Sequence record: MN850584.1
Direction: 5' to 3' (one strand)
DNA length: 64,000 nucleotides
Origin: Escherichia phage arall
The notes beneath the pieces are model-generated. The model saw only the letters and a program-made list of their open reading frames with translations. It searched no databases and was not told the origin of the DNA. Within the stretch, counting starts at the first letter, position 1. The number at the start of each line of letters is the position of its first letter. The translations under genes were made by a program, and so were the position numbers. Shown here one piece after another: positions 1 through 64,000 of this stretch.

Positions 1-89
1 TCGTTGTGTTTAGTGATGATCCAGAAGATTCTTTCCGTATTGTTCTGGAACCAACTATCACCAATGGTGCAACTTTGGCAAGTGTGTTT
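1..89 (+). CDS. 3' end of upstream gene (partial, frame 3; ...VVFSDDPEDSFRIVLEPTITNGATLASVF*)
   Basis: Open frame running into window start, TAA at 87-89, followed by rho-independent terminator at 111-133. Confidence 0.4.
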
Positions 90-110
90 TAAGTAAGCCA
101 GCAAATAAAA

Positions 111-133
111 ACCCGCTTCGGCGGGTTTTCTTG
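111..133 (+). terminator. Rho-independent terminator (ACCCGC-TTCG-GCGGGT + TTTCTT)
   Basis: GC stem with tetraloop followed by T-run; identical copy at 25028-25049. Confidence 0.75.
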
Positions 134-166
134 CATTAATGCCAGATTTAATAAGAGGAGTAGTAG

Positions 167-1360
167 ATGGCAGCACCAAAATCATGGGAACAATATAAAG
201 AAGAGTGTCAACCTATTGCGAATAATAAAGGGATTGAGATCCTAGGATATGTTGAACCGTTTATAGGTTGTGATACGAAAATGATTCTACGCTGTAGGCA
301 GGAACATGAATGGAAGACTTGTAGTATTAGTAATTTCAAGCACGGTAACAGTTGTCCTATCTGTTCTGGTAAGAAGCCGTTAACATGGGAAACAGAATTG
401 CCGATCTTGGAAGAGATAGCACAGAAGAAGGGGTATCAGGTGTTAGGGTACGTTGGAGAATGGAAAGGGAATAAAACAAAACTTGATTTGTTGTGCCATT
501 GTGGGAATAGATGGCAAAGTACAGCAATTCATCAATTTAAAGGCGGTCGAGGTTGTCCACAATGTAGGGGGGAGAATACAAGGAAGGCACTAACAATGTC
601 CGACGATCAACATATTGCAGATTTCTTTTCTACAGGGAAATTTAAGGAAGGCACTATCTTCACTAACACAGGAACACGGAGTAAAGGATGCAGGCATAGT
701 ATCTGGATGGTTGAATGTCCTGTTTGCTCTCATGATGAATATGTTCAAGCAGGTGTTTGTGATGGTAAATTTTACTCTGAAGGAAATAACCTTAAACGAG
801 GGTGCATTCCGTGTCGTTGTGGGAACTATCGGTATACAGAAGACCAGATCACCTATAGGGTAAAAAAGGAAGTAGAAGGGCAAGGGTATGTCTGGGTAGG
901 TTGGATCGGTAAACCGTCTAGAAGTCACGGTAAGTTTAAATATCTTTGTCTTGTGCATGGGGAACAGACAGGGAGGGCTAATAACTTATTAAGCCTCGGT
1001 CAAGGTTGTCCACAGTGTGCTGGTCATAATCAACAGCAATTATATATTAATATTGTTAAAGATAATGATATTATAGTGGCTCTTAAGTTTGGTATAGCTA
1101 AAGATAGTGATAGGCGATTAAATAGTCAAAATAGTTGTAATATGTTTTTTATGGAGCGTATTTGTTTATATGATTTTAGCACAGTGAAACAATGTAAGGC
1201 TGCTGAAAGAGCTATAAAGAAAAAATTAAAAACTGGTATTTTAACGGAAAGAGAGTTGAAAGACGGTTATACAGAAACAGTAAGTGTTTCTGATTTGGAA
1301 AATCTTCAAGAAATTATTACACAACATGGTGGCAAATTAGTATATAATAAGGAGATGTAA
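167..1360 (+). CDS. Cys-rich repeat protein with C-terminal T5orf172/GIY-YIG-like domain (putative homing-endonuclease-like)
   Basis: RBS AGGAG upstream; three ~55-aa modules each ending GCPQC/SCPIC with upstream CxC/CH pairs; C-terminal LYINIV...KFGIAKD...RRL pattern resembles T5orf172/MUG113 fold; motif recall only. Confidence 0.55.
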   Translation: MAAPKSWEQYKEECQPIANNKGIEILGYVEPFIGCDTKMILRCRQEHEWKTCSISNFKHGNSCPICSGKKPLTWETELPILEEIAQKKGYQVLGYVGEWKGNKTKLDLLCHCGNRWQSTAIHQFKGGRGCPQCRGENTRKALTMSDDQHIADFFSTGKFKEGTIFTNTGTRSKGCRHSIWMVECPVCSHDEYVQAGVCDGKFYSEGNNLKRGCIPCRCGNYRYTEDQITYRVKKEVEGQGYVWVGWIGKPSRSHGKFKYLCLVHGEQTGRANNLLSLGQGCPQCAGHNQQQLYINIVKDNDIIVALKFGIAKDSDRRLNSQNSCNMFFMERICLYDFSTVKQCKAAERAIKKKLKTGILTERELKDGYTETVSVSDLENLQEIITQHGGKLVYNKEM

Positions 1361-1912
1361 ATGCGGATTACTGATAAGTATGTGTTCTTCTTTTCGGCAA
1401 AAGATGAATTTAGCAACTGGTATCTATCATCTTTTATTGAACCTTTAGCTCCCAAGTATAATAATTCTATCACAAGTTCTGTCGAATTTACTTGTGTGGA
1501 ACAATATATGATGTGGAGAAAAGCATGTTTGTTTTATGATTACAATATTGCATCTTCTATTTTAACCGGAGATCTAAGATATACAGGAGAAAAAGAACAA
1601 GCATATTATAAGCGACTAGGTAGATTAGTTAAAGATTATGATGAAGACACCTGGACTTCTTTACGGGAGAAGATTGTCAAACGTGGTTTGTATCTTAAAT
1701 ACACACAAAATGAAGATCTCAAAAATAAACTTATTGCTTACGCAGATAAGGAGTTCGTAGAGGCAAGCCCTTATGATTCTATTTATGGTATCAAAATGGG
1801 GATGTGGGATCGGGACGTGGAAAATAAGGATTGTTGGAAAGGACAAAATCTTTTAGGAAAATGGCATACAGACCTTGCTGTTTATCTAAAAACACAATCT
1901 GATATTTCCTGA
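1361..1912 (+). CDS. NADAR (YbiA/DUF1768)-family protein, putative ADP-ribose-processing hydrolase
   Basis: Start overlaps previous stop (TAAATG); N-terminal FFFSAKDEFSNW and internal EQYMMWRKA, ASPYDSIYGIKMG, GQNLLGKWH match NADAR/YbiA conserved blocks. Confidence 0.7.
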   Translation: MRITDKYVFFFSAKDEFSNWYLSSFIEPLAPKYNNSITSSVEFTCVEQYMMWRKACLFYDYNIASSILTGDLRYTGEKEQAYYKRLGRLVKDYDEDTWTSLREKIVKRGLYLKYTQNEDLKNKLIAYADKEFVEASPYDSIYGIKMGMWDRDVENKDCWKGQNLLGKWHTDLAVYLKTQSDIS

Positions 1913-2130
1913 TATTTTGAAAATTTTTATTTTTATAAAAAGGGGTGTGGTTTCATGTACGGAAATCCACCCTCTGAATAATATATCCAGAGTAAATATT
2001 ATTCTGTACTCTGTTAATAAAGTATTTAATTTGTTTGTTGGACTATGGTATCTGATCTTTAAAAGGTATACTATCTCTTAACTACTACTTATAACAGAAC
2101 AGTAAAATCATTTTTATAAAAAGGATAAAA

Positions 2131-2327
2131 TTATTTAAAGTTTTTACAGATTTTTGGATACAAATTTTGAAAATGAAAAGTTCAAGTTTGGTCAAAATTA
2201 TTTAAAGTTTTTGTACGTATTTCTATCCAGATTTTGAAAATGAAAACTTCAATTTTTTAAAAATTCCCCAGTTTATTTAAAGTTTTTTTGCCTTTTTCCG
2301 TAGAAAAATCAAAAATGAAAAGTTCAA
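2131..2327. repeat. Three direct repeats (~55 bp units: TTATTTAAAGTTTTT...TTTTGAAAATGAAAAGTTCAA)
   Basis: Units start at 2131, 2208 and 2273; each ends with TTGAA-N9-TTCAA inverted motif. Confidence 0.8.
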
Positions 2328-2352
2328 TTTCGTGTTTTTATGGGTGTGCGGA

Positions 2353-2409
2353 TGATAATCATTCTCACTAAGAGAATGAGAATCATTAGCAAATGAGAAT
2401 TTTTCTCAT
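2353..2409. promoter_or_regulatory. Cluster of GATAAT/GAGAAT palindromes (TGATAATCATTCTC; GAGAATGAGAATCATT; ATGAGAA-TTT-TTCTCAT)
   Basis: Perfect 7-3-7 inverted repeat at 2393-2409 plus overlapping dyads; same TGATAATCATTCT motif recurs at 12237, 12295, 13148. Confidence 0.6.
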
Positions 2410-2672
2410 TTAGAGAATAACGCGCAGGGGTGGTGTTTGTCTCGCGCTCCCGTGTCCCCTCGCCATACAATAAGAATAGCATAACCAACAACAAAAGCAA
2501 GCGATTATTTTTATCTTTACATTTCTTTACAAATTTATTTTAGACGAGCTACCGGCGATCAACCTTCCAACCAGTGCCCCCTGGTATGTTAGCCCCGCCT
2601 TTACGCCGTGGGGGTGGCGTTTCCTCTTCTGTATGTAAAACAGTATAAGCCCGATCCCTGGGCTTGTCAAGA

Positions 2673-2939
2673 TTATTTTTTGTTTTCTTGCCAGGATAGG
2701 ACACCTAACCAAAAATACATGTCGCCCCGCGCCCCTGGCGGGATCTTGCTTTCCCCGCCGCCACTGCAAGCCCATAGATAACCATTTACGAACGTATCAA
2801 AGTGATCTATCTCTTCCACCTTATGATTGCCCAGGTTGAGAACGGTTTCAACCTTTAAGCCCGTTGCGCTTGCTACCTGGTGCACCGTGCCGCCTTGCCA
2901 GCCCAATGAGTGCATGAGGTGTAAAGTAGTATTTGTCAT
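2673..2939 (-). CDS. Hypothetical protein in GC-rich island
   Basis: 88-aa ORF (MTNTTLHLMHSLGWQGGTVHQV...) with upstream minus-strand promoter-like TTGCTA-17-TATTAT and AAAGGG RBS; local GC clearly higher than flanks. Confidence 0.4.
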   Translation of the reverse strand: MTNTTLHLMHSLGWQGGTVHQVASATGLKVETVLNLGNHKVEEIDHFDTFVNGYLWACSGGGESKIPPGARGDMYFWLGVLSWQENKK

Positions 2940-2985
2940 GGTATCGCCCTTTCTTTGATGTGCGCCCTGGTTGGCGCGGTAGAAA

Positions 2986-3015
2986 GATAATAGCCCTTTC
3001 CTTTATAGATAGCAA
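2986..3015 (-). promoter_or_regulatory. Sigma70-like promoter (TTGCTA-17-TATTAT) for 2673..2939
   Basis: Consensus-like hexamers on minus strand, divergent from + strand promoter at 3056. Confidence 0.4.
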
Positions 3016-3055
3016 GCAAAAAAAAAGAAATGAAAAAAAGATTAAAAAAAAGGGG

Positions 3056-3084
3056 TTGACGTTCCTCACCTGGTAGCGTATTAT
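3056..3084 (+). promoter_or_regulatory. Sigma70-like promoter (TTGACG-17-TATTAT)
   Basis: Hexamers with 17-nt spacer; divergent partner of minus promoter. Confidence 0.45.
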
Positions 3085-3211
3085 TCATCTTGTCGAGGGG
3101 GGCGAGGCACAACGACAATAAACAAAAGGAGGGCGCAATGTAGGACGGGCAAAGGTGAGGATCTCCATAATCCACCGTCACAATAACATTACTTATAAAA
3201 GGTTGATAACG

Positions 3212-3307
3212 ATGATCAAGAAAGAAAACAGCTTGACGGTTGGAACGATTAACGCTATCATTCTAGCCGTTCCATTTTGGGTTGTAGTAGCGGTTATTAT
3301 CTTTTAA
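3212..3307 (+). CDS. Small hydrophobic peptide (31 aa, MIKKENSLTVGTINAIILAVPFWVVVAVIIF)
   Basis: ATG with AAAGG upstream, single predicted TM helix. Confidence 0.3.
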   Translation: MIKKENSLTVGTINAIILAVPFWVVVAVIIF

Positions 3308-3315
3308 AAATATTC

Positions 3316-3371
3316 TTGACAACGTTTTTTAATCTGATAAGATGTATCACATAGGGCGGCAATAGTGCCGC
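3316..3371 (+). promoter_or_regulatory. Early promoter cassette: TTGACA-16-TAAGAT + 5' hairpin GCGGCA-ATAG-TGCCGC
   Basis: Conserved module CAC-ATAGGGCGG-hairpin then AACAGAAGAGA leader and ATG at 3396. Confidence 0.7.
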
Positions 3372-3395
3372 TCATAACAGAAGAGAGAAATAATC

Positions 3396-3668
3396 ATGGC
3401 ATCATATAGCGCATCAATGATCGTAATGGGTATCACTGGTAAACCTATGCGCGGTGGCGGATCTTTCGCTAACATCAATATTGATGGGCGTTTATCCCTG
3501 GATGCAGCGATCACCGTGGCACGGGAAACATTTAAAAAAGAATGTAATTTCAATAAACAAGATTATCTCGGTTTCGCTATTGAAAAAACCGCGCGCTTTG
3601 TTGATTATAAAAGCCCGAAAATGGTTGATACTACACTAAAAGCGCAAGATGTAGCATTTTTGCTTTAA
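3396..3668 (+). CDS. Hypothetical early protein (90 aa)
   Basis: ORF directly downstream of promoter-hairpin cassette with A/G-rich RBS. Confidence 0.6.
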   Translation: MASYSASMIVMGITGKPMRGGGSFANINIDGRLSLDAAITVARETFKKECNFNKQDYLGFAIEKTARFVDYKSPKMVDTTLKAQDVAFLL

Positions 3669-3671
3669 GGC

Positions 3672-3732
3672 TTGACACTGAAAAATAATTTGGTAATATA
3701 TACTACATAGGGCGGGGAAATGGTTTCCCGCC
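3672..3732 (+). promoter_or_regulatory. Early promoter cassette: TTGACA-16-TAATAT + hairpin GCGGGGAAA-TGG-TTTCCCGC
   Basis: Same module as 3316. Confidence 0.7.
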
Positions 3733-3754
3733 AAATCAAAGAAAGGGTAACACA

Positions 3755-4117
3755 ATGAGCAAGCAAATCAATACTATCATGTTAAACCTGGTATCTTTCC
3801 GCGACGACGTGAAAAATCTTCCACGTGATGCAGTGGATGCACGTATCGAAAGCTATCGCTCACAGATCGCAACGCTACCGCTAAAACGTGATCAACATGC
3901 CGCTAATATGATGCTTAATGCTATGCTTAAAAAGATGATTCAATGTGATCTTACCCTGGCTTATGAATATGCTGGCGATCTCTTTGTAACATATAGCAAG
4001 CCCGTACCAGGTATGAGCACAACCGAAGAATTGCATGCCTTAAATCTGCGACAAGATGCATGGGATAACATGCGCCGTGTTATGGTATGGGTAGAAAGCG
4101 GTAAAATTTACGAATAA
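3755..4117 (+). CDS. Hypothetical early protein (120 aa)
   Basis: ORF after cassette, RBS AAGGG. Confidence 0.6.
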   Translation: MSKQINTIMLNLVSFRDDVKNLPRDAVDARIESYRSQIATLPLKRDQHAANMMLNAMLKKMIQCDLTLAYEYAGDLFVTYSKPVPGMSTTEELHALNLRQDAWDNMRRVMVWVESGKIYE

Positions 4118-4123
4118 AAACGG

Positions 4124-4176
4124 TTGACATTGCACTAAAACCTGATAAGCTATCTTAAAGCGGGAATAGTTCCCGC
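4124..4176 (+). promoter_or_regulatory. Early promoter cassette: TTGACA-16-TAAGCT + hairpin GCGGGAA-TAG-TTCCCGC
   Basis: Module variant with compensatory stem. Confidence 0.65.
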
Positions 4177-4195
4177 TTACATAGGATAAAACTTT

Positions 4196-4342
4196 ATGAA
4201 ACAATATGTAATGAGTATTCACACCAAAAACGGCGCTACTGTTACGACTCCGGCACGGTTTGCACTTGTAAACCGTTGCAAGAGACTAAAACGAGAGCTA
4301 AAAAACAACCGTGCAACGGGCTTTAAACGCTGGGGAGGATAA
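4196..4342 (+). CDS. Small basic protein (48 aa)
   Basis: ATG 20 nt after hairpin; stop precedes GGAGG RBS of next ORF. Confidence 0.45.
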   Translation: MKQYVMSIHTKNGATVTTPARFALVNRCKRLKRELKNNRATGFKRWGG

Positions 4343-4344
4343 TC

Positions 4345-4605
4345 TTGTTTTTTCTAAAAGTTTTTGATAATGTGATCGCTTTTGAACATGCTGCAACGTT
4401 CAACCTGGCGAGATACGCTATCAGGTTTAAAGATAATGTTTATCCCCGTGCTGGTGGCGGTTACACTATCTTTAATCATCGTAACGCTCAATTAACGGAT
4501 ATAACGAATCCAGATCCTGGAGTGTATCGCATAGGTTGGCTACCGTCAAAAGACGCGGCAAGCATGTTTAAGGTATGTAAACTACTAACAGAAGAGGCAA
4601 ATTAG
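4345..4605 (+). CDS. Hypothetical protein (86 aa), probable TTG start
   Basis: GGAGGA 6 nt upstream of TTG at 4345; no in-frame ATG near RBS. Confidence 0.5.
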   Translation: MFFLKVFDNVIAFEHAATFNLARYAIRFKDNVYPRAGGGYTIFNHRNAQLTDITNPDPGVYRIGWLPSKDAASMFKVCKLLTEEAN

Positions 4606-4606
4606 C

Positions 4607-5161
4607 ATGGGGCGTGAGTATGTGATCCAGTCCTGGGTAAAGCATGACGCTAATGATCCGCGCATAATACCAGATGACATGATCGATCACATGGTAGGGT
4701 ATAGCGGGGAGCAGATAGGAAATCGAGCGGCAAAGAGCAACGGCAACACAAAGGCGCGATCCGTTCGCCCTGGTTGGCTGGCAAATGGTAACGCTGACAT
4801 TACAAGCGCCGCAGATCCAAGCGATGACGCTAAAAATAATCCCTTATACAGCATTGATCCGGCTTTTAAGGTGTTAGAAGAATATCCCGCTAAATTAGCC
4901 GCACTAGATAAAGCATACGAAGAAAAACGGGTGGCATGGACTGTATACAACACCGCTAAAATGGTGCTAGATGCAAAATTGATTAAAGCCCAGGAGAAGA
5001 TCAATAAACTTGTTACCATAGCGCAAGAGGAAGACCAGGACGACCAGGAGGAAGAGGAAGAAATCATGCCTATCCTGGAAGAGGAAGAGATCCAGCCATA
5101 CATGCCGACGGAAGAGGAAAAAAGACAAGCCTTAAAAAATTACGAAAATTGTATTGTGTAA
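4607..5161 (+). CDS. Hypothetical protein with strongly acidic C-terminal tail (EDQDDQEEEEEIMPILEEEEIQ)
   Basis: Start overlaps previous stop (TAGCATG); 184 aa. Confidence 0.6.
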   Translation: MGREYVIQSWVKHDANDPRIIPDDMIDHMVGYSGEQIGNRAAKSNGNTKARSVRPGWLANGNADITSAADPSDDAKNNPLYSIDPAFKVLEEYPAKLAALDKAYEEKRVAWTVYNTAKMVLDAKLIKAQEKINKLVTIAQEEDQDDQEEEEEIMPILEEEEIQPYMPTEEEKRQALKNYENCIV

Positions 5162-5164
5162 GGC

Positions 5165-5220
5165 TTGACATATGCAAACAAGCCCCGTAATATGTACCAC
5201 ATAAAGCGGGGCAACGCCCC
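5165..5220 (+). promoter_or_regulatory. Early promoter cassette: TTGACA-17-TAATAT + hairpin GGGGC-AAC-GCCCC
   Basis: Module variant. Confidence 0.6.
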
Positions 5221-5242
5221 ATAAGGTGAAATAAAAAATCAC

Positions 5243-5270
5243 TTGACACCTGAAATCAGTAAGCTATAAT
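5243..5270 (+). promoter_or_regulatory. Sigma70 consensus promoter TTGACA-16-TATAAT (no hairpin)
   Basis: Near-perfect hexamers upstream of 5308. Confidence 0.7.
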
Positions 5271-5307
5271 GCTTATATAAATTAAAGCGTTACTAAGGAA
5301 TAAAATC

Positions 5308-5673
5308 ATGGCTAAAAATATCAATGTTTCTGCTTATGCTACCCTGGCTAACACTGCTAAAATTGAACTATCCAGCATTGAAGCGGTACATATTAGCGCC
5401 CGTCGCTGGTTTCAAAAGTCTTATGGTAATACTTATTTCTCTTTGATGGTTGACGTTGAGATCGGCGGTAAATTGGTCGAAGTGGTTAACGTTCCGTTTC
5501 AATATGGTTATGGTGATCATTTTGATACCGTCGCCCTGGAAGAGTTTAGCAAGGTTATCAACCTGGAAGGTAAAGACTTTTCAAATTATGCTTACCTTTC
5601 CCGTTTTTGCCGTGACAATGGGATCGCTGTATACAGTCATGCAAGCGATGTTAAACGTAAAAAAGATTTATAA
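5308..5673 (+). CDS. Hypothetical early protein (121 aa)
   Basis: RBS AAGGAATAAAATC-ATG; downstream of tandem promoters. Confidence 0.6.
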   Translation: MAKNINVSAYATLANTAKIELSSIEAVHISARRWFQKSYGNTYFSLMVDVEIGGKLVEVVNVPFQYGYGDHFDTVALEEFSKVINLEGKDFSNYAYLSRFCRDNGIAVYSHASDVKRKKDL

Positions 5674-5679
5674 AAAGCA

Positions 5680-5737
5680 TTGACAGCACGAATAAAAAGC
5701 ATATAATACTTATATCGAGAGCGGGAATAGTTCCCGC
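5680..5737 (+). promoter_or_regulatory. Early promoter cassette: TTGACA-16-TATAAT + hairpin GCGGGAA-TAG-TTCCCGC
   Basis: Module. Confidence 0.7.
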
Positions 5738-5761
5738 CTCACTGAAAAAGAGATTAACATC

Positions 5762-6001
5762 ATGGCTAAATCTAAAATGTACAACGGTCACAAAAATAAA
5801 ACTCATTGGAATGTAAGCCTTTGGATCAACAACGATGAAGGTTTTTATAATCTTGCGCGTGAATTTATCGCAGCTAACACCAATAAGAATGACGCAGCGC
5901 GTGATATGATGTTATTTCTTGAAAGTATGGATCAAGATAAAACGCCAGACGGATTCAAGTTCAGTAAAACCGCGATCCGTGCCGCTATGGTTGGAATGTA
6001 A
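5762..6001 (+). CDS. Hypothetical early protein (79 aa)
   Basis: ORF after cassette. Confidence 0.6.
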   Translation: MAKSKMYNGHKNKTHWNVSLWINNDEGFYNLAREFIAANTNKNDAARDMMLFLESMDQDKTPDGFKFSKTAIRAAMVGM

Positions 6002-6096
6002 AGGAGACATAAAAATGAAACATCGTTCGACCTATCTCACAAAACGTTTTAGCTTAGATCATAAATTGGGCTACTACGGAAGAAATAGAAAATAAT

Positions 6097-6155
6097 TTGA
6101 CAACGTTTTAAATTAGTGTAAGATATATCACATAAGGCGGGAAATGGTTTCCCGC
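6097..6155 (+). promoter_or_regulatory. Early promoter cassette: TTGACA-16-TAAGAT + hairpin GCGGGAAA-TGG-TTTCCCGC
   Basis: Module. Confidence 0.7.
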
Positions 6156-6178
6156 CAAATCAAAGAAAGGTTATAATT

Positions 6179-6406
6179 ATGGCTATCGTTATTGTTCGCG
6201 TATCCGGTACGGTTGGAAGCTCCCAGGTAGTAGCAGTTATCACAGAGAAGAAAGGGGATGATCTTCACTCTTCCTTGAATAGCTGGGCGGTCGCTAATTT
6301 TGGTCAGTGGTCGAGCGTCGAGTATATCGAATCCTACCAGGTGCCAACGATTAGCCTGACCGATCTCAACGTTGATCGTCTGTTATGCCTGGATGAATTA
6401 ATCTGA
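6179..6406 (+). CDS. Hypothetical early protein (75 aa)
   Basis: ORF after cassette. Confidence 0.6.
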   Translation: MAIVIVRVSGTVGSSQVVAVITEKKGDDLHSSLNSWAVANFGQWSSVEYIESYQVPTISLTDLNVDRLLCLDELI

Positions 6407-6415
6407 AAAAGATTG

Positions 6416-6471
6416 TTGACACGGGAAAGAAAAAGAGTAAACTGTATTACATAGGGCGGCAATAGTGCCGC
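6416..6471 (+). promoter_or_regulatory. Early promoter cassette: TTGACA-16-TAAACT + hairpin GCGGCA-ATAG-TGCCGC
   Basis: Near-identical to cassette at 3316. Confidence 0.7.
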
Positions 6472-6496
6472 TCATAACAGAAGAGAGATTATCACG

Positions 6497-6712
6497 ATGG
6501 CTAATATCCGCACACTGTTAAAAAATGCAAAGCAAGTTTTATTTTCAGATGACGAATATTTTAATAAAGATATCACAGGCGTGAAAAATCTTAAAGATGT
6601 GAAAGATGTGATAGGTATTCGCGGATCTTTACGTAAAGGTGACACATACGGTAACAAGGTGCAATATAAGTTAGATCAGTTTTATGATTTTACTTTGACA
6701 ATTATTTCATAA
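6497..6712 (+). CDS. Hypothetical early protein (71 aa)
   Basis: ORF after cassette. Confidence 0.6.
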   Translation: MANIRTLLKNAKQVLFSDDEYFNKDITGVKNLKDVKDVIGIRGSLRKGDTYGNKVQYKLDQFYDFTLTIIS

Positions 6713-6718
6713 AACCGC

Positions 6719-6779
6719 TTGCAATCTTAATAAAATAAAGTAAACTAAATTCATCAAGGCGGTGGAATAGCCCACCGCC
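6719..6779 (+). promoter_or_regulatory. Early promoter cassette: TTGCAA-16-TAAACT + hairpin GGCGGTGG-AATAGC-CCACCGCC
   Basis: Module with different stem sequence (covariation). Confidence 0.6.
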
Positions 6780-6803
6780 TAACAAAGAGAAGAGGAAAAT
6801 ATC

Positions 6804-6974
6804 ATGATCACTTTCGCCACCCGTGAAGCCGCTCGCAACGTTGCACGTAAAGTTAACGCCGCCAACCTGGGCGCTACGCTTAAAGCCCCGGTGAAAGATG
6901 AATCAGGTAAATGGATCTTCCCTGGTCTGCGTCACGCTGATAAGCTGGGAACGTTAACGCTAAAAAATAAATAA
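6804..6974 (+). CDS. Small protein (56 aa, MITFATREAARNVARKVNAAN...)
   Basis: ATG 25 nt after hairpin with AGAGGAAAAT RBS; below ORF-track size cut-off. Confidence 0.5.
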   Translation: MITFATREAARNVARKVNAANLGATLKAPVKDESGKWIFPGLRHADKLGTLTLKNK

Positions 6975-6981
6975 GATCCGC

Positions 6982-7039
6982 TTGACAGTAGCATCATTTA
7001 TAAGTAAAGTAACAACAACGGCGGGAAATGGTTTCCCGC
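6982..7039 (+). promoter_or_regulatory. Early promoter cassette: TTGACA-17-TAAAGT + hairpin GCGGGAAA-TGG-TTTCCCGC
   Basis: Module. Confidence 0.7.
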
Positions 7040-7060
7040 CATCAATAAAGAGATAAAATC

Positions 7061-7420
7061 ATGAAATCAGTAAAAGCAATTAAAACCTACATTGTGTCGG
7101 CTATTTCTTTTGAAGGTACTACAACAGAAAAAGAAAAGATCACCGAACTGATGCGCCGTTTTAACTCTGAATACTGGTATCCCGATAATCAAAAACGTTA
7201 CAATTATAACGTGATCAAGGCGATAGCCTCATGGTTACAAGGTTTACCGTCAGACATTAACATCGCCTTTGATTATAACGAGATTGATCATTTATTAATT
7301 GAATGGAAGTACATAAAAGAAACAAGCAAAGAAACAACCGTTACCCGTGAGCGGGAAAATTATTGGTTATATATTGCAAGCATGATCGTAATCCTGGCAA
7401 AACAGCATAACGTGGCGTAA
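7061..7420 (+). CDS. Hypothetical early protein (119 aa)
   Basis: ORF after cassette. Confidence 0.6.
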   Translation: MKSVKAIKTYIVSAISFEGTTTEKEKITELMRRFNSEYWYPDNQKRYNYNVIKAIASWLQGLPSDINIAFDYNEIDHLLIEWKYIKETSKETTVTRERENYWLYIASMIVILAKQHNVA

Positions 7421-7435
7421 TTAAGAGGAAGAAAC

Positions 7436-7573
7436 ATGAACGCATCACAGCAGATCGAAAAATTCAACCGCAGCAAGGCGCGTAAAGATTGGAACGAAGA
7501 GATCACCAAAAAAGGCGACAAGCGGAACAAAACAAAGAGAGATCGCAGCACAAAAAGATACTGGAACGAATAA
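7436..7573 (+). CDS. Small lysine/arginine-rich protein (45 aa)
   Basis: AAGAGGAAGAAAC-ATG; ends just before terminator. Confidence 0.45.
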   Translation: MNASQQIEKFNRSKARKDWNEEITKKGDKRNKTKRDRSTKRYWNE

Positions 7574-7580
7574 CAAAAAA

Positions 7581-7603
7581 GGGCGCAATAAGCGCCCTTT
7601 TAG
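7581..7603 (+). terminator. Rho-independent terminator (GGGCGC-AATAA-GCGCCC + TTTT)
   Basis: GC stem + T-run. Confidence 0.7.
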
Positions 7604-7692
7604 CTTATATAGAGGCTTGTTACCCATAGGCAATGGTAACGCCAGGATAAGCCTATAAATCAACGTTAAACGGCTTTACAGGAGCTTTAAAA

Positions 7693-7875
7693 ATGAAATT
7701 AGACGAAATAAGCAAGGCACTAGCCCAGGGGCAAAGGTTATGCGCCCGATATCGTGATCAATATGGCTTCATAACTAGCGGCGTGATCCTGGGGATTGAA
7801 GGCAATAAGATTTTTATTGACACGTTGAAAAACGTTGTATATAGTGACAATATAATCTCAATAAAACATATATGA
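7693..7875 (+). CDS. Hypothetical protein (60 aa)
   Basis: ORF with RBS AGGAG. Confidence 0.5.
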   Translation: MKLDEISKALAQGQRLCARYRDQYGFITSGVILGIEGNKIFIDTLKNVVYSDNIISIKHI

Positions 7876-7883
7876 GGCAAGAA

Positions 7884-8285
7884 ATGAAAAAATTATTGAT
7901 CGCTGGTTTAATCTCTTTTGGCATGGTTGGAACATCTAGCGCGGCGATATCCTCCACAGTAGCAGAATTAAGCGCCGTTGATGCAATGGAAAACGTCATG
8001 CTTATTAATAATGCGATCCCCGATGAAATCATGGAGGATTCACACATGATCGCTTATGGTGCTGTTACACAACTAACGGCAAAAATAGATAAATCTATTG
8101 TTAACGGCTTAAATGAAGATGTGCCATGTGAAATTATTACCAGTGTGCTGACTACTCAAAATTTTACGCCGTGGTTAAAAAGTATTCAAAAAGTACACAG
8201 TACAGCCGCAGATCGTAGCAATGAAAAACTAGTGTCAGCACTTGCAACGTATACCCTAGCAAAATGCACCGAGATAAAAGATTGA
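7884..8285 (+). CDS. Secreted/periplasmic hypothetical protein (signal peptide MKKLLIAGLISFGMVGTSSA)
   Basis: Start moved to MKKLL (RBS GAGGCAAGAA); classic n-h-c signal peptide with AxA. Confidence 0.55.
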   Translation: MKKLLIAGLISFGMVGTSSAAISSTVAELSAVDAMENVMLINNAIPDEIMEDSHMIAYGAVTQLTAKIDKSIVNGLNEDVPCEIITSVLTTQNFTPWLKSIQKVHSTAADRSNEKLVSALATYTLAKCTEIKD

Positions 8286-8311
8286 CAACATAGAAAGCAC
8301 GTTATAAGATA
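8283..8311 (+). promoter_or_regulatory. Sigma70-like promoter TTGACA-17-TAAGAT
   Basis: Hexamers upstream of 8333. Confidence 0.5.
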
Positions 8312-8332
8312 CACACAACAAAGGAGAACTAC

Positions 8333-8635
8333 ATGAACGGCATAGCTAAAACGTTTTTTCTTTTTTCTGGTGTAAATGATCCATCAATAAAAGTCGATAG
8401 TGTAAAAGAAAACAATACTATCACCGCTAAATTGTTTCAAGATGAAACAAATAACGTGCTAATCATTAATCTTAAAGAAATAACGAAAGGTTATTATACT
8501 ATTGCTTACCATGCGATCTATCATGCGGGTACTAGTGAGGAAGTGCAAACAAGCAACAACGAAAGCGCGGCGCTACCTGGTGATCTGGTGCTGGGCGTTA
8601 TCAGTTTAATTGTCAATGATTTTTTTAAGGAGTAA
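8333..8635 (+). CDS. Hypothetical protein (100 aa), possible N-terminal signal sequence
   Basis: RBS AAGGAGAACTAC-ATG. Confidence 0.55.
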   Translation: MNGIAKTFFLFSGVNDPSIKVDSVKENNTITAKLFQDETNNVLIINLKEITKGYYTIAYHAIYHAGTSEEVQTSNNESAALPGDLVLGVISLIVNDFFKE

Positions 8636-8639
8636 AACC

Positions 8640-8735
8640 ATGCCCTATTTACATTTATTTTTCGGTATCTTATTGACAGGATCTTTTTTCTTCTGTATGC
8701 TTGTTTCTATTGTAAACCACGTTTTAAGACATTAA
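8640..8735 (+). CDS. Small membrane peptide (31 aa)
   Basis: RBS AAGGAG 8 nt upstream; one hydrophobic helix. Confidence 0.35.
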   Translation: MPYLHLFFGILLTGSFFFCMLVSIVNHVLRH

Positions 8736-8744
8736 GGAAACAGC

Positions 8745-8864
8745 ATGAAAATTATTCCCGTACAGTATAGCGTAATAAATCCAGCATATGAGGAAGGAAG
8801 GAAAACAAGCATGGCTTTATGTTGTATTGCTACTATAGCCATGTTGTTATATATTGTGTTTTAA
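8745..8864 (+). CDS. Small membrane peptide (39 aa)
   Basis: RBS AAGGAAACAGC-ATG; C-terminal hydrophobic segment. Confidence 0.35.
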   Translation: MKIIPVQYSVINPAYEEGRKTSMALCCIATIAMLLYIVF

Positions 8865-8893
8865 TAGGTTTTATAGTTGTACGCTTTAAAGGC

Positions 8894-8921
8894 TTGACAA
8901 TTTTTTGTTATGCTTTAAAAT
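8894..8921 (+). promoter_or_regulatory. Sigma70-like promoter TTGACA-16-TAAAAT
   Basis: Hexamers upstream of 8965. Confidence 0.5.
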
Positions 8922-8964
8922 ATATCTTGAAAACGGCAAAGGCCGCAAACAAAAGGGTAAAATT

Positions 8965-9288
8965 ATGAAATCTGTGATCGGTGTTTATTTGGATAACTCT
9001 GATTTTTTCTATCATCGCGCTCGTTTCCTTGATGCGATTGAAATGATAGAATCAGGCTTTAAAGAGTATCGCCTTGCACATGATGACCTAGAAGCATTAC
9101 AGGGCAATAGTGTTTTTACATTGCAAGCGAAAGCACTATGCAAAAGCCGGATCGACATTGCGAGCAAAAAGATAGAACGCGGCATGTCCTGGTTACGCAC
9201 CGCAGAAATCAACATGGGGCAATGGTACGGCGAAAACTTAGAAAATAAACGCACTTTTGTAAATGTAGAAAATCTTAAAGATTATTGA
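8965..9288 (+). CDS. Hypothetical protein (107 aa)
   Basis: Start set at MKSVIG with RBS AAAGGGTAAAATT. Confidence 0.55.
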   Translation: MKSVIGVYLDNSDFFYHRARFLDAIEMIESGFKEYRLAHDDLEALQGNSVFTLQAKALCKSRIDIASKKIERGMSWLRTAEINMGQWYGENLENKRTFVNVENLKDY

Positions 9289-9350
9289 TTGACAGCACAC
9301 CTAACAGATAGTATATTGTATCTCATAGAGCGGGGAAATGGTTTCCCCGC
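9289..9350 (+). promoter_or_regulatory. Early promoter cassette: TTGACA-17-TATATT + hairpin GCGGGGAAA-TGG-TTTCCCCGC
   Basis: Module. Confidence 0.7.
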
Positions 9351-9370
9351 CTTAACAGAAGAGATAAGCT

Positions 9371-9655
9371 ATGAAGATCACAAAAGCACTTTCCAACTAT
9401 GCAGCACGTCGCGGATTATGTTTAACCGTTGAAAATTTAGGGAAAGAAGATTTTTTGTGCTTTTGGGAGCTTGAGAATGATAATGAGTGGATCTTCTCTT
9501 ATTCTATCTGCGAAGATCAAAACGGTTGTTTATTAACCTGGCGCGGTAATATCTATCTACCGGAAGAAATCAAAGAAGAATTACCAGGCACGATCATGAC
9601 TGAGAAACAGCTTAAGGAAGTGATCAATTTTGTAGGGCAAAACATTAAAAAATAA
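9371..9655 (+). CDS. Hypothetical early protein (94 aa)
   Basis: ORF after cassette. Confidence 0.6.
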   Translation: MKITKALSNYAARRGLCLTVENLGKEDFLCFWELENDNEWIFSYSICEDQNGCLLTWRGNIYLPEEIKEELPGTIMTEKQLKEVINFVGQNIKK

Positions 9656-9656
9656 T

Positions 9657-9716
9657 TTGACACTAGGCAAACAACGTAGTAAAGTTTATCACATAGGGCG
9701 GGAAATGGTTTCCCGC
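9657..9716 (+). promoter_or_regulatory. Early promoter cassette: TTGACA-17-TAAAGT + hairpin GCGGGAAA-TGG-TTTCCCGC
   Basis: Module. Confidence 0.7.
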
Positions 9717-9739
9717 TCACAACAGAAGAGAAACAAATC

Positions 9740-9910
9740 ATGATCCCAACTATGTTTTATGTATCGCGCAAAGGTCACAATATTTTTTGGTCTGAAGATT
9801 TAAATGAAGCCATGACGTTTGCCCGTGATCGTGTTGCTATCGGTGGCGTTAACATTACTGTAACCGATGAAAACGGCATTGAATACTATAACGGCGACGA
9901 TGAAGAGTAA
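9740..9910 (+). CDS. Small protein (56 aa)
   Basis: ATG 24 nt after hairpin, RBS AGAGAAACAAATC. Confidence 0.5.
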   Translation: MIPTMFYVSRKGHNIFWSEDLNEAMTFARDRVAIGGVNITVTDENGIEYYNGDDEE

Positions 9911-9918
9911 TTAATGAG

Positions 9919-9939
9919 GCGGGGGGAGTATTCCCCGCC
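9919..9939 (+). promoter_or_regulatory. Conserved 5'-leader hairpin (GGCGGGG-GGAGTAT-TCCCCGCC) without clear -35
   Basis: Same flanking context (…GTCAATAAAGAGG…ATG) as other cassettes. Confidence 0.45.
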
Positions 9940-9958
9940 GTCAATAAAGAGGTAAATC

Positions 9959-10228
9959 ATGAAAATATCATTGGACGTTGCAATCAAGGCCATCGAATCC
10001 GGTTACACCCTGGTAAAAGATGATAAGGCTAAAATAGTGCATCATGTTAACAAGGAAACAGGCGAAAGCATGATCACATATAAAGCCGCCTACTTTCTCC
10101 AATCAGTAGCAGATCCGCGCGTACAACGCCAGGTTACAGCGGCTATTGCTAAAAAATTATGTGCTTTACAGGGCACAAGTTTTAACGAGATCGCCCCGTG
10201 TTTTGACTGGTCGAGCTTGAAAAAATAG
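9959..10228 (+). CDS. Hypothetical early protein (89 aa)
   Basis: ORF after hairpin. Confidence 0.6.
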   Translation: MKISLDVAIKAIESGYTLVKDDKAKIVHHVNKETGESMITYKAAYFLQSVADPRVQRQVTAAIAKKLCALQGTSFNEIAPCFDWSSLKK

Positions 10229-10229
10229 T

Positions 10230-10290
10230 TTGATAATATGCTGTTATCTGGTAAAGTGTACGACATAGGGCGAGGCAATAAGGCAACGCC
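10230..10290 (+). promoter_or_regulatory. Early promoter cassette: TTGATA-16-TAAAGT + hairpin GGGCG-N14-CGCCC
   Basis: Module variant. Confidence 0.5.
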
Positions 10291-10310
10291 CATTAATGAG
10301 GGGTAGAATC

Positions 10311-10415
10311 ATGTTAGAGAAAATTTTCACGGTTGTAATAGTGGGCCTGGCGTTATCGGTTGGATTGGTTGCAACTATGGCTAACATGATCCTATCTTCC
10401 CACGGTATCGGCTAA
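10311..10415 (+). CDS. Small membrane peptide (34 aa)
   Basis: RBS GAGGGGTAGAATC-ATG; hydrophobic. Confidence 0.35.
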   Translation: MLEKIFTVVIVGLALSVGLVATMANMILSSHGIG

Positions 10416-10429
10416 AAGAGAAACACAAC

Positions 10430-10594
10430 ATGAAAACAGAAATCATTATTGAAATCATCAACGGTTATAAAGAAGCCTTTATTTTTGCCGAACCAGCGAC
10501 GGATAACAATGGGGAATATATTGAGAATCTAGACGATTATGATTTTTCTCCTAGCGCCCTGAAATATACACTACTAACACCGCCAACCGTTTAA
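10430..10594 (+). CDS. Small acidic protein (54 aa)
   Basis: RBS AAGAGAAACACAAC-ATG. Confidence 0.4.
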   Translation: MKTEIIIEIINGYKEAFIFAEPATDNNGEYIENLDDYDFSPSALKYTLLTPPTV

Positions 10595-10672
10595 CTGATG
10601 CAGCTAAATTAATGCCATCGGTGCATGCTTACATTGGTGAAGATAATTTGATTTATATTGAATAAAAAGTAT

Positions 10673-10729
10673 TGACACCGATCCCCAATATGTTATTATT
10701 TACCACGTAAGCGGGAAATGGTTTCCCGC
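10673..10729 (+). promoter_or_regulatory. Early promoter cassette: TTGACA-16-TATTAT + hairpin GCGGGAAA-TGG-TTTCCCGC
   Basis: Module. Confidence 0.7.
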
Positions 10730-10753
10730 TAGGTAATCAAAAAGGTAAATACT

Positions 10754-11143
10754 ATGCGCAACCTGGTTTCTGTTTCTAACGTTGAAAAATTCCAATCTTT
10801 ACATGGTATCGTTAACAACGTGGCGCCTTTTTTAGTAAACGGCTTGATTGCAAAGATGAAAAATAAACATCATGCGGCATGGTCTGCTTACTGCTTTGAT
10901 AATGATGAAAAAGCGGCTGAAATGATGTTAAATATGCTGTTAGACAGTGTAGAATCATCTTTACCGGAAAACATCGCAGAAGAGATCACCTATCGTTATA
11001 ATATGGCGATCACTTACCAGGAGGTTGCGCAATTCAATATGATGGACGATGACGAACAACAGGATCAGGAAATGTTTTGGGAGTATGCAGATCGTAAATC
11101 GGCTTTTGATGAAAAGTTAGCGATGTATTATAACGAATATTAA
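10754..11143 (+). CDS. Hypothetical early protein (129 aa), acidic
   Basis: ORF after cassette. Confidence 0.6.
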   Translation: MRNLVSVSNVEKFQSLHGIVNNVAPFLVNGLIAKMKNKHHAAWSAYCFDNDEKAAEMMLNMLLDSVESSLPENIAEEITYRYNMAITYQEVAQFNMMDDDEQQDQEMFWEYADRKSAFDEKLAMYYNEY

Positions 11144-11159
11144 TACACGGTAAAAGAAA

Positions 11160-11184
11160 GGGGCGCACTAAGCGCCCTTTTTTG
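11160..11184 (+). terminator. Rho-independent terminator (GGGCGC-ACTAA-GCGCCC + TTTTTT)
   Basis: GC stem + T-run. Confidence 0.8.
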
Positions 11185-11528
11185 TATTCTTTTTTCACAA
11201 TGGAAGCGACACGTAAAGAATAGGCGTAAAGGTGGCGTAAAACCATCTAAAACCGACTGTAACCGCTTAAACAAGGTAGGAATGATTAATCACCTTACCA
11301 GGATGAAAAAGCTGTTATAAAGCTATCTAGGGCGTTTAAAGCACATAGGAAATAATTTGCTTTTTATCTTGCCTTTTATCCTGCTTTTGATTATTATTAT
11401 GGAACGGGCGGCACCTGGGGACAGGGGAAGATAATCACCGGAAGATCCCGCTATATATTAATAGCTAATACCTATTAAACAACAAAACATCAAAGGTATA
11501 AACTATCAAATCTTTACAATTCTACCTA

Positions 11529-11557
11529 TTGACACCGGATCACGCTTACACTATTAT
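11529..11557 (+). promoter_or_regulatory. Sigma70 promoter TTGACA-17-TATTAT
   Basis: Consensus hexamers; the ORF-track TTG 'start' at 11529 is the -35 element. Confidence 0.65.
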
Positions 11558-11603
11558 TTATCACGTAGGGCAAATCATTTTAAACGGTAAACGAGGAATC
11601 ACC

Positions 11604-11987
11604 ATGAGCAATATCATCAACCTGGCAGCGACTGTAAACGGTAAAGATTTTAACGGCGCTGTAGATCGTGATCCTATGTGGTGCTTATCAGTGTTTAAAG
11701 GCGATCTGGTTGAAGTTAGAACAACCGAAGGTTATAGCGACGATTATAAATGCGAGATCCATTTACATAACTGGTACACGGGTAAAACTTATGCGCTGAA
11801 TCATGCGTTTATCGGGAAAATTGAATATCGCGAGATGATCGACGAAGAAACCGGGCAAGATTTTAGCGAAAACGTTTATATTCGTTCAGAAACATTAGCC
11901 GAACGTTTGATCGAGAAAATGAAAGCAAAAAATAAAATTAATTTAACTCATTGGATTGATATAACAAACGATCCAGCTTATCAGTAA
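11604..11987 (+). CDS. Hypothetical protein (127 aa)
   Basis: ATG with RBS ACGAGGAATCACC; in frame with ORF-track entry. Confidence 0.6.
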   Translation: MSNIINLAATVNGKDFNGAVDRDPMWCLSVFKGDLVEVRTTEGYSDDYKCEIHLHNWYTGKTYALNHAFIGKIEYREMIDEETGQDFSENVYIRSETLAERLIEKMKAKNKINLTHWIDITNDPAYQ

Positions 11988-12003
11988 ATAACATTCCATA
12001 CAA

Positions 12004-12029
12004 GGGCGCACAAAGCGCCCTTTCTTTTT
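12004..12029 (+). terminator. Rho-independent terminator (GGGCGC-ACAAA-GCGCCC + TTTCTTTTT)
   Basis: GC stem + T-run. Confidence 0.8.
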
Positions 12030-12117
12030 ACCTCAATAAAGATGATAGCTTTTACCTATCAAAAACGTTCACCGAAAAAAGTGAATAGATCGCGGTATCG
12101 AGCTAATCAAGGAGCAG

Positions 12118-12258
12118 ATGAATAACCATACCATGAAGATCATAAGGCGCTTACAACGTGTTTTAGACCGCTTATTTTTAATTTCTTCATGCAACTATCT
12201 GGCAAAAACAGCCTTTTTCTTGTCTTTCCTCTTAAATGATAATCATTCTTATTTATAG
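12118..12258 (+). CDS. Possible small ORF (46 aa)
   Basis: Good RBS AAGGAGCAG-ATG but lies in otherwise non-coding AT-rich region. Confidence 0.3.
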   Translation: MNNHTMKIIRRLQRVLDRLFLISSCNYLAKTAFFLSFLLNDNHSYL

Positions 12259-12698
12259 CTGATTATTTATGCAATAAACTGCATAATTCAATAATGATAA
12301 TCATTCTTAACTTATGACCATCTAACCTATAAAATAATAAGTTATCTAACTAAATTAAAACTAATTATCTTACTTTTATTTATAACTTACTGTTACTATC
12401 TCATTGATAACCTTATATTAAACAACAATAACTAATATAAATCATTACTAAGCTAACTATAATCTATCTAACCCTTAAAACTACAACTATAATCTATCGA
12501 ATTGTTGCACAAAGTAACTATTAAATTGTTAGTAACATTGCTAAATAATTAATATCCTATCTATTTATGATCTAATCTTTACCTTCCTATTTATTACCTA
12601 ACTAATCATTTCATACAGTAATCATTGCATACAGTAACTATGACAAGAAATATAATTCGCAAGCGTATCATTAGCAGCCTATGCCGGACACATAGGCG

Positions 12699-12845
12699 GC
12701 TAATATTAACGCAACTACACACCCCACATAATAACCATCGGTGATGGTTATTATTTGTGTTTATGTAGCTTGCAACAATTGCAAGCGCAACAATATACAT
12801 GGTATATTGTATTCCCTTACATTGTTGCGGTGCGTTAATATTAGC
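12699..12845. repeat. Nested inverted-repeat complex
   Basis: Outer 15-bp IR GCTAATATTAACGCA (12699-12713) / TGCGTTAATATTAGC (12831-12845); inner perfect palindromes ATAACCATC-GGT-GATGGTTAT (12731-12751), CTTGCAA-CAA-TTGCAAG (12769-12785), CAATATAC-ATG-GTATATTG (12791-12809), IR CGCAACAAT/ATTGTTGCG. Confidence 0.85.
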
Positions 12846-13147
12846 TAATGTTTAGAACATTGGCTATAATATAAGCTGCATATAATAAGCTATACAATAA
12901 TAAACATGGTGAATAATGACCCTGATGATCATAATGCGCCACCCTCCAGGGGGCGCTATGTGTACACAAAAAATCTTTCTTGTCAAGAAAATATTAACAC
13001 TATTGCGCAAAATTATTTACAACTGAATAGATGATTTTTCATACTATTGCCCCTATAACATACCTCATTTGTTGAGCCTACTTTCTTAAAAGCGCAATAA
13101 ATCAGAATTATCTTGATTTTTAGGGCGTTTTATAGTATAGAAAATAT

Positions 13148-13166
13148 GCAAATGATAATCATTATC
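13148..13166. promoter_or_regulatory. Fur-box-like 19-mer GCAAATGATAATCATTATC
   Basis: 17/19 match to recalled E. coli Fur consensus GATAATGATAATCATTATC. Confidence 0.4.
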
Positions 13167-13332
13167 AGCTATCTTCCACGGGTGGCACTATTTCACGCCA
13201 GATCATTTCATTTGGCAAGGTGTATATAGATGTTTAGACTTGCCAAGCCATTGATTTACTTAGAATTTATCTGTTTTGTTGTGAGTAGTACCTTTCTTGC
13301 TTAGAAAATAATCAAAAGTCTTATAAGTCATT

Positions 13333-13365
13333 GAATGATAATGCAAATGATAATTATTCTCATTG
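13333..13365. promoter_or_regulatory. GATAAT-repeat element (GAATGATAATGCAAATGATAATTATTCTCATTG)
   Basis: Two GATAAT hexamers plus ATTCTCATT half-site shared with 2353-2409 cluster. Confidence 0.4.
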
Positions 13366-13809
13366 ATATTTGAGGGGGACGGTCGGCAGAAATCGGGGGG
13401 CGCTGAAAATCGCGTTAAGCACCTCTCGCAAGCGAGCAGTGTTTTGCGGCAAGTTATTGATATTATTGACTTTACGCTTATGAAAAGGGGGTGTGTCGAA
13501 ATAAATCGGGTATACCGGAAAATTTTTGTGGCATAGATATTTATTTGTCTATATTATGTACAAAGGGGTGTATTAAAAATAATAGGTATATATAGAATAA
13601 TTGATAGGGAAATCCTATACTAAATCCTTCATTAATGATGTTCCTATGTTGCTGTTCTTGTAACAGATGAAAAGACGCTATATGATGTGTGGCATGAGAC
13701 GTAAATTTATAAGATGCAAATAATGCTTGCATTGAATAGAAATGTCTATACACTGTGTTTCATAAGATATGCAATATCGCGCATAACAAACTACTAATGA
13801 GAGGTGTAA

Positions 13810-14127
13810 ATGAGAACCTTAGCTTTGTATATTGATCCTCACTCCATTCGAGAAATGCGAGATGTACAACAGGATTACGAATTCTACCCAGAAATTTGTG
13901 AACGCTATGAAACTATTCTTAGTTCTGTAGAAGATCCAGATACTAGTGAAACAGGTGCTTCCCACTTACTGTGGATGTTGAATGAAATTCAGGATGTGTG
14001 TAATGGTATGTCTGAAACCAAACACCATCGTTGGCTAGGCTATATTCAGGGTGTTATGGTTATGAAAAACCTTATTACAGTGAACGATGAACGTAATGCT
14101 ACACGCCCCGTCTTTAATGGAGCATAA
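13810..14127 (+). CDS. Hypothetical protein (105 aa)
   Basis: First ORF of co-directional array; RBS GAGG. Confidence 0.55.
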   Translation: MRTLALYIDPHSIREMRDVQQDYEFYPEICERYETILSSVEDPDTSETGASHLLWMLNEIQDVCNGMSETKHHRWLGYIQGVMVMKNLITVNDERNATRPVFNGA

Positions 14128-14128
14128 C

Positions 14129-14344
14129 ATGAAAAGCATTCAGGTGTGTATTGAAAATAATTGTGGTTATCTGGGATTGACACACGTTGCTTTCCCTCTT
14201 ATGTTAGATGCCGATATCGCTTACAGCGGAGTTGCTTATGTGTCATTCAAGACAATGAGCCAAGTACCTGGCTGGAAGTGGGGAGTAGTTGATGTTGTTG
14301 AAGGAGAAGATTATGTTTTCCTTCCACACGAATATACTGTTTAA
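14129..14344 (+). CDS. Hypothetical protein (71 aa)
   Basis: Start at MKSIQ with RBS GGAG; ORF-track upstream start overlaps previous gene. Confidence 0.5.
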   Translation: MKSIQVCIENNCGYLGLTHVAFPLMLDADIAYSGVAYVSFKTMSQVPGWKWGVVDVVEGEDYVFLPHEYTV

Positions 14345-14359
14345 AGAGAGGAAAAGAAG

Positions 14360-14530
14360 ATGGATAAACAAACTACTGTGTACTTAGTAACAAAGAATAC
14401 CCCAGGCTGGAGCCAATGCAGCACTGTCCCTTACAAGATCTGTGCAACACTAGCACAACGTGCAGAAGCAGAAGTGAATGCCATGCAATACAGCTATGGT
14501 GAGATCATTCCTTTTACTCTTGAACAATAA
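14360..14530 (+). CDS. Small protein (56 aa)
   Basis: RBS GAGAGGAAAAGAAG-ATG. Confidence 0.45.
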   Translation: MDKQTTVYLVTKNTPGWSQCSTVPYKICATLAQRAEAEVNAMQYSYGEIIPFTLEQ

Positions 14531-14541
14531 GGAGTTGTGTA

Positions 14542-14994
14542 ATGTTTGAAATTGGTAAAGTGTATCGTTTTAAGAACGCATCTTATATCCGTAAGTTTGC
14601 TAATGTGTCTGAGTGCAATAGCAGGATTGCTTCTTTCTTAGGTGATTCCTATTTTCGTGTATTAGATGTGGATGACTGGTATGGTGTCACTGCTTTGCAA
14701 TCCTTAGCAGGAGAACAAGAAATTATCGCTCAAAATGAAGGAGACTTTCTTCAGTGTTACACGTTACTTGCAAAAAGTGAGTTTGAGTATTTTGTAGAAG
14801 TCTTAGAGGAAGCACCAAAAAGTAAACACGAAGAGAAATACCTGCTTGTAGTGGATGGAGTTCCGATCATGGAAACCATCTCCCGTGAGGAAGTTGAAAA
14901 AGAGGCAAAACGTTACAAGCTGGATCGTACACAGAGTGTAGTTGAAGTCTATTCTCTTGTTGGTGTTGCAGATATTAATGTGACCATTGTATAA
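14542..14994 (+). CDS. Hypothetical protein (150 aa)
   Basis: RBS AAGGAG. Confidence 0.6.
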   Translation: MFEIGKVYRFKNASYIRKFANVSECNSRIASFLGDSYFRVLDVDDWYGVTALQSLAGEQEIIAQNEGDFLQCYTLLAKSEFEYFVEVLEEAPKSKHEEKYLLVVDGVPIMETISREEVEKEAKRYKLDRTQSVVEVYSLVGVADINVTIV

Positions 14995-14997
14995 TAT

Positions 14998-15210
14998 ATG
15001 TGTAATGACAGATACATTCTTCGTGTATCTGATAAGTCTCCTATGTTTGACTGGCGGGGCTGGTGGCTACTAGCTCCGATGCAAGGTCTGACAGACGTGG
15101 AAAAGGAGGCTTATGTGTATACAAAAGAAGAGATAGAAGATAACCTTTATTTGACAGATAACATTAAGAATGGTATCTTTGAGTGTAAATTGAAAGGAGA
15201 GGAAGAATGA
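14998..15210 (+). CDS. Hypothetical protein (70 aa)
   Basis: Tightly packed. Confidence 0.5.
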   Translation: MCNDRYILRVSDKSPMFDWRGWWLLAPMQGLTDVEKEAYVYTKEEIEDNLYLTDNIKNGIFECKLKGEEE

Positions 15211-15506
15211 CTATTACAGAAAAACTGCGCTGTATTGCAAAGCAAAGTGGAGAAGGTTTATGGTTTCCTATTGAGGAAATTATTCAGGACTGTTATGATC
15301 AGGCTAAGACTGGCAAATACTCCAAAGCATTTAAACCATCTGTTTTCGGTTTGGATGATTATCCAAAAAATAAACAAGCAAAGAAACGCCAAGTTGATTT
15401 GATTGATCTTGCTATGGAAGCACTACGAGAGCGTGGACTTAGTAAGGTGTATGCTTTAAACACCAAAGAGGGTTTTGTAGATTCAGTGATCGTAGATTGG
15501 CATTAA
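15207..15506 (+). CDS. Hypothetical protein (99 aa)
   Basis: Start overlaps stop (ATGA). Confidence 0.55.
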   Translation: MTITEKLRCIAKQSGEGLWFPIEEIIQDCYDQAKTGKYSKAFKPSVFGLDDYPKNKQAKKRQVDLIDLAMEALRERGLSKVYALNTKEGFVDSVIVDWH

Positions 15507-15515
15507 GGAGAAACC

Positions 15516-15884
15516 ATGCAAGAGAATAGTAAAGTGTGTAGCATGAAAAGCAGCCCCTATTTGCTACAATTTTATGAGTGGTGGTTAGAACAAGAAGATA
15601 CAAACTTTAGCAAAAAGCATTATGGTCTTTGCACGTGTCTTGTAGACTTTTTGTACAATATTGCTTGGATAAAAGATGTTGAGAATGTATCAAAGCTCCA
15701 ATCCTCTGTACGAGAGGAAATGAAGGAACAATTTAAGAAAGCGGGTTTGAACCATTTACATCCGTTTAATACGGATTTCTCGCACTACTTTACGGAAACA
15801 GAACTAGGCATTGCACACCTTAATAAAGAACGTGTACAATGGGTGATTGATCGTATTCGTGATATGGAGGAATACAATGGTTAA
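15516..15884 (+). CDS. Hypothetical protein, paralog family A (LLQFY...HPFN...HLNKERVQWV)
   Basis: RBS AAGGAG; shares blocks with 16794..17378. Confidence 0.6.
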   Translation: MQENSKVCSMKSSPYLLQFYEWWLEQEDTNFSKKHYGLCTCLVDFLYNIAWIKDVENVSKLQSSVREEMKEQFKKAGLNHLHPFNTDFSHYFTETELGIAHLNKERVQWVIDRIRDMEEYNG

Positions 15885-16086
15885 GTTTAAAACTTTCTGT
15901 GCAATCACTGTTTGTCTTATTCTTGCATACGTGTTATTCTCTAGTATCATTCGTTTAGGTGAGTATATGGCAAGAGAAGCTCGTGAAAGTGAAGCTAAAA
16001 AAGAACAGTGCATCGTGTTAAAGCACCAAAGGGATGCTGAAAAATTTCTTGAACAGGATTGTGGGCGCTATGTGAATTATAATTAG
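15877..16086 (+). CDS. Small membrane-anchored protein, paralog family B (…KEQCIVLKHQRDAEKFLEQDC)
   Basis: Start at MVKFKTF overlapping previous stop; similar to 20875..21099. Confidence 0.55.
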   Translation: MVKFKTFCAITVCLILAYVLFSSIIRLGEYMAREARESEAKKEQCIVLKHQRDAEKFLEQDCGRYVNYN

Positions 16087-16095
16087 GAGGGAAGT

Positions 16096-16344
16096 ATGTT
16101 AGATATTTTTACCTTTGATCGTGTTGGTACACCGATTACCGAAGAAGAACGTACCAAAATTGAACAAGAATTGGATGCTTTACGTGCGTCTCTTACAGAC
16201 ACAGCCTCACTACAACGTGAAGCTGCACATCTCACAGAGATCACTGGTATTCAGTGGAGCACGGAGTGGGTTGTAATTACAATTGAAGCGGATATTTGGG
16301 GACATGAAGAGACGCTACGTACCGGAGTAGTAACGGTTTGGTGA
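16096..16344 (+). CDS. Hypothetical protein (82 aa)
   Basis: RBS AGGAGGGAAGT. Confidence 0.55.
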   Translation: MLDIFTFDRVGTPITEEERTKIEQELDALRASLTDTASLQREAAHLTEITGIQWSTEWVVITIEADIWGHEETLRTGVVTVW

Positions 16345-16390
16345 TAGATGTTATTCTTTTGTGTTTCTTGATATATAAATAGGAGGGTTT

Positions 16391-16615
16391 ATGGTAAAAC
16401 GTCTGGAATGGGATGCGTGTACTGCTCACGCTTGCCACTGTGATATTGTTGAAGATCCTAATGGAGAGATGGTGTATTATGAAGATTACGAAGCATTGCA
16501 CAATGCTGTGATTGCTTTACTGGATGATATTAGCTCACGCTATCCAGGACAACAATTCACGTGTCCACATATCCAACTATTAGCCGAACTTACGGAGTAT
16601 CCAAGTGTTCCATAA
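16391..16615 (+). CDS. Hypothetical Cys-containing protein, paralog family C (CDIVxDPxGxxV..DY)
   Basis: RBS AGGAGGG; similar to 21760..22023. Confidence 0.55.
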   Translation: MVKRLEWDACTAHACHCDIVEDPNGEMVYYEDYEALHNAVIALLDDISSRYPGQQFTCPHIQLLAELTEYPSVP

Positions 16616-16616
16616 T

Positions 16617-16784
16617 ATGGGTGTCCCTGAACAACTGCTCTTTATTGTAGGATTAGTAGGCTTATTGGCGGCTGGCGCTAAAGCCGCTTCTCACACGCAT
16701 CACATAATGTTAAGATTTCTGTTCCTACTCCCTTCTATCCTTGTATTATTAGTCATATTGATTGATAACATTTTTCACAATTAA
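16617..16784 (+). CDS. Small membrane protein (55 aa)
   Basis: Start 1 nt after previous stop; two hydrophobic segments. Confidence 0.45.
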   Translation: MGVPEQLLFIVGLVGLLAAGAKAASHTHHIMLRFLFLLPSILVLLVILIDNIFHN

Positions 16785-16793
16785 GGAGAGGTT

Positions 16794-17378
16794 ATGAATA
16801 AAATTATACCAAGCAGTTATGAATTATTGCAGTTTTATGTATATTACTTAGACTGGGTTAATAGATCGAATGTTAAAGACAATGCGATGTTTAGTAAAAA
16901 CATCTGTTTAACAGAAAGTATCTTCCGTTATTGGCACACAGGTAGAAAGTGTACACACAGTGAAGCTATGCGCATTGTAGGAGAATATCTGGAGCAATTG
17001 CAAAAAGCAGAGCTACCTGTCCTTCACCCATTCAATGAATCTAAAGAAGAATTAGAACAAGAGTGTAGAGAAGGTAAGTGCCATTTGAATGAAAAACGTA
17101 TCGAATGGGTGAGGCAACGTTTAGCCGATGCAGGAAAGCCTCCTAGTGACTCTGACTATACGTGGTATGATGTAGAGGGTTTAGTTCAAGGTTTTGAGGC
17201 TTGTGCTATAGATAATACCAACTTTGCCAAAGTTTTATGTGAGGCTTATGATCTGGCAGATAAAATCCGAAATCACGGATGGAAACAAGAGCATAAAGAA
17301 TCATATGAACGCCTTGACAAGATTTTCAAACAGATCTATTCTAACCACAAGAAGATGTTCCAAATGGAGGATGTGTAA
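16794..17378 (+). CDS. Hypothetical protein, paralog family A (194 aa)
   Basis: RBS AAGGAGAGG; LLQFY/HPFN/HLNEKRIEWV blocks. Confidence 0.6.
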   Translation: MNKIIPSSYELLQFYVYYLDWVNRSNVKDNAMFSKNICLTESIFRYWHTGRKCTHSEAMRIVGEYLEQLQKAELPVLHPFNESKEELEQECREGKCHLNEKRIEWVRQRLADAGKPPSDSDYTWYDVEGLVQGFEACAIDNTNFAKVLCEAYDLADKIRNHGWKQEHKESYERLDKIFKQIYSNHKKMFQMEDV

Positions 17379-18064
17379 TGAAAGAGATTATGTTTGAAGG
17401 GCATTGTTACGAAGTTCCAGACAATGCAAATTTCATGGCTCGTGATATCACTGGAGATGTGTTCTGGTTTGAAGATGAACCTATGTTTTCTTCGAACAAA
17501 CACTGGTTTTCACAACAATCTTCTTCGGAAAATATGACTTTTGGCTACGTAGAGCCTAAAGTGCGCTGCAAAGCAGCTTCTTCTTTGGTAAAAATTTCCC
17601 AAGATGATCAAGAAAATACTCAAGATGTTGTTAGTGCGCTACTGAAGTACATTGCAGAACTTGAGAAGAAAATTAAAGAAGCAGAAACTAAGGTGAAAGC
17701 ACGATCAGCAATCATCGAAGCCATGTCTGAACGTATTTTAGAACTAGAAGATTTGTGTGGAGAGGCTTATCAAGTGGTTGGTGCGCTGGCTTGTGAAGCA
17801 CAAATGTTTGAAACTTCAGAACAAGTTTCACATATGTTAGATAATTTGAGTGAATGTAAAATGATTCATGATGATGTATTGCCATTTTGTTGCAATGTTA
17901 ACAAAACAGAGCAAACACAAGATTCAGAAACAGTTTATGTTCCGCTAATGTGTGTTCCAGATCATCTAAAAGGTGTATTCTCTTGTAAATGGTCGCTGTT
18001 GAGCGTTACTAATTGTGGTGAAAACTATTCTGCCAACATTGAATTGCTAAAACACGTTAAATAA
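17378..18064 (+). CDS. Hypothetical protein with central coiled-coil (228 aa)
   Basis: Overlapping stop/start; heptad-like segment LLKYIAELEKKIKEAETKVKA. Confidence 0.6.
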   Translation: MKEIMFEGHCYEVPDNANFMARDITGDVFWFEDEPMFSSNKHWFSQQSSSENMTFGYVEPKVRCKAASSLVKISQDDQENTQDVVSALLKYIAELEKKIKEAETKVKARSAIIEAMSERILELEDLCGEAYQVVGALACEAQMFETSEQVSHMLDNLSECKMIHDDVLPFCCNVNKTEQTQDSETVYVPLMCVPDHLKGVFSCKWSLLSVTNCGENYSANIELLKHVK

Positions 18065-18074
18065 GGAGAGTAAT

Positions 18075-18479
18075 ATGTGGTCTGTTAAAATCAAATATAA
18101 TGCGCAGTATTATGGTGGAAAGCCTTACGAAGTTGTTATTTGTGACTGTATCTCTAAAGAAGTTGCACAGCTTTGTGGCGCTGGTGTTAGTGAAGCTATG
18201 AACAAAATGCATAACTCTACTGTGCGTTACCTGGATCAAGATATTCCAGAAGATGTAAATGACTATGCTTACGAAATTATTTACAGTGAAGGTAAAAAGC
18301 TCTCTATTGAAGATGCACTTAAAGCACTACCTGCTATGTGCAACCCGACACCAGAAGCAGTTAAAGAGATTTTACCAGAATCCAACCCCGATGAATATGC
18401 CTCTATGGTTGCTTCAGATATGTGGAATCTCTGTCGAGAAACTATGATTAAAAATCTGGTGGAAATGGCGCATGAGTAA
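18075..18479 (+). CDS. Hypothetical protein (134 aa)
   Basis: RBS AAGGAGAG. Confidence 0.6.
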   Translation: MWSVKIKYNAQYYGGKPYEVVICDCISKEVAQLCGAGVSEAMNKMHNSTVRYLDQDIPEDVNDYAYEIIYSEGKKLSIEDALKALPAMCNPTPEAVKEILPESNPDEYASMVASDMWNLCRETMIKNLVEMAHE

Positions 18480-18690
18480 AACGCACTTTATACATCCGTT
18501 TGATCCAAAGAACAAGGCGGTTATACACCGCCGTTGGACTGAAACGCGCATTACAAAATGTCCTGTGCCAGCAGCACAGGAATATAACAAAACATATAAA
18601 GCAGAATTTGTGGAGTACACCTTTGTAAATAACAAAGGGAAGGAGGTTTATGTTCCAGAATACTGCCTTTGGATAAAATGGGAGGAATAA
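18472..18690 (+). CDS. Hypothetical protein (72 aa)
   Basis: Overlaps previous gene by 8 nt. Confidence 0.5.
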   Translation: MSKTHFIHPFDPKNKAVIHRRWTETRITKCPVPAAQEYNKTYKAEFVEYTFVNNKGKEVYVPEYCLWIKWEE

Positions 18691-18857
18691 TGCAAACATT
18701 TTTTATCGACAAGTTTAATAAAAATATGAACACGTGGATGGCAACATTCACTATGCAATTTGCGTCATTTAAAGAGGCTCAAGAATGGTGCGATCAGCAC
18801 AAGGATTTTGATTTTTACTATCAAATTAATACAAATCTTTCTCCAGAGGATAAATAA
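18690..18857 (+). CDS. Hypothetical protein (55 aa)
   Basis: Start at MQTFF, RBS GGGAGGAATA, TAATG overlap. Confidence 0.5.
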   Translation: MQTFFIDKFNKNMNTWMATFTMQFASFKEAQEWCDQHKDFDFYYQINTNLSPEDK

Positions 18858-18858
18858 T

Positions 18859-19203
18859 ATGTTGGCTGATATTGAAATCCTTATGTACCGCCAAGGTATG
18901 ATCAAAATGTGGCTGGATTCTTTTAGCAACATATACTGCACAGTGCGATCAGCAGAGGAGCGTAAAACGCTTATTTTATCTGCTATTGTTGATAAACAAC
19001 GTTTCTTCAAAGAAGTTTTGCAAACAGGCTTCTCCGATGCAGGAGTAGAGATTGCAACTCTTAGTCTTGGGGTGCTGTCTTACTTGGAATCCGTTGTTTT
19101 ATATGTCTTCTCTTTAGAAGAACACTTGCAATTTGAAGCATTAAAACTTATCTTAGACGCTGCAATTGACATAGAACAAAATCGAATTGATTCTTTTGAA
19201 TAA
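18859..19203 (+). CDS. Hypothetical protein (114 aa)
   Basis: Start at MLADIE (ORF-track upstream extension lacks RBS). Confidence 0.5.
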   Translation: MLADIEILMYRQGMIKMWLDSFSNIYCTVRSAEERKTLILSAIVDKQRFFKEVLQTGFSDAGVEIATLSLGVLSYLESVVLYVFSLEEHLQFEALKLILDAAIDIEQNRIDSFE

Positions 19204-19219
19204 AAATAAGGAGAAAACC

Positions 19220-19678
19220 ATGCAAGAGGTTAAACATTATCCACATGGTCGTAGTTTTGTAGCTGTATGGCATGTTCCTGCTCGTAATGAACTGTTTTGT
19301 GCATCTTTTCATTACAAAGATGGACAATATTTCACCTATGACGAGACGATGGATGATTTTATCCCAGAGTGCGATCATGGGTATACACCAATGTTCTTTA
19401 AACGTATGAAAGCTCGTTTCTTCGTTACAGATGTTGATGGTGAACCTACTTGGCACATCGAAGAAGATTGGCAAGATTCTGTGGATATTAAAGAAGCCCC
19501 AGAATGGGCTACACTACTGGTACACGTGAAAACCCCTACCCTTGACATTATGGCGTGGGTTAATCATGATGATACCCATTACCAATACATAAACAGTAGC
19601 ACAGAGATTTCTGGTGAGATTATTGGTCGTTGGAAGCCTACGAATCAGGTTGCTATTGTCGGATATAAGACAGTATAA
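19220..19678 (+). CDS. Hypothetical protein (152 aa)
   Basis: Start at MQEVKH with RBS AAGGAGAAAACC. Confidence 0.6.
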   Translation: MQEVKHYPHGRSFVAVWHVPARNELFCASFHYKDGQYFTYDETMDDFIPECDHGYTPMFFKRMKARFFVTDVDGEPTWHIEEDWQDSVDIKEAPEWATLLVHVKTPTLDIMAWVNHDDTHYQYINSSTEISGEIIGRWKPTNQVAIVGYKTV

Positions 19679-19679
19679 T

Positions 19680-19874
19680 ATGAAAAGTAGCGTAGATTGG
19701 GATGATTTATCCGCTTTTGAAAAATGGTTCTTAGGTAGTGGTTGTTATGCAGATGGGGATCTCGAAAGAGATCCTTCTGGAAACTACATTATGCCATTAA
19801 CCCAAGGTTTTTATGAGTGCTGGTGCGCAGCACAAAACAACGTACTGAATAAGGAGACAACACAATGCAATTAA
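19680..19874 (+). CDS. Hypothetical protein (64 aa)
   Basis: Start at MKSSVDW right after previous stop. Confidence 0.5.
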   Translation: MKSSVDWDDLSAFEKWFLGSGCYADGDLERDPSGNYIMPLTQGFYECWCAAQNNVLNKETTQCN

Positions 19875-20104
19875 ACATCGGACAACCAATTTTTGATGCA
19901 GATACTGGTCAATATGCAGTGATTGTTGCTCGTATGAGCGGTGATGACTTTATTGTTTCAGAACTACTGGAATCAGATCCGCAACTGCGTGTGGTTTGTG
20001 ACCTATATCTTCGAGACGAAAGTGATCGCATTGCACTGAAAGAAGATGGTATGCTTTACTACACCTGGACTAGAGATCCTGGTGTAAAGGAGGTAGAGGT
20101 ATAA
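19865..20104 (+). CDS. Hypothetical protein (79 aa)
   Basis: RBS AAGGAGACAACAC. Confidence 0.55.
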   Translation: MQLNIGQPIFDADTGQYAVIVARMSGDDFIVSELLESDPQLRVVCDLYLRDESDRIALKEDGMLYYTWTRDPGVKEVEV

Positions 20105-20403
20105 TGGTAAGGAATAGGGGTTTACATAAAAGAAGACACCTTACTTACTGGCATCGCAAAGTACATGAACCTGTATCAAAGAAAGAATGGCAATACCTTC
20201 CTTATGGAAAGGAGCGAAGGAAGTATTTGTTAGCTCATTTAAGGGTACATGGTTCGCTTCCTGTTAACAGTAAGTGGCAATTGCAAACAGCTTATGACGA
20301 AGATATGAAATATCTGTTAAAGAGAGGCATTATTTGCCTTGTTAAGATAGGACGATGGAAATCTCGTCAATCTTATATCGTACTTAAACAGGAGAAACGA
20401 TGA
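20104..20403 (+). CDS. Basic hypothetical protein (99 aa), possibly nucleic-acid binding
   Basis: RBS AAGGAGGTAGAGG; K/R-rich. Confidence 0.55.
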   Translation: MVRNRGLHKRRHLTYWHRKVHEPVSKKEWQYLPYGKERRKYLLAHLRVHGSLPVNSKWQLQTAYDEDMKYLLKRGIICLVKIGRWKSRQSYIVLKQEKR

Positions 20404-20651
20404 ATATCAAAGATGTTGTAGCATACGTAGAAGATGAAGTTAAAAACCATACAAGTTTACTGAAAGTAATGGTTGTGGTTAAAGATGGTATTGGACAAGT
20501 AAACGTACAACATGTCTTATCTGACACTGTATATAATGTGTTTGAATGTAAAGAAACACCTCATGGAGTACGTGTGGTTTATATTGATAACAATTTCAAA
20601 GAATGTGTGAGACATACCTTAGAAAATGAACTAAGGATCACAATCTTATGA
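20400..20651 (+). CDS. Hypothetical protein (83 aa)
   Basis: ATGA overlap. Confidence 0.55.
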   Translation: MNIKDVVAYVEDEVKNHTSLLKVMVVVKDGIGQVNVQHVLSDTVYNVFECKETPHGVRVVYIDNNFKECVRHTLENELRITIL

Positions 20652-20821
20652 GTTATTATGTTGTACCTTATGCCAATAAGTGGAGAGTAAGAGAAACTTG
20701 TTTTCTGTTCTCCTGGTGGGCTACATTCGGAGATGGCTGTGGAAATGATACAGGGAAGCCTGTAGAGTATGACACAAAAGAAGAATGTGAACAGTGGATA
20801 AAATTAACACAAAGATGTTGA
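20648..20821 (+). CDS. Small Cys/Trp-containing protein (57 aa)
   Basis: ATGA overlap with previous gene. Confidence 0.4.
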   Translation: MSYYVVPYANKWRVRETCFLFSWWATFGDGCGNDTGKPVEYDTKEECEQWIKLTQRC

Positions 20822-20846
20822 CACGATCTTAACTTCTTGTTAGTAT
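20818..20846 (+). promoter_or_regulatory. Sigma70-like promoter TTGACA-17-TAGTAT (internal to array)
   Basis: Hexamers upstream of 20875. Confidence 0.5.
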
Positions 20847-20874
20847 CAATGTGTACTAACGATAAGGAGGGTTT

Positions 20875-21099
20875 ATGAAGTCTGTAAACAAGTTGCAACA
20901 ATTTTTGTTATCAACAGCAATCTTTTTGCTTTTGTTAATTGGTATTCTGTATGGTGCATCTAACTTATACAATCTACATAATGATGTAGAACAGAATAAA
21001 GAGAAGTGCATCATTCTAAAACACAAGAAACAAGCAGAAGATTTCTTAAAGAATAAGTGTTACAACTACATTGATTATGAGGAGACAAACAATGATTAA
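20875..21099 (+). CDS. Small membrane-anchored protein, paralog family B
   Basis: RBS AAGGAGGG; N-terminal TM; KEKCIILKHKKQAEDFLKNKC block. Confidence 0.55.
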   Translation: MKSVNKLQQFLLSTAIFLLLLIGILYGASNLYNLHNDVEQNKEKCIILKHKKQAEDFLKNKCYNYIDYEETNND

Positions 21100-21334
21100 A
21101 GAATTAGGTATGCGAGTATACAGTGAGTGGACTCCAAGCAATGGCCCAGGAGTTGTTGCAGCTAAATGTATCAATGGTCGTATTGAGTACCTGGAAGGGT
21201 ATGAAGATAATGAAGAATTAGTAGATTATGCTAAATCTTTTATTGAAGATGATACAGACTTTATTGTATTATATGATACAGGAGAGTTAGAGTATGGATA
21301 TGATGGAGATGGGGATATCTTTGAACTTCAATAA
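21092..21334 (+). CDS. Acidic hypothetical protein (80 aa)
   Basis: Start at MIKELG with RBS GAGGAG. Confidence 0.5.
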   Translation: MIKELGMRVYSEWTPSNGPGVVAAKCINGRIEYLEGYEDNEELVDYAKSFIEDDTDFIVLYDTGELEYGYDGDGDIFELQ

Positions 21335-21541
21335 GAGTAGTAAGTAAGGTATAAAGAGTATATAGTTAGTTATAGAGTTAGTAACATTACATATACTCTT
21401 TCCATGTATAACATGGAATATTCTCTACCTCGCTATCGCTCGGTATATAAGATTAGGGTAGCATGTTTTTTACGAAAAGTAAAACTGTTTATACCGATTG
21501 ATAGCAGGTTTTTAATAGATTCTATCTGTGAGGAGTAGAAA

Positions 21542-21760
21542 GTGTACAAATTATATAAAGGAAAAGATAAGTTTACGGGTAATACATCTGGTTTCTATGT
21601 AACACCACGCGGCGTTGCCGTATTTGATTGGATTCCTGGTACTCCAGATCGTGAAATGATCTCTCTTGTAAAACTGTCGGAACAAGAGTACACTTACGGT
21701 GACATTACAACATTCTATTCTCGTGCAGAAAATCCAAAACTGATTGCGGAGTGGGAATAA
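21542..21760 (+). CDS. Hypothetical protein (72 aa), GTG start
   Basis: RBS GAGGAG 8 nt upstream of GTG. Confidence 0.5.
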   Translation: MYKLYKGKDKFTGNTSGFYVTPRGVAVFDWIPGTPDREMISLVKLSEQEYTYGDITTFYSRAENPKLIAEWE

Positions 21761-22023
21761 TGGTTACACGATATGATTTAGAGGTGTACAGCCAAGGTGC
21801 TGCTGGTCAATGTGATATTGTACCAGATCCAGAAGGAGACTATGTTCTTCTTGCTGATTACAACAAGCTAGAAGAAAGACTTCTGGCTGTGTATGCTAAA
21901 GAGAACAAAACAATCTGTCCTTATTGCAATGGAATGGGTTGGGTGGTTGCAGATGTTGGACAAATGTATGAGTGTGTACCTTGTAAAACCACAGGCTTTA
22001 TTGAAAAGGATACTGACAAATGA
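21760..22023 (+). CDS. Cys-rich hypothetical protein, paralog family C (CPYCNG...CVPC)
   Basis: TAATG overlap; CxxC pairs suggest Zn binding. Confidence 0.55.
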   Translation: MVTRYDLEVYSQGAAGQCDIVPDPEGDYVLLADYNKLEERLLAVYAKENKTICPYCNGMGWVVADVGQMYECVPCKTTGFIEKDTDK

Positions 22024-22268
22024 CTGTAGCAGATAAAATGAGAGAACTGGCAGAAAACGCAGAACTTAACAAAGCAAAGGAGAGTTTACAAAACATCTAC
22101 GCGTATATTGAAAGAGCAGCTAAAGATGGAGACAGAGAAGCCGCTATATACACGCTTTATCCAACTTTTGTAAAAGTTAGTTTGGATGCTGAAGGTTTTT
22201 CAACTTTTATTGATACAGAAACATCTCATTACGATGAAAACTTTACTCGAATAGTTATTCGATGGTAA
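22020..22268 (+). CDS. Hypothetical protein (82 aa)
   Basis: ATGA overlap. Confidence 0.55.
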   Translation: MTVADKMRELAENAELNKAKESLQNIYAYIERAAKDGDREAAIYTLYPTFVKVSLDAEGFSTFIDTETSHYDENFTRIVIRW

Positions 22269-22373
22269 ATTTCTGATATTTATGCGCCCTGGCTACCTGG
22301 GCGTAATAAATTCAGCTTATATTTGATCCGCGCCTTCGGCGCTTAGGCAAAGCCACGCCACATAGGAGAGTTT

Positions 22374-22784
22374 ATGTTCAAATGGTTAAAAGAGTTTCTA
22401 ACATCTTTGGCAGAACCTAAGCAAGATGTTATTAAAAGCTCTATCACAGGAAAACCGCTTGTTATAGTTACAGGCGTCTTTGGTCATGGGTTTTCTCTTA
22501 AACAAACAGACATAGGTTTACAGGGATGTTTGATTAGTTTTAGAATCACTCAATTAGGAGATAATAGACAAACAATCTTAGACCTTTTCAATGGGGAGTT
22601 TGATGATTATTTATCTAAGAGTGGTAAAGAACGTCTGATCGAACATATAAAACACCGCTATGAGCATGGTGGTTACTACTTAGATACAAAACGTAATGCA
22701 CAAGGTGATCTTGACATAGTTCGTATAGCGTGGGATAATGAATTTAAAACTAAACTTGGTAAACTTCTGGAGGAGTTGTGGTAA
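22374..22784 (+). CDS. Hypothetical protein (136 aa)
   Basis: RBS AGGAGAG. Confidence 0.55.
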   Translation: MFKWLKEFLTSLAEPKQDVIKSSITGKPLVIVTGVFGHGFSLKQTDIGLQGCLISFRITQLGDNRQTILDLFNGEFDDYLSKSGKERLIEHIKHRYEHGGYYLDTKRNAQGDLDIVRIAWDNEFKTKLGKLLEELW

Positions 22785-22960
22785 ATATTAAAACAGGTGA
22801 TATTGTACGTCTTGCCAGTGAAGAAATGTTAATGACTGTAATGGTATCTACCTATGATACTTGCGAAGTGGTATGGTTTGATGTTAATGAACAACTACAG
22901 AAAGCTACATTTGATAAACGTATGCTTCGTAAAGTTGAAGAAGTGAAGGAGGAAGAATAA
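22778..22960 (+). CDS. Hypothetical protein (60 aa)
   Basis: Overlaps previous gene. Confidence 0.5.
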   Translation: MVNIKTGDIVRLASEEMLMTVMVSTYDTCEVVWFDVNEQLQKATFDKRMLRKVEEVKEEE

Positions 22961-22961
22961 T

Positions 22962-23174
22962 ATGACAATGTTGCTTCGTATGTTTGTGTTTCTTATGTTC
23001 TGGATTATCGTTGGTAACGGTATTGTGTTTTTGATTTTTCCTGAAGTAATGACAGGTAATGAAAATAAGGCAGTGCCTTACATTATGCTTATCGGTTACG
23101 GTATTGGTACACTCGGATTACTGTTTGCTGACTGGTTAGTCAATACTTTGTTCTCTAAGTACAGGAACAACTAA
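22962..23174 (+). CDS. Membrane protein (70 aa, two TM segments)
   Basis: RBS AGGAGGAAGAATAAT. Confidence 0.55.
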   Translation: MTMLLRMFVFLMFWIIVGNGIVFLIFPEVMTGNENKAVPYIMLIGYGIGTLGLLFADWLVNTLFSKYRNN

Positions 23175-23175
23175 T

Positions 23176-23448
23176 ATGTCGGAAAAATTACCTAATGTTT
23201 TCTTTTGTTTTGTAGATTGTGTTACACAAGAAATTATAGTTGACGAAGAAGGTATGTTTACTTATTTTGCATCTGAAGAAGAGGCAAAACTGTCAGCTAT
23301 GAAATGTATAAGCCAATTGTCAGTACCTGCTGTCAACAGGTTCGGTATTGCACAGGTGTATAAAACAGTAACAGAGTTTACACCAGATCGAAAACTAACT
23401 TTTCTTAACGTTCACTTTGTTTGTAAGTTTAGTGAACTACGACATTAA
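23176..23448 (+). CDS. Hypothetical protein (90 aa)
   Basis: Start 2 nt after previous stop. Confidence 0.5.
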   Translation: MSEKLPNVFFCFVDCVTQEIIVDEEGMFTYFASEEEAKLSAMKCISQLSVPAVNRFGIAQVYKTVTEFTPDRKLTFLNVHFVCKFSELRH

Positions 23449-23461
23449 ATCAGGAGTGAAA

Positions 23462-24061
23462 ATGAAAGAATATTGGAGTGGTGAGAAGGGCTTACTAAAG
23501 CCAGGAATGCTTTTGCGAGTAAAGAACATGTTGATCACACAGGATTACATAATGCCTAATCCTGGGGCATTAGTAGAATTCCTTACTGCACGAGATCAAC
23601 CTGGGGTTGGTGAAATGTGGATTGTAACGTGGATATCTCTTGATGGTAAGTTGCGCGTTGCTCCTATCGACCCAAAACATTTGGAATCTCCTTACGCCAG
23701 CATTGATTCTCGGATCATAGATTTGGCTAGAGTTTATAAGGCTAGGACTGGTGTAGAATTAGATGTAGAAATTTTAAATCAATGTATTGACTTCTTACCT
23801 GAAAAAGTGCATAATGCACAACAAGAAGATAGCGGTTTAGAAGTTATTCTTCTGAATGATGGGATGTTCTCTGGTTTGGCATCTGTAGATTTTCCAATAA
23901 CATTAAGATTGTTACCTGGGGAATACGTACTGGATGAAACAACTATTGCTATATCCTCTAAAATTTTAGAACTCATTCCAGGTGCAAGGTGTGTTGGTGA
24001 TACCTCTTCCTTGCTGTTTACTCTGAATGAAGAAGCCATTATAGTTAAAAAGGAGAAGTAA
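23462..24061 (+). CDS. Hypothetical protein (199 aa)
   Basis: Start at MKEYW with RBS CAGGAGTGAAA. Confidence 0.6.
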   Translation: MKEYWSGEKGLLKPGMLLRVKNMLITQDYIMPNPGALVEFLTARDQPGVGEMWIVTWISLDGKLRVAPIDPKHLESPYASIDSRIIDLARVYKARTGVELDVEILNQCIDFLPEKVHNAQQEDSGLEVILLNDGMFSGLASVDFPITLRLLPGEYVLDETTIAISSKILELIPGARCVGDTSSLLFTLNEEAIIVKKEK

Positions 24062-24166
24062 ATGATGACGTTTATTGTTGGTGTTGTTGTTGGTTATTTT
24101 GGTCACAAGTACCAGGATGTTATCATCGCTAAAGTTGACGAAGTAATCGAAAAATTTAAACACTAA
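24062..24166 (+). CDS. Small membrane peptide (34 aa)
   Basis: TAAATG overlap; hydrophobic N-terminus. Confidence 0.35.
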   Translation: MMTFIVGVVVGYFGHKYQDVIIAKVDEVIEKFKH

Positions 24167-24217
24167 TTTTCTAAAAGGCTGTACTATTGTGCAGCCTATC
24201 TTTCAAAGGAGAGTAAA

Positions 24218-24391
24218 ATGTTCAAAGATACCAATTATAAATGTGTACATTGTGGTAAATCTTTTGGTGATCACCAAGCTAAAACATTCAATTGTCCACG
24301 AAAAGGGCGAGGTAGCTTTAAAGGTTTTAATCCATCCCACGTTTATTCTCCCAACTACGAGAAACCAGAAGAAGAAAAATTTGTAATCTGA
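24218..24391 (+). CDS. Small zinc-ribbon protein (57 aa; CVHCG...CPRKG)
   Basis: RBS AAGGAGAG; two CxxC-like pairs. Confidence 0.5.
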   Translation: MFKDTNYKCVHCGKSFGDHQAKTFNCPRKGRGSFKGFNPSHVYSPNYEKPEEEKFVI

Positions 24392-24400
24392 GGAGGCAAT

Positions 24401-24688
24401 ATGGAACTAGTACAAGAAGTTTATGAAAAACTAAAAGAAGAGAATCTTGATTGGCCTGAACATGCTCTTATTGTCGTCAAAGATACTAATGGTGAAATAA
24501 AATTCTCAAGTGTAAGTGAAGACGATGTTGTTTTAAGTCCTACAGGATATTATATGAGAGGTGTTACGTGCCTATTCAACACCAAAGTGTATCCTGAAGT
24601 TAAACTTAGTTACGGTGAACCTGATCATCCAGAAATCGTTACACGTAATGAATATGAAAATTATTATTTTGCTCGTGAAAGCAAATAA
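24401..24688 (+). CDS. Hypothetical protein (95 aa)
   Basis: RBS GAGGAGG. Confidence 0.6.
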   Translation: MELVQEVYEKLKEENLDWPEHALIVVKDTNGEIKFSSVSEDDVVLSPTGYYMRGVTCLFNTKVYPEVKLSYGEPDHPEIVTRNEYENYYFARESK

Positions 24689-24696
24689 GGAAAGCT

Positions 24697-25020
24697 ATGC
24701 AAAAAATAAACACTGGTTCTCGTCCTAAACAGAAGCAAACAAAAGCAAGGGTATCTTATGTTGACAACTCTTGTTATAATTTCAAAAATGTTAAAGAAGT
24801 TATCATTGATGAAAAAGAAGGTTTGATTCACATTTCATCTGAACGTTTGAAAGGTAGTGTTACTCTTCGTGAGAATGTATCTATACCTATGAAAGTTGTG
24901 GCTACACTCTGTGTTGATAAACCAGATGTTGTTAACTACTATGTGTTCCGTGATAGTTGTATTTCATTACATAATAAGATTTTTAAATCTTCGCACGTTA
25001 AAACAAAACACATTGTATAA
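24697..25020 (+). CDS. Hypothetical protein (107 aa)
   Basis: RBS AAGGAAAGCT. Confidence 0.6.
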   Translation: MQKINTGSRPKQKQTKARVSYVDNSCYNFKNVKEVIIDEKEGLIHISSERLKGSVTLRENVSIPMKVVATLCVDKPDVVNYYVFRDSCISLHNKIFKSSHVKTKHIV

Positions 25021-25027
25021 CACATAA

Positions 25028-25049
25028 ACCCGCTTCGGCGGGTTTTCTT
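25028..25049 (+). terminator. Rho-independent terminator, identical to 111-133
   Basis: ACCCGC-TTCG-GCGGGT + TTTCTTG. Confidence 0.75.
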
Positions 25050-25094
25050 GTATGTGTGTTTTTATTTGTCTTAGCATAAACAATAGGAGGTATT

Positions 25095-25316
25095 ATGTCT
25101 GTAGTTGTAGAAGGTAGTATTGGTTTCTTAGTAGATAACCCTCACCCTTTCGTGGTTAAGGTTCATATTCAAGAAAAGGTAAGCAACAATACGTGGTTGT
25201 GCTTGTTAGATAGTAAGATACACTCTTATACAGAGGTTTATCTTCACACTTGGCAAATTGGTACGATAACAGCAGAGGATGAATTGATAATTGAACTATA
25301 TGAACGAGATCTGTAG
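25095..25316 (+). CDS. Hypothetical protein (73 aa)
   Basis: RBS AGGAGGT. Confidence 0.55.
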   Translation: MSVVVEGSIGFLVDNPHPFVVKVHIQEKVSNNTWLCLLDSKIHSYTEVYLHTWQIGTITAEDELIIELYERDL

Positions 25317-25396
25317 ATGACTTTATTAGAGAGTATCGTAGTGTTAATCATCTTTATCATTGTTGTCATAGGATATTTTACAGAAGACTAAAATAA

Positions 25397-25429
25397 AGCC
25401 CCTAGAATCGCTTCTAGGGGCTTTTGTTT
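25397..25429. terminator. Bidirectional terminator hairpin (11-bp stem AGCCCCTAGAA/TTCTAGGGGCT) at convergence of + and - blocks
   Basis: Long perfect stem, T-runs on both sides. Confidence 0.7.
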
Positions 25430-25491
25430 GCATTAGATAGGGAAACGTATTACTAAAATAAAAAGTGCGTTAGAATGCGTTACAGGAGGTT

Positions 25492-25749
25492 TTAAGAATG
25501 CATAAAATCTTCTTCAGGGCAGGTTGAGAGATAAGAGATGCACGTTGGGACAACAACAACATTATCTTTAAGGTTTGCAACCAAGCCTTTTGTGATTCCA
25601 GCCACTGCCCCGTTAATATCTGCTTGACGGATACCAAAACCTTGTTGTGCGGATAGATAACAAAATCCCTCACCTTTCTGTTGATTATTATTGAAGTAAT
25701 AAACGTAGTGCATCATAAAATGGTCTTTAACGATTTGTTCTGTGGTCAT
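25492..25749 (-). CDS. Hypothetical protein (85 aa)
   Basis: RBS AGGAGA; last gene of minus block. Confidence 0.5.
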   Translation of the reverse strand: MTTEQIVKDHFMMHYVYYFNNNQQKGEGFCYLSAQQGFGIRQADINGAVAGITKGLVANLKDNVVVVPTCISYLSTCPEEDFMHS

Positions 25750-25760
25750 AATATTCTCCT

Positions 25761-25785
25761 ATAAGAAAAGGGGCTTTCGCCCCTT
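25761..25785 (-). terminator. Hairpin AAAGGGGC-TTTC-GCCCCTT, one of three identical copies
   Basis: GC stem with flanking T/A runs; same 20-mer at 37056 and 50147. Confidence 0.6.
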
Positions 25786-25792
25786 GGTCAAG

Positions 25793-26605
25793 TTACTTAG
25801 TCAAATGATCTTCTATCATTTTTATGAAAGCAGGATTGCTAAAAGCATCTGCTGCCTTTTCTCTGTAAACAAAGACTCCTCTATCTTCGTAAAGAAGAGT
25901 TTCTTCGTAATTAATTCCTGGGTTAACAACAATCATTTTTGTACCCATATTAAGTGCAGGGAATAATTCCCAATTAAAATTGATAACTTGGTTTGAACAT
26001 CCTACTACAACAACCAAATCTTGCATGGTCAAAGTATCAAACAAGTGAGCCATATCTGCATACAAAGGTGCAGCCTCACCAAAAAATACAACATTAGGCT
26101 TCACCCAGTTATAATCATCTATGTTTATACTATTGTAACCAATATCTACCAGTGTTTTGTAATCTCCAGGATGCATACGGTAAACTACTTCAGGAAGATA
26201 CCCGTGCACGTGAATAACAGAATCCCTGTCCACACCTGCTCGCTCTAGTAGATCATCAACGTTTGTTGTCAAGTTTACTACTTGGTTAGGATATTCCTTA
26301 AACCACTTTGCTATTTGAATATGTGCAGCATTAGGTTGTACATCTTTAAGCTCAACACGTCTTTTGTTATAAAATTCGTGTGTTTTGGCATACAAGTCCA
26401 TACCGTTCTCGTCTACACCACCGACCACTGGAAGATCTGGAGATGTTCTCACACGATAACCTGCTTGGAAAGCTCCAATATCGCAGACCTCTTCTAAGTC
26501 ATATTCTTCCCATAAGGCACGACCACTATCTGTGTCTGTTCGGAACGTTCGAATCCCACTGTCTGCACTTAAACCTGCGCCACTAACAAAAATTACTCTT
26601 CGCAT
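25793..26605 (-). CDS. Sir2 (sirtuin)-family protein, Zn-ribbon-less
   Basis: GAGLSADSGIRTFR (sirtuin GAGxSxxSGIPxFR), TTNVDDL (TQNID), HVHG catalytic His, VVFFGE; no Cys4 Zn module; RBS AAGAGGA. Confidence 0.8.
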   Translation of the reverse strand: MRRVIFVSGAGLSADSGIRTFRTDTDSGRALWEEYDLEEVCDIGAFQAGYRVRTSPDLPVVGGVDENGMDLYAKTHEFYNKRRVELKDVQPNAAHIQIAKWFKEYPNQVVNLTTNVDDLLERAGVDRDSVIHVHGYLPEVVYRMHPGDYKTLVDIGYNSINIDDYNWVKPNVVFFGEAAPLYADMAHLFDTLTMQDLVVVVGCSNQVINFNWELFPALNMGTKMIVVNPGINYEETLLYEDRGVFVYREKAADAFSNPAFIKMIEDHLTK

Positions 26606-26616
26606 TCAATATCCTC

Positions 26617-27162
26617 TTAGTAATCATCATCCCAAGAAGATGCGTCGTAACGCTCTTCCTCTTCGAAATCCCAATTAATTTCTACTCCAAAATCTAAAAA
26701 CAATTTAACAATGTTTTCTGTAGAGTAGTATTTATCATAAGCATTAGCTAGTTCCCAATACTTGTCACTCAATTTTTTATATTTAGGATCATTATAGTCA
26801 TAATCTACTTTATAACCATAATCATACATCTCTTGTTTAGCTTTAAGCATAGCTTCTGGTGTAAGAAGATTAGGGAACGGACGATTTCTTTCTTTTAACT
26901 TAGAAGCAATCCAGTTTGCAACATTCGCCACTTCACCATCTCGATTATCACCTAAACAACTTGCATAATCTCCATCTTCGTAAGTGCCTAAATCCCCACA
27001 GACCACATGTACAATACTTGAATACGATCCACACGTTTCACAATCTGAAAAAGTGTCTACTGTTGTAATATCAATAGATAAAACTGGTAAAGCCATAGCT
27101 TCTTTCACACAAGCCTCCTCATATAATAACATATCATCAAAACCCATATATCCTCCACACAA
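26617..27162 (-). CDS. Highly acidic, Tyr/Asp-rich hypothetical protein (181 aa)
   Basis: ORF in operon; composition only. Confidence 0.55.
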   Translation of the reverse strand: MCGGYMGFDDMLLYEEACVKEAMALPVLSIDITTVDTFSDCETCGSYSSIVHVVCGDLGTYEDGDYASCLGDNRDGEVANVANWIASKLKERNRPFPNLLTPEAMLKAKQEMYDYGYKVDYDYNDPKYKKLSDKYWELANAYDKYYSTENIVKLFLDFGVEINWDFEEEERYDASSWDDDY

Positions 27163-27164
27163 AT

Positions 27165-27185
27165 AAAGCCCCTGATTGGGGCTTT
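27165..27185 (-). terminator. Intergenic hairpin AAAGCCCC-TGATT-GGGGCTTT (weak terminator/attenuator)
   Basis: 8-bp GC stem; poor T-run. Confidence 0.4.
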
Positions 27186-27201
27186 GGTTAAGTTTTATGG
27201 A

Positions 27202-27813
27202 TTATACCAGACTTTTAAGGTACTTGTCAAGGGCTTCTTGATCACCTTGACAAACATAGCAACGGAAGTCTTGAGCAGAAGGTTCTTTGTCCTCGTCCCA
27301 ATCCCAATAAACAGTACCTTTATAACGTGAACCTGGGAACTCGAAATATGCCACATGAGTAATATGGTGTGGGCCACCCCAAAATTCTGTAAAAGTAAAT
27401 TGAGGATACGCTGCTTTAACTGTATTCTCAAACCAAGTTTTACGATCTAATGCTTCGTTTATAAAATAAGCATGGCGTTCCATTTCATCCCAATCTTTCC
27501 AAACGCATTTTTCATCCAGAGAAAAAACAAAATCTTCACTGTTAAAATCGTCTGTATCTGATTCCAAAATATCATAATCATGTGCACTAGGTATCCACCA
27601 TCCAGCTTCTAATAGTGCTTTTGCAGGTACAAAACCTTTTTCAGCATATTGATCAAATTCTTTTACTCTACGTACAGTGCAGTATTCATCTTCACCACCA
27701 ATGTCCAGCAGACAAGCACCTTTGCGTCTTGCTGCAAGACCATGTGTATCAAAAACTACAACACTACCTTCACCATCTTCACGATCTACTTGATATGCAA
27801 CTTTTTGAGTCAT
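27202..27813 (-). CDS. Hypothetical protein (203 aa)
   Basis: ORF with ATG; no recognised motifs. Confidence 0.55.
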   Translation of the reverse strand: MTQKVAYQVDREDGEGSVVVFDTHGLAARRKGACLLDIGGEDEYCTVRRVKEFDQYAEKGFVPAKALLEAGWWIPSAHDYDILESDTDDFNSEDFVFSLDEKCVWKDWDEMERHAYFINEALDRKTWFENTVKAAYPQFTFTEFWGGPHHITHVAYFEFPGSRYKGTVYWDWDEDKEPSAQDFRCYVCQGDQEALDKYLKSLV

Positions 27814-27814
27814 A

Positions 27815-27952
27815 TTACCCCCAATGTATATGGGAAATTAACCAAAAGATAAATTCCCAAAAACACCAACCAAGAAAAGTTAATGGAATTATAAAAGCTA
27901 TCAGAGCAGTCTTCCAGCCTTTCCACAATGTTTCCACTATTCCTCCATACAT
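27815..27952 (-). CDS. Possible small membrane protein (45 aa) filling Dcm-27813 gap
   Basis: Hydrophobic ORF exactly spanning intergenic gap; weak RBS. Confidence 0.3.
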   Translation of the reverse strand: MYGGIVETLWKGWKTALIAFIIPLTFLGWCFWEFIFWLISHIHWG

Positions 27953-28926
27953 TTAAGAATATGTGCAATGACAGGTATAGTCCAACCGTTGCCTAACATC
28001 TTATATGCTTGTGTGTTACTACTCACTTTAAAGTAATCATCTGGAACACCTTGTAAGCGGCAACACTCTTTAACCGTTAACTTTCTGTAATGTACGCCTT
28101 CACTCAATTTTTCAAAGGCATCTAGATATCTTCCAGGTGGAATGTAAGCTAATAGTACGTCTTTCGGCACAGTCGTGAGGCAACGAGTTTTTTCACTGTC
28201 CTGAACTTCCAAACAATGTACCAAACGATCAGTTTTAGATGTACTACGTTTGCCATTCTCATTAATTCTACGCCCATATATTGCTGCCGGATAAAAAACC
28301 AGTTGTCTGCGACTCTTTTCAAAATACTGTTCTATATTACCACCTTTGGCATAATTTGCATCTATGCAATAAGCCTTATCTCTGTCTACAATACTATCAT
28401 CTTCAATAATATCTTGCAACACTTCATTGGTAATCTCCCAGGGTTTTATTTCCCAGTTGCACCAGTATAAACGTTGTCTATTCTGTGCCGTGAAATCTGC
28501 GGAGTTAATGAATACGGGATCAACACCTAAGTAACTTGTGATCACGTTTTCCCACTCCACTTTCATCTTAACGTTTTCAAGCATGAACTTAACATTAGGA
28601 TTAAACTTTTTAATATGTTCAAGAATTTCAACATATTCGAAGAATAGCTTAGATCGCGGATCTTGAAAGTTCAAACCCTTACCAGAAGAAGAGAAGCCTT
28701 GACACGGACTACCACCTAACAAAAGATCAATTTCTCCCCACGGGATATCCCATTCTCTCCATTTTGTAACATCACCTAACTGAATAATATCTGGAAAATT
28801 TGCTTGGCTTTCAGCTATGGCAAATTTGTCTAATTCTGAAGCATAATATGTATCTACTTCAATACCTGCACTTTTTAGCGCAAGCATTCCTCCTGACATA
28901 CCATCAAAAAGACTTAAAACTTTCAT
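27937..28926 (-). CDS. DNA (cytosine-5)-methyltransferase
   Basis: Motif I LFDGMSGG, motif IV GSPCQGFS, motif VI ENV, C-terminal NGWTIPV-like block. Confidence 0.85.
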   Translation of the reverse strand: MKVLSLFDGMSGGMLALKSAGIEVDTYYASELDKFAIAESQANFPDIIQLGDVTKWREWDIPWGEIDLLLGGSPCQGFSSSGKGLNFQDPRSKLFFEYVEILEHIKKFNPNVKFMLENVKMKVEWENVITSYLGVDPVFINSADFTAQNRQRLYWCNWEIKPWEITNEVLQDIIEDDSIVDRDKAYCIDANYAKGGNIEQYFEKSRRQLVFYPAAIYGRRINENGKRSTSKTDRLVHCLEVQDSEKTRCLTTVPKDVLLAYIPPGRYLDAFEKLSEGVHYRKLTVKECCRLQGVPDDYFKVSSNTQAYKMLGNGWTIPVIAHILKCMEE

Positions 28927-28928
28927 TA

Positions 28929-29339
28929 TTACTTCTTCTCCTTAACACTAGCTGGTAATTCTGCCTTGAGGCAGAAGTTTAAACGGTAAGCCTCATTCTC
29001 ATTTAAAAGTACAGATTCACACGATAACCAGAACAAGAGATCCTCAATACCAGGGCTGTTAAGCCAACAGTGCAGAAGAGAATGTTGTTCTATATCAATG
29101 TAATTTAGTAACAAGGCTTGTAAGGCGTAACTAGTTCCTGTCGTTTTTGCTTTTTCAAGGATGATATTGTGTTTACTAACAACTTTCTTCTTAAGACCAA
29201 ACCATTTATTAACAACAACAGTCTCTTCTTGTAGTTGTTTTCTTATTTTCTCACATTCTTTAACTACAATCTGCATCTTATCCACTGCTGATTGAAGTTG
29301 TTCTTTTGTTGGGTTTACAAAATAGTCACTATAGTACAT
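28929..29339 (-). CDS. Hypothetical protein (136 aa)
   Basis: ORF in operon. Confidence 0.55.
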   Translation of the reverse strand: MYYSDYFVNPTKEQLQSAVDKMQIVVKECEKIRKQLQEETVVVNKWFGLKKKVVSKHNIILEKAKTTGTSYALQALLLNYIDIEQHSLLHCWLNSPGIEDLLFWLSCESVLLNENEAYRLNFCLKAELPASVKEKK

Positions 29340-29396
29340 GCTAATCTTCTCCTCTTCTGTTTTTCTGTAGTTTATTCGAAAAAACTGGTGTTGTCA

Positions 29397-29424
29397 ACAA
29401 AAAACCCGCCGAAGCGGGTTTATA
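29397..29424 (-). terminator. Terminator hairpin AACCCGC-CGAA-GCGGGTT with T-run on minus strand, followed by TTGACA
   Basis: Variant of 111-133 family; internal terminator/promoter junction in minus block. Confidence 0.6.
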
Positions 29425-29682
29425 TTATTCTACAGGAACTTCTTCACCAAGAGAAACTTCTAAACGGAATGCTTTACTTTCAATACACTCACTACCTTTT
29501 AGAAAATCAAATTGCACTATAGACTGACTTAATAGGATAGATAGAATCACATCACAATCTTCACTAGGAGCTAGATGTTTGTATTCTTCCTTCAAGGTAA
29601 CATCATAAAAACATAAATCCCCTACTCCTAGTTCATCCCATCCTTCCCACGCATCTACAAAGTTAAACTCTAAACCTTTCAT
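29425..29682 (-). CDS. Hypothetical protein (85 aa)
   Basis: ORF. Confidence 0.5.
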   Translation of the reverse strand: MKGLEFNFVDAWEGWDELGVGDLCFYDVTLKEEYKHLAPSEDCDVILSILLSQSIVQFDFLKGSECIESKAFRLEVSLGEEVPVE

Positions 29683-30203
29683 ACAACCTCCTCGTAGTTG
29701 TTATTGTGTTTTACTGTCTCAACATACAATAAAGATTCCATCTGTAATACATTACCAGAAATAATAAACCCGTAAGCCATTTCAGATGTGTCTATATCAT
29801 ATGCCCCGTCTTCCGGTTTAGCAAAGTGTAAAACTATTTCATCTGGGTTTTCTTCATCCCATAGTTTAGAAATTTTCCGAACCAGAATGTTAGCTAAAAT
29901 AGTTGACATTCGGGATAAAGCTGTATCCTCGTATCTTTTAAAACCTAACCAATAGAGGTTAAGAATTTCTACTTCTTCTTGTGTTAAGTTTTTGTCTAAA
30001 GTAATCAGATCTGTAGGATACATCGTTTTTGTTGAACCTACTGTTACAAAACCTGGAGTGTTATGAAAAACAATCTTAACTTTATCACGTATAAAGTTTA
30101 AACCTTGTGCCTCAACTATATATTGTATTGTAGGTACAATATCGTTTGTTACATCAATAAAACTATCTTTAATGACGCTTATATTATTTCTGGACAAGAC
30201 CAT
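29679..30203 (-). CDS. Hypothetical protein (174 aa)
   Basis: ORF, overlapping stop/start. Confidence 0.55.
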   Translation of the reverse strand: MVLSRNNISVIKDSFIDVTNDIVPTIQYIVEAQGLNFIRDKVKIVFHNTPGFVTVGSTKTMYPTDLITLDKNLTQEEVEILNLYWLGFKRYEDTALSRMSTILANILVRKISKLWDEENPDEIVLHFAKPEDGAYDIDTSEMAYGFIISGNVLQMESLLYVETVKHNNNYEEVV

Positions 30204-30762
30204 TCTCCTCTAAAATAGGCTTAATAAATTCGAAAATTTGTTTTTTACTTTTATCTCGAATATTAAAACAAGGAACATTAAACTTTTTAGCCAACATCCA
30301 AGCTGTTCTTGTACCACCTAAAGGATCTCCATTTTTATCTGTATTTGCACAAGCTAAAAGAAAACAAGATGGTTTTGGATTCTCAAGATCTCTTCCAAGA
30401 ACTTGGTGGATATTTCTTTGATGTAATTTTTTAGCACCTTGAGATAATCTGTCCCAAGCTGGATGCAATTCTTTTGCATATTGCAAGGTTAGAGCATAGT
30501 TTACACTATCTGGTCTGTCAAGAACAATAACCTCTCCCTCTATTTCATTACCTTTAAACGAGAGCCAAGGGATGTATATTTCTTTCTTTGTATTGTTCCC
30601 ACTATCATATACCCCGCATTCAAATGCGGAATCTGCACCTTCTGCTTTACCAGATCGCAAAATGAACCATGTAGATAACCATTTTGCAACAGATACCATA
30701 GTATCCCATTCTTCGTCTGTAATATCTCTGCTACCAACACCTGTGTAGAATAAATCGCTCAT
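30184..30762 (-). CDS. DprA/Smf-like Rossmann-fold (SLOG-superfamily) protein
   Basis: Start at MSDLFY (RBS AAGGAG); TGVGSR ... SGKAEGAD pattern typical of DprA/LOG/SLOG nucleotide-binding folds; motif recall only. Confidence 0.4.
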   Translation of the reverse strand: MSDLFYTGVGSRDITDEEWDTMVSVAKWLSTWFILRSGKAEGADSAFECGVYDSGNNTKKEIYIPWLSFKGNEIEGEVIVLDRPDSVNYALTLQYAKELHPAWDRLSQGAKKLHQRNIHQVLGRDLENPKPSCFLLACANTDKNGDPLGGTRTAWMLAKKFNVPCFNIRDKSKKQIFEFIKPILEENGLVQK

Positions 30763-30772
30763 GGTTTTCTCC

Positions 30773-31093
30773 TTAACAAGTAATATTGGGAGTAACAATT
30801 GGATTAACAATTGGAGTAATAGGGTACGTAAACCAAGGGCTTCCAATTTCCCAAGGATAATAAGGTCTACGAGGATCGTATGGAGGAGTTACTTCAGGCT
30901 TTTTCCAAATCTCCGCTAATTGTTTCTTCCATTTATCCCTTGCTGTCTCATTATCTTCATCCAACTGTTCATCATTATCTTTTATTTCTGGTTTTGGAAA
31001 TAAAAGCTCTTTGACTAATTCAACATCTTCCGTCTCAATAGTAGTTTCTTTCGTAAGTTCTCCTACTGTTTCTTTAATTGTGATTTTATACAT
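30773..31093 (-). CDS. Pro/Glu-rich hypothetical protein (106 aa)
   Basis: ORF. Confidence 0.5.
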   Translation of the reverse strand: MYKITIKETVGELTKETTIETEDVELVKELLFPKPEIKDNDEQLDEDNETARDKWKKQLAEIWKKPEVTPPYDPRRPYYPWEIGSPWFTYPITPIVNPIVTPNITC

Positions 31094-31839
31094 TAGTCCT
31101 CCTCTAAAGTAGAATAAAATTGTAACGTATTTGAATCATCAAAATATGCAAAGGTTAAATTACCATTGAAGCAAGATCCTGTGTCCATATATACCCTATT
31201 ACTGCTAATCACAGGTTTAGGAACATAAGAATGCCCGTGAAATACATAATCTACTCCTGAAACCCTAGGAAGAAGAATCCCTTCAAGTGCGCAATCTATC
31301 ATATCACGATCCCACATTAAAGATTCTGTGAATTGAGAAACTTGCTCTTTATTCATATTCAAACAAAATGGCAAAACTTCTGTCACTGGTAAATGTTCCA
31401 AAACTGAAGGATACCCACCGTGAATAAAGCCTAGTTTCATATTACGATAATTGACAACAAGTACAACAGGTAAATCTTCTAGCATCAAAGCAAGAGCAGT
31501 TGCACCCTCTTCTCCACACTCGTCTAGAACTGTATGGCCTCCGTTCTGAAACCAACATTCGTAATATCGTCTATCACCTTCTAACAACCCTTTAATCATC
31601 ATATCTTCATGATTTCCACGAATACCATAACGATTTAGCTTTCTGGTGAATTCAACAACACAACGAAAATTCTGCTTGCCGCGATCTGTAAGATCTCCTA
31701 AAGATACAACAACATCTTGATCTCGGATACCTAAAGTATTAACACCTTTCTGGTACAAATCAAAGCAACCATGTAAATCACCAATAATAAACAGGTCTTG
31801 ATCATCTTTTACACTAATTTCTTGATATACTAACATCAA
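31093..31839 (-). CDS. Calcineurin-like metallophosphatase (Ser/Thr protein phosphatase family)
   Basis: GDLHG, GDLTDRG, GNHE motifs. Confidence 0.8.
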   Translation of the reverse strand: MMLVYQEISVKDDQDLFIIGDLHGCFDLYQKGVNTLGIRDQDVVVSLGDLTDRGKQNFRCVVEFTRKLNRYGIRGNHEDMMIKGLLEGDRRYYECWFQNGGHTVLDECGEEGATALALMLEDLPVVLVVNYRNMKLGFIHGGYPSVLEHLPVTEVLPFCLNMNKEQVSQFTESLMWDRDMIDCALEGILLPRVSGVDYVFHGHSYVPKPVISSNRVYMDTGSCFNGNLTFAYFDDSNTLQFYSTLEED

Positions 31840-32162
31840 CTCTCCTCAAAATCCATAAGTATAAAGATATTAACTTTACCTTCTATATTATGTTCTACAA
31901 CAAGATCTGCAAATTCTTTGTAGGCTTTTTCTTCTATTTGTTCAATGTGAGACGCTACATCTTTGTATATAGCGTCACCATCTACTTTAACAAGGAGGAA
32001 TAGAGATCTTACTTCAATCTCTTTATTTTTACGGGGTAGAAAATCGACGGCTTCTTGTATACGCCAGCCGAGATACCCTGGAGTCCTTTGAATATCCTCC
32101 AAATGACTTTCTAAGATTTCCCTTCCTTTGTCTATTAAAGCCTGTTCTGTCGTTATTTTCAT
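31836..32162 (-). CDS. Hypothetical protein (108 aa)
   Basis: ORF. Confidence 0.5.
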   Translation of the reverse strand: MKITTEQALIDKGREILESHLEDIQRTPGYLGWRIQEAVDFLPRKNKEIEVRSLFLLVKVDGDAIYKDVASHIEQIEEKAYKEFADLVVEHNIEGKVNIFILMDFEES

Positions 32163-32172
32163 CCCCTTCTCC

Positions 32173-32745
32173 TTAATGTGTTAATGAAACTGCGTAGCTA
32201 AACACAGGTTCAGATATTACATCGGCTACAGTAATAAAAACGTCTTCGTCTTGAGTTGTTTCTACACGACATACAGTTACACCATTCACCACGAATTCAA
32301 CGCAATGTGGAATATCTTCACAAACGAAGGTAGTGTAAGTAACACCCAAAGCATCATACAAAGATTTAACAGTGTTTGCAAGTGCCGCAGTTTCTTCTTT
32401 TTCTGAGACAATGAATGCTGTAACAACAAGATTGTTTGCATAGTTTAGACTGTCCTCTATAGCCAATGATTTACAAGGTAGTAATGCAAAATATTTACCT
32501 GGTTTAATCAGACCTGCTTCCCATTGATTCAAAATTGCCTGGGATGGTTTAGTAATATAAAACAGATTTTCACTTGGGTTATCAATATTACTTCTGGCGA
32601 TACAACGTGAAGGATTATTATTATCAAATACATGATCAAAATCTACACAAACAGGTAAACTGAAAGGTGTGAATTTTTTACCTAATAATCCTATGGCTGA
32701 TAATATGTTTGCTGTGCTTATCTTCCCGTTAAAAGCTAAACGCAT
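32173..32745 (-). CDS. Hypothetical protein (190 aa)
   Basis: ORF. Confidence 0.55.
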   Translation of the reverse strand: MRLAFNGKISTANILSAIGLLGKKFTPFSLPVCVDFDHVFDNNNPSRCIARSNIDNPSENLFYITKPSQAILNQWEAGLIKPGKYFALLPCKSLAIEDSLNYANNLVVTAFIVSEKEETAALANTVKSLYDALGVTYTTFVCEDIPHCVEFVVNGVTVCRVETTQDEDVFITVADVISEPVFSYAVSLTH

Positions 32746-32756
32746 ATTTAACTCCT

Positions 32757-32960
32757 TTAACTAGCAACCGTAACTTCCGAACTTTCTTCTTTCGTACTGT
32801 CTACGATATGCCTGGTGGCAATATACGAGACTTGCCAGTTACCATCTGGTGTAGTCTCAATAAGTACCCTATCTACTTCGAGAAAATGCAAAAATTCAAC
32901 CATCGCTCGCTTCGATAGGAATTGTTTTTTAACAGTCTCCTCAAAAGATTGAACTGCCAT
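32757..32960 (-). CDS. Hypothetical protein (67 aa)
   Basis: ORF. Confidence 0.45.
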   Translation of the reverse strand: MAVQSFEETVKKQFLSKRAMVEFLHFLEVDRVLIETTPDGNWQVSYIATRHIVDSTKEESSEVTVAS

Positions 32961-32969
32961 GTTTCCTCC

Positions 32970-33632
32970 TTATTTAATATTCAATTTTGCACAAAGACGT
33001 TGTACCGCTTTGGCATCGAACAAACTCCCACGAATAGTTCTCTTTCCTGATTCATTCAGATGTTTTGCAATCGTCATATATGGCGTTTTACAAGCTCTGT
33101 ATGCAACTAAAGAATCTTTTAAAGAAAGCGCAAACTCTTTTGAGCGTTTTGCTTCTTCCGTTTTCGTATAATCTGTTCTTTTGTATTTAGGGTTTGCTGC
33201 ACCAAGAAGCGTTCCCTTCGCTTTTGCTACTTTAAGGCTCTTCTTAACACGATCAGATATTGCACGAGCCTCTTCTTCTGCCAGAACTGCTAAAATATTT
33301 ATTATCATATTTTCAGCGGAGGGCATAGTTGCTATTCGTACATTAATCATCTCTAACAAGGTTGCAACAGAAGCTGTGTTACGTCCAAGACGGTCAACCT
33401 TAGCAACAACAAGTGTAGCACCTGTTTCTTTGCAAAGATTAACAGCTTTTACAAGCTCTCTACGTTGCTTCCAATCGCCTTTACCCGAATAAAACTCTGC
33501 AAAGCTACCTACAATAGTATAATTTTCTTGTGAATCCAGGAAGCGTTGGATATCTGCTTCCTGTGATTCTATACCATACTGGTTGCCTTGTTGTTTCTTC
33601 TTAGAAAGTCGATGATACAGTACAAACTTCAT
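32970..33632 (-). CDS. Serine recombinase (resolvase/invertase family) with C-terminal HTH
   Basis: YHRLSKKKQ (catalytic Ser region), VAKVDRLGRN hallmark, ~220 aa. Confidence 0.8.
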   Translation of the reverse strand: MKFVLYHRLSKKKQQGNQYGIESQEADIQRFLDSQENYTIVGSFAEFYSGKGDWKQRRELVKAVNLCKETGATLVVAKVDRLGRNTASVATLLEMINVRIATMPSAENMIINILAVLAEEEARAISDRVKKSLKVAKAKGTLLGAANPKYKRTDYTKTEEAKRSKEFALSLKDSLVAYRACKTPYMTIAKHLNESGKRTIRGSLFDAKAVQRLCAKLNIK

Positions 33633-33689
33633 AATACCCTCCTGTTCTGTTACAGGAAGTATGCACTACCTTAACGTTAAAGTCAACAG

Positions 33690-33905
33690 TTAAGTAGTGG
33701 TAATATCATCTTCTTGAATATCAGGATCAACTTCTGCAAAGATAGCTTCTACAGGAATTTCTTCACCTGCTATTCTAGAAAGAAGCACTGAACCAATAGC
33801 TTTTGCGTGTTCTTCGGATTCCGCATAAACATTAGTCCCTGTGTCTTTTTTCTTAGTTTCGTTAAAATATACCAGATAGTAATTGTATGCCATTATTCTT
33901 CCCAA
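33690..33905 (-). CDS. Hypothetical protein (71 aa)
   Basis: ORF. Confidence 0.5.
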   Translation of the reverse strand: MGRIMAYNYYLVYFNETKKKDTGTNVYAESEEHAKAIGSVLLSRIAGEEIPVEAIFAEVDPDIQEDDITTT

Positions 33906-34144
33906 TCGTTGTTACGAGCATTTTCAAGAACCTTGACAACTTCTGCATACTCTACAGCTAAACCAGCACACACTTCAGCTTGTTTTGCAATTGCTTGTTT
34001 AAAGAACATAGCGATTGCAACACTCTGTGTTGTGTGAATGTTATCTGCTTTAGTTGATACGTGAAGATCAAAATCTTCTTCATCAAAGGTGAGTTCCATA
34101 GTAACAATAAATTTCTCGGTCATAAAAATGCTCCTCTTAAACAA
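33893..34144 (-). CDS. Hypothetical protein (83 aa)
   Basis: ORF. Confidence 0.5.
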   Translation of the reverse strand: MFKRSIFMTEKFIVTMELTFDEEDFDLHVSTKADNIHTTQSVAIAMFFKQAIAKQAEVCAGLAVEYAEVVKVLENARNNDWEE

Positions 34145-34646
34145 AATAGAAAGGTTGAGTTAAACCCAGCCTGTTTTTTGGGTCGTAGACGTACCAAGCA
34201 TATGCTGTCTTATCAGTACCACCTGCAACAAAAGATGGTCGTTCAGAAAGAACAATCAAATTTGTTGGTGGATTCTGTTTATGGAATTCCCTTCGTTTAA
34301 TAGACTCTAGGAAACCAAGACGCAACAAGTATATGCAAACGTCTGCTTCTTTTAAGCTCTTTTGCAAGAACTCAAGTGCAAGTTTGAATGGGGGATTTGT
34401 GATTATAATATCCGGCTTAGTATACCATTCATGGTTAAAATAATCTTTCCCTTCTTCTAACTCACAATATTCTGATCCTTCTGGAAAATGTTGATAAATT
34501 GCAGCAGCAGCGCCTTTACACGGTTCTGCAAAAATAAAACCTTCTTCTTTAAGGTTATTAAAATCTATTACACTAAATAATGCATTTATACATTTTTGTG
34601 GAGTAGGATAGTAATCAGTTGGTGGACGATCATACTTATTTGCCAC
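34137..34646 (-). CDS. Putative N6-adenine (amino-) DNA methyltransferase, small
   Basis: IIITNPPF (motif IV NPPF) preceded by AEPCKGAAA (AdoMet-binding-like). Confidence 0.6.
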   Translation of the reverse strand: MANKYDRPPTDYYPTPQKCINALFSVIDFNNLKEEGFIFAEPCKGAAAAIYQHFPEGSEYCELEEGKDYFNHEWYTKPDIIITNPPFKLALEFLQKSLKEADVCIYLLRLGFLESIKRREFHKQNPPTNLIVLSERPSFVAGGTDKTAYAWYVYDPKNRLGLTQPFYFV

Positions 34647-35064
34647 TACTTAAAATCTCCTCTTTTGTGATTTCAGGGTCTTCTTCAAAAACCATAATAT
34701 CTCTTAAGAACGTTAATTCTTCCATAGATACTGGTATTGTATCTTCTTCTGTTTTTCGTTTACATAAATCGTCAAGAAAGTTTTTAAAGTTTTCTGACAA
34801 ATCGTAAAATTTCAACAGTTGATAATCACAGGAGGAGATCCTATCTAGTTCTAACATTCTTTCTAAGATATTTTCTGTGTTGCCATACAGCACACGAACT
34901 TCTCCGAAAGGGTTGACTGAATATTGTGAAGTTCTGAACCATCCCTTTTTAGATACAGTGTAACGCTGTTCTGCTAAACTTTCAATAAAATTTTTAGCTC
35001 TTTTACAGTTTTGTTCTAAAGAGTAGTAGGCTTTTTCTACAAAGGTTACAGGTACTGGTAACAT
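34636..35064 (-). CDS. Hypothetical protein (142 aa)
   Basis: ORF. Confidence 0.5.
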   Translation of the reverse strand: MLPVPVTFVEKAYYSLEQNCKRAKNFIESLAEQRYTVSKKGWFRTSQYSVNPFGEVRVLYGNTENILERMLELDRISSCDYQLLKFYDLSENFKNFLDDLCKRKTEEDTIPVSMEELTFLRDIMVFEEDPEITKEEILSSGK

Positions 35065-35105
35065 ATCTCCTCCTAATAAACCCCCTTGAGGGGGTTTGTG
35101 TTAGA

Positions 35106-35759
35106 TTAATTATCAGAGGATACTTTATCAAGTTTTTCAGAGACTGTCAATACTTTTTCTTGTGATTCTTTCATTTCTGCTAAAATACTTTCAGCTTCAT
35201 CACTATCAGGATCACCAGTCAACAGCATACTAATTAGTTGCTCCTTGCTGAAGTTCAGAATATCTTCCGCTGTTAGTTCCAGTTGTTCTTCGATCTCTTC
35301 AATAAAAGTTTCACCACCGGAAAAAGCATCTCGTAGTTTTGCAACTTCCATCGCTTCTTCTGGAGTTGCCCCTGCATCTAAAGCTGCTAAAGCAAAATCT
35401 GCCCCACTACCAACAGCATAATAATCTTCAGTTAAAGGATATGCTCGCGTTGGATTATTACCCTCGTGCATATAAATTTTACCGTCTGGGTGAACAACCA
35501 ATGCCACAAACTCTTCATCTTCTTTATCAGGATCTGACTGGATCACCAAACCTGGGATTGTCTCTTGTGCTGCTTGGCATTGTAAGTTTTGTTCGAACCA
35601 AGAAAAGAAAGTCAGGATAGAAGACAGACGTCCTGCACCACCAACAAGGTAATCCCCAATTTTACGCACTTTCTTGAAATTTAAAGTGTCTACACGACTA
35701 CCTACTGTTACTTTACCATCAGATAGAATTTTGTTATGTGTTGCAATAATTGTTGTCAT
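35106..35759 (-). CDS. HslV-like N-terminal-nucleophile (proteasome beta-type) peptidase
   Basis: MTTII (Thr right after Met), SDGKVTVG, KKVRKI, GGAGRLSSILTFFSWFE, AVGSGADFALAA match recalled HslV blocks; acidic C-terminal extension. Confidence 0.7.
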   Translation of the reverse strand: MTTIIATHNKILSDGKVTVGSRVDTLNFKKVRKIGDYLVGGAGRLSSILTFFSWFEQNLQCQAAQETIPGLVIQSDPDKEDEEFVALVVHPDGKIYMHEGNNPTRAYPLTEDYYAVGSGADFALAALDAGATPEEAMEVAKLRDAFSGGETFIEEIEEQLELTAEDILNFSKEQLISMLLTGDPDSDEAESILAEMKESQEKVLTVSEKLDKVSSDN

Positions 35760-36250
35760 TGTACTTCCTCCTGTAGTGTTTTAAGGACTGCTTTACCACC
35801 GCTTACATATTTACGGAGGTAATCAATAGCTCTTAGTGTTTCTTTATCCACAAGAATTTTATTAGTTCTTGTCAATGGATGATTCAGTAAGTCACTGCAA
35901 TTTCTTACTAACATAGATTTCTTGTGAAAGATACTGCTAAGAAAAAGAAGTTTAGAATCTTCTTCATCAATCAGGAGTAATTCTGAATTAGACCCAGCTA
36001 CATTTATTATACACTCAAACAAGCCTTCTTGACTATCAGATAATTCCTGGTAATATTTAGTTAGCCAATCCTCTCCTTTTAACCAACTAAAAAACATCTG
36101 AACTTTTTGCAAAGTTGTCATGTTCTCTAAACGAAGAGATATTTCTTTTTCAATCTTGTCAATATAAATCTGTCTAAACTCATTCGGCTTAACTAAGCCA
36201 GCTTGATAGCATTCATCAATACCATTGCGATCAATCTCAATTAGCGTCAT
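35756..36250 (-). CDS. Hypothetical protein (164 aa)
   Basis: ORF; not HslU-like. Confidence 0.55.
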   Translation of the reverse strand: MTLIEIDRNGIDECYQAGLVKPNEFRQIYIDKIEKEISLRLENMTTLQKVQMFFSWLKGEDWLTKYYQELSDSQEGLFECIINVAGSNSELLLIDEEDSKLLFLSSIFHKKSMLVRNCSDLLNHPLTRTNKILVDKETLRAIDYLRKYVSGGKAVLKTLQEEVQ

Positions 36251-36286
36251 TTAACCTCCATAATAGGCATCCTTGCCTTGTAATTA

Positions 36287-37039
36287 TTAATATACTTCCG
36301 TGATGAACTGAGACAAACGGGAACGTTGGTTATCAGCAGTTGTCATTTCAACATAACCAATAAAATCTACAATAGCTTCCCTTTCTCCTTCTTCGTTAAT
36401 AGGAACAACACGATCTAACAAATCACCTAACCCGTTAGCTCTTCGTTTAATTGCATATGTTTGATTAACATCGCCCATAATGACAATACGTGTATTAAGA
36501 CCTGCTCGCTCAAGGAGAAGTTTTACTGTATTTGGTGACATAAGTTGAACTTCATCAATAAGAATAATACTGTTATCCCACGTAGCACCTAGTGCATAGT
36601 TTGGAATATTAAGTTCAATTTTGCCACTTGCAATATCGTTTTCCAATTTATTTGCAGTCATAAACTGTTGGAAAATTCTTTTAGTTGATTCGTAGTGTGC
36701 TGCTAGTTTATCAGTCTTATCTCCAGATAAGAAACCAATTTGATCATCACCTACTTCTGTCGGGTTTTTAAGGAAAATCAACTTTCTGAAATCACCAGCT
36801 TTAAGCATTTGCAATGCTTTCCATAGTGCTGTTGTCGTTTTTCCTGTTCCTGCTGGGGCATTAACAATGGTTAAATCATTCCAAACCATGCTTCTTACAA
36901 TAGCTTCTTGATTCCCAACAGGGGTAAATTCATCAAGACGGTAATCATCATTTCCTACTGCTTTAGCCGCATAACGACTGGCACGTTTGTCATCATTGGC
37001 TGCTGATTGACGACGAGCCTTTGCGGTTTTATTTCCCAT
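36287..37039 (-). CDS. phoH: PhoH-like ATPase
   Basis: Walker A VNAPAGTGKTT, Walker B ILIDEVQ, typical PhoH size. Confidence 0.85.
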   Translation of the reverse strand: MGNKTAKARRQSAANDDKRASRYAAKAVGNDDYRLDEFTPVGNQEAIVRSMVWNDLTIVNAPAGTGKTTTALWKALQMLKAGDFRKLIFLKNPTEVGDDQIGFLSGDKTDKLAAHYESTKRIFQQFMTANKLENDIASGKIELNIPNYALGATWDNSIILIDEVQLMSPNTVKLLLERAGLNTRIVIMGDVNQTYAIKRRANGLGDLLDRVVPINEEGEREAIVDFIGYVEMTTADNQRSRLSQFITEVY

Positions 37040-37055
37040 GTTTGCACTCCTTATA

Positions 37056-37078
37056 AAAGGGGCTTTCGCCCCTTTGTT
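37056..37078. terminator. Hairpin AAAGGGGC-TTTC-GCCCCTTT (copy 2 of 3), bidirectional-type
   Basis: Between lysozyme stop and phoH start. Confidence 0.6.
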
Positions 37079-37578
37079 TAGTTATAAGCGTCTAATGTTC
37101 CAGTTTTAAGTACCTGAATTACACGCTCTGCGCGATTAGGCGTTTGGCGATACCATTTACTTTTACGTAAATTTATAGAGGCTTGAGTATAATATGAATT
37201 ACTCACTAAAGTCAAGCTATTTTTGAAAGATTCTGCACCTTTCAATCCCATTTGAAATACCATATTGATAATAGCCATTTTACGATTAGGACTTACTTTA
37301 TCGTAAATAGGAGATAATATGGTACTTGAATGGATTTGTTGTATCGCTTTCTTTACGTCACTTTCAAAGATTCTTCTAGCTTCCGCTTCAGTAATAACTC
37401 CATTGGTTTTTCTACCTACTAAGTTATCAAGAATGCGTATAGCTTCTGCTTTATCTTTGCGTTTTGTCAGAAGGTGTCCAATACCAACTGTCCAATACCC
37501 TTCGGTATCAGGATATACAGTTAGCTTTAGTCCTTCATCAAAACGTAACATATCAAACACATCAACTACTTTAGCCAT
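37078..37578 (-). CDS. T4-type lysozyme (GH24 endolysin)
   Basis: DMLRFDEGLKLTVYPDTEGYWTVGIGHLLTK...WYRQTPNRAERV closely parallels recalled T4 gpe. Confidence 0.9.
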   Translation of the reverse strand: MAKVVDVFDMLRFDEGLKLTVYPDTEGYWTVGIGHLLTKRKDKAEAIRILDNLVGRKTNGVITEAEARRIFESDVKKAIQQIHSSTILSPIYDKVSPNRKMAIINMVFQMGLKGAESFKNSLTLVSNSYYTQASINLRKSKWYRQTPNRAERVIQVLKTGTLDAYN

Positions 37579-37590
37579 GTTTTCCTTATA

Positions 37591-37734
37591 TCAGTCGCCC
37601 TCCCCATGATCTAGCTCTTGAAACAGTAGGTGTTCAGGAGACATTTCACGTTTAGGCTTCGTCTTTTTAGTTTGGGACTTAAGCTCTGTTGCCAAAGCAC
37701 GAGAAAAGATCTTACGTTTCTGTTTACCTTTCAT
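37591..37734 (-). CDS. Possible small lysine-rich protein (47 aa)
   Basis: ORF in gap between glutaredoxin and lysozyme. Confidence 0.3.
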   Translation of the reverse strand: MKGKQKRKIFSRALATELKSQTKKTKPKREMSPEHLLFQELDHGEGD

Positions 37735-37738
37735 ATTG

Positions 37739-38005
37739 TTACTCCGCAATCTGAGCCATGAATTCACGTAGTTCAGAAAAACCTCCTACGTGGGTTAGCT
37801 GTTCACCATCTTCCACAAAAATCTGAGGAAATGTGCGTGGTAGAACACCTGTTTTCTCTAAAACCAGATTCTGAATCTGATCTAAAGAATAGTCTTCATC
37901 TAAGGTAAGATATTTAAAATCCTGTTCACGCTGTTCTAGTAGAATCTTAGCGTTAGTGCAGAAAGGACAATTTGGTTTACCGTAGATAATAAAATTCATT
38001 TTCAC
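37739..38005 (-). CDS. Glutaredoxin-like protein (CPFC active site)
   Basis: IIYGKPNCPFCTNAK, ~88 aa thioredoxin fold size. Confidence 0.8.
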   Translation of the reverse strand: MKMNFIIYGKPNCPFCTNAKILLEQREQDFKYLTLDEDYSLDQIQNLVLEKTGVLPRTFPQIFVEDGEQLTHVGGFSELREFMAQIAE

Positions 38006-38832
38006 TCCTTGTTTAAAAGTATAGTTAAAGTTCTTACAATACCGCTATCAACACTTCGCGGATTTAAAGTAGGATCTGTTTTTAAATAAGATGTTGCTGG
38101 TCTGACTGCTTTGGAATTATAGGTTGAAGCAGATACAGGATTAACTGTAACAGATAAATCTATAACAAGAAATATCTTTCGTGCAAAATCATACCAAGAA
38201 ATATAATCTGCACCTGCATAGTGTACAACTTTACTATTTACACCATCTTTTACAAGTTTAAAAATTGTTTCTGCAAGATCAGGTGCATAAGTAGGACATG
38301 ACAAATGATCACATACTACATTAAATTCTTTTTGACCACCGTTGTAGCGTTCCAACATAGTTTTCAAAAAGTTATGTCCAAATTCACTATAAACAGAAGC
38401 TGTTCTGATAATAAGTGCTGTAGGACAAACTGTTTGTACTAAAGTTTCACCTAATTGTTTACTGTAACCGTAGGTGTTCAAGGGGTTTGTTTTACTATCT
38501 TCTGTGCCAGCAACATGCCCATCAAAAACATAGTCTGTTGAAATATGTACAAACTGTATCAGTAAATCATTACATGCTTTGGCAATGTTTGTTGCACCGT
38601 ATGCATTAACATTTATACAGGTGTTAACATCTTCTTCAGCTTTATCTACTGCCGTGTAAGCCGCACAATTCACAACAACATCAGGCACGTGCTGTACAAG
38701 ACTATTCATAACATCTTTAAAGTTGGTAATGTCTATATCACTTGCTTCAATCAAAATAACATCTTCGGGCGCAACTTTTGCCAAAGACTGTCCTAATTGA
38801 CCTTTTGAACCAAAGATTAAAAATTTTGTCAA
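38002..38832 (-). CDS. rmlD: dTDP-4-dehydrorhamnose reductase
   Basis: N-terminal GxxGQLG Rossmann, HISTDYVFDG, YGYSK. Confidence 0.85.
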   Translation of the reverse strand: MTKFLIFGSKGQLGQSLAKVAPEDVILIEASDIDITNFKDVMNSLVQHVPDVVVNCAAYTAVDKAEEDVNTCINVNAYGATNIAKACNDLLIQFVHISTDYVFDGHVAGTEDSKTNPLNTYGYSKQLGETLVQTVCPTALIIRTASVYSEFGHNFLKTMLERYNGGQKEFNVVCDHLSCPTYAPDLAETIFKLVKDGVNSKVVHYAGADYISWYDFARKIFLVIDLSVTVNPVSASTYNSKAVRPATSYLKTDPTLNPRSVDSGIVRTLTILLNKE

Positions 38833-39383
38833 AATATGATCTCCTTTAGTGTTTTGGCTTGCTGATCTTTTTGTGACAAGATAGGTTTAAAATTAATATC
38901 ATTAAAGATTAAATCAAAACCCCAATCAATATTGATATCTGGATCATTCCACGCAAGACTACACTCTGAAGTCGGATCGTAATATTCTGTACATTTATAT
39001 TCAAAATCAGCAATGTCACTAATCACAACAAAGCCATGAGCGAAACCAGGAGGAATCCAAAATTGTGTTTTATTCTTTTCAGATAAGAGAACACCTACCC
39101 ATTCTCCAAATGTTGGACTACCAACCCTAATATCTACAGCAACATCATAAACTTCACCACGAACACAACGTACTAACTTCCCTTGTGGGTTTTTCTTTTG
39201 AAAATGAAGCCCACGTAGAACTCCTCGAATAGAACGTGAATGGTTATCTTGGACAAAGTTTTGTTTACCTATGTATTGATCATATAAAGCCTGATTAAAA
39301 CTTTCTAAGAAAAAACCACGTTCATCTCCGTAAACGTCAGGTTGAATGATCAACAAATCTTCGATTTTTGTTGCTTGAATCAT
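38829..39383 (-). CDS. rmlC: dTDP-4-dehydrorhamnose 3,5-epimerase
   Basis: GDERGFFLESF and cupin-like blocks, 184 aa. Confidence 0.85.
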   Translation of the reverse strand: MIQATKIEDLLIIQPDVYGDERGFFLESFNQALYDQYIGKQNFVQDNHSRSIRGVLRGLHFQKKNPQGKLVRCVRGEVYDVAVDIRVGSPTFGEWVGVLLSEKNKTQFWIPPGFAHGFVVISDIADFEYKCTEYYDPTSECSLAWNDPDINIDWGFDLIFNDINFKPILSQKDQQAKTLKEIIF

Positions 39384-39395
39384 TTAATTTCCCCT

Positions 39396-40265
39396 TTATT
39401 TTAATTTAAGTAAATACTTACCGTAGTCTGTTTTACTTAAAACCTCTCCAGAACTTTTTACAGAGTCTAAAGTAATCCATTCATTTTTAAAAGCAATCTC
39501 TTCCAGGCATGCAACCTTCATACCTTGTTGCTTTTCTATTGCATGAACAAATTGAGATGCTTCCATAAGACTTTCATGTGTTCCTGTATCCAGCCAAGTG
39601 AAACCTCTTCCTAGTTTACAGACACGTAAAGCCTTTTCTTTCCAGTACATCTCATTTATATCTGTAATCTCTAACTCCCCTCTAGCAGAAGGTTTAACGC
39701 TTTTAGCTTTCTGTACAACAGAATTATCGTAAAAGTACAAGCCTGTGATTGCATAGTTGCTTTTTGGTGCTTTTGGTTTTTCTTCAATACTCACCACTGT
39801 ACCTTCAGAATCAAACTCAACAACACCAAATCTTTCAGGATCATTTACGTGATACCCAAAAATATTAGCTCCACCATTCTTTTCAATATGTTCTTTAGCA
39901 GAATCTAAAATGCTACCAAAACTCTGACCAAAGAATAAATTATCACCTAGCACAAGTGCTACAGAATCTTCACCAATAAAGTTCTCACCAATAATAAACG
40001 CTTCTGCTAAACCTCTTGGGCTATCCTGTATTGCATACTGTAAGGAAATACCAAAAGAAGAACCATCACCTAGAAGATTTACAAAATTAATTTGATCTTC
40101 TGGTGTTGTAATTATTAGTATTTCCCTAATTCCAGAAAGCATTAGGACAGAGAGTGGATAATAAATCATAGGCTTATCATAAATTGGTAATAGTTGTTTA
40201 CTAACCCCTTTAGTAACTGGGTAAAGTCTTGTTCCACTACCACCTGCTAAGATAATACCTTTCAT
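39396..40265 (-). CDS. rmlA: Glucose-1-phosphate thymidylyltransferase
   Basis: [52 protein letters not shown] near-identical to recalled RmlA N-terminus. Confidence 0.92.
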
Positions 40266-40273
40266 ACTCCTCC

Positions 40274-41263
40274 TTAAACTTTATTTTCCCACCACTCTTT
40301 GTTATCTACATACCAATCAATGGTTGAATAAAGTTTTTCTTCAAATGTGCCTTTAGCTTTCCACCCTAATTCCTTTTCAATCTTATAAGGATTCACTTCG
40401 TATCTTAAATCATGTCCAGGTCTATCTGTAACCATTTCAATGAGGCTACAAGCATCTGTTTCAGATGGATACACCGCATCCATATAATCACAAATCATAT
40501 AGATTACATCAATATTAGTTCTAGGGTTTCTGCTCCCAATATTATATGTTTCTCCAGATTTGCCTTTAGTTACTACTAGGTGTAATGCTTCTGCGTGATC
40601 GTCAACGTATAACCAATCTCTTACTTGAAGACCATTGCCATAAACAGGGATTGGTTTATGCATCAAGATATTTGTTATCGTTTTAGGTATTAGTTTTTCT
40701 GGATGATGATATGCTCCAAAATTATTTGAACAATTTGTTATAACTGTCGGAATACCATAAGTACGATGCCATGCTCTTACCAAATGATCGCTTGCAGCTT
40801 TAGATGCAGCATATGGACTACTTGGTTTATAAGGATTCTGTTCTGTAAACGGATAATCCCCTTCTTCCATATCACCATACACTTCATCTGTTGAAATATG
40901 ATGGAACATTTTAAGATTTGATTTATCTCCCATTAAACGAACAGCTTCTAGAAGATTAAATGTTCCAACAATATTTGAATTTATAAAAACACTCGGTGAT
41001 GCTATTGAATTATCTACGTGACTCTCTGCTGCAAGATGCATTATATAATCTGGATTAACATCTGCCACAATCTTAGCAGTTAACTGCGCATTTGTCAAGT
41101 CAACACGACAAAACTTTACATTAGGTGTTTCTGATAAATTTCTAGGGTCTGAAGCGTAACCCCATTTATCTATAACGTAAATATCATTCTTAGTATTTTT
41201 AGCCAGGAAACGAACTACTGCACTTCCAATAAAGCCTAAACCACCTGTTACTAAGTATTTCAT
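40274..41263 (-). CDS. rmlB: dTDP-glucose 4,6-dehydratase
   Basis: [60 protein letters not shown]. Confidence 0.92.
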
Positions 41264-41457
41264 TTAGTCTCCTTCCAATTATTCCCTTCAGTAAAAATAA
41301 TACCTTCATAAAACAACCATCTGGAACCTTTTTCAACAGGAACAGGAATCTCTTCTTCAGTAAAGTTATAAACCTCTCTAGCATCTTCTAAAAGTGATGC
41401 AAATGTTTTTGGACTTACTGTTACGCGAGGAGCATTGATCAGTTGATCTAGCATCAT
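41260..41457 (-). CDS. Hypothetical protein (65 aa)
   Basis: Start at MMLDQ with RBS GGAGGA; stop overlaps rmlB start. Confidence 0.45.
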   Translation of the reverse strand: MMLDQLINAPRVTVSPKTFASLLEDAREVYNFTEEEIPVPVEKGSRWLFYEGIIFTEGNNWKETK

Positions 41458-41470
41458 TCTACTATCCTCC

Positions 41471-41797
41471 TTACCAAACGTGTTGAGAAATAATAGTTTC
41501 CGTTTCAATGTTATATTTTTCAAGAAGTTGTGCGTAGGCTTCTTTTGCATTCTTATTTAGTTGCTCAAGATCTACAGCTATACTTCCTTCGCCACCTTCT
41601 AAATAAATGCCATATATGCAATAAGATTCATCAGCATCATAGAAAGGAGAGATACGGCTTAAATCAAGACCTTCTTGTAAGAACCAATTAAAATCTCCAT
41701 CAAATTCTTCTTCAATTCTAGGATCTTCTCCTACAGCCTCTTCCCATTTATTAAAAGGTGCACCCTGTAACATACGCCATGCAATATCAACCCCCAC
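41471..41797 (-). CDS. Hypothetical protein (108 aa)
   Basis: ORF. Confidence 0.5.
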   Translation of the reverse strand: MGVDIAWRMLQGAPFNKWEEAVGEDPRIEEEFDGDFNWFLQEGLDLSRISPFYDADESYCIYGIYLEGGEGSIAVDLEQLNKNAKEAYAQLLEKYNIETETIISQHVW

Positions 41798-41933
41798 TAT
41801 CTTCCTCCTCTTCTTTTTCTTCTGTATGAACGAAACCTAAGCCGTTACAATTCCAACAAGGAATAAATTGTTCCATACTAACAATAAAATTCCCAGTGCC
41901 GCCGCAGATAGGACAAATACTTACATCGTCCAT
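41787..41933 (-). CDS. Possible small zinc-ribbon protein (48 aa; CPICGG...CWNCNG)
   Basis: Two CxxC pairs; fills gap, no strong RBS. Confidence 0.3.
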   Translation of the reverse strand: MDDVSICPICGGTGNFIVSMEQFIPCWNCNGLGFVHTEEKEEEEDSGG

Positions 41934-41935
41934 TA

Positions 41936-42118
41936 TTAAAGCTCCTCAATCTTTTCTAACATCTGTTTTAACTCATTCTCTGTTAACAGAATTTCTGTGA
42001 TACCATCATAAGTTTCTACCATCAGAGTAAAACATTTCTCTCCATCTGAACATACAAAAGCACCACCTTCATCTTCTGTTAAGTCAGAATTAATATCTAC
42101 ATCAACAAAATCAATCAT
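41936..42118 (-). CDS. Hypothetical acidic protein (60 aa)
   Basis: ATG with RBS AAGGAG. Confidence 0.45.
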   Translation of the reverse strand: MIDFVDVDINSDLTEDEGGAFVCSDGEKCFTLMVETYDGITEILLTENELKQMLEKIEEL

Positions 42119-42329
42119 CTTTTTCTCCTTTGATAATTTCAAACTTGGCTACACCATTAACTATAATATGACCGCAAGACAGAACTCCTAGCCAATGATC
42201 ACCATTCTTTTTTAAACGTTTACCGTAAACATCACAGAAACCATTCTGTAATTCGGAAGCCTCGTAAGAGGCTCCCTTTTCGAAAACGTCTTTGAAGTCA
42301 GAAATTAATCCAACACAAAGTAGTTTCAT
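42111..42329 (-). CDS. Hypothetical protein (72 aa)
   Basis: ORF. Confidence 0.5.
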   Translation of the reverse strand: MKLLCVGLISDFKDVFEKGASYEASELQNGFCDVYGKRLKKNGDHWLGVLSCGHIIVNGVAKFEIIKGEKDD

Positions 42330-43414
42330 TAAAAGTCTAACTCCTCGTCATCACTTACATCTTTATTTGCTGAATTCAGTTTGTAAGCTGTAATTTGGAT
42401 CTCTTGTGCTGCTGCTTGAATTTGATCTGGATTTAACCAAACATCCATCCAAGGCAGTGGACTTTTCTTCGGTGCACGGAATTTGTGTTTCATTTTCAGT
42501 CTGCGATAGATAGGCGCGGCATTGAAGTAAACCCAAAGTTTGAACAACTCTGCGTTACCACCAACGATAACCCTTCCTTCACTAAACAGATAGTCACACC
42601 AATCTTCCTCTTGTCCAACTACCGTATCAAGAATTTCTGTCAGAACGTCGATATTGTCTTCGTATACTTTTCTCCAAACAGGATCTTTCAGCAGTGCATC
42701 AATAATAGCATAATCCATTTTAACGTGCAATAGTTCATCCAACATAATTTTTTGAATGAGTTTAGCTGCACCTACAAACAATTGCTGCTCTGCTAAGGCA
42801 AATGTTGCAGCAAAAGAGGAGATGAACTGAATACCTTCCAGACCGATAAGTGCAATCATTCCTTTCAGGATCAGTAGACGAAGGTTATCATCCTTCTCAA
42901 TCAGACCTAGAGCATATTTATGTCCTGCCTCTGCCAGATCACTCATTATCTCTTCAACTATACCCATCCTCTGGAAGATTCTTTCATTCTCCATGATCTG
43001 ATCGATAACTTCATTCGGATTAGGGATACACTGACGAATAATTTCAGAATATGTCAAAGCGTGTAAAACTTCCATTTCTGATTGCTTCATCATCATTGCA
43101 CATGCTTCGTTGTTGCTTAAAAATGGTGCAAACAAAGTGATGATTGATTTAGCAAGTGAATCATTTTCCCATTGGAAAGATAGGTTTTTGATCATAACAT
43201 CATAGTTGCTTTTAGAACAAGCTACGAAATCTTTTCGTGTCTGATCTAAGTTTACTTCGTTTTCATCCCAATCTTGCTGTTTTTGTAGTTTGTACAGACG
43301 ATGCATTTCTGGGTATGTTACGTTAATAGAATCAAAAATACCTAACTGTTCTCCCAAAAATACAGGGTAGAAACCTTCTTTGTAAGTGTCGTTGTATAAA
43401 TTAATTGCTGCCAT
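42329..43414 (-). CDS. nrdB: Ribonucleotide reductase class Ia beta subunit
   Basis: Ferritin-like di-iron blocks and size as in NrdB. Confidence 0.88.
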   Translation of the reverse strand: MAAINLYNDTYKEGFYPVFLGEQLGIFDSINVTYPEMHRLYKLQKQQDWDENEVNLDQTRKDFVACSKSNYDVMIKNLSFQWENDSLAKSIITLFAPFLSNNEACAMMMKQSEMEVLHALTYSEIIRQCIPNPNEVIDQIMENERIFQRMGIVEEIMSDLAEAGHKYALGLIEKDDNLRLLILKGMIALIGLEGIQFISSFAATFALAEQQLFVGAAKLIQKIMLDELLHVKMDYAIIDALLKDPVWRKVYEDNIDVLTEILDTVVGQEEDWCDYLFSEGRVIVGGNAELFKLWVYFNAAPIYRRLKMKHKFRAPKKSPLPWMDVWLNPDQIQAAAQEIQITAYKLNSANKDVSDDEELDF

Positions 43415-43736
43415 TTAAATCCTCCACAATATCACACATTGCTTTTATTGTATCAATGTGTTCTCTCTCCATACCATTCTCTATGTAAGCCTTCTCTAAT
43501 GCGTTCCATACACTCTTTGTGAGTAGTACAGTAACTTCTCCCTCATATCTTGCCCTGGTTAAAGCATACCAGGTAGCTATGGGATCATTGGAAGCCCATA
43601 TTTCAACACTGGAAAATTGAAAACCTGCAATATAATGACAACACCAATCGAATGTAAAATCTTTACTCTCTACCAGTGTATAATTTCCCCAGCGTCTTTG
43701 TGGTGTTGCCCCAGGTAATACAACTAATGTAGGCAT
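43401..43736 (-). CDS. Hypothetical protein between nrdA and nrdB (111 aa)
   Basis: ORF. Confidence 0.5.
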   Translation of the reverse strand: MPTLVVLPGATPQRRWGNYTLVESKDFTFDWCCHYIAGFQFSSVEIWASNDPIATWYALTRARYEGEVTVLLTKSVWNALEKAYIENGMEREHIDTIKAMCDIVEDLNGSN

Positions 43737-43745
43737 ATTCCTCCT

Positions 43746-43769
43746 TAAGAAAGGGGGACAAAGCCCCCT
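43746..43769 (-). terminator. Hairpin AGGGGG-N6-CCCCCT + TTTCTT after nrdA
   Basis: GC stem, T-run on minus strand. Confidence 0.55.
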
Positions 43770-43776
43770 AGTTTCA

Positions 43777-46041
43777 TTACATTTTACAGGCGCTACACCC
43801 CTCGTCTTCAGAATCTTCTTGAGCGAGTGAGGATGCCGATTTTGTTCTGCTATTTAGATAGTACAAAGACTTACCACCAAGTTTTGCAAACTGAAGAATA
43901 TATTGCATTTCTGATTTAATGGATAAACGACCACCTTCCATCTTAGAATAGTCAATCCACTTATCACATGATGCACCTTGATCTAAGAATTTAGTCAACA
44001 GTCCATATGCTTCAGCCATATCTTTATCTGGTGTATCCCAAGCCGATTGGTAAATATCTTTTAGTTTATCGTAGTCTGGCACAATAAACAGAACATTACC
44101 CTTTTGGCTTTGTTTATAAACTATAGTATCACGTACAGGATACACAGAGTTAGTCGTATTACTTACAAGACTACTGGACTCATTCGGAGCAATAGCTGCT
44201 AATACACTATTTCGGATACCACCTTGTGCAATTATATCTTGTCGTAAACCTTCCCAATCCATTTTAAGTTTAAAATTGCCAATATCGTCTACAGCTTTAG
44301 CGTAGGTATCAATAGGCAACCATCCTTCAGGCCATTTGGTTTTATGCATCCATTCTGCATTACCTTTCTCTTTTGCCAAACGAAGAGAAGCTCTTGCTAA
44401 CCAATAATAATGTCTTTCTGCTAATTCGTGAATTAGTTTTTTGCCGTAAGGATCTGAATAAGTAACAAAATTACTTGCCAGATAATGTGCAAGGTTTGTA
44501 ATACCTACACCGATAGACCTACGTGCTTTAGCAGTGATTTCGTTATGTTTAAACGGATACTTCATTGTTTCAATAACATTATCAATAGTCAGAACGGTAT
44601 AATATGCAACATCTTCATATTCTTCTGGTGTAACACGACCAGCTACAATAGAAGACAGGAAGCATAATGCCAATTCTTGATCTTCTGTATTCTCACCTGT
44701 GAAAAGATCAGTCATATTGTGAAATGCTTTCGTAGGTAAGAAAATTTCTTGGCACAAGTTTGACTGGTAAATAACATCCTTAAACGGAGTATGCTTATTA
44801 GCATTATCCGCAAAGAACATATAAATACGTCCTGTCTCTGCTCTTTGTGTAATAATTTCTGCCAGAAGATCTCGTGCTTTTACAAACTTCTTCTTAATTC
44901 GTTTGCGACTAACTTTTTCATATACTTCTTCAAACTCTTCCTCGCTTTTATAAAGCGCCTCATAGAGTTCTGGTGCTTCGTCATAACTGACTAGCATCCA
45001 ATCTTTACCTTTTGCTGCACGGCGCAGGAAAGCATTGTTTACTACAATAGAGTAATCAAGTTTATCTACTCGTTTTTCACTAACAGTAGTTGGATTTTTC
45101 AAACGTACCAGATCTTCAAAATCAGGTTCTAGTATTGTAAACGTTACTGTTGCACTTCCACCACGACTTGCTTGTTTTGATGCTCCAACACTTGTCTCCA
45201 TCCATTTCAGATATGGTAAAAGACCACCGTGAACGATACGGTTGTTCTTAACACCTTGTCCTGTGGCACGGGTTTGAAGGTTAACACCAATACCTGCATT
45301 ATTCAATGTATATTCATGCGCAAGATAGTTAGCAATTGCTAAAGATTCTGCTGTATCGTCTGCTCTAAACAGACAACAAGAAGCACTACCTTTAATCTTA
45401 GTACGCAAAGTTGTTAAATAAGGCGATGGTAAATTAATCTTAAGATCACTTACGTAGGTATATAGACGTTTAATGTCTTCTACTCTGCGATCTTTTGGTT
45501 GAATTTCCATTACCTTCATTGCTACACCAATGAATAAAAACTGTGGTGATTCAAAAACAACATCATTGATCGCATCTTTCACAAGATACTTATCAACCAT
45601 CTGGCGCAGTACGGAATAACCATAAGTTAGGTTTTTATCGTGATTGACAATTTTACCAATCTCAATAATTTCTTCTTCTGTATAATCCATTTTTCCCCAA
45701 TAGCCTTTACTTACAGACATATTGTAGAAATCCAGGAGGGAGGGGATATTGTGATATCCCCCATGAGCCTGTTTATAAATCATACCAAGAAGTAACCGAC
45801 CTGCCATATCACTATATGCCTGATCTTTCTTATCAATACATGCTGCTATCATAGCTTTATGTAAATCACGAGTAGGCACACCGTCGTAACAACGTTTAAC
45901 AGCTTCGAGTTCAATTTCAGACCAATTTAATTTACCAGCAGCAAACTCTGACCATTTACGAAGTTTTTCTGGATTAAATTCTTCTTTCTTGCCGTTTGTT
46001 TTTGTTACATAACGGATAGATTTGCTTAGATACTGAGTCAC
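43777..46041 (-). CDS. nrdA: Ribonucleotide reductase class Ia alpha subunit
   Basis: N-terminal ATP-cone-like region; SNLCQEIFLPT, C-terminal EGCSACKM tail; co-linear with recalled E. coli NrdA. Confidence 0.93.
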   Translation of the reverse strand: MTQYLSKSIRYVTKTNGKKEEFNPEKLRKWSEFAAGKLNWSEIELEAVKRCYDGVPTRDLHKAMIAACIDKKDQAYSDMAGRLLLGMIYKQAHGGYHNIPSLLDFYNMSVSKGYWGKMDYTEEEIIEIGKIVNHDKNLTYGYSVLRQMVDKYLVKDAINDVVFESPQFLFIGVAMKVMEIQPKDRRVEDIKRLYTYVSDLKINLPSPYLTTLRTKIKGSASCCLFRADDTAESLAIANYLAHEYTLNNAGIGVNLQTRATGQGVKNNRIVHGGLLPYLKWMETSVGASKQASRGGSATVTFTILEPDFEDLVRLKNPTTVSEKRVDKLDYSIVVNNAFLRRAAKGKDWMLVSYDEAPELYEALYKSEEEFEEVYEKVSRKRIKKKFVKARDLLAEIITQRAETGRIYMFFADNANKHTPFKDVIYQSNLCQEIFLPTKAFHNMTDLFTGENTEDQELALCFLSSIVAGRVTPEEYEDVAYYTVLTIDNVIETMKYPFKHNEITAKARRSIGVGITNLAHYLASNFVTYSDPYGKKLIHELAERHYYWLARASLRLAKEKGNAEWMHKTKWPEGWLPIDTYAKAVDDIGNFKLKMDWEGLRQDIIAQGGIRNSVLAAIAPNESSSLVSNTTNSVYPVRDTIVYKQSQKGNVLFIVPDYDKLKDIYQSAWDTPDKDMAEAYGLLTKFLDQGASCDKWIDYSKMEGGRLSIKSEMQYILQFAKLGGKSLYYLNSRTKSASSLAQEDSEDEGCSACKM

Positions 46042-46052
46042 TTCCTCTCCTA

Positions 46053-46313
46053 TTAATTATGCATATTTAGAACATCTACATCATAACCGCCACGCATCTC
46101 ATTATATAAGCCATTTGCGTATAGAAAACCTTCAAAATGATCTATACCTTCAAAACCTTTTGCCTTTGCTTTGCGGTCTGCTTCTTGTCTTTTTGGGGAT
46201 AATCTTTTAGATGTATCAAGGATAACTGTTACATTGCAACCTAATGTTTCATCAAAATAGACTTCAATTTCACAGCCTTCATATTTATTACTTTCTGTCA
46301 TTTGGCCTCTCAA
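46053..46313 (-). CDS. Hypothetical protein (86 aa)
   Basis: ORF. Confidence 0.5.
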   Translation of the reverse strand: MRGQMTESNKYEGCEIEVYFDETLGCNVTVILDTSKRLSPKRQEADRKAKAKGFEGIDHFEGFLYANGLYNEMRGGYDVDVLNMHN

Positions 46314-46724
46314 TTAGAATTCAGAATCATCATCTCGTGATGGATCATGTTCATTTCCGAAGTCTTCCATTTTGATATGAGAGCTACCCCAACCTGTAAA
46401 ATCTTCTTCTCCAAAGTGCAAAATATCTACACCTTGATAGATTCGCTTATATTTATAGTCTTGTCGAACTGGGAAAGTATACAATGTAGTATTTGCAAAC
46501 ACCACACGTCGATTGTTGTTACTACGAATATTAACACCACGTTCTACTGTATAATGTCCATCGGTAGACATACCAAGCATTACTAATGCTGCTCGCAATG
46601 TAGTGTTATGATACTCGTGAGGAATTTTTCCTCCGTGTTTTTTAGCCATTTCTTTCCAGATCGGTGTAGCCTTAATGGTAGACATACTTACGGTCGCCCA
46701 AACGGTTGTATTAATTAGTGACAT
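46314..46724 (-). CDS. Hypothetical protein (136 aa)
   Basis: ORF. Confidence 0.5.
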   Translation of the reverse strand: MSLINTTVWATVSMSTIKATPIWKEMAKKHGGKIPHEYHNTTLRAALVMLGMSTDGHYTVERGVNIRSNNNRRVVFANTTLYTFPVRQDYKYKRIYQGVDILHFGEEDFTGWGSSHIKMEDFGNEHDPSRDDDSEF

Positions 46725-46822
46725 AAATTCTCCTTCTCTCTTTTTAAGGAGAGCTACGCTCTCCTAACGTTAGCCTATACTACACGAATCTCAATTAAAA
46801 GTCAACTATAATTTTAAGTTGA

Positions 46823-47794
46823 TCACCATTTTGTATGGTTAGTCAAAAGTTGACGATGTTGAATCCAAGCGCAGAAGTTTCCACTCCACAAACGATGTTT
46901 ACGATCCATATGTGTAATACCTTCTTCCCAAGAAGTAGGGAACGGAGGAATATTAATACCACCTTTCTGTTGTTTTAATCCTGACAAATCCATTTCTTTC
47001 ATTGGCGTTGCCTGGTGTTCAAACGGAGATGCATGTACCTTTTGTCCAGACAGCAAACGAGAATAGATATCCAATGCTTTATCTTTAGTATCATTCAACT
47101 TACGATAACTTACCTGAGCGCAACAAGAAGCTGAAATAGCTTTTGCTTCCTCTTCTGTCAACATTTTCTCGTTGGAGAAGGTTTCACCCAAGAAATAACG
47201 GATCATACCAGTTTCTGGATCTCGATCACGATTAACGTAAGGTGTATGCCATTCCCCTGGGAAAAGAAGATATGGTTCAGAAGATTCATACAGTTTTTTA
47301 ATTTCTTTAGCAAGAGCCTCAATAGTAGGATCTGCATCAGCATCTACACGCAACCACAAGAAGTTTTCTAGCTCTGTAGTGGTTACTACAGTCTTCATAC
47401 GCTGGAATGGTTCTAGTAGGCGGTTTGCAACCTGTTTATGATAACCAGCAAGGGCAAACTCTTCTGCAAAACGTGCAGCACTTAGTGCAGCCAAGTCCCA
47501 CCATTCTTTTGCAGTGTAACCTGCATCAATCAGGGCATCGTGATCTGTGCCTTTATCTTGCATACCTGGTTGGTTAGCACCAAAACGATAAGGACGTGCT
47601 GGAGATTGCCGTACCATTTCAATTAGAGTTTTAACAGGGATAGCTCGACTTGATGCAGCATTACGAGAAAACAAACGATGCGTCATCAATTCAGAGTGAA
47701 TGATTCGAGGATATTCAAGTTCAAAGGTAACAATATCCTTACCTTCAGATGTTTGAGAGTGTGCAATAATTTTTGCTGAAATAGAATCTGTCAT
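46823..47794 (-). CDS. thyX: Flavin-dependent thymidylate synthase
   Basis: ThyX signature region MTHRLFSRNAASSRAIP (RHRxxxxxS). Confidence 0.82.
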   Translation of the reverse strand: MTDSISAKIIAHSQTSEGKDIVTFELEYPRIIHSELMTHRLFSRNAASSRAIPVKTLIEMVRQSPARPYRFGANQPGMQDKGTDHDALIDAGYTAKEWWDLAALSAARFAEEFALAGYHKQVANRLLEPFQRMKTVVTTTELENFLWLRVDADADPTIEALAKEIKKLYESSEPYLLFPGEWHTPYVNRDRDPETGMIRYFLGETFSNEKMLTEEEAKAISASCCAQVSYRKLNDTKDKALDIYSRLLSGQKVHASPFEHQATPMKEMDLSGLKQQKGGINIPPFPTSWEEGITHMDRKHRLWSGNFCAWIQHRQLLTNHTKW

Positions 47795-47803
47795 TATTTC
47801 TCC

Positions 47804-48394
47804 TTAAGGTAGTAAAATACTTTCAATTTCTTCCCACTGATTATCTAAACCAGTGATAATTACATTAGGAAGTTTCTTTAACTCTTCCAAGTACGGATCT
47901 TCATAAATAGTGTTGAAATATATTTTCAACGTTTCATCTGGGAATAGGACAAGATTTTCAGCCCTATCATCAATAGTTACGTCGCAAGGCAATAAGTATT
48001 TTTCTTTTGTTGCGAAAAAACCATTACCAGATGTTCTACTAAAATCCACTTTATCTAAAGATCGTGTTACGTGTCTATATTTAGAACTAAGGTGTCCACC
48101 CTTAGTGTGGCTTGCTATAGATATATTAGCTCCATTTGCAATTATACGATGAACAACATCTGTACTATTAGGTACTACTCCCATAGTATCATATAGATGT
48201 TGGTTATCCCAAAAAGAGTAAGGATCTACACCAAATTGCTTTTTAAAATCAGGAAAATATTTCGTAATATCATAATGCACAGTCTTTTGTGTCTTATCAA
48301 ACTTGATATTAGATCTACTTACCGCATTTAACCAACTCAACCATTCTATATCGGCAGGAGCTATTACTAAATCCCAATCACATACTAGACGCAT
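47804..48394 (-). CDS. Putative HAD-family 5'(3')-deoxyribonucleotidase
   Basis: Start at MRLVCDWDLV (HAD motif I DxD near N-terminus, RBS AGGAG); C-terminal TIDDRAEN; motif recall only. Confidence 0.45.
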   Translation of the reverse strand: MRLVCDWDLVIAPADIEWLSWLNAVSRSNIKFDKTQKTVHYDITKYFPDFKKQFGVDPYSFWDNQHLYDTMGVVPNSTDVVHRIIANGANISIASHTKGGHLSSKYRHVTRSLDKVDFSRTSGNGFFATKEKYLLPCDVTIDDRAENLVLFPDETLKIYFNTIYEDPYLEELKKLPNVIITGLDNQWEEIESILLP

Positions 48395-48941
48395 TATTTC
48401 TCCTGTTATAACATTTTCTACACATTGTTTCGTAAATGTCTTCTCCTCCAATAACAATCTGTTCTTTAGAGTCGATAAGTCTAGCATTGAAAATAGCTTT
48501 TCTTCCACATTTACAAATGCTTTTCAATTCTGTAATTGAATCTGCTATGGCTAATAACCGTTCAGAACCTTCAAACAATTCTGTAGCAAAATCTGTTTTA
48601 AGTCCATAGCAGAATACAGGAATATCGTAATTATCTACCACATCTCCAAGAATGTCAACCATATCTTTAGTTAGGAATTGTGATTCGTCCACAAATACTG
48701 CATCTACTGGATTTTCTTTAAGCTGTGTATAAATTTCCAGCATATCTTCTTTTGTTTTAACTGGTTTTGCTTCCTCTTTAATACCTATCCTAGAAGCAAT
48801 AGCACAACCAGATCTGGTATCTAAAGCTGAAGTTAAAAGAAGAACTTTCATATTTCTTTCTTTATAGTTCCAAGCTGTTTGTAGCAGATGTGTGCTTTTA
48901 CCACTGTTCATTGGACTATATCGGAAATAAAGTTTAGCCAT
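48378..48941 (-). CDS. tdk: Thymidine kinase
   Basis: P-loop SPMNSGKST, C-terminal Zn-ribbon CKCGRKA; typical Tdk size. Confidence 0.85.
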   Translation of the reverse strand: MAKLYFRYSPMNSGKSTHLLQTAWNYKERNMKVLLLTSALDTRSGCAIASRIGIKEEAKPVKTKEDMLEIYTQLKENPVDAVFVDESQFLTKDMVDILGDVVDNYDIPVFCYGLKTDFATELFEGSERLLAIADSITELKSICKCGRKAIFNARLIDSKEQIVIGGEDIYETMCRKCYNRRNNASSM

Positions 48942-48983
48942 ATTTTCTCCTCTAACGCTCCCATTTGTGGGAGCGATAATACT

Positions 48984-49562
48984 TTATTTTTTCTCTTCGT
49001 CAAGAAGAATTTTTACTATTTGTTTTCTTCGCTTACTTACTGTACTTTCTGGTGAAATTCCGCGCTTCGTTAGCCAATTTTTATCCTTTTTAGACTGGCA
49101 TAAAGCTATCGCTTCTTTCTCCGCTTTTGCTTCCCTGAATGTCATATCGTGCTTGTCAGCATAAGCCAGGATAGCGTTACACTGCTTACAAACTACACGC
49201 AGGTCGTCTTCTGTTACGTACAATAGGCGTGAAACAAAACTTGGGATATCTTCATAACAGGTTAATGTACCTGCTGCATTAATATGGTCTACTTGAAAGT
49301 CTTTCATACCTCCTGTATGTCCACACAATTCACATTTACAATTCCAAACCTGTTTCGGTTTGCCTGTTTTCTTATCTAAAACTATATTTCCATCTTTATC
49401 CAACCTATCCGCTTTAAATCGTACAGATTGGATCTTTTTTATCTTATTCGGGTGTCTCACCCATGCTTTCCTTAAGCAACCCCTTAAATATGTATAAAAG
49501 GCTGCTTGAGTTTTCCAAGGTGTTCCATCTCCCCAAATAACTTTAGGTTCTTTATTTTCCAA
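48984..49562 (-). CDS. HNH endonuclease
   Basis: CELCGH...QVDHINAAG...CKQCN HNH motif. Confidence 0.7.
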   Translation of the reverse strand: MENKEPKVIWGDGTPWKTQAAFYTYLRGCLRKAWVRHPNKIKKIQSVRFKADRLDKDGNIVLDKKTGKPKQVWNCKCELCGHTGGMKDFQVDHINAAGTLTCYEDIPSFVSRLLYVTEDDLRVVCKQCNAILAYADKHDMTFREAKAEKEAIALCQSKKDKNWLTKRGISPESTVSKRRKQIVKILLDEEKK

Positions 49563-49746
49563 TAGTGCTCACCTTTTTAGCTACATAATCTCCAGGTGGA
49601 ATGTTATATTTAAAGAAAAGCATACGGTCTAAACCAGCTTTACACATGTTTTCTGGGATTGTGATTGTATATAGGAGTTTATCTCCACGTTTATTGTATA
49701 TTTTATATACTTCACCCTCTCCGTATTGTTTACCGTGAGAAGCCAT
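49552..49746 (-). CDS. Hypothetical protein (64 aa)
   Basis: ORF. Confidence 0.45.
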   Translation of the reverse strand: MASHGKQYGEGEVYKIYNKRGDKLLYTITIPENMCKAGLDRMLFFKYNIPPGDYVAKKVSTIGK

Positions 49747-50131
49747 CTACGCTCTCCTTCAATGTTTCAATAGCATCTGCTGCTTCAATATACTTACCTT
49801 TGTACATTGCTTTTAAAGCCTTACGAACAAGATCATCGTCTGTGTATAAATCAATTAGCTGATTAGCTAACTCAATTTTTACAGGATTTTTTAAGTTAGG
49901 GTAGGCTTCATACAACATATTGTAATACTTATCACTTAATTCTTTTTCAATATGAATAACGTGAATCGCTTTGTTTAGGTTGATCACACGATCACCTTTG
50001 TTTCGACAAGCATACTTAGCTAACTTAGTGAAACAAGGAGTTGCACCAATTAGATATGCAAGTTCCAAAGGTTGCATACGCATACGTTTGTAGTGATCAC
50101 CATCAATTTGAATATCCAGTGCTGTAGTCAT
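49730..50131 (-). CDS. Hypothetical protein (133 aa)
   Basis: ORF. Confidence 0.5.
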   Translation of the reverse strand: MTTALDIQIDGDHYKRMRMQPLELAYLIGATPCFTKLAKYACRNKGDRVINLNKAIHVIHIEKELSDKYYNMLYEAYPNLKNPVKIELANQLIDLYTDDDLVRKALKAMYKGKYIEAADAIETLKESVDGFSR

Positions 50132-50146
50132 AAATCCTCCAAAAAT

Positions 50147-50170
50147 AAAGGGGCTTTCGCCCCTTTTTAT
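50147..50170. terminator. Hairpin AAAGGGGC-TTTC-GCCCCTTTTT (copy 3 of 3), bidirectional-type
   Basis: GC stem flanked by T/A runs on both strands. Confidence 0.6.
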
Positions 50171-51132
50171 TAAATTCCAATAACAGTGTTTACACGCTTC
50201 TCTTTGCTACGCAAATTAACACGTCCACGAGACAGGCTATTACATGATGTGCATCTTAGCACTTGGAATGTACTAACCGCTGTTGTGTAAACCTTACCAG
50301 GAACAACTTCAAGGTGCTCTTTACCGCAACGAGGACAACGAAGTTTTTCATCGTCATAGAATGCAGATACGTTAGGATGTTGTGGAATCCATGCACGAAG
50401 TTTGATGTAAAGATCTCTAAGAGAAACAACATCACCATCATTGTATGTTTGCATACGGAAGAAGGCATGTCTATCTCCTTCACAACATGCTTTCCACAAA
50501 GGAAAACCTTCATTATCAAGTTTAAAGTTTTCTGTATCAAAATACAAACACATTTCTTTAAGCGCATTAGAAGGTAGTGCAAACTGCTTCTTAGCTGCCT
50601 TGAGTGTATCAATTACAACATAATGTGATGGTGGCTCCATACCGTGAAAAGCAAAACGTTGGTTAATATAAGCCTTATCAAACTTAATACCATTGTGCGC
50701 GATCACAATATCTGCATCGTCAAGTAAGTGCCAGAGATCTTGACATAATTCCCAATCATCTGTATGATCTATGTCAAACAAAGGGTAATTGCTAAGGTTC
50801 TTACCTTCTACTTCCCCTGTTTCTAAATCAGCAGATGAATAGGAAAGCAAGTAACCTCGACGAATAACTTGTTCAGGTGCAATAAAGGCTTTGAAACGTG
50901 AGAAGCTATACACAATCTCCGGTGCTGTCTCTACGTCAATAATTTTAATTACTGGCCCACCTTTATCTTGCGGAGCACCGCGATGTGGTGAATTTACACG
51001 AGCTAAGTAATCATTTACTGTGCTCTTCTTAGTAGAACTTCCCAACACCTCTTGTGCAATCTTACGCGAAGAATAACCTTGTGCTTTCATAGATACAATC
51101 AAGGCTTTCTGTTCGTCTGTTAATTTACTCAA
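50170..51132 (-). CDS. DEDD-type 3'-5' exonuclease with N-terminal HTH and C-terminal Zn-ribbon
   Basis: IIDVETAP (Exo I), IAHNGIKFD (Exo II), CPRCG...CTSCN. Confidence 0.6.
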   Translation of the reverse strand: MSKLTDEQKALIVSMKAQGYSSRKIAQEVLGSSTKKSTVNDYLARVNSPHRGAPQDKGGPVIKIIDVETAPEIVYSFSRFKAFIAPEQVIRRGYLLSYSSADLETGEVEGKNLSNYPLFDIDHTDDWELCQDLWHLLDDADIVIAHNGIKFDKAYINQRFAFHGMEPPSHYVVIDTLKAAKKQFALPSNALKEMCLYFDTENFKLDNEGFPLWKACCEGDRHAFFRMQTYNDGDVVSLRDLYIKLRAWIPQHPNVSAFYDDEKLRCPRCGKEHLEVVPGKVYTTAVSTFQVLRCTSCNSLSRGRVNLRSKEKRVNTVIGI

Positions 51133-52163
51133 TGTTCCTCCTGCTCTGAAATATATGCTTGTAGCATACTTTCAAAAGTTGTTTCATCATTCGCCCAACG
51201 TTTCATATATACCAACTGAAAAATTGTCTCTATCCATTCGTCAGTTGTCATCTCTACTTCTTCACCATCCCAAGAAGTAAATTTAACGCCATCTGGGAAC
51301 CATTCATAATACTGATCTTTAACTGTCTGAAAAAGTTCAGCCTGTGTTTTACATTTGGAAATAAGATTAAAGCAAGTAATATCTCCAAACTTAACATCGA
51401 AATCTTGGTAAGGTCGAATACTATCTGTCTTATCGCCCATTAGCATTTGATAAGCTAACCAGTAACTACCCCAACCCTTAACTTCTTTTTTCTTACCTTT
51501 TTCTACGATCCAGATATCACCAATAGATTCATCAATCAGAATAACACAAGGATTTTTATAAACACCATCCTCTTTATAAAAGTTAAAGAGTAAACTTGGT
51601 GTGTGTAAGCTATCTTTGTCGATAGATGCTACAATATGAGAAAACTTACCAGTTTCCTTGTAGGCTTTATACCCTGCATATCCATAGATTTCTAAAGCAT
51701 CATCTGCCTCAATACCAGTAACAACGTCACCGTTATGTTTTTCAACTAGATAATCTTTAGTATCTGATAATTGGATTGGTCTTAAATCTGATCGCTCTGA
51801 TTTATATTCTTTTGGCATTTTGAAAGAATGCCGGAAGGTTTTTCCTACCCCGATGACACCGCAATACTTTTGAAGTTTTAGGTGATCCACCATCTGGGTT
51901 ATTTTTGTCTTTGCAGCTTGAAACGTAAAAGAAATATTCTCTGGGACTATTTGAACATCTTTTATTTCAAAATCTTCTTTGGAGAACAACTTCTTACCAG
52001 CAGCTTCGCGTTGCGCGTTAAGTGCTCCTAACCATCCTCCAATATTTTTTGAAGATTTACCCCAAAAATCTGTTCTTGTTTCAAACTCTTTTACATTACC
52101 GGAAGCCTTGTGTACAGCGTGGATTTTTCTTTGTTCTAAAGCTGAAGACGCTTGGAACGCCAC
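51129..52163 (-). CDS. FEN-type 5'-3' exonuclease/flap endonuclease
   Basis: GIEADDALEIYGY (GxEADD), LMGDKTDSIRP (H3TH-like). Confidence 0.65.
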   Translation of the reverse strand: MAFQASSALEQRKIHAVHKASGNVKEFETRTDFWGKSSKNIGGWLGALNAQREAAGKKLFSKEDFEIKDVQIVPENISFTFQAAKTKITQMVDHLKLQKYCGVIGVGKTFRHSFKMPKEYKSERSDLRPIQLSDTKDYLVEKHNGDVVTGIEADDALEIYGYAGYKAYKETGKFSHIVASIDKDSLHTPSLLFNFYKEDGVYKNPCVILIDESIGDIWIVEKGKKKEVKGWGSYWLAYQMLMGDKTDSIRPYQDFDVKFGDITCFNLISKCKTQAELFQTVKDQYYEWFPDGVKFTSWDGEEVEMTTDEWIETIFQLVYMKRWANDETTFESMLQAYISEQEEH

Positions 52164-52255
52164 TTGATCGTAGTCTATTGCAAGAATTGTGTTCTCGTCA
52201 ACATATTTGTGCAGGTCTTCCGGTTGGATTAAAATGTAACCGCTAATATTACCTC

Positions 52256-52468
52256 CTATTCATCATCTGAACTCTCTGTTGAGAATGTTCGTGTGTAGGG
52301 ACACTGACGACTTGCAGAAACCTCTATAACCTTGTCGTACATACCGTTAGAGTAAAAACAGTATTTTGTACTTCCAGAAACTTGTTCTCCAGAATTAATT
52401 AAAGTTATTTGACCAGCATAAGAATAAGAACTGATTACTAAAAGTAAACCGACAAGAAGTTTTTTCAT
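52256..52468 (-). CDS. Small secreted protein (signal peptide MKKLLVGLLLVISSYSYA)
   Basis: n-h-c signal peptide, 70 aa. Confidence 0.55.
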   Translation of the reverse strand: MKKLLVGLLLVISSYSYAGQITLINSGEQVSGSTKYCFYSNGMYDKVIEVSASRQCPYTRTFSTESSDDE

Positions 52469-52543
52469 TGGTGTGTCTCCTTAAAAGCCCACCTAACTAA
52501 GTAGGTAGGCATATTAACACATATTAAATTAGTAAGTCAAGTA

Positions 52544-53428
52544 TTATTTTTGAATAGTTGACTTAATAAGGTCTTGCATAATACCACGGATTTCATTAAA
52601 GCACAGAAGGACAGATGCTTCAAAAGATCCTTCTTCATCGTTAAAGTATTTAGGGAATTTAATACCACTCAACTTAAATTCTTTATCAACAATAAAGTTA
52701 ACGAAACCGTCATATTCCAGGCCAATGGCAACAACGTGCTTACCATCTTCCATAAGTTCTACTGCACGAGATTCATAAAGGGATTCTTTACTCCATACAA
52801 CCACACCTTCAGAATCTTCAAGTTTAATATAATTACCAAGGGTCAGTCGTTCAGCCTCATGTTCTTCTAAGATGGTATCAAAACCTTTAATAATGGCTTC
52901 TTCGTGTACACTAAACGGCAGAACTGGGAAAGTACCCAACACCTCACGAAGAAACACAGCAATATCTTCACTAATTTTCTTAGTACCATTAAGAACGTAG
53001 GTAATACTGTTCTCAGTGTCTACAACAACATAGTTATAGAAATCATCTGCCTCTGTTTCTGGGAGCAGAGAAAACACGATATCAGCCTCAATTGCTTTTT
53101 TACTTTCTTTATCCAAGAAGAATTCTTTAGTAGGATTTGCAGCAATAAACTCTTGTTCCATCTCTTGGAGTTTTTCATTAAGAATGCGTTTAACTTTTTT
53201 CTTGTTAACTTTCTTAACAGATTGCCCTACTTTAATAACCTCTAAACCAGAGAACACTTTTACATAGGAACCATCATCTTCAAAACGAACAAGACCAATG
53301 GTATGTGCTTGTTGACCCTGTGCCACAACAAAATCCAGCGGTTTGTCTGTTACTGTGTTCAGTGCGGAAATAGACAGACCATCACCAGAAATCAGGGTTA
53401 CGCAAGATTTGAAATTTTTAGCAAACAT
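52544..53428 (-). CDS. RdgC-like recombination-associated protein
   Basis: LGTFPVLPFS vs recalled RdgC LGSLPVVPLS, SLLP block, C-terminal similarity; ~300 aa. Confidence 0.5.
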   Translation of the reverse strand: MFAKNFKSCVTLISGDGLSISALNTVTDKPLDFVVAQGQQAHTIGLVRFEDDGSYVKVFSGLEVIKVGQSVKKVNKKKVKRILNEKLQEMEQEFIAANPTKEFFLDKESKKAIEADIVFSLLPETEADDFYNYVVVDTENSITYVLNGTKKISEDIAVFLREVLGTFPVLPFSVHEEAIIKGFDTILEEHEAERLTLGNYIKLEDSEGVVVWSKESLYESRAVELMEDGKHVVAIGLEYDGFVNFIVDKEFKLSGIKFPKYFNDEEGSFEASVLLCFNEIRGIMQDLIKSTIQK

Positions 53429-53438
53429 AGTTTTCTCC

Positions 53439-53717
53439 TCAAATAATAACTACAAAATATTTTACACCATCATATTCGACAATATGATCAGGATATTTAA
53501 ATCCTTTATAAGATTTACCAAACAGACTAACAGCCTCATTAGCTTTGTTTTGCGGATTACTCAGCCACTGTTCTTCTGTGTAAAACTTAAACTCTGTTCT
53601 CTTACCTTCTTTTTCTAAACCAACAATTTCCTGTGTGATATCTTCAATACCTGCATTCTTCAAGGATTTGATTACCTGACGCAAACCGTGTTTAAAGATA
53701 TCTTCTGCTGTTAACAT
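53439..53717 (-). CDS. Hypothetical protein (92 aa)
   Basis: ORF. Confidence 0.5.
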   Translation of the reverse strand: MLTAEDIFKHGLRQVIKSLKNAGIEDITQEIVGLEKEGKRTEFKFYTEEQWLSNPQNKANEAVSLFGKSYKGFKYPDHIVEYDGVKYFVVII

Positions 53718-53730
53718 AATACCTCCAATA

Positions 53731-53754
53731 AGCCCCCGAAGGGGCTTTATTTCT
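53731..53754. terminator. Hairpin AGCCCC-CGAA-GGGGCT + TTATTTCTT
   Basis: GC stem; T-run is on + strand though flanking genes are on -. Confidence 0.45.
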
Positions 53755-54476
53755 TAAGCAATGATTGCTGCGATATTAGGTTTAACAAAGGTAGATGGTT
53801 TCATAATTTTACCTTTGTCATCAAAGAATACGTACACCTTTTGAACTTCGTTATATACAGCATGTACCCCAGTATAAGAACCTTCTGCACGATCTTTGCT
53901 TCGCATCTCGATAGCATCGCACTCTTTTTCAAGAGCTTCAATAATATCCTTAGTTTCCCAAATAGCCAGGAGTTGCTTCTTGGTAGGATACTTGGACTCA
54001 TTGCTATTCAACACTTCACGCATAACCTTCTTCTCGTTATAAACAGAACGCACCAAAGTATCTCGTGCCATACGGGTAAGTGTAAGAGACATTAAGGCAA
54101 ATTGCAAGTCATTTTCTACCATTTTATCAAATTCAATGATAACATCGTAAATGTTTTCTGCCAGAACATCTCCTGTCGGCATTTCCAGAGCTTTATCAAC
54201 ACCTTCTTTACCAAAGAACATAAATGCCAGGTAGGATGCTACCACAAAAATATCTGCTGCTGCATCAAGTAATTCAACGTGATCATTTTCCTGTGCTGCT
54301 GCTTGAAACTCTTTAAGTTCTTCTCGTACAAAAGAAAGTTGAGCTTCAAACATCTCTTGAGTAAATTCTGGAGTTACTCCACCGCGTGCCTTAGCATTCC
54401 AAGCAACAATTTGATCGGCAGCTTTGATAAAGAAGCTATTGTCCACTTTTACTTGTTTGAAAAAATTCTCGATCAT
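53754..54476 (-). CDS. Hypothetical protein, possibly all-alpha NTP pyrophosphohydrolase (MazG-like)
   Basis: Spaced acidic residues in helices (ELKEF...ELLDAAADI); weak. Confidence 0.3.
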   Translation of the reverse strand: MIENFFKQVKVDNSFFIKAADQIVAWNAKARGGVTPEFTQEMFEAQLSFVREELKEFQAAAQENDHVELLDAAADIFVVASYLAFMFFGKEGVDKALEMPTGDVLAENIYDVIIEFDKMVENDLQFALMSLTLTRMARDTLVRSVYNEKKVMREVLNSNESKYPTKKQLLAIWETKDIIEALEKECDAIEMRSKDRAEGSYTGVHAVYNEVQKVYVFFDDKGKIMKPSTFVKPNIAAIIA

Positions 54477-54485
54477 TGTTTCTCC

Positions 54486-54665
54486 TTATTTAAAATATTG
54501 TTCTAACAAAACACTAATGCGAACTACCGATTCGCCCATATACGCCCCAGCACAGAGGAAAACAACAAATCTACAAAAATTGCAGTACCATTTGTCCACT
54601 GGAAACGAGGCTAACATTATAATTGCAATAGCAATTAACATCATAAGAACTGTTACTAATACCAT
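54486..54665 (-). CDS. Small membrane protein (59 aa)
   Basis: RBS AAGAGG, two hydrophobic segments; fills 200-bp gap. Confidence 0.5.
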   Translation of the reverse strand: MVLVTVLMMLIAIAIIMLASFPVDKWYCNFCRFVVFLCAGAYMGESVVRISVLLEQYFK

Positions 54666-54673
54666 ATTACCTC

Positions 54674-55789
54674 TTACTCTGCTGGTTCCCAAGTACCTGG
54701 AATCATCTTACGTAAACGGACACCTGTTGGTTTCGTAGGTATTCCACCATCGGAAAACTCTTCATACTCAATCTCAACAAATTTACCAATTAACATTTCA
54801 GCATTTTCTGCTTTACGATAGTTAATAGTTTCGTCTGAATCCTTACGCATCAGGAATTCGACTACTTTACCATTTTCCATCTCTCCTGTCAATACCCCGT
54901 CACCATTTTTATCACGCTTTGCACTTACCACTTTAACTTCAAGCGTCTGGCGTGGTTTACGTTTAATAACATCATAAGAACGTTTATCAAATTCGTAAAC
55001 ACCTTTTGCATTACGATACACCACACCTTCCGCTTTCTCACGTAGAGCTTTTGCATAGAAAGCATCAAACTGTTCTTGGTTTTCAATGTACTCTGTATGT
55101 ACTACACAAATAAGTTCATCTAAACCTTTGTCTTCAACAACTTCTTTTAGAGCAGCCAAAACTTGAACCCTCTTCTCAAATGGTACAGATGCCACAGGAA
55201 CATCATATACATAGTATTTAAGAAGTGGTGTGTTAGCATTATGCTTTTTCCACGCACTATTAATTTGTTGAAGGCTAAGAACACCCAAGCCAGCAAAAAC
55301 TTCACCGTCAAGAGGATGACCAACTACTTCTTTAATAAAGGTTGGAATTTCTTCCCAGTGAGGTGGAAGTTTATATACCTCCCCAGCTTTAGATAAACAT
55401 TCACCTTGCATGTTAATCATTGAACGTAGACCATTCAATTTATATTGTGCATAACCTGGGAACAAAACACGGTCAGCATAATCTTTATAATCCTGACATT
55501 TCATGGGTGTGGAAGGAACATGGTTTTCAGCTTCCTCTTTTGTTTTATAGTACCCATTCTTAAGTTGCTTTGTCCATTTGGCAAGAGCTTCTATTTCAGC
55601 TTGTTCTTCTGCTGTTGTTTCATTTGAGCGACCAATATTTTTAGGTTCTGCCGTATAAGATTTGCTAGTGATCTTTCCACCTAATTGACCATGAGCAACA
55701 GTTACAACACTACCTTCGGTATAGACTGACCACTGTCTAATTTTACCTGTAGAAGTTTTACCATATAATGTAGGATTAGTTTGTTTCAT
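54674..55789 (-). CDS. ATP-dependent DNA ligase-like nucleotidyltransferase
   Basis: Start at MKQTNP (RBS GGAGG); KLNGLR (motif I variant), LDGEVF (III), EGVVYR (IV), VIKRK (V), C-terminal OB-like region. Confidence 0.6.
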   Translation of the reverse strand: MKQTNPTLYGKTSTGKIRQWSVYTEGSVVTVAHGQLGGKITSKSYTAEPKNIGRSNETTAEEQAEIEALAKWTKQLKNGYYKTKEEAENHVPSTPMKCQDYKDYADRVLFPGYAQYKLNGLRSMINMQGECLSKAGEVYKLPPHWEEIPTFIKEVVGHPLDGEVFAGLGVLSLQQINSAWKKHNANTPLLKYYVYDVPVASVPFEKRVQVLAALKEVVEDKGLDELICVVHTEYIENQEQFDAFYAKALREKAEGVVYRNAKGVYEFDKRSYDVIKRKPRQTLEVKVVSAKRDKNGDGVLTGEMENGKVVEFLMRKDSDETINYRKAENAEMLIGKFVEIEYEEFSDGGIPTKPTGVRLRKMIPGTWEPAE

Positions 55790-55979
55790 CTTTAACCTCC
55801 AGTTGCGAAAGAACCCATTTAGCCATTTCAATTTCACCGTGTAGTCTGCCTAGTTCATAGGCATCATCAATATTACCACCAGTGTAATCATCCACCATAA
55901 AGTAAGGATCTTCACTACTGTTAGGCGCGTTTGCAATTCTCGTTAGTTCTTCAATAAATGTCATAGTTAACCTTACCAA
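55776..55979 (-). CDS. Hypothetical protein (67 aa)
   Basis: ORF. Confidence 0.5.
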   Translation of the reverse strand: MVRLTMTFIEELTRIANAPNSSEDPYFMVDDYTGGNIDDAYELGRLHGEIEMAKWVLSQLEVKDETN

Positions 55980-56197
55980 TTATACACAAGAGTTTGAATT
56001 TGTTCCATCAAATCTTCAAGATCTGTATCAACATATTCAGAAGATGTTGCCATAAAGTATGTAATCATTGTGAACCCTTCCGAAGAAAGGGCATCAAGGA
56101 TATCATTAAACATATCTTCCATTTCAGTATTCTCACCAAATGAGAATAACATTTGTTGATCTTCGCTTACACCTTTAACATAGATAGCTGTACTCAT
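55973..56197 (-). CDS. Hypothetical acidic protein (74 aa)
   Basis: ORF. Confidence 0.5.
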   Translation of the reverse strand: MSTAIYVKGVSEDQQMLFSFGENTEMEDMFNDILDALSSEGFTMITYFMATSSEYVDTDLEDLMEQIQTLVYNW

Positions 56198-56200
56198 ATA

Positions 56201-56521
56201 TTAATCCTTAAGACGTTCATTTAAATCTGCAATAACATCACCTAAATCTTCACATTCCAGCGTTAACTCTGAAACTTGTCCACTCAAATAAGAAACTTCT
56301 TCGTTTAGATCTGAAATAATGTTTTCTAATGAATCTACTTGGTCATCATATGCACGTTTTGTTTCTTCAAGTTCTTCCGTAAGATCATTAATCAAACGGA
56401 GCAAAGATAAGATATAGCCGTCTCCTGTCTCGTTCCTCCACTCACTTCCATAGCGATAAATAATAATTTTACCATCATCGACTACTGTAAAATACTTACC
56501 TTTACCAGAATAAATTTCCAT
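56201..56521 (-). CDS. Coiled-coil hypothetical protein (106 aa)
   Basis: ORF. Confidence 0.5.
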   Translation of the reverse strand: MEIYSGKGKYFTVVDDGKIIIYRYGSEWRNETGDGYILSLLRLINDLTEELEETKRAYDDQVDSLENIISDLNEEVSYLSGQVSELTLECEDLGDVIADLNERLKD

Positions 56522-56530
56522 AAATTCTCC

Positions 56531-56935
56531 TTATTGTAGCTTAAGTGAACTGCGAAGACGTTTCTCTTGCTGATCACGAATATGTTGTGGAACCTCATGA
56601 ATTGAGTCGTTACCGTGCCTATTTTCAACAACTAAAGAGATAACTTGATAACCAAACTCTTCAGCAAGAGTTAAATAAGGTTTAAGTTCTTTCTCTGTGG
56701 TTGAAGTGTTAGAGACAATAATCTTTTTAATATTAGATGCCATAGCATCACGAACAATACTCTGACACCATGCGTGGGCTTTACCTACATTTTCTGGCTT
56801 CCAATCGTAAACACCCCTTTCTGTGTAATGGTATTGATCTGCCTCACAGATAGGCCAATAACCTTCAGAAATAATTTCTGCTACTGTAGATTTACCTGCA
56901 CCTGAAACACCACGTAAAATGATAAGTTGTTTCAT
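56531..56935 (-). CDS. P-loop polynucleotide kinase (Pnk kinase-domain-like)
   Basis: IILRGVSGAGKST (Walker A), IIVSNT; parallels recalled T4 Pnk kinase domain. Confidence 0.65.
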   Translation of the reverse strand: MKQLIILRGVSGAGKSTVAEIISEGYWPICEADQYHYTERGVYDWKPENVGKAHAWCQSIVRDAMASNIKKIIVSNTSTTEKELKPYLTLAEEFGYQVISLVVENRHGNDSIHEVPQHIRDQQEKRLRSSLKLQ

Positions 56936-57868
56936 TTAGCCTCCAAAGAAGTTTTCTATTTCTTTACGTCGCTCTTGTGGAGCTAGAGCAGCCCATTGAA
57001 CCTTCGTAAAATTATTTCGAAGCCATTCTATCAAAGTATAATATTCTTCGTCAACAATTTGTTTAGCATTATTTGGGTTGTCCCAAATCATATCCCACTT
57101 CTTATTACCACCACGCATAAGGAACTTCTTAGCAAGATAGTATGGTGACTTAATTTTTAAGAGTAAGTTAAACGGGTAGTTTGTTTCACGAACAACAAAG
57201 CCTTCGTGTCTACAATGTTTAGACATTTCAACAACATCTGAAAATTTAATCATCGGATAAACTTCAGGACGTTTAAATTTTGTAATAGATGCAATCCCAT
57301 CAAGAACACCTTCAGGTAACATGAAACTTGTCCCATCAAGATTTTGAATTCTTGCTCCAATTAAGTATGCGCCTGGTTCTTCTTCGACAATATGTGGATC
57401 AGAAGGATCACAGATTTCAAAAAGGAAAGTTGCTTTTGCACTTTCTGTCCACTTAATGAAATACTCTATGTCATCACACTCGGAAACAATACGGTTCTTG
57501 GCAATAGTTGCAAAGTCTGACTCTAGGCTCCCTGTTGTTGATACAACAAGTTTCCCTTTGTACACACCTACAGATGCCATAAAACCGTTTACTTTACGGA
57601 CAGCATCTACAAATTCATCTCCTGGAAGATCTGTACCATTCTCAAAACGATTAAAGATTTTAGTAAAAGGCCAAATAACAATATTATCTTCTGAGTCAAC
57701 AACCAACCCACGACAATCTAAAAGTCGTTTGTCAACGTTCCACAAGTTATCCCAGAATACATTGTTTTTGTATTTAAGTACAGCAAGACCAGCATACTCT
57801 CCAGATTTAACTTCTTTTTTATGCACTAAACCTTTTGCAATCAGGTCATCACAATTGAACTTAGCCAC
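56936..57868 (-). CDS. RNA ligase-like nucleotidyltransferase (GTG start)
   Basis: RKVNGFMA (motif I KxNG), HEGFVVRE (motif IV), LLLKIKSPYY (motif V); RBS AAGGAG. Confidence 0.55.
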   Translation of the reverse strand: MAKFNCDDLIAKGLVHKKEVKSGEYAGLAVLKYKNNVFWDNLWNVDKRLLDCRGLVVDSEDNIVIWPFTKIFNRFENGTDLPGDEFVDAVRKVNGFMASVGVYKGKLVVSTTGSLESDFATIAKNRIVSECDDIEYFIKWTESAKATFLFEICDPSDPHIVEEEPGAYLIGARIQNLDGTSFMLPEGVLDGIASITKFKRPEVYPMIKFSDVVEMSKHCRHEGFVVRETNYPFNLLLKIKSPYYLAKKFLMRGGNKKWDMIWDNPNNAKQIVDEEYYTLIEWLRNNFTKVQWAALAPQERRKEIENFFGG

Positions 57869-57869
57869 C

Positions 57870-58421
57870 TTAATCTCCTTTGATTATCTTATGATGGTCT
57901 ACAACAATAATATCACGCTTATCCATAATAGAGATGATTTCGTCAAAATGCAAGATTTTCCCGTGTGCATCCCAACCAACATCCAACATTTTCCCATACA
58001 AATGATCAGGGAATGATCCGTGAGAGTGTCCGTGTAGCATGATTGATCCATGCCCTTGTTTATTCCAGGCAGCCATAGGGTAATGACTTAAGACGAAGAA
58101 CAATTTCTGATATTTCACTTCGTCATAATACACAACTTCTCCATACTCTGCAAGCACTTTTCTGTGTTTACTGTAATCATGGTTCCCAACACAGTAAGTA
58201 ATATCCCCTTGGAGACGGGAAGCAATCTTACGGGTATCTTCTTCAGTCCCGAAACAGAAGTCCCCAAGATGGTACATCTTTACTCCTGGTGTTGTGGCAC
58301 ATTTATTCCATGCTTCGATCAGTGCTTCTGTCATATGCTCCATATCTTCCCACGGGCGATATTCAGGAGCAAACTCTCGGATACGTTTGTGCATAAAATG
58401 CAAATCACTTGTAATAAACAT
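57870..58421 (-). CDS. Calcineurin-like metallophosphoesterase (putative RNA 3'-end healing phosphatase)
   Basis: DLHFMH, GDFCFG, GNHD, HGHSHG motifs. Confidence 0.75.
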   Translation of the reverse strand: MFITSDLHFMHKRIREFAPEYRPWEDMEHMTEALIEAWNKCATTPGVKMYHLGDFCFGTEEDTRKIASRLQGDITYCVGNHDYSKHRKVLAEYGEVVYYDEVKYQKLFFVLSHYPMAAWNKQGHGSIMLHGHSHGSFPDHLYGKMLDVGWDAHGKILHFDEIISIMDKRDIIVVDHHKIIKGD

Positions 58422-58783
58422 TAGTATAATCCCTCGCTGAATAGTTCACTGTTGTGACCATTTCTTTCGTAGTTAATTTGTTTGGCGTTATCTGCAATGA
58501 CATAAGCATCTTTGCGACTCCACCAGTTATAATACTGATCAATAAACCCTTGATTATCAGGTAAGCAAAACAGTTTATCGATCAATCCTGCATCTTTTAA
58601 AACATTAAGTTGTGCAGATAGTACAGGATTTGCATGCCTAACACAAGGAATAATTAACTCTTCACCATTGTTAAGAATATACTTGTTCGCAGCGCAGACT
58701 ATAACACGTTGAGCATAGTGATCCTCACCAATCCAAGTGAGAGGTTGGTAACAAATATCATGTTGATTAGTAGCGCACATCAA
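58421..58783 (-). CDS. Hypothetical protein (120 aa)
   Basis: ORF. Confidence 0.5.
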   Translation of the reverse strand: MMCATNQHDICYQPLTWIGEDHYAQRVIVCAANKYILNNGEELIIPCVRHANPVLSAQLNVLKDAGLIDKLFCLPDNQGFIDQYYNWWSRKDAYVIADNAKQINYERNGHNSELFSEGLY

Positions 58784-58938
58784 TTTTCTCCATACTCTTT
58801 TAGTCTATCAGCTAAAAAACTGTAATCAGGAAGTAAAAGATCATTACTCGTATCGCTCCAATTTTCTTCCTCTCTATAGATAAAATGCCCTTCATCCTCT
58901 TCTTGCTCTGACCAGACTGAGTAATGCATAACACCTAC

Positions 58939-59313
58939 TTAATAGTTAACACGTTTAATTTCAACACCATAGGATGCAATAAAATTTTCCTTAGCTAACA
59001 TATATTTACCAGCAGCAGAAGGATTTGATGTATGAACATAGATAGTTTTAAGAGCATCCCATTCACCTGCGTACAACATACATTCTACGTCTAAGAACGC
59101 ATGATATCCTTCTTGATCTTCTCCAAGATCATTATCGAAGTGTATCTCTGAAATATTATTGAAATTATCTTCATCTGAAACAAAAGATGACCAATCCCCA
59201 AAAGATTTTAACCAAATGGCATCCTCATAACCATAATCTTTAGGATCTCTTAAATCGTCTAACCAAAGAATTTTAGCCACTATCAACCCCCTTCCTGTTT
59301 CTCTTCTTTCCAA
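58939..59313 (-). CDS. Hypothetical protein (124 aa)
   Basis: ORF. Confidence 0.5.
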   Translation of the reverse strand: MERRETGRGLIVAKILWLDDLRDPKDYGYEDAIWLKSFGDWSSFVSDEDNFNNISEIHFDNDLGEDQEGYHAFLDVECMLYAGEWDALKTIYVHTSNPSAAGKYMLAKENFIASYGVEIKRVNY

Positions 59314-59474
59314 GTTTTACCTTTATCTACCAATTGCTTAGAAACAGCAAATCTTTCTCCATTGACATAAAACAGATAAAGAATAAAGGATTTTCCTATA
59401 GTTACAGTATCTACTACTTCTGCACGCTTTACACCTTGCATGTATTTGGCTTTACCTGAATAAATAAGGAACAT
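59283..59474 (-). CDS. Hypothetical protein (63 aa)
   Basis: ORF. Confidence 0.45.
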   Translation of the reverse strand: MFLIYSGKAKYMQGVKRAEVVDTVTIGKSFILYLFYVNGERFAVSKQLVDKGKTWKEEKQEGG

Positions 59475-59752
59475 TATTTATTCCTTTTGTTGTTGATCAC
59501 ATCTAAAGCTGTGTAAGGTTTGTTTGTACCACTGTATTCAAGAATAATTGGTGCATGTTCATAGACAAACTCAAAAGTACCATACACAGAATCTGCAACT
59601 GAAATAAGCATTTCAGTGCCTTCATCGTTCTTAATTAATGAAAACCTTGCCCCTGGTTTATTGAGCACTTCATATTTCTTACCTACTGTCAGCAAACCTG
59701 AATACCATTCATTTTGCACAACAGACAAACACTTCAGGTAGGTTTTTCTCAT
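59474..59752 (-). CDS. Hypothetical protein (92 aa)
   Basis: ORF. Confidence 0.5.
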   Translation of the reverse strand: MRKTYLKCLSVVQNEWYSGLLTVGKKYEVLNKPGARFSLIKNDEGTEMLISVADSVYGTFEFVYEHAPIILEYSGTNKPYTALDVINNKRNK

Positions 59753-60090
59753 TTCTTTTTGCTCCTTCTTTTAGGCTTCTCATATAAACCTAACACAGCC
59801 GACTCTTTTGCACAAATAGGAACTGATTTCATTCCTCGTTTTTTAGCTTCTGGTAGATTCAAAACCCACCAGCCAAACCAATACAATTCATCTTCTGTGA
59901 AAGGATCTGCCATAGGATCTGCTTCACGTTCTTCAAATTTAGCAAGAGCTTCTTCTATCTTTTCTATTGGAGTATCAAAGACAAAAGCCTCTGTGTCAAA
60001 TTTTTGTTTCTTAGGAGCGGCCTTTGCCGCCCCATCTTTAGATGCGTGCTTTGTTACGGATCGCTTCTTCGGTGTTTTCGCCATCAACAA
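59749..60090 (-). CDS. Hypothetical protein with basic termini (113 aa)
   Basis: ORF. Confidence 0.5.
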   Translation of the reverse strand: MLMAKTPKKRSVTKHASKDGAAKAAPKKQKFDTEAFVFDTPIEKIEEALAKFEEREADPMADPFTEDELYWFGWWVLNLPEAKKRGMKSVPICAKESAVLGLYEKPKRRSKKK

Positions 60091-60277
60091 CCTCCATACG
60101 GTGTAAGAAATCTTGCTGGAATCGCCAATACTGTTGACCAGTCCTTACATCTTCGTAGATCACAACAGGATCAAATACTTTAGATACACCCGCTGGTTTA
60201 GGAAAGCCAACTACACGATATAAACCACCTTTGCTAATACAAGAATATGTTACATCAGTTAAAATTTCTTTTTTCAT
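60038..60277 (-). CDS. Hypothetical protein (79 aa)
   Basis: ORF. Confidence 0.5.
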   Translation of the reverse strand: MKKEILTDVTYSCISKGGLYRVVGFPKPAGVSKVFDPVVIYEDVRTGQQYWRFQQDFLHRMEVVDGENTEEAIRNKARI

Positions 60278-60471
60278 TTTTTAATAAACTCCAAAACAGG
60301 TACGTGATCAGCAGTCAAAGTTACACAATTGTAACTTACCTTTTCAACTTCAGAGAATGCTTCAACCCAAAGTAAGAAATTCTCTTTAGCTTCTTCATAA
60401 TTCAATGTTGACTTAACAACATGGAACTCACCAAGAATTACTCTATAGATTGTTTGCATAGTTTGATTCAT
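60274..60471 (-). CDS. Hypothetical protein (65 aa)
   Basis: ORF. Confidence 0.5.
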   Translation of the reverse strand: MNQTMQTIYRVILGEFHVVKSTLNYEEAKENFLLWVEAFSEVEKVSYNCVTLTADHVPVLEFIKK

Positions 60472-60537
60472 TTATTTTTCCTTTGTTTAGAATGTGTTAA
60501 ACAATCGCAAATGCTTGTGACGCACTTTGTGATCCCA

Positions 60538-60906
60538 CTAATTAACGTCAGCACTATGATTGTTGAGAGTATAGGATACTCCATCGCCCAAGTCAACATG
60601 AATCTCAACTCCTAACTGTCTTTCTAATGGTAAACGTTTTGAGAATTGATAATTACAAAGTTTGCAATCTAAGTCAAGCAACTCATGTTTGCTTAAGCCT
60701 GGAATGATAACTTTGCTTCCCACTGTCCACTCAATACCTTCAAAGTTATCTCTTCTTTTCAAAATGTCAAGTAAGAAGATGATTTGTTGCCATTCCGTAG
60801 ACAAGTCTTCTTCATAGAACGCAGAACAAAAAGTTTTATCATCGTAGAAAGCATACATTATGCTTCCATCTATTGTTTCACTTCTAACGTAGCGTGTGAC
60901 CCTCAT
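60538..60906 (-). CDS. Hypothetical protein, first gene of minus-strand block (122 aa)
   Basis: RBS AGGAGGGAAT; upstream divergent promoter region. Confidence 0.55.
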   Translation of the reverse strand: MRVTRYVRSETIDGSIMYAFYDDKTFCSAFYEEDLSTEWQQIIFLLDILKRRDNFEGIEWTVGSKVIIPGLSKHELLDLDCKLCNYQFSKRLPLERQLGVEIHVDLGDGVSYTLNNHSADVN

Positions 60907-61247
60907 TATTCCCTCCTATACGGCTCTGTAACGAGCTAATGGCCTTTAAGATATGCAATCACCTTACCTCACAGTAAAACTCGTTACAATCGTTTTTAGG
61001 AGGTTTAGGTTGTACTTAAAAATAATCTAAAAAGGTGTTGACAAACGCAAAAAAGTATGCTACCCTAACCCCCGAAAAACGCCGAGCGCAGCGAGGGGGT
61101 GTTATCTAATCTTGTGATACATGATCTAACAGACAACTGAGTAGTCTACATATAGCACTATGTTATGTCTATAATACTAACATACATGCTCTATACTAAC
61201 AATAGATTCTTTATTAATTTTATTATTAATTAAATAATAAATATCTA

Positions 61248-61276
61248 TTGACTTTAGATCTATCTGTATGTAGAGT
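61248..61276 (+). promoter_or_regulatory. Sigma70-like promoter TTGACT-17-TAGAGT
   Basis: Hexamers 40 nt upstream of 61316, RBS AAGGAG. Confidence 0.55.
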
Positions 61277-61315
61277 AGAAAACATAAAGTCCGAACTCAA
61301 CTAAGGAGATAAACA

Positions 61316-62209
61316 ATGAAAGTTAGTATTCTACATGGTGTTGACTGTTATGTTACTGATGTAGACGTTAAAGTCTTTACATTCTCTGGTGGAGAACAAC
61401 ATGTTCAACTAGATACGAATCTATCAGGTTTCAATCATGCTACAGACAGAATCTTACTCTCTTTAGAAGTAAGATCTGCTAAAGACTTGATGACTTTGGT
61501 TATGACTAAGAATGCATTGGACAATATGCTATATCATAAACCATATTGTGTTGATTTGCTCATGTTGTATGTGCCATATGCACGACAAGACAGAGTGTGT
61601 GAACCTGGGGAAGCATTCGGAGTTAAAGCATTTGCTTCTATAATTAATTCATTAAATTTCTCACGTGTTATCGTTGCTGATCCACATAGTGATGTTACTC
61701 CAGCGGTGTTTGACAGACTCTGTGTAATACCTCAAGAAGAGATTGCTTACGAAACTTTAAAGTGGAAGTTACGTATGGAGAATTTTGCTCTTGTTAGTCC
61801 TGATGGTGGTGCTCTTAAGAAAATATTTAAATTATCTAAGAAAATGTCTTTAGATGTGTTCTGTGCAGAGAAGGTTAGAGATACTGCAACAGGTGCTATT
61901 GTTCGTACAGACATTTCTGTACAGGATTTCAATAAGCGTAACCTGATGATCGTAGATGATATCTGTGACGGCGGTAGAACTTTTATTGAATTGGCTAAAG
62001 TGCTACGTGCTCGTAACGCAGGTAAGATTGAGTTATATGTTACACACGGTATCTTTTCTAAAGGTCTTAAAGAGTTAAGTGAGCACTTTGACTGCATTCA
62101 TTCTCTTAATGTGTGGGAAGATAACATCCAAGAAGATTCCGGTGTTCTTGTTAAGAATCAGTCAGATTTGCAACAACAAATTGTATCTCCATACGTGTGG
62201 AATTTTTAA
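61316..62209 (+). CDS. Ribose-phosphate pyrophosphokinase (Prs)-family protein; candidate ADP-ribose pyrophosphokinase of NARP1-type pathway
   Basis: VPYARQDRV, ADPHS, VSPDGGA, MIVDDICDGGRTFIEL...YVTHGIFSKG parallel recalled Prs; adjacent to NAMPT-like gene. Confidence 0.8.
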   Translation: MKVSILHGVDCYVTDVDVKVFTFSGGEQHVQLDTNLSGFNHATDRILLSLEVRSAKDLMTLVMTKNALDNMLYHKPYCVDLLMLYVPYARQDRVCEPGEAFGVKAFASIINSLNFSRVIVADPHSDVTPAVFDRLCVIPQEEIAYETLKWKLRMENFALVSPDGGALKKIFKLSKKMSLDVFCAEKVRDTATGAIVRTDISVQDFNKRNLMIVDDICDGGRTFIELAKVLRARNAGKIELYVTHGIFSKGLKELSEHFDCIHSLNVWEDNIQEDSGVLVKNQSDLQQQIVSPYVWNF

Positions 62210-62219
62210 ATAATAAGTG

Positions 62220-62254
62220 TTGACAATAGGGAGTATGCTTAGTAAGATACTCCC
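62220..62254 (+). promoter_or_regulatory. Sigma70-like promoter TTGACA-17-TAAGAT overlapped by palindrome GGGAGTAT-N10-ATACTCCC
   Basis: 8-bp inverted repeat spans spacer and -10. Confidence 0.55.
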
Positions 62255-62280
62255 ACACTAACAAACAAGGAGACATAACT

Positions 62281-64000
62281 ATGAATATTTTTGCACCTTT
62301 TGCTACTGATTGGTATAAACCTGGTCACAAGCAGATGTACAACCAAAATACAAAACTCATTTTCTCTAATTTAACTCCTCGTAATGATAAAAACTTTGCA
62401 CACTATGCAGATCGTGAAGCACGTGGTGTAATTGTTTTAGGTATTCGTCGAGCAGTTACTGATGCTCTTGTAACTATGTGGGATAGCTTCTTTAAAATGT
62501 CTCGTAGTGCAGCAGTAAATAAGTTTTATCGTATGTCTAAAAATGCATTAGGTGCTTCTTCTCCTTCTGCTGAATGTTGGGGAGAATTGCACGATTTAGG
62601 TTATCTTCCGCTGGAAGTTCGATCTCTGCCAGAAGGTGTTTTGTGTCCTATTGGTGTTCCTGTGTTTACTGTGCATAATACTTTAGAAAAATTCTTTTGG
62701 TTAACTAACTATGTGGAAACACTATTGTCAGATGAAACTTGGAAGACAATGACTAATGCTACAGCAGCTTTTCAGTATAAGCGTATTGCTATGGCATATG
62801 CGATGGCAACGTGTGATAATATTGATCACGTTAACTTCCAGTGTCATGATTTTAGCCTACGTGGTTTAAGTAATATTGAAGATGGTTATAAGAGTGGTAT
62901 CGCTCATTTGGCATCGTTCACAGGCACAGATAATATTCTGGCTATTGAAACTGTGCATGATTATTATGGTATTGATTATGATCAGTTTGTTGCAGGTTCT
63001 ATTCCGGCAACAGAACATTCAGTAGCAACGACTAACATTGGAGCTATTGTTGAAGATCTGAAGAAACATTTCCCACATCTTAAAGATGATGTTGATGGGC
63101 TTCGTTATGTAGCAGAGAAAGAGTTTCTTCGCCGCTATATTGAAGAAATTGTTCCAGAAGGTTTTTGTTCATATGTAGCAGATTCTTATGATTACTGGGC
63201 TGTCTTGACTCGCATTCTGGTAGAATTGAAAGAGTCCATTATGTCACGAAATGGTCGTCTTGTTATTCGTCCAGATTCAGGAGATCCGGTTAAAGTTGTT
63301 GCAGGATACAATGTTGAATCTTTTGCTAACTATGAAGACCTTTTAAATAATGGTATTGCTACAGCCACTGAAGTAGTTCATTTGGCTGATGTTAATAAGT
63401 ATTACAATGTTCTTCAGGATTGCAGTGTTGCTGATTGTATTGATGAAACTTATGAGATTCCTTATTGTGAAGCAGTAGGTTCTATTCAAATCCTTTGGGA
63501 AGTGTTTGGTGGTACTATCAACCGAAAAGGCTACAAGGTTCTTGATCAGCACATCGGTATGATTTATGGTGATTCTATTACTGTTGAACGAGAACACGAG
63601 ATCTTACGCCGACTGAAGAAGAAAGGTTTTGCAGCTTCCAATATTGTATTTGGTGTTGGTAGTTATACTTATCAGTTCAATACACGAGATACTTTTGGTT
63701 TTGCTGTTAAAGCAACAGGTAGTATCATCGGTGAACACGAAATTTTGGTAAGTAAGGAGCCTAAAACTGATCCTGGTAAACGCTCTGCAAAAGGTTTTAT
63801 TAAGGTTGTTAAGGATACAAATGGTAAACTTTCTCTTGTGGATAATCTTTCTTTTAAAGATATTCAAGATGAAGACAATGAGTTAAAAGTTATCTTCAGG
63901 GATGGTACGGTTATTACACCACAAGTAGAAGGACGTGATGAAACATTTACTGATATCCGCAACCGTGTTGATGTAGAGGTTCTTCGTACTATGGGAACCA
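62281..64000 (+). CDS. Nicotinamide phosphoribosyltransferase (NAMPT/NadV)-family protein, 3'-truncated by window; candidate nicotinamide ADP-ribose transferase
   Basis: TDWYKPGH (TDSYK), CHDFSLRG, GTDN, VIRPDSGDP, GMIYGDSIT, FGVGS. Confidence 0.8.
   Translation, partial: MNIFAPFATDWYKPGHKQMYNQNTKLIFSNLTPRNDKNFAHYADREARGVIVLGIRRAVTDALVTMWDSFFKMSRSAAVNKFYRMSKNALGASSPSAECWGELHDLGYLPLEVRSLPEGVLCPIGVPVFTVHNTLEKFFWLTNYVETLLSDETWKTMTNATAAFQYKRIAMAYAMATCDNIDHVNFQCHDFSLRGLSNIEDGYKSGIAHLASFTGTDNILAIETVHDYYGIDYDQFVAGSIPATEHSVATTNIGAIVEDLKKHFPHLKDDVDGLRYVAEKEFLRRYIEEIVPEGFCSYVADSYDYWAVLTRILVELKESIMSRNGRLVIRPDSGDPVKVVAGYNVESFANYEDLLNNGIATATEVVHLADVNKYYNVLQDCSVADCIDETYEIPYCEAVGSIQILWEVFGGTINRKGYKVLDQHIGMIYGDSITVEREHEILRRLKKKGFAASNIVFGVGSYTYQFNTRDTFGFAVKATGSIIGEHEILVSKEPKTDPGKRSAKGFIKVVKDTNGKLSLVDNLSFKDIQDEDNELKVIFRDGTVITPQVEGRDETFTDIRNRVDVEVLRTMGT

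What the first reader, a model, noticed from the sequence alone, without database searches (positions are those of the whole stretch)
12030..13800. 1.8-kb non-coding AT-rich region carrying a nested palindrome complex
No convincing ORF spans this region. Positions 12699-12845 hold an outer 15-bp inverted repeat enclosing three perfect palindromes of 7 to 9 bp arms and a further 9-bp inverted repeat. The region also has short direct repeats (AACTATAATCTATC twice, CATACAGTAA twice) and GATAAT clusters, and it separates the promoter-per-gene early region from the packed operon-like array. This looks like a replication origin, a packaging or injection-pause signal, or a regulatory hub.
Basis: seen in the sequence. 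Interest (0 to 1): 0.65.

Follow-up and report, generated by a model that had tools for sequence, protein, structure and literature searches.

The report
Phage genome-end region with folded element
This gene-free stretch is where the two physical ends of a phi92-like E. coli phage chromosome meet; it holds the 343-bp terminal repeat with apparent host Fur and IHF sites and, next to it, a conserved 180-base folded element with no Rfam match that probably helps process or copy the genome ends.

Summary
Window 11988-13809 has no credible gene, and 12660-12850 is the most palindrome-dense tile of the 64-kb window (4 perfect hairpins vs 0.15 expected; a 15-bp perfect inverted repeat). The window is a Justusliebigvirus (phi92-like, ~147 kb myovirus). 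The region is its genome terminus. The annotated 343-bp direct terminal repeat (DTR) of phi92 maps to 13075-13417, as one collapsed copy. Both DTR boundaries carry the same motif, GTTR|AGC, as do ends deposited separately for two other lineages. Inside the DTR, two Fur boxes flank an IHF consensus site, all conserved in position; one box is a perfect 7-1-7 match. About 230 bp left of the DTR, the nested palindromes form a ~180-nt multi-hairpin element found only in Stephanstirmvirinae. Across 20 variants all 960 pair cells stay paired, 13 pairs show compensatory changes, and every non-Watson-Crick cell is G.U on the minus strand. It has no Rfam match. No DnaA boxes or iterons were found. Best reading: a cis-acting terminus and packaging control region whose folded element acts as a single strand (ssDNA or RNA) in end processing. 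The DTR is known; no description of the other elements was found. The mechanism is inferred.

The parts
12002..12022 (+). Intrinsic terminator ending the last gene of the chromosome's right arm (Phage_30_8 / phi92 gp248 homologue, 11529-11987).
   Evidence: Terminator scan. Terminators are annotated at the same place in Paula, phAPEC8 and Schickermooser. Pfam PF06019 match.
12232..12308 (.). Two upstream Fur-box matches: 12232-12250 (14/19) and 12290-12308 (16/19). Their 7-1-7 cores are 12237-12251 and 12295-12309.
   Evidence: (family D1). Phapecoctavirus genomes have one box (TGATAACCATTATCA, 1 mismatch) at the equivalent place.
12300..12640 (.). AT-rich, G-poor tract (16 G in 341 nt; C>G on the + strand) with short direct repeats (12455/12485; 16-bp tandem repeat at 12603-12637).
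   Evidence: The C>G skew left of the folded element is conserved in all 8 lineages tested, although the sequence is not.
12667..12849 (-). It comprises an outer stem (12699-12713 / 12831-12845), hairpins B (12728-12754), C (12768-12786) and D (12790-12810), and hairpin A (12670-12704).
   Evidence: All 960 of 960 cells are paired and 13 pairs show compensatory changes. The covariance model scores 158 bits here, on the - strand (12674-12849).
12850..13074 (.). Variable spacer between the folded element and the terminal repeat. It contains a GC-rich hairpin (12937-12957) and the palindrome TTTCTTGTCAAGAAA (12976-12990).
   Evidence: It is poorly conserved between genera, and its length is about 190-250 nt.
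13075..13417 (.). Direct terminal repeat (343 bp, a single collapsed copy). The left end of the virion DNA is at 13074|13075 (TTTGTTG|AGCC) and the right end at 13417|13418 (CGCGTTA|AGCA).
   Evidence: The DTR annotated in phi92 was mapped by blastn. The same boundaries occur in Schickermooser (exact 329 bp) and phi1_175008 (exact 343 bp). The PHB05 record starts at AGCCTAC. Boundary motifs are shown.
13148..13167 (.). Fur box D1: 17/19 to the consensus, with a perfect 7-1-7 core TGATAATCATTATCA at 13153-13167.
   Evidence: It is identical over 19 nt to the chuA-chuT intergenic region of E. coli. It sits at +71 to +73 from the left cut in both Justusliebigvirus and Phapecoctavirus.
13244..13256 (-). 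IHF consensus site (AATCAATGGCTTG on the - strand) midway between the two DTR Fur boxes.
   Evidence: The site is present at +158 to +169 in 11 of 11 sequences. The four unspecified positions vary while the specified positions do not.
13337..13374 (.). Fur box D2 (13343-13361, 15/19; 7-1-7 core 13348-13362 with 1 mismatch), with an overlapping hexamer array and the conserved flanks TAAGTCATTGAAT and TGATATTTGAGG.
   Evidence: It is conserved in the E. coli and Klebsiella phage lineages and deleted in Citrobacter phage Tr1.
13418..13809 (+). Left-arm leader upstream of the first gene (13810). It holds a second IHF-like site (13450-13462), AAAGGGGTGT motifs (13485, 13563) and weak promoter-like sites. 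The insertion point of an accessory two-gene cassette in relatives is 13711/13712.

Best explanation
The region is the terminus, or concatemer junction, of a phi92-like phage chromosome. These points are shown by the tools. It carries one copy of the 343-bp direct terminal repeat (13075-13417). The repeat is bounded on both sides by the same short motif, GTTR|AGC, which I take to be the terminase cleavage site. Inside the repeat, two Fur boxes flank an IHF site at conserved positions. About 230 bp to the left lies a 180-nt element whose base pairing is under selection. The rest is inferred. During packaging, terminase recognises the repeat, possibly with IHF and Fur bending or marking the DNA, as IHF does at lambda cosB. 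It cuts or nicks at the two GTTR|AGC sites. A concatemer junction holds only one repeat copy, so the repeat must be duplicated. I propose the minus strand is nicked at the right site and displacement synthesis runs leftward. That peels off the minus strand of the repeat and then the folded element. The element then acts as a single-strand priming or assembly signal, so the displaced repeat is copied back to its end. This yields a complete right end. The model fits the element's position (left of the repeat) and its apparent polarity (minus strand). The Fur boxes may in addition make early transcription from the entering DNA end responsive to iron.
For: Terminus: the phi92 record annotates DTR-L at 1-343 and DTR-R at 148270-148612. 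These map to window 13075-13417 at 94-98% identity, with the window reading straight through the junction. Schickermooser has an exact 329-bp repeat and phi1_175008 an exact 343-bp repeat, both with the same boundary motifs. A DTR of 342 bp is reported for BME3 (PMC12210895), one of 328 bp for Schickermooser (PMC6563267), and DTRs for the subfamily as a whole (PMC12695924). Host-factor sites. Folded element: it folds far better than shuffles (z = -6.2 to -9.0). In 20 variants 960 of 960 cells are paired and 13 pairs show compensatory changes. No shuffle reached the observed value on four of the five measures (2 of 500 on the fifth), and slid controls paired only 26-54% of cells. All 55 non-Watson-Crick cells are G.U on the minus strand and none on the plus strand. 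The covariance model gives one hit per genome (148-180 bits) and none in 78 unrelated loci. The window differs from its closest relatives by a double compensatory change in the outer stem. That a hairpin species containing the terminal repeat is found during T7 infection, and that it supports primase-initiated copying of the repeat, is summarised in PMC4281155.
Against: No experiment or read data link the folded element to packaging or replication. Its distance from the repeat varies (about 190-250 nt). With DNA parameters both strands fold equally well. The minus-strand call rests on about 5 unbiased independent changes, all in the direction of the local C>G composition skew, so mutation bias could mimic it. 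The Fur and IHF sites are consensus matches only, and each Fur box has been lost in some lineage: D1 in the Klebsiella phages and D2 in Tr1. Repeated ATTAGC hexamers could be protein-binding sites instead. The cut chemistry and the strand nicked are unknown.
Confidence: 0.5

Rival explanations
1. The folded element is a non-coding RNA transcribed leftward from the minus strand. It could be a structured regulatory RNA. Alternatively it could act like ColE1 RNA II: a folded transcript that runs into the purine- and G-rich (on that strand) AT-rich tract at 12640-12300 and forms an R-loop that primes replication. That would make the region a transcription-dependent origin.
For: G.U pairs occur only on the minus strand. 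The RNA fold is clearly better on the minus strand (-82.6 vs -71.0 kcal/mol). The conserved C>G skew on the plus strand left of the element makes the minus strand resemble the sense strand of genes in this phage. Sequences resembling a -10 hexamer (TATAAT, TACAAT, TAGAAT) sit directly 5' of the outer stem in several lineages.
Against: No conserved sigma-70 promoter and no intrinsic terminator flank the element on the minus strand. There is no Rfam match. No transcriptome data were found. A start site 7 nt after the -10-like hexamers would fall inside the outer stem. The skew could also serve as a Rho-loading site for plus-strand read-through.
Confidence: 0.3
2. The region is only a transcription control region. 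Fur- and IHF-regulated early promoters at the entering DNA end drive the first genes (13810 onward). The hairpins act as terminators or insulators that stop read-through from the right-arm genes across the junction.
For: Four Fur boxes and two IHF-like sites lie upstream of the first gene array. A conserved TTGATT followed 17 nt later by TA precedes Fur box D1. Hairpin B followed by a T-rich run is flagged as terminator-like. Promoter-like sites occur in the leader.
Against: Promoter-like hits are not enriched over shuffles (17 vs 14.9) and none is conserved across genera. On the plus strand the one-sided changes break pairs (A.C), which is not expected for a plus-strand terminator. A long-range 15-bp outer stem with covariation is not a terminator feature. 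This reading does not explain the identical cut motifs or why the physical ends lie here.
Confidence: 0.15
3. The palindromes act as double-stranded DNA, either as operators for dimeric proteins (for example small terminase or an initiator binding the ATTAGC / GCTAAT and GCTTGCAA repeats) or as cruciforms. The arm-to-arm covariation would then reflect co-evolution with a protein rather than base pairing.
For: Hairpin C (GCTTGCAA..TTGCAAGC) and the ATTAGC / GCTAAT hexamers are invariant in all 20 variants. Extra ATTAGC copies lie to the right of the element in Tr1 and the Klebsiella phages.
Against: Hairpins A and B and the outer stem change sequence freely while keeping complementarity, whereas operators usually conserve sequence. 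The strict one-strand G.T pattern is unexpected for duplex recognition. An outer stem with a 117-nt interior cannot extrude as a simple cruciform.
Confidence: 0.07

Closest known systems
Direct terminal repeat termini of phi92 and other Stephanstirmvirinae (GenBank FR775895.2; BME3, PMC12210895; Schickermooser, PMC6563267)
   Same: Homologous sequence (94-98% to phi92), the same 343-bp repeat, the same boundaries, and the same flanking genes.
   Different: Those sources give only the length and position of the repeat. In the sources read here I found no description of the cut-site motif, the Fur and IHF sites or the neighbouring folded element.
Bacteriophage T7 concatemer junction (160-bp repeat; a hairpin species containing the terminal repeat is found during infection: Chung & Hinkle 1990, as summarised in PMC4281155)
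   Same: A short direct repeat that must be duplicated at each junction. In T7 a hairpin intermediate is taken to support primase-initiated copying of the repeat.
   Different: There is no sequence similarity. T7 is a podovirus with its own RNA polymerase and a pause site at the junction. The element here is a 180-nt multi-branch fold rather than one hairpin. No intermediates have been observed here. Any detail of the T7 model beyond the summary in PMC4281155 is from memory.
Lambda cos (cosQ-cosN-cosB with IHF site I1) and P1 pac (hexamer clusters flanking an IHF site)
   Same: A packaging site built from short repeated protein-binding elements around a host IHF site. Lambda also carries a perfect TGATAATCATTATCA box 35-50 bp from its right end.
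   Different: Lambda makes 12-nt cohesive ends and P1 packages by headful, and neither has a terminal repeat. The roles of the lambda and P1 elements are stated from established knowledge and were not tested here. No function is known to me for the lambda Fur-type box.
E. coli Fur operator (19-bp GATAATGATAATCATTATC; 7-1-7 TGATAATNATTATCA)
   Same: Matches of 17/19 and a perfect 7-1-7 core. The site is identical over 19 nt to the chuT upstream region.
   Different: The sites lie in a virulent phage's terminal repeat, not in front of an iron-uptake gene. Overlap with a promoter has not been demonstrated.
Single-strand initiation signals (G4-type origin of complementary-strand synthesis, the phiX174 primosome assembly site, the M13 minus-strand origin, F plasmid Frpo) and ColE1 RNA II
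   Same: Clusters of conserved hairpins that work only as one single strand to start priming. RNA II is a folded transcript that primes at an origin.
   Different: There is no sequence or Rfam similarity. The resemblance is in architecture only, is recalled from knowledge, and was not tested.

Membership tests
Stephanstirmvirinae direct terminal repeat (genome terminus) | Sequence homologous to a repeat annotated at both ends of a related virion genome. | tested here: met
   The phi92 DTR at 1-343 and 148270-148612 maps to window 13075-13417. The left-end alignment is 97.7% identical and the right-end alignment 94.3%.
Stephanstirmvirinae direct terminal repeat (genome terminus) | An exact duplicate of the repeat at both ends of the linear DNA. 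| not testable with these tools
   The window holds one collapsed copy. In relatives the repeats are exact: 329 bp in Schickermooser and 343 bp in phi1_175008. Read data for this phage are needed.
Stephanstirmvirinae direct terminal repeat (genome terminus) | Conserved boundary sequences at the ends. | tested here: met
   GTTG|AGC on the left and CGCGTTA|AGCAC on the right, in all 11 lineages aligned. The PHB05 record starts at AGCCTAC.
Fur operator (E. coli Fur regulon) | Match to the 19-bp consensus or the 7-1-7 motif, above chance. | tested here: met
   The four sites score 17/19, 16/19, 15/19 and 14/19, and one has a perfect 7-1-7 core. Matches of at least 15/19 number 8 in the window against 0.6 expected. 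One site is identical to the chuT upstream region.
Fur operator (E. coli Fur regulon) | Overlap with a promoter that it represses. | tested here: inconclusive
   Only weak, non-conserved promoter-like hexamers overlap the boxes.
Fur operator (E. coli Fur regulon) | Binding by Fur with Fe2+ or Mn2+, and iron-dependent regulation. | not testable with these tools
   This needs EMSA or footprinting, a Fur titration assay, or infection of a fur mutant.
IHF binding site | WATCAANNNNTTR consensus, conserved in position. | tested here: met
   The site at 13244-13256 (- strand) is present in 11 of 11 sequences at +158 to +169 from the left cut, and its N positions vary. Binding was not tested.
Any described RNA family (Rfam 15) | A covariance-model match at or near the gathering score. 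| tested here: not met
   Nothing in 11000-15000 on either strand at E<=1 except a chance microRNA hit at 14400.
Structured single-stranded element (RNA or ssDNA) under selection | Base pairs maintained by compensatory substitutions across homologues. | tested here: met
   Of 48 pairs, 13 have changes on both sides. All cells are paired, against 92.8% in shuffles and 26-54% in slid controls.
DnaA- or iteron-type replication origin | DnaA boxes or an array of iterons next to an AT-rich unwinding region. | tested here: not met
   There are 0 strict and 0 relaxed DnaA boxes, and only one 2.2-copy 16-bp tandem repeat. An AT-rich tract is present.
T7-type junction hairpin used to duplicate the terminal repeat | Hairpin-ended or nicked DNA intermediates at the junction during infection. 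| not testable with these tools
   Only the presence and position of the hairpin-forming element (left of the repeat) could be checked.

The most novel reading that the evidence does not exclude
The 180-nt element is a previously undescribed class of structured nucleic acid (a minus-strand ssDNA signal or RNA) that is required to regenerate the terminal repeat or to start replication at the chromosome end in a large family of therapeutic coliphages. In addition, these phages recruit the abundant host iron regulator Fur, together with IHF, as architectural or protective factors on their DNA ends. That idea is echoed by the perfect Fur-type box 35-50 bp from lambda's right cohesive end.
Probability: 0.25. 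Interest if true: 0.8.

Novelty: new variant of a known kind. Interest (0 to 1): 0.6.

Why it matters
Phi92- and phAPEC8-like phages are broad-host-range viruses widely isolated for therapy, yet the papers I could search say little about how their ends are made beyond 'has a DTR'. This region now gives a concrete, testable parts list: two identical candidate cut sites, an IHF site, Fur boxes and a covarying folded element. If the element is needed to duplicate the repeat, it would give a second, independent example, in a different phage type, of the poorly resolved step first studied in T7. It would also define sequences that must be kept intact when these genomes are engineered or rebooted. 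Fur sites in a virulent phage's terminal repeat would link infection to host iron status, or reveal a new use of Fur. At minimum, assemblies and annotations of this subfamily could use the GTTR|AGC motifs to set genome starts consistently. Annotators should also stop calling the many spurious small ORFs in this region; some records list up to 12.

Tried and rejected
1. My first guess was the T5 first-step-transfer injection-stop region. BLAST showed the window is a Justusliebigvirus, so I rejected it.

2. The gapped pattern GCCGGACAC-N60-90-GCTTGCAA, run against the metagenome and IMG/VR collections, was too loose. It returned about 200 loci. A profile filter kept only L013-L016, which are Stephanstirmvirinae contigs.

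3. Rfam gave nothing on either strand.

4. Sigma-70 promoter and terminator scans were not informative. Promoter-like hits are not enriched (17 vs 14.9), and no promoter or terminator flanking the element is conserved between genera.

5. DnaA boxes, iterons and GATC clustering were all absent or not enriched.

6. Literature searches found nothing on Fur sites in virulent phages or on nohA with Fur, and no transcriptomes of these phages. Absence from this library does not prove the findings are new.

7. The GGGGTGT-type repeat is too rare to be a general phage promoter, with 4 plus-strand copies in 64 kb.

8. I considered whether the second non-coding region (about 1913-3390) holds a similar RNA. 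Its fold is no better than shuffles (z = 0.15) and it has no Rfam hit.

9. Folding with DNA parameters did not separate the two strands.
Full report

Yes. Window 11988-13809 has no ORF longer than 70 aa on either strand. Its GC content is the lowest in this part of the window, at 0.31-0.35.

The outer inverted repeat 12699-12713 / 12831-12845 is 15/15 complementary. It encloses these features:
- hairpin B, 12728-12754, with 12-bp arms
- hairpin C, 12768-12786, with 8-bp arms
- hairpin D, 12790-12810, with 9-bp arms
- the 9-bp repeat at 12786-12794 / 12821-12829

A fourth hairpin, A (12677-12697, extendable to 12670-12704), lies just to the left.

This is not chance. The 191-nt tile holds 4 perfect hairpins against 0.15 in 1000 shuffles. 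Its 15-bp repeat exceeds the maximum of 10 seen in shuffles. It is the top-ranked tile of the whole 64-kb window.

The short direct repeats and the GATAAT excess (8 against 2.2 expected) are also real.

**2. What genome is this, and where in it?**

The region is 92-96% identical to Justusliebigvirus genomes such as alia, JohannJBalmer, Paula, inny and phi92. It is about 73-77% identical, in patches, to Phapecoctavirus and to related Klebsiella and Citrobacter phages. All are Stephanstirmvirinae.

In annotated relatives the genes to the left are homologues of the last phi92 genes (gp243-248). The genes to the right are homologues of the first (gp001/002 onward).

The phi92 record annotates a 343-bp direct terminal repeat at 1-343 and 148270-148612. 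By blastn, the phi92 right end aligns to window 11555-13417 and its left end to 13075-13637. The repeat therefore corresponds to 13075-13417. The window holds one collapsed copy and reads straight across the concatemer junction.

Other evidence agrees:
- Several other records begin or end within about 20 bp of 13075, and PHB05 starts exactly at AGCCTAC.
- Schickermooser, a different genus, has an exact 329-bp repeat at the equivalent place.
- The linear record of Klebsiella phage phi1_175008 has an exact 343-bp repeat.
- The literature reports 328 bp for Schickermooser (PMC6563267), 342 bp by PhageTerm for BME3 (PMC12210895), and direct terminal repeats for the subfamily in general (PMC12695924).

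So the flagged 'divider' is where the two physical ends of the chromosome meet.

**3. Anatomy of the repeat**

Both boundaries carry the same motif in every lineage aligned...TGTTG|AGC(A/C) on the left and ...TCGCGTTA|AGCAC on the right, that is GTTR|AGC. In Phapecoctavirus the bases after each cut are also alike (AGCACYTCT). The ends of three lineages, deposited separately, give these same boundaries. I therefore read GTTR|AGC as the terminase cleavage motif, but that is an inference.

Within the repeat only short islands are conserved across genera:
- TCTTGATTT (13111-13119)
- a Fur box (13148-13166)
- TTGCCAA.CCATTGAT (13240-13256)
- TAAGTYATTGAAT, then a second Fur box (13343-13361), then TGATATTTGRG

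The island at 13244-13256 matches the IHF consensus WATCAANNNNTTR on the minus strand. It does so in 11 of 11 sequences, at +158 to +169 from the left cut. The four N positions vary while the specified positions do not. That pattern is expected of a real site.

**4. The Fur boxes**

Repeat family D1 matches the 19-bp Fur consensus at four places:

| Position | Match | Location |
|---|---|---|
| 12232 | 14/19 | upstream of the folded element |
| 12290 | 16/19 | upstream of the folded element |
| 13148 | 17/19 | inside the DTR |
| 13343 | 15/19 | inside the DTR |

The site at 13153-13167 is a perfect 7-1-7 motif. Window-wide, matches of at least 15/19 number 8, against 0.6 expected. Five of the eight lie in two non-coding regions.

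The two DTR boxes keep their offsets in both genera: about +72, and +256 or +268. Phapecoctavirus also has an upstream box.

The best box is identical over 19 nt to a sequence about 29 nt upstream of chuT in the chuA-chuT intergenic region. From established knowledge, that heme-uptake locus is Fur-repressed.

Individual boxes have been lost in some lineages: D1 in the Klebsiella phages and D2 in Tr1. Binding and regulation remain untested.

**5. The palindrome complex is a conserved folded element**

Aligning nine and then twenty distinct variants shows a ~180-nt block (window 12667-12849). It is conserved even where the flanking DNA cannot be aligned.

The arms of hairpin A, hairpin B and the outer stem change between lineages but stay complementary. 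Examples:
- Hairpin A: GCCTATG/CATAGGC, CGCTATG/CATAGCG and CGCTACG/CGTAGCG.
- Hairpin B: CCATC/GATGG, CTATC/GATAG, and GAAACTATT/AATAGTTTC.
- Outer stem: ...ATTAACGCA, ...AATAAGCCA and ...AATACCGCA, each with the matching partner.

The window itself differs from its nearest relatives by a paired A/T swap in the outer stem.

On the minus-strand alignment RNAalifold predicts 48 pairs. Of these, 13 show changes on both sides and no cell is broken. On the plus strand, 9 cells are broken, all of them A.C.

The pair-count controls are clear:

| Measure | Observed | Controls |
|---|---|---|
| Cells paired | 100% | 92.8% in shuffles; 26-54% when partners are slid |
| Covariation score | 0.227 | 0.097 in shuffles |

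No shuffle reached the observed value on four of the five measures; 2 of 500 did on the fifth.

Using one alignment and the mirrored structure, the minus strand pairs 960 of 960 cells, 55 of them G.U. The plus strand pairs 905 of 960, with no G.U at all.

The element folds far better than shuffles as RNA (z = -6.2 for plus, -8.5 for minus) and as DNA (z = -8.0 and -9.0).

A covariance model finds exactly one strong hit per genome on the expected strand (148-180 bits). It finds nothing in 78 unrelated loci or elsewhere in the window. There is no Rfam match.

Outside Stephanstirmvirinae no homologue was found. The roughly 200 loci returned by the pattern scans of IMG/VR and the metagenome collection were all chance matches apart from four Stephanstirmvirinae contigs.

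Hairpin C and the ATTAGC/GCTAAT hexamers never vary. Hairpin A's loop is invariant within the E. coli phages. Hairpin B's loop flips between GGT and ACC among close relatives, which is the mark of template switching at a DNA hairpin.

**6. Which strand, and is it RNA or DNA?**

Three observations favour the minus strand:
- the one-sided G.U pattern
- the better RNA fold
- a conserved C>G skew on the plus strand for 300-400 nt to the left (16 G in 341 nt here), given that coding strands in this phage are G-rich

There are caveats:
- Only about five of the one-sided changes are independent and free of prediction bias.
- All of them run in the direction of the local skew, so mutation bias could mimic selection.
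- As ssDNA the two strands are equally stable.

I found no conserved promoter or terminator that would define a discrete RNA, and no transcriptome data. I therefore cannot decide between ssDNA and RNA.

**7. Mechanism**

Shown: the ends lie here, identical motifs bound the repeat, host-factor consensus sites occupy fixed positions, and the neighbouring element is selected for pairing.

Inferred: terminase cuts or nicks at the two GTTR|AGC sites, perhaps on DNA shaped by IHF and Fur, as IHF acts at lambda cosB (established knowledge). A junction has only one repeat copy, so it must be duplicated.

My proposed sequence of events is:
1. The minus strand is nicked at the right site.
2. Leftward displacement synthesis frees the minus strand of the repeat and then the folded element.
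3. The element nucleates priming, so the displaced repeat is copied out to its 5' end, giving a complete right end.

This is the primase-initiated variant of the T7 models summarised in PMC4281155. It fits the element's location and apparent polarity.

Rivals:
- A leftward structured RNA, possibly priming replication through an R-loop into the AT-rich tract, as in ColE1 RNA II.
- A purely transcriptional Fur/IHF control region, with the hairpins acting as insulators.
- Duplex operators or cruciforms.

A DnaA- or iteron-type origin is not supported.

**8. Rest of the region**

The leader (13418-13809) is collinear with relatives. The exception is that inny and Paula carry a ~718-bp cassette of two small paralogous genes at 13711/13712, which this phage and phi92 lack.

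**9. Novelty**

The terminal repeat is known for this subfamily. I found no description, in the records or papers I could search, of the boundary motif, the conserved IHF and Fur sites within the repeat, or the covarying folded element. That is not proof of absence.

I rate the finding a new variant of a known kind (a phage terminus or packaging region with new cis-elements), with interest 0.6.

The most novel reading not excluded has two parts. The element would be a new class of structured signal needed to regenerate the ends. Fur and IHF would be used on phage DNA ends. A perfect Fur-type box sits 35-50 bp from lambda's right end, which hints that the second idea may reach beyond this family.

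Noticed in passing
Phage lambda J02459.1 about 48453-48467 (seen via L217 1211-1225, Qin prophage upstream of nohA): A perfect Fur-type 7-1-7 box (TGATAATCATTATCA), identical to the one in this phage's terminal repeat, lies 35-50 bp from lambda's right end, next to cosQ/cosN. The 91-nt Qin sequence is 100% identical to lambda 48412-48502. I know of no described function for it.
   Followed up: partly
window 1913-3390: This is a second non-coding-looking stretch. It has three ~63-bp repeats (2127-2331), a Fur-box cluster (2348-2407, with 15/19 and 16/19 matches), an AAAGGGGTGT motif at 1940 and an 88-aa minus-strand ORF (2673-2939, phrog_19316). Part of it (about 2392-2640) is conserved as far as Salmonella PVP-SE1, Klebsiella and Erwinia phages. 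It has no Rfam hit and no significant fold (z = 0.15).
   Followed up: partly
window 12740-12742 (hairpin B loop); L214 (AV125) hairpin left of the DTR cut: Palindrome centres are inverted between close relatives: GGT in the window versus ACC in phi92 and inny, and GCGTAGCG versus GCTACGCG in Phapecoctavirus. This is the signature of template switching at hairpins in DNA.
   Followed up: partly
L005, L007, L011, L211 (just left of the left DTR cut): Phapecoctavirus, Tr1 and the Klebsiella phages have a GC-rich hairpin that ends 2-4 nt before the left cut site, and its arms covary (ATCGCGTAGCGAT, CCGCCACAGGCGG, ACCGCATAGCGGT, AGCGCGATCAGCGCT). The window and phi92 lack it.
   Followed up: no
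window 13711/13712; L001 4753-5470: An accessory cassette of two small paralogous genes (phAPEC8_0019-like, VOG7392) is present in inny and Paula but absent here and in phi92, with a clean junction.
   Followed up: yes
window 1940, 13485, 13563, 61094: The motif A(A/G)GGGG(G)TGT occurs only four times on the plus strand, each time in a non-coding stretch or at a strand-switch point. It may be a binding site for a phage regulator.
   Followed up: no
window 167-1912: Two adjacent genes: a CapR-domain / T5orf172 endonuclease-like gene (167-1360) and a NADAR-domain gene (1361-1912). NADAR domains act on ADP-ribose, so this may be a counter-defence pair.
   Followed up: no
GenBank MG065639, MG065645, MG065656, MG065689: Records labelled 'Campylobacter phage' (host C. 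jejuni) are about 95.6% identical to this E. coli phage region. They are probably mislabelled or contaminant coliphage genomes.
   Followed up: no
PP925843, PQ529420, PV682554 and other records: Some deposited genomes annotate 9-12 'hypothetical proteins' inside this gene-free terminus region. These are almost certainly spurious ORF calls.
   Followed up: no

What the first reader, a model, noticed from the sequence alone, without database searches (positions are those of the whole stretch)
15516..22023. Three paralogous gene pairs indicate a segmental duplication
Family A is 15516..15884 and 16794..17378, sharing LLQFY, HPFN and HLNxxRxxWV blocks. Family B is 15877..16086 and 20875..21099, sharing a TM helix and a KEqCIxLKHxxxAExFL block. 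Family C is 16391..16615 and 21760..22023, sharing CDIVxDPxG. Gene order is partly conserved between the two copies, pointing to an ancient duplication and divergence of an early module.
Basis: seen in the sequence. Interest (0 to 1): 0.5.

Follow-up and report, generated by a model that had tools for sequence, protein, structure and literature searches.

The report
Three paralog pairs in phage early region
Three pairs of small, anciently duplicated genes of unknown function sit in the fast-changing early-gene region of a phi92-like E. coli phage; the paralogy is real, but a single three-gene block duplication cannot be shown, and this kind of gene-family growth is ordinary for large phages.

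Summary
The window is a phi92-like Justusliebigvirus (98% identical to phages Antha and EmilieFrey). The region holds the small genes just after the left terminal repeat: phi92 gp006-gp010 and gp022-gp025.

All three claimed pairs are real. BLASTP gives E 2e-11, 1e-10 and 7e-7. Smith-Waterman z-scores are 15, 16 and 9, with 0 of 1000 shuffles reaching the observed score. They are the three best non-overlapping pairs in an all-vs-all of 308 ORFs, and PHROG families cross-hit within each pair.

The genus has exactly two members of each family, ordered A1 B1 C1 A2 ... B2 ... C2.

A single A-B-C block duplication is not demonstrated:
- There is no residual DNA similarity.
- None of the 14+ intervening genes pair.
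- The collinear order has about a 7% chance probability.
- A1 and A2 fall in different subclades, each with its own counterpart in the sister genus, where A has 7-10 copies.
- C similarity covers only a ~45-aa N-terminal module that occurs with other tails elsewhere.
- B sits beside different neighbours in different genera.

A-headed collinear repeat units do recur in the sister genus, so block duplication remains plausible.

Function is unknown. A is a widespread five-helix phage domain with no Pfam model. B is a membrane-anchored peptide with two invariant Cys and the highest dN/dS in the region. C is a hairpin-helix module.

The parts
15516..15884 (+). A1 (phi92 gp006 orthologue), 122 aa, a single family-A domain (phrog_2510)
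   Evidence: ORF; orthology; PHROG hit 1.2e-25. AF2 model is a five-helix bundle, pLDDT 81.5, pTM 0.76. dN/dS 0.07.
15877..16086 (+). B1 (gp007), 69 aa. N-terminal hydrophobic anchor plus a ~45-aa tail with the invariant motif E-x-C-x3-K-x4-A-x2-FL-x3-C. Its start overlaps the A1 stop by 8 nt.
   Evidence: dN/dS 0.41, the highest in the region.
16096..16344 (+). X1, an 82-aa gene (phrog_17168) inserted between B1 and C1. It is absent from phi92 and about half of the genus, and belongs to none of the three families.
16391..16615 (+). C1 (gp008), 74 aa. C-domain type 1 (aa 1-45) plus a conserved helical tail.
   Evidence: AF2 model: hairpin aa 3-21 (low confidence), helix 30-50 (high confidence). 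dN/dS 0.06.
16794..17378 (+). A2 (gp010), 194 aa. Family-A domain at aa 1-113 (window 16794-17132) plus an unrelated 80-aa C-terminal extension.
   Evidence: The extension is not a second A domain (2 bits). dN/dS 0.10.
20818..20846 (+). Sigma-70-like promoter match (TTGACA-17-TAGTAT with upstream TG) in the 53-nt gap before B2. Consensus match only.
   Evidence: The total number of promoter-like sites in the region is no higher than in shuffles, so this is weak evidence.
20875..21099 (+). B2 (gp022), 74 aa, same architecture as B1. Found only in Justusliebigvirus. phi92 annotators predicted a signal peptide.
   Evidence: dN/dS 0.37. Replacements cluster at aa 28-51, outside the hydrophobic segment.
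21760..22023 (+). C2 (gp025), 87 aa. C-domain type 2 (aa 1-46) fused to a DnaJ-like zinc finger with two CxxCxGxG-type motifs (CPYCNGMG, CVPCKTTG).
   Evidence: dN/dS 0.06.

Best explanation
The six genes are genuine, anciently diverged paralogs belonging to three unrelated small-protein families. They sit in the highly plastic early-gene array that follows the left terminal repeat of phi92-like phages.

The duplications predate the Justusliebigvirus/Phapecoctavirus split. All six copies are maintained by selection as distinct genes. The present A1-B1-C1-A2...B2...C2 order is most likely the product of several local events rather than one clean A-B-C block duplication. These events include tandem gene duplication (especially of family A), short-segment duplication, fusion of the N-terminal C module to different tails, and frequent insertion and deletion of neighbouring small genes.

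Inferred, not shown:
- A proteins are soluble five-helix proteins that bind a host or phage partner, acting in host takeover or counter-defence.
- B proteins are membrane-anchored peptides whose ~45-aa tail, held by a Cys pair, faces the periplasm. They take part in a fast-evolving envelope interaction such as superinfection exclusion.
- C proteins share a hairpin-helix interaction module carrying different effector tails.
For: Paralogy is significant.

The genes are real and constrained. RBS sites are annotated in phi92. dN/dS is 0.06-0.10 for A1, A2, C1 and C2 across 7 genomes.

The duplications are ancient:
- No DNA similarity remains.
- A1 is closer to phAPEC8_0018/0019 (E-17) than to A2 (E-10), and A2 groups with phAPEC8_0051 in 28/30 bootstraps.
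- C1 corresponds to phAPEC8_0036 and C2 to phAPEC8_0062.
- B1 is closer to the single B of phAPEC8 and FKP3 (42%) than to B2 (32%).

The families behave independently:
- A has 7-10 copies, including tandem doublets and triplets, in phAPEC8 and phiWec186. It forms 2- and 3-domain fusions in other phages.
- FKP3 has one B but no A.
- Kagunavirus HSE2 has a tandem pair of C-domain genes with different tails and no A or B nearby.
- The C-domain occurs with at least four different tails.
- B lies after different genes in three genera.

The region is plastic:
- The X1 indel.
- gp011 is missing from EC.P2.
- Natural deletion chimeras P0198 (C1::gp023, with a 9-nt microhomology junction) and P0002 (A2::gp015).

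B shows a special evolutionary mode. dN/dS is 0.41 and 0.37 against a median of about 0.09. Both Cys are invariant and replacements fall outside the hydrophobic segment.

A fold: a confident five-helix model. There are 1,879 representative clusters, all unnamed, with no Pfam hit. Fold matches are only to uncharacterized phage proteins.
Against: The strict A-B-C / A-B-C collinearity is what a tandem block duplication predicts. So is the fact that Justusliebigvirus has exactly two copies of each family.

Divergence ratios are similar for A and B: about 40% identity to the cross-genus counterpart versus about 31% to the paralog. This is compatible with one event.

Collinear A-headed repeat units occur in the sister genus: A..gp001-like twice in phAPEC8, and A..gp001-like..C-domain twice in phiWec186.

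Deep branches of the family-A tree are poorly resolved.

All functional statements are inference. There is no expression, localisation or phenotype data, and 'early' timing rests on position only.
Confidence: 0.55

Rival explanations
1. An ancestral compact A-B-C early module was duplicated once in tandem (A-B-C-A-B-C). Later insertion of unrelated small genes, mainly between A2 and B2, together with sequence divergence, produced the present arrangement.
For: The order is collinear and same-strand, and the genus has exactly two copies per family. All three splits predate the genus divergence. Gene insertion between family members is directly observed: X1 sits between B1 and C1 in only part of the genus. 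A-headed collinear repeat units occur in the sister genus. In phi92, A1-B1-C1 are directly adjacent.
Against: The chance probability of the pattern is 6.7%, which is not significant. No intervening gene pairs and no DNA trace remains. A1 and A2 fall in different subclades of a 7-10-copy family. In phAPEC8, the counterparts of B1 and C1 lie beside an A of a different clade (0030) than A1's. The A-clade/C-type pairing is swapped in phiWec186 relative to the window. C homology is restricted to an N-terminal module that recombines with other tails. No B2-type gene exists outside the genus.
Confidence: 0.3
2. The second copies are xenologs. A2, B2 and/or C2 were acquired separately by recombination with other phages carrying members of the same widespread families, rather than by duplication within the lineage.
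For: Families A and C are widespread in unrelated phages, including Pectobacterium, Rhizobium, Erwinia and Salmonella siphophages and Kagunavirus. The C-domain is found with many tails. Phage early regions are mosaic.
Against: The closest relatives of A2, C1 and C2 are all in the sister genus at syntenic positions. This argues for vertical inheritance since before the genus split. B is essentially confined to Stephanstirmvirinae, and B2 scores slightly better against B1 than against any other B. No donor lineage closer than the paralog was found for any copy.
Confidence: 0.1
3. The similarities are chance or compositional (short motifs in AT-rich small ORFs), and there is no real paralogy.
For: The B and C alignments are short (30 and 44 aa).
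Against: z = 9-16, with 0 of 1000 shuffles reaching the observed score. Database-corrected E is 3e-4 or better in the all-vs-all. Independent PHROG profile cross-hits occur within each pair. The same invariant residues are conserved in orthologues from other genera.
Confidence: 0.01

Closest known systems
Hyperplastic early-gene regions and multigene families of large lytic phages (T4-superfamily hyperplastic regions; rV5/PVP-SE1/phi92-like early ORFan arrays). Comparison from general knowledge, not tested here.
   Same: Dense same-strand arrays of small, mostly unannotated genes next to the genome end. Frequent insertions and deletions between close relatives. Local paralog families, and genes dispensable in some isolates.
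   Different: The three families here have no described members. No repeated promoter/stem-loop cassettes flank the genes, which instead abut or overlap.
PHROG families phrog_2510/27059/6418 (A), phrog_15662/23204 (B) and phrog_23083/22955/23941 (C), all of 'unknown function'
   Same: Each window protein hits its own PHROG at E of 1e-25 or better, and its partner's PHROG at 1e-4 to 1e-17.
   Different: PHROGs split each pair into separate families and record no function. The paralogy link and the multi-copy behaviour are not annotated there.
DnaJ-type CxxCxGxG zinc-finger mini-proteins of phages (Pfam PF00684 DnaJ_CXXCXGXG; phrog_13972/26056)
   Same: The C2 C-terminal half has CPYCNGMG...CVPCKTTG. 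It hits phrog_13972 (3e-9) and phrog_26056 (1e-8). A 48-aa stand-alone copy of this finger lies at window 41787-41933 on the - strand.
   Different: The Pfam score (15.9 bits) is below the gathering cutoff of 32.7. Only one two-motif unit is present. The finger is not shared with C1, so it is not part of the paralogy.
Lar-like restriction alleviation proteins (phrog_3592; Pfam PF14354)
   Same: C1 aa 2-48 weakly match the first 50 positions of phrog_3592 (E 7.7e-4).
   Different: No Pfam hit at E up to 1. C2 does not hit it. The match covers only about a quarter of the profile. Treated as unconfirmed.
Small early membrane proteins of lytic phages involved in superinfection exclusion (e.g. T4 Imm/Sp). 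Analogy from general knowledge.
   Same: B proteins are short. They have one N-terminal hydrophobic segment, sit in the early region, and evolve fast outside that segment.
   Different: No sequence similarity to any known exclusion protein. Topology and function are untested.

Membership tests
Segmental (block) duplication | Two or more gene pairs with statistically significant homology | tested here: met
   Three pairs: z 9-16, with 0 of 1000 shuffles reaching the observed score; all-vs-all E 3e-4 or better.
Segmental (block) duplication | Same order and orientation in both copies, beyond chance | tested here: inconclusive
   The order A-B-C / A-B-C on the + strand is met. The pattern has 6/90 = 6.7% probability for three two-copy families. 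All genes in the region share one strand, so orientation is uninformative.
Segmental (block) duplication | Contiguity: the intervening genes of the two blocks also correspond, or the blocks are compact | tested here: not met
   Block 1 spans 1.1 kb and 'block 2' spans 5.2 kb. X1, gp009, gp011-gp021, gp023 and gp024 pair with nothing in the other block. gp023 against the C profile gives hhalign P 0.06.
Segmental (block) duplication | Residual nucleotide similarity or junction repeats | tested here: not met
   blastn with word size 7 finds only 38 nt at 76% and 30 nt at 77%, both inside the conserved motifs.
Segmental (block) duplication | Congruent phylogenies and equal age of all pairs, with paralogs as reciprocal sisters | tested here: inconclusive
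   All three splits predate the genus split. A1 and A2 lie in different subclades of a 7-10-copy family. The A-clade/C-type pairing differs between genera. Deep nodes are unresolved.
Family A (phrog_2510-type five-helix phage domain) | ~110-aa domain with invariant F19, L38, P83-F84, R106, W109-V110 and near-invariant C39, H101 (A1 numbering) | tested here: met
   Both A1 and A2 align over the full domain. A2 lacks the aligned GLC Cys. HMM E 3e-39 and 4e-35.
Family B (phrog_15662/23204) | N-terminal hydrophobic segment plus a tail with invariant E43, C45, K49, A54, F57, L58, C62 (B1 numbering) | tested here: met
   Alignment of 7 sequences from 4 lineages. Both window copies carry every invariant residue.
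C-domain (N-terminal module of phrog_23083/22955/23941) | M-V-x-R/K ... C-x-I-V-x-D-P-x-G-x2-V-x-Y-x-D-Y-x2-L at the N terminus | tested here: met
   A domain-only HMM hits C1 (1e-25) and C2 (3e-23), and no other ORF in the window or the rest of phi92.
Lar restriction-alleviation family | Significant match to PF14354 or phrog_3592 over most of the profile | tested here: not met
   Only C1 matches, E 7.7e-4, covering 47 of 182 profile positions. No Pfam hit.
DnaJ CxxCxGxG zinc finger (PF00684) | Score above the Pfam gathering threshold; paired CxxCxGxG motifs | tested here: inconclusive
   The motifs are visible in the C2 sequence, and the phi92 annotators called it DnaJ-like. Pfam score is 15.9 against a cutoff of 32.7.
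Known anti-phage defence components (PADLOC) / solved structures | Any significant profile or fold match | tested here: not met

The most novel reading that the evidence does not exclude
Family A could be a new class of phage counter-defence or host-takeover effectors. It has at least 1,879 representative clusters, no Pfam model, no solved-structure relative, up to 10 copies per genome, and 2-3-domain fusions. Its copy number might expand and contract like a gene accordion. In phi92-like phages it might work with a fast-evolving periplasm-facing peptide (B) and a hairpin-helix adaptor (C) as a three-part early module, duplicated to cover two host targets.
Probability: 0.12. Interest if true: 0.6.

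Novelty: new member of a known kind. Interest (0 to 1): 0.3.

Why it matters
As a duplication story it is ordinary. Large lytic phages routinely carry small paralog families in their plastic early regions, and nothing here changes that picture.

It does yield three concrete leads for people studying phi92/BASEL-type phages:
1. A very large, unannotated five-helix phage domain family that tends to amplify in tandem.
2. A pair of membrane-anchored Cys-pair peptides that are the fastest-evolving proteins of the early region. They are candidates for envelope-level phage-host or phage-phage conflict.
3. Natural deletion variants showing that the A2...B2 stretch is dispensable, which gives a ready-made genetic handle.

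Tried and rejected
1. DNA-level dot-plot or repeat between 15500-17400 and 20800-22100: nothing beyond the motif-coding 30-38 nt.
2. Pairing of intervening genes (X1, gp009, gp023, the 44-aa ORF, gp024) with the other block: none.
3. gp023 as a cryptic C-family member. It follows B2 as C1 follows B1 in phi92, and it is the partner in the P0198 chimera. hhalign gives probability 0.9% and P 0.06, so it was rejected as unproven.
4. The A2 C-terminal 80 aa as a degenerate second A domain, as in the two-domain relatives: 2 bits, rejected. One search was uninformative because the profile contained A2 itself.
5. Further A, B or C copies elsewhere in the genome: none in the window or in phi92 50-148.6 kb. 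The '2-4 places' are therefore not further family members at HMM level (A1, A2 and presumably fragmentary or weak tblastn matches; not inspected).
7. The Lar-like lead for C1: too weak.
8. Linkage of A with C outside the subfamily: Kagunavirus HSE2 has C genes but no A or B.
9. Literature searches for phi92/Stephanstirmvirinae paralogs or early genes found no prior description.
10. The first word-indexed homologue search with A1 alone returned only its own cluster.

Full report
**Identity and setting**

The window is a phi92-like myophage (Stephanstirmvirinae, Justusliebigvirus). Region 15000-22500 is 96-98% identical over its full length to 53 records, led by Escherichia phages Antha, EmilieFrey and Paula.

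In phi92 this stretch begins about 2 kb after the left direct terminal repeat. It is a dense, same-strand array of small genes with annotated ribosome-binding sites.

Mapping to phi92:
- A1 15516-15884 = gp006
- B1 15877-16086 = gp007
- C1 16391-16615 = gp008
- 16617-16784 = gp009 (small membrane protein)
- A2 16794-17378 = gp010
- B2 20875-21099 = gp022
- 21092-21334 = gp023
- 21542-21760 = gp024
- C2 21760-22023 = gp025

The window carries one extra gene, X1 (16096-16344, phrog_17168), between B1 and C1. phi92 and about half of the genus lack it. 'Early' expression is inferred from position only.

**Checking the observation**

All quoted motifs are present in both members of each pair.

- BLASTP: A 31% over 114 aa, E 2e-11; B 50% over 30 aa, E 1e-10; C 36% over 44 aa, E 7e-7.
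- Shuffled controls: Smith-Waterman z of 15.2, 16.3 and 9.3, with no shuffle out of 1000 reaching the observed score.
- All-vs-all of the 308 ORFs of at least 45 aa in the whole window: these are the three best non-overlapping pairs.
- PHROG profiles independently cross-hit within each pair.

Two qualifications apply. A2 shares only its first ~113 aa with A1, and its 80-aa tail is not a second A domain. C1 and C2 share only a ~45-aa N-terminal module. The rest of C2 is a DnaJ-like CxxCxGxG zinc finger that C1 lacks.

HMMs built from each family find exactly two A, two B and two C-domain genes in the window plus the remainder of the phi92 genome.

**Is it one segmental duplication?**

Against a simple block model:
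- There is no nucleotide similarity between 15500-17400 and 20800-22100, except 38 nt and 30 nt inside the conserved C and B motifs.
- None of the other genes in or between the two 'copies' pair with each other. gp023 as a cryptic C member fails (hhalign P 0.06).
- 'Copy 1' spans 1.1 kb and 'copy 2' spans 5.2 kb, with twelve unrelated genes between A2 and B2.
- For three two-copy families, the XYZ...XYZ pattern has probability 6/90 = 6.7% by chance. That is suggestive, not significant.

**Evidence from relatives**

Family A:
- It is a large multigene family in the sister genus. phAPEC8 has seven full copies plus a fragment, and phiWec186 has at least ten, including a tandem triplet.
- A1 is more similar to phAPEC8_0018/0019 (39-42% identity, E-17 to E-21) than to A2 (30%, E-10).
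- In a distance tree, A2 groups with phAPEC8_0051 in 28/30 bootstraps, and A1 with the 0018/0019 clade in 20/30.
- So A1 and A2 are not each other's closest relatives, and their split predates the genus split.

Family C:
- C1 corresponds to phAPEC8_0036.
- C2 corresponds to phAPEC8_0062, which keeps the finger but appears to have lost most of the C module.
- A stand-alone type-2 C-domain gene exists in phiWec186.

Family B:
- It is single-copy in phAPEC8, phiWec186 and the Klebsiella phage FKP3.
- Those copies are closer to B1 (38-42%) than B2 is (32%).
- B2-type genes exist only in Justusliebigvirus.

Overall gene order is collinear between genera: A1-like < B < C1-like < A2-like < gp024-like < C2-like. 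The arrangement is therefore old. All three duplications being pre-split is compatible with one event.

Details that disagree with a single event:
- In phAPEC8, B follows an A copy of a different clade (0030).
- In phiWec186, B follows a gp013-like gene.
- FKP3 has a B but no A at all in 31 kb of early region.
- The A-clade/C-type pairing is swapped between phiWec186 and the window.
- Outside the subfamily, Kagunavirus HSE2 has two adjacent C-domain genes with different tails and no A or B.
- The C module occurs with at least four different tails.

Evidence for block duplication as a mode: paralogy order strings show A-headed collinear repeat units in the sister genus.
- phAPEC8: aa.b....c...a..b......a..ac
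- phiWec186: aaa.b..ccde......a.b.e.....a..ad

Here b is gp001-like, c/d is gp005-like and e is the C-domain. Again the intervening genes are unpaired. Block-wise duplication followed by heavy gene turnover is therefore a credible mode in this subfamily.

My reading is a multi-event history (about 0.55) over one clean A-B-C duplication (about 0.3). Acquisition by horizontal exchange is a minor alternative.

**What the proteins are**

Family A:
- AlphaFold2 with a shallow alignment gives a confident five-helix domain (pLDDT 81.5, pTM 0.76).
- In BFVD it matches only uncharacterized phage proteins from many genera.
- An exhaustive profile search finds 1,879 representative clusters at E up to 1e-3. 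Most are 100-120 aa, with many two-domain proteins and one three-domain protein.
- None is named, and none of twelve members tested hits Pfam.
- Invariant positions are F19, L38, P83-F84, R106 and W109-V110. C39 and H101 are nearly invariant.

Family B:
- It has an N-terminal hydrophobic segment and a ~45-aa tail with invariant E43, C45, K49, A54, F57, L58 and C62.
- The phi92 annotators predicted a signal peptide for gp022.

The C module:
- It is modelled as a low-confidence beta-hairpin leading into a confident long helix.

PADLOC gives nothing for any of the six proteins.

**Selection**

Nei-Gojobori dN/dS was computed over seven Justusliebigvirus genomes for 28 shared early genes.
- A1 0.07, A2 0.10, C1 0.06 and C2 0.06 show strong purifying selection. 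Both copies of each are maintained, consistent with sub- or neo-functionalisation.
- B1 (0.41) and B2 (0.37) are the two highest values in the region. All other genes are at or below 0.30, with a median of about 0.09. B1 and B2 also have the highest dN.
- Replacements fall mainly outside the hydrophobic segment, and both Cys are invariant.
- Part of B1's variation is a two-allele C-terminal tail linked to the presence or absence of X1.

Both B paralogs show this same pattern. It fits a surface-exposed interaction under conflict, such as superinfection exclusion or envelope targeting. That role is inference.

**Plasticity**

Several natural variants show how fluid the array is:
- P0198 sits on a 1,550-bp contig as gp005'-A1-B1-[C1 aa 1-32::gp023 C-terminal half]-gp024. 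The junction is a 9-nt microhomology, TATGAAGAT. This is a ~4.7-kb deletion removing the C1 tail, gp009, A2, gp011-gp021, B2 and the gp023 head.
- P0002 fuses the A2 domain to the C-terminus of gp015.
- EC.P2 lacks gp011.

These variants indicate that the second-copy region is dispensable in some populations.

**Verdict**

A single segmental duplication is neither required nor demonstrated. The phenomenon is an ordinary feature of large-phage early regions.

Literature searches found no prior description of these families or of this paralogy. Interest is modest. It rests on the size and anonymity of family A and on the distinctive evolution of the B pair.

Noticed in passing
window 12235-12251, 12293-12309, 13148-13167, 13346-13362 (also 2372-2390): A cluster of Fur-box-like palindromes (AATGATAATCATT...) lies in the AT-rich non-coding stretch upstream of the early genes, around the phi92 terminal-repeat boundary. 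13148-13166 differs from the E. coli Fur consensus GATAATGATAATCATTATC at 2 positions. The window has 4 matches at up to 3 mismatches, against 0.03 expected. This may mean iron/Fur-responsive early promoters, or a phage operator.
   Followed up: partly
L007 (Logan SRR3713844 contig), equivalent to window 15255-16049 + 16381-16493 + 21200-21812: A natural deletion chimera, P0198: C1 residues 1-32 fused in frame to the C-terminal half of gp023 at a 9-nt microhomology (TATGAAGAT). About 4.7 kb is removed, including A2, gp011-gp021 and B2.
   Followed up: yes
P0002 (166 aa); window 16794-~17140 joined to ~19040-19203: A second natural fusion variant. The A2 N-terminal domain ('...RLADAG') is joined to the C-terminus of the gp015 orthologue ('...VEIATLSL...'), implying deletion of gp011-gp014.
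   Followed up: partly
window 16096-16344: An 82-aa gene (phrog_17168) is present in the window and in some relatives but absent from phi92 and others. Its presence correlates with an alternative C-terminal tail allele of B1.
   Followed up: partly
L011 (Escherichia phage EC.P2) 9216-9272: EC.P2 lacks the 228-aa gp011 orthologue (window 17378-18064) that follows A2 in the other genomes.
   Followed up: no
window 38002-38832 (-) and 40274-41263 (-): The only other sizeable paralog pair in the window is a pair of SDR-fold sugar-nucleotide enzymes: RmlD-like reductase and dTDP-glucose/GDP-mannose 4,6-dehydratase-like. They share 28% identity over 162 aa. This is ordinary superfamily similarity.
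   Followed up: yes
window 41787-41933 (-): A 48-aa stand-alone zinc-finger mini-ORF resembles the C-terminal finger of C2. It hits DUF5351 and Zn_ribbon_19 below cutoff.
   Followed up: partly
L010 (Kagunavirus HSE2) 5747-6204: Two adjacent C-domain genes, gp020 and gp021, have different tails. This is an independent tandem duplication of the C module in an unrelated siphophage.
   Followed up: yes
P0009-P0018 etc.; Burkholderia phage BcepSaruman gp339: Many family-A proteins contain two A domains in tandem, and one contains three. The domain therefore multiplies within genes as well as between genes.
   Followed up: partly
records MG065639, MG065689, MG065645, MG065656: Several GenBank records named 'Campylobacter phage' (flagged UNVERIFIED) match this E. 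coli Justusliebigvirus closely: 95-99% identical in DNA across the region, with identical A1 and C1 proteins. They are probably mislabelled or contaminant genomes.
   Followed up: no
window 25026-25045 and 25395-25424: Strong bidirectional terminator-like hairpins (8 and 13 bp stems) lie near the end of the + strand early array. They sit just before the strand switch seen in GC skew at about 26 kb.
   Followed up: no

What the first reader, a model, noticed from the sequence alone, without database searches (positions are those of the whole stretch)
25793..26605. Zn-ribbon-less Sir2-like protein in a phage operon
The sirtuin Rossmann motifs are clear (GAGxSxxSGIxxFR, TxNxD, HG, VVFFGE) but the Cys4 zinc module of canonical deacetylases is absent. 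In that respect it resembles the SIR2 NADase domains of defence systems. A phage carrying a potential NAD+-consuming enzyme while also encoding an NAD+-regenerating pair (61316-64000) is unexpected. It may be a protein deacylase or ADP-ribosyltransferase used in host takeover, or a superinfection-exclusion NADase.
Basis: partly seen in the sequence, partly recalled or inferred. Interest (0 to 1): 0.7.

Follow-up and report, generated by a model that had tools for sequence, protein, structure and literature searches.

The report
Known phage sirtuin lacking zinc ligands
This is a real CobB-like sirtuin gene of a phi92-like E. coli phage; the gene family is already annotated in nearly a thousand phage genomes and already reported to lack the zinc-binding cysteines, it does not resemble the NAD-destroying defence enzymes, and its substrate has never been tested.

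Summary
The ORF (25793-26605, minus strand, 270 aa) is real. All the quoted motifs are present and there are no zinc-ligand cysteines; the only two Cys are C41 and C203.

It is 100% identical to the annotated 'putative Sir2-like protein' of Escherichia phage inny. It belongs to PHROG 2162, which has homologues in 983 phage records, including T5 gene T5.102.

The zinc ribbon is not missing. A module of the same length is modelled as three strands, and more distant relatives carry CxxC...CxxC at the same place. Only the ligands were lost.

The catalytic residues and the residues aligned to the CobB acyl pocket are invariant. The most likely function is therefore an NAD+-dependent lysine deacylase. 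The main rival is the published, untested idea of a Tpt1-like RNA 2'-phosphate remover.

The 'NAD+-regenerating pair' is PRPP synthetase plus NAMPT. It recycles nicotinamide, the sirtuin by-product, as far as NMN. Both the missing zinc ligands and the pairing with NAD+ salvage were published in 2016. Low novelty.

The parts
25793..26605 (-). Phage sirtuin gene (270 aa), class III/CobB-like. Catalytic H134, N115 and D117; cofactor motif G9-R22; Y79-x-x-R82; FGE at 175-177.
26095..26202 (-). Codons for residues ~135-170: the cysteine-free remnant of the zinc-ribbon module, modelled as three beta strands (E135-143, E151-154, E167-172). CobB C155 aligns to Y142.
   Evidence: In this module dN is about 1.5-1.8 times that of the whole gene. 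dN/dS is 0.09-0.21 where dS could be computed.
27201..27230 (-). Consensus sigma-70 promoter with an extended -10 (TTGACA-18-TGgTATAAT, 12/12 matches). It overlaps the stop codon of the upstream gene and is the likely start of the orf176-sirtuin transcription unit.
   Evidence: This is a consensus match only; expression was not tested.
26617..27147 (-). orf176 (PHROG 9509, function unknown), co-transcribed upstream of the sirtuin with an 11-nt gap. Restricted to this phage lineage: only 5 homologue clusters were found, and it is absent upstream of the sirtuin in Klebsiella phage KP13-26.
25768..25785 (-). GC-rich hairpin followed by a T-run, 8 nt after the sirtuin stop codon (terminator-like). 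The small gene orf85 (25492-25749) follows, then a bidirectional terminator at 25395-25424.
61316..64000 (+). PRPP-synthetase-like gene (61316-62209) and NAMPT (62281 to the window end). Together they convert nicotinamide to NMN. Linked to the sirtuin only through chemistry (nicotinamide is the sirtuin by-product) and lies 35 kb away.
53754..59313 (-). RNA-repair-type cassette: MazG-like, ATP-dependent DNA ligase, P-loop kinase, Rnl1-type RNA ligase, metallophosphoesterase and a cREC domain. The sirtuin gene sits inside this cassette in Proteus phage Mydo and rV5-like phages. Here it lies about 30 kb away.

Best explanation
The gene encodes an active, stand-alone NAD+-dependent sirtuin of the class III (CobB/SIRT5) type. 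It probably has a strong host-type promoter of its own.

Proposed mechanism:
1. An acyl-lysine on a host or phage protein enters the conserved hydrophobic tunnel.
2. Its carbonyl oxygen attacks C1' of NAD+ and nicotinamide leaves.
3. His134 activates the ribose hydroxyl, and the lysine is freed together with O-acyl-ADP-ribose.
4. The invariant Y79-x-x-R82 pair suggests that negatively charged acyl groups such as succinyl are accepted as well as acetyl, as in CobB and SIRT5.
5. The small zinc-ribbon module keeps its fold but no longer binds zinc through cysteines.
6. The phage NAMPT plus PRPP synthetase can recycle the released nicotinamide to NMN.

Shown here: family membership, fold, conservation of the catalytic and pocket residues, and loss of the ligands. 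Inferred: enzymatic activity, acyl-lysine as the acceptor, and the biological purpose, which would be resetting host protein acylation early in infection.
For: - Pfam SIR2 at 81 bits. The best PDB sequence hit is E. coli CobB at E=1.5e-18.
- G9, G11, S13, R22, Y79, R82, N115, D117, H134, the FGE motif and N228 are conserved in nearly all of about 130 representative relatives.
- CobB residues whose mutation retunes acyl specificity (A76, Y92, I131 and V187, named in the titles of PDB entries 6RXM and 6RXS), together with R95, F190 and V219, align to C41, Y79, V116, V172, R82, F175 and V207. All seven are invariant in 43 phage sequences of 56-92% identity.
- Purifying selection: dN is 0.21-0.34 with dS saturated or about 2.
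- The gene sits in four different neighbourhoods in four phage lineages, with no fixed partner gene. This fits a self-sufficient enzyme.
Against: - No biochemical data exist for any member of this phage clade; four literature searches found none.
- All NCBIfam CobB/deacylase models score far below their curated cut-offs, for example 106.5 against 243 bits. It is not a CobB equivalog.
- In rV5-like, Mydo-like and T5-like phages the gene lies next to RNA-end-processing genes: cREC, an Rnl1-type ligase and HAD_SAK_2. This hints at a nucleic-acid substrate.
- Loss of the zinc ligands inactivates canonical sirtuins when engineered (my own knowledge, not tested here). Activity therefore cannot be assumed.
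Confidence: 0.5

Rival explanations
1. RNA-repair enzyme: sirtuin chemistry applied to an RNA 2'-phosphate, as Tpt1/KptA does. The phosphate attacks NAD+ C1', nicotinamide leaves, and the ribose 2''-OH then releases RNA with a 2'-OH plus ADP-ribose 1'',2''-cyclic phosphate. This would complete repair of tRNAs cut by host anticodon nucleases. Proposed by Iyer et al. 2022 (PMC9503650).
For: - In Proteus phage Mydo the gene order is phosphoesterase, RNA ligase, cREC, kinase, one small gene, Sir2, DNA ligase.
- In the rV5-like phage nomine the order is Rnl1, cREC, Sir2.
- In T5 a Pfam HAD_SAK_2 'Swiss Army Knife RNA repair' domain lies three genes downstream of the sirtuin.
- The window phage carries the whole cassette at 53754-59313, and a close relative has a tRNA cluster just beyond the window end.
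- The two reaction chemistries are closely parallel (inference).
Against: - In this phage the sirtuin lies 30 kb from the cassette, with its own candidate promoter and terminator-like hairpin.
- In KVP40-like phages it sits beside a topoisomerase gene.
- The phyletic link is loose. The Rnl1-type ligase is in 657 phage records (Pseudomonas 175, Salmonella 15). The sirtuin is in 983 (Salmonella 289, Pseudomonas not among the top ten).
- The acyl-lysine tunnel residues are invariant and CobB-like, and no basic residues specific to the phage clade were seen.
- T4-type healing and sealing leaves no 2'-phosphate (textbook knowledge).
Confidence: 0.22
2. Protein (or other macromolecule) mono-ADP-ribosyltransferase used in host takeover, as with SirTM or SIRT6-type side activities.
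Against: - No macrodomain partner was found among the ten neighbouring proteins scanned.
- The class III Y-x-x-R motif and the acyl pocket are strictly kept.
Confidence: 0.1
3. NAD+-depleting NADase acting in superinfection exclusion or as a toxin, like the SIR2 domains of ThsA, DSR or SIR2-HerA.
For: His and Asn are retained, as in ThsA (my own knowledge).
Against: - No Pfam SIR2_2 hit and no credible PADLOC hit.
- There is no sensor or partner domain; the protein is 270 aa and stands alone.
- It is probably expressed from a consensus sigma-70 promoter in a strictly lytic phage that also invests in NAD+ precursor salvage.
- The ribbon module and peptide-cleft elements are retained.
Confidence: 0.05
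4. Catalytically dead or decaying remnant: loss of zinc has destabilised the small domain.
For: The zinc-module remnant evolves about 1.5-1.8 times faster than the whole protein.
Against: 49 positions are invariant, including every catalytic residue, across 43 sequences. Homologues occur in 983 phage records from several phage families. dN is far below dS. The module is modelled with confidence, at block pLDDT 91-97.
Confidence: 0.03

Closest known systems
Phage sirtuin family PHROG 2162, VOG1363 (T5 gene T5.102; the 'distinct clade of phage sirtuins' of Iyer et al. 2022, PMC9503650)
   Same: Full-length match at E=1.3e-105. 52.8% identity to T5.102, 56% to Mydo and 48% to rV5-likes. Same Cys-free module and the same phage-specific TDTxSG insertion in the cofactor loop.
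   Different: The protein of this lineage has an extra insertion of about 20 residues (roughly 50-70) in the helical small domain. The gene is not adjacent to RNA-repair genes, unlike in Mydo and rV5-likes.
Sir2/CobB of KVP40-type Vibrio phages phiSt2 and phiGrn1 (Skliros et al. 2016, PMC5107563)
   Same: Homologous, at about 38% identity to schizoT4-like Vibrio phage proteins. The paper already reports the absent zinc ligand site, the conserved catalytic His, FxE/xNP tunnel motifs, and the link to phage NAMPT.
   Different: Different phage family and host. The Vibrio phages pair the sirtuin with NAMPT plus NMNAT, whereas here the pair is NAMPT plus PRPP synthetase.
E. coli CobB (PDB 1S5P, 6RXJ) and class III sirtuins (SIRT5, Sir2Af1, PfSir2A)
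   Same: Best sequence and fold matches. Shared GIRTFR loop, Y-x-x-R motif, catalytic His, acyl-pocket residues and module length.
   Different: About 27-31% identity. No zinc-ligand cysteines (CobB C155 aligns to Y142). Below every NCBIfam CobB cut-off. Lacks the basic N-terminal extension of the CobB long isoform.
Defence SIR2 NADases (ThsA, DSR2, SIR2-HerA/Nezha, Avs5-SIR2)
   Same: Rossmann-type SIR2 core, and no Cys4 site.
Tpt1/KptA RNA 2'-phosphotransferase
   Same: Only a proposed functional analogy: NAD+-dependent, releases nicotinamide, passes through a 1'',2''-cyclic product.
   Different: Unrelated fold. No sequence or structural similarity was detected or expected.

Membership tests
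SIR2/sirtuin family (Pfam PF02146) | Score above the Pfam gathering threshold | tested here: met
   81 bits against a cut-off of 24, E=1.3e-22
SIR2/sirtuin family (Pfam PF02146) | Rossmann cofactor motif GAGxS...GIxxFR, the N/D pair (TxNxD) and the catalytic His | tested here: met
   G9-R22, N115/D117 and H134. Invariant in 43 phage sequences and nearly universal in about 130 representatives.
SIR2/sirtuin family (Pfam PF02146) | Sirtuin fold: Rossmann domain plus a small domain | tested here: met
SIR2/sirtuin family (Pfam PF02146) | Cys4 zinc site in the small domain (canonical deacylases) | tested here: not met
   No Cys in residues 135-172. CobB C155 aligns to Y142. The module scaffold itself is retained.
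Class III sirtuins (CobB/SIRT5 type) | Y-x-x-R motif that reads acidic acyl groups | tested here: met
   Y79/R82 align to CobB Y92/R95 and are invariant
Class III sirtuins (CobB/SIRT5 type) | Closest structural and sequence neighbours are class III enzymes | tested here: met
   CobB, Sir2Af1, PfSir2A and SIRT5 lead all the lists
Class III sirtuins (CobB/SIRT5 type) | NCBIfam CobB/deacylase equivalog cut-off | tested here: not met
   Best score 106.5 bits against a cut-off of 243. All seven models fall below their cut-offs.
Class III sirtuins (CobB/SIRT5 type) | NAD+-dependent lysine deacylase activity | not testable with these tools
   Needs an enzyme assay. No published assay for the phage clade was found.
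Defence SIR2 NADases (ThsA, DSR, SIR2-HerA, Avs5) | Match to SIR2_2 or PADLOC defence profiles | tested here: not met
   No SIR2_2 hit at E<=1. PADLOC gave only PDC-S65 at E=0.0066 over 37 residues.
Defence SIR2 NADases (ThsA, DSR, SIR2-HerA, Avs5) | Fused or adjacent sensor or partner (SLOG, HerA, STAND, and similar) | tested here: not met
   Single-domain protein of 270 aa. Neighbours are lineage-specific genes of unknown function.
SirTM ADP-ribosylating sirtuins | Operon with a macrodomain (and GcvH-L/LplA2), and SirTM-like structure | tested here: not met
Phage sirtuin clade linked to RNA repair (Iyer et al. 2022) | Sequence membership in the phage clade | tested here: met
   PHROG 2162 at E=1.3e-105. 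48-56% identity to the named prototypes, rV5-like phages and Mydo.
Phage sirtuin clade linked to RNA repair (Iyer et al. 2022) | Gene neighbourhood with an RNA ligase, cREC, kinase or HAD_SAK | tested here: not met
   The cassette is present in the window but about 30 kb away, at 53754-59313. Adjacency was confirmed only in Mydo, nomine and T5.

The most novel reading that the evidence does not exclude
The zinc-free phage sirtuin clade is not a protein deacylase. It would apply sirtuin chemistry to a non-protein acceptor, most plausibly an RNA 2'-phosphate. That would make it a Tpt1-like step in phage tRNA repair and would explain its position next to cREC, Rnl1 or HAD_SAK genes in rV5-, Mydo- and T5-like phages. 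It would be the first sirtuin shown to act on nucleic acid. The idea is published as a prediction (PMC9503650) but is untested.
Probability: 0.2. Interest if true: 0.7.

Novelty: already known. Interest (0 to 1): 0.27.

Why it matters
As submitted, the finding re-discovers an annotated gene. The protein is identical to a GenBank entry, and the family is in PHROGs and in the T5 genome annotation.

What remains open is the biochemistry. A sirtuin carried by nearly a thousand sequenced phages, including the T5-like, rV5-like, phi92-like and KVP40-like groups, has never been assayed. It would be useful to know three things:
- whether it resets host protein acylation, repairs RNA, or does something else;
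- whether a sirtuin can work without its structural zinc;
- whether the phage NAMPT/Prs genes exist partly to feed it.

These are ordinary, tractable experiments rather than a surprise.

Tried and rejected
1. Defence-type NADase reading. Rejected on profile evidence and structural evidence.

2. 'The zinc ribbon is absent.' Rejected. The module is retained and only the ligands are lost.

3. Isoelectric point as a test of RNA against protein substrate. The sirtuin is acidic (pI 4.82; family median 4.94). This does not discriminate: the median for window ORFs is 5.5, the phage RNA ligase is 5.8, cREC is 4.5 and the CobB core is 5.4, against 9.4 for KptA.

4. The upstream neighbour orf176 as a functional partner, labelled 'putative aminoacyl-tRNA synthetase' in the BASEL annotation. 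Its only Pfam hit is PhetRS_B1 at E=0.033. Only 5 homologue clusters exist. It is absent in KP13-26 and unrelated to the other 'aaRS-like' ORF at 32173-32745. I ran no further search on it.

5. A second 'Sir2-like' gene in rV5-like phages (nomine_199) and 'Sir2' T5.105. Both are mis-annotations: the first has no SIR2 similarity and the second is HAD_SAK_2.

6. Whole-gene dN/dS. dS was saturated for most pairs, so only dN far below dS can be stated.

7. A literature search for an assay of any phage sirtuin found none. One search failed on a term that was too short.

8. A full genome-by-genome co-occurrence table could not be built. The search tool lists at most 60 records, so only totals per host genus were compared.

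Full report
**Observation**

The window holds an ORF at 25793..26605 on the minus strand that encodes 270 aa. An AGAGGA ribosome-binding site lies 6 nt upstream of the ATG.

- G9-A-G-x-S13-x-x-S16-G-I-x-x-F21-R22
- T113-x-N115-x-D117
- H134-G135
- V172-V-F-F-G-E177

The protein has only two cysteines, C41 and C203. None lies between the catalytic His and the FGE loop, where canonical sirtuins carry their Cys4 site.

The match to the sirtuin family is far beyond chance: Pfam SIR2 (PF02146) at 81 bits against a gathering score of 24, and PHROG 2162 'Sir2 (NAD-dependent deacetylase)' at E=1.3e-105 over the full length.

**Identity of the sequence**

The region is 99.9% identical to Escherichia phage inny (Justusliebigvirus, Stephanstirmvirinae; phi92-like). 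The protein is 100% identical to inny_15, deposited as 'putative Sir2-like protein'.

tblastn finds homologues in 983 phage records. They include T5 gene T5.102 (52.8% identity), Mydo-like and rV5-like myoviruses (48-56%), KVP40-type Vibrio phages (about 38%) and jumbo phages (about 30%). Most of these records already label the gene a Sir2 or NAD-dependent deacetylase.

**What kind of sirtuin it is**

- The best solved-structure sequence hit is E. coli CobB (1S5P, E=1.5e-18). Archaeal Sir2Af and SIRT5 follow.
- An AlphaFold model built on 43 homologues is confident, with mean pLDDT 91.2 and pTM 0.88.
- The top 50 Foldseek hits in the PDB are all deacylase sirtuins. CobB leads with target-normalised TM 0.86.
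- Pfam SIR2_2 does not match at all. PADLOC gives only a 37-residue match at E=0.0066.

The suggestion that the protein resembles the defence SIR2 domains is therefore not supported.

It is also not a CobB equivalog. All seven NCBIfam deacylase models score far below their curated cut-offs, for example 106.5 against 243 bits.

**The zinc module**

The segment between H134 and the FGE loop aligns to the CobB zinc module almost without gaps. It is modelled as three strands: 135-143, 151-154 and 167-172.

I searched 1.84 billion representative proteins and inspected this segment in each relative. The results were:
- The nearest 15 or so representative clusters have few or no cysteines in the segment; most have none.
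- From E~1e-33 outward many relatives carry a canonical CxxC...CxxC.
- Those relatives have a module of the same length (33-40 residues) and the same central (D/N)IGY motif.

In the alignment with E. coli CobB, CobB C155 falls on Y142 of the window protein.

The correct description is loss of the ligands within a retained ribbon scaffold, not loss of the domain.

Selection on the module can be stated only roughly. Its dN is about 1.5-1.8 times that of the whole gene. dN/dS is 0.09-0.21 where dS could be computed. For the whole gene dN is 0.21-0.34 with dS saturated or about 2.

**Active site and substrate pocket**

G9, G11, S13, R22, Y79, R82, N115, D117, H134, F175-G-E and N228 are kept in nearly all of about 130 representatives.

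The pocket comparison uses CobB residues whose mutation retunes acyl specificity. A76, Y92, I131 and V187 are named in the titles of PDB entries 6RXM and 6RXS. Together with R95, F190 and V219, they align to C41, Y79, V116, V172, R82, F175 and V207. All seven are invariant in 43 phage sequences of 56-92% identity.

Y79-x-x-R82 is the class III signature. In SIRT5 and CobB it reads acidic acyl groups (established knowledge of the family).

This strict conservation of an acyl-lysine-type pocket is the main reason I favour a lysine deacylase.

**Genomic context**

The gene has what looks like its own transcription unit:
1. A perfect sigma-70 promoter with an extended -10 (27230-27201) overlaps the stop codon of the upstream gene.
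2. A hairpin follows, then orf176 (27147-26617), then the sirtuin.
3. A GC hairpin with a T-run lies 8 nt after the sirtuin stop codon (25785-25768).
4. The small orf85 and a bidirectional terminator (25395-25424) close the unit.

These are consensus matches, not expression data.

orf176 has five homologue clusters in 5.8 billion proteins and is missing upstream of the sirtuin in Klebsiella phage KP13-26. It is not an obligate partner.

The neighbourhood differs between phage lineages:
- T5: small ORFs plus a HAD_SAK_2 'RNA repair' domain three genes downstream.
- Mydo: phosphoesterase, RNA ligase, cREC, kinase, one small gene, Sir2, DNA ligase.
- rV5-like nomine: Rnl1, cREC, Sir2.
- KVP40-like phages: small ORFs and a topoisomerase gene.

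The window phage carries the complete Mydo-type cassette at 53754-59313, but without the sirtuin, which lies about 30 kb away.

**The main rival**

Iyer et al. 2022 (PMC9503650) used these neighbourhoods to predict that this 'distinct clade' of phage sirtuins removes RNA 2'-phosphates in a Tpt1/KptA-like step of RNA repair. The chemistry is an attractive parallel, and I confirmed the adjacency in two phage families.

Several points weigh against it:
- The linkage is broken in this phage and in KVP40-type phages.
- The Rnl1-type ligase occurs in 657 phage records (Pseudomonas 175, Salmonella 15). The sirtuin occurs in 983 (Salmonella 289, Pseudomonas not among the top ten). Neither gene needs the other.
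- The CobB-like acyl pocket is invariant.

I rate this rival at about 0.2. Isoelectric point, which I tried as a discriminator, is uninformative.

**NAD+ salvage**

61316-62209 is a PRPP-synthetase-like protein, and 62281 to the window end is NAMPT. This matches the annotation of the close relative EmilieFrey, where a 14-tRNA cluster follows and no NMNAT is annotated nearby.

The pair converts nicotinamide, the by-product of any sirtuin turnover, to NMN. It does not go all the way to NAD+.

NAMPT occurs in 2042 phage records, far more than carry the sirtuin.

The pairing is not unexpected. Skliros et al. 2016 (PMC5107563) discussed Sir2/CobB together with NAMPT/NMNAT in Vibrio phages. The same paper reported the absent zinc ligand site in phiSt2, phiGrn1 and KVP40, and named the T5 homologue.

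**Verdict**

It is a sirtuin and possibly a deacylase. It is not like the defence NADases, and it is not an unexpected partner for NAD+ salvage.

The gene, the family, the missing zinc ligands and the NAD+-salvage association are all already in databases or in print. What is still unknown is the activity, since I found no assay of any member.

My estimates are: lysine deacylase 0.5, RNA 2'-phosphate remover 0.22, ADP-ribosyltransferase 0.1, NADase 0.05, inactive remnant 0.03.

Noticed in passing
window 53754-59313 (minus strand): A complete RNA-repair-type cassette: MazG-like (53754-54476), ATP-dependent DNA ligase (54674-55837), P-loop AAA_33 kinase (56531-56935), Rnl1-type RNA ligase (56936-57868), metallophosphoesterase (57870-58421) and a cREC_REC cyclic-phosphate-processing domain (58939-59313). 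It is syntenic with Proteus phage Mydo, except that the Mydo sirtuin slot holds only small ORFs here.
   Followed up: partly
window 61316-64000: The 'NAD+-regenerating pair' is a PRPP-synthetase-like protein plus NAMPT, not NAMPT plus NMNAT. No NMNAT was seen in the window or in the next 4 kb of the relative EmilieFrey, so the pathway stops at NMN unless a host enzyme finishes it. In the relative a 14-tRNA cluster begins just beyond the window end.
   Followed up: partly
window 27165-27230, 25768-25785, 25395-25424, 25026-25045, 29402-29421: A perfect sigma-70 promoter (TTGACA-18-TGgTATAAT) is followed immediately by a GC hairpin. Near-identical hairpins recur: AAAGCCCC...GGGGCTTT, and AAACCCGCTTCGGCGGGTTT twice, 4.4 kb apart. 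Terminator-like sites are five times more frequent than in shuffled sequence (10 against 2.0). They may be promoter/stem-loop units that bound mobile gene cassettes.
   Followed up: no
L003 (T5) 7142-7648; L011 (phage nomine) 6776-7489: Two mis-annotations in public records. T5.105 is labelled 'Sir2 (NAD-dependent deacetylase)' but is a Pfam HAD_SAK_2 RNA-repair HAD domain (E=4e-20). nomine_199, 'putative Sir2-like protein', has no SIR2 similarity.
   Followed up: yes
window 31093-31839 (minus strand): A second calcineurin-like phosphoesterase (PHROG 246, NinI-like). It also matches the phosphoesterase part of PHROG 8238, annotated 'RNA ligase' and 737 positions long, perhaps a phosphoesterase-ligase fusion. 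It sits about 4.5 kb upstream of the sirtuin on the same strand.
   Followed up: no
window 26617-27147 and 32173-32745 (minus strand): Two small proteins called 'putative aminoacyl-tRNA synthetase' in the BASEL annotation; the second is also PHROG 4806, 'histidyl tRNA synthetase'. Pfam gives no significant support and the two are unrelated to each other. Their function is open.
   Followed up: partly
window 38002-41263 (minus strand): Four ORFs correspond to genes annotated in the relative EmilieFrey as a dTDP-rhamnose pathway (dehydratase, thymidylyltransferase, epimerase, reductase). This is an unusual sugar-nucleotide pathway for a lytic coliphage. It rests on the relative's annotation and matching ORF sizes only.
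   Followed up: no
window 25793-26605, residues ~23-26 and ~50-70: There are two insertions relative to cellular relatives. A four-residue TDTx insertion in the flexible cofactor-binding loop is shared by the T5, Mydo and phi92-like proteins. An insertion of about 20 residues in the helical small domain is seen only in the Stephanstirmvirinae proteins and is modelled with high confidence. C41 is invariant and aligns to the CobB pocket residue A76.
   Followed up: partly
window 27937-28926, 30184-30846, 32970-33632 (minus strand): The same early-region block holds a Dcm-like C5 cytosine methyltransferase, a DprA-like protein (PHROG 768) and a resolvase/invertase-type serine recombinase (Pfam Resolvase, E=8e-22). 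The recombinase is unexpected in a strictly lytic phage.
   Followed up: no
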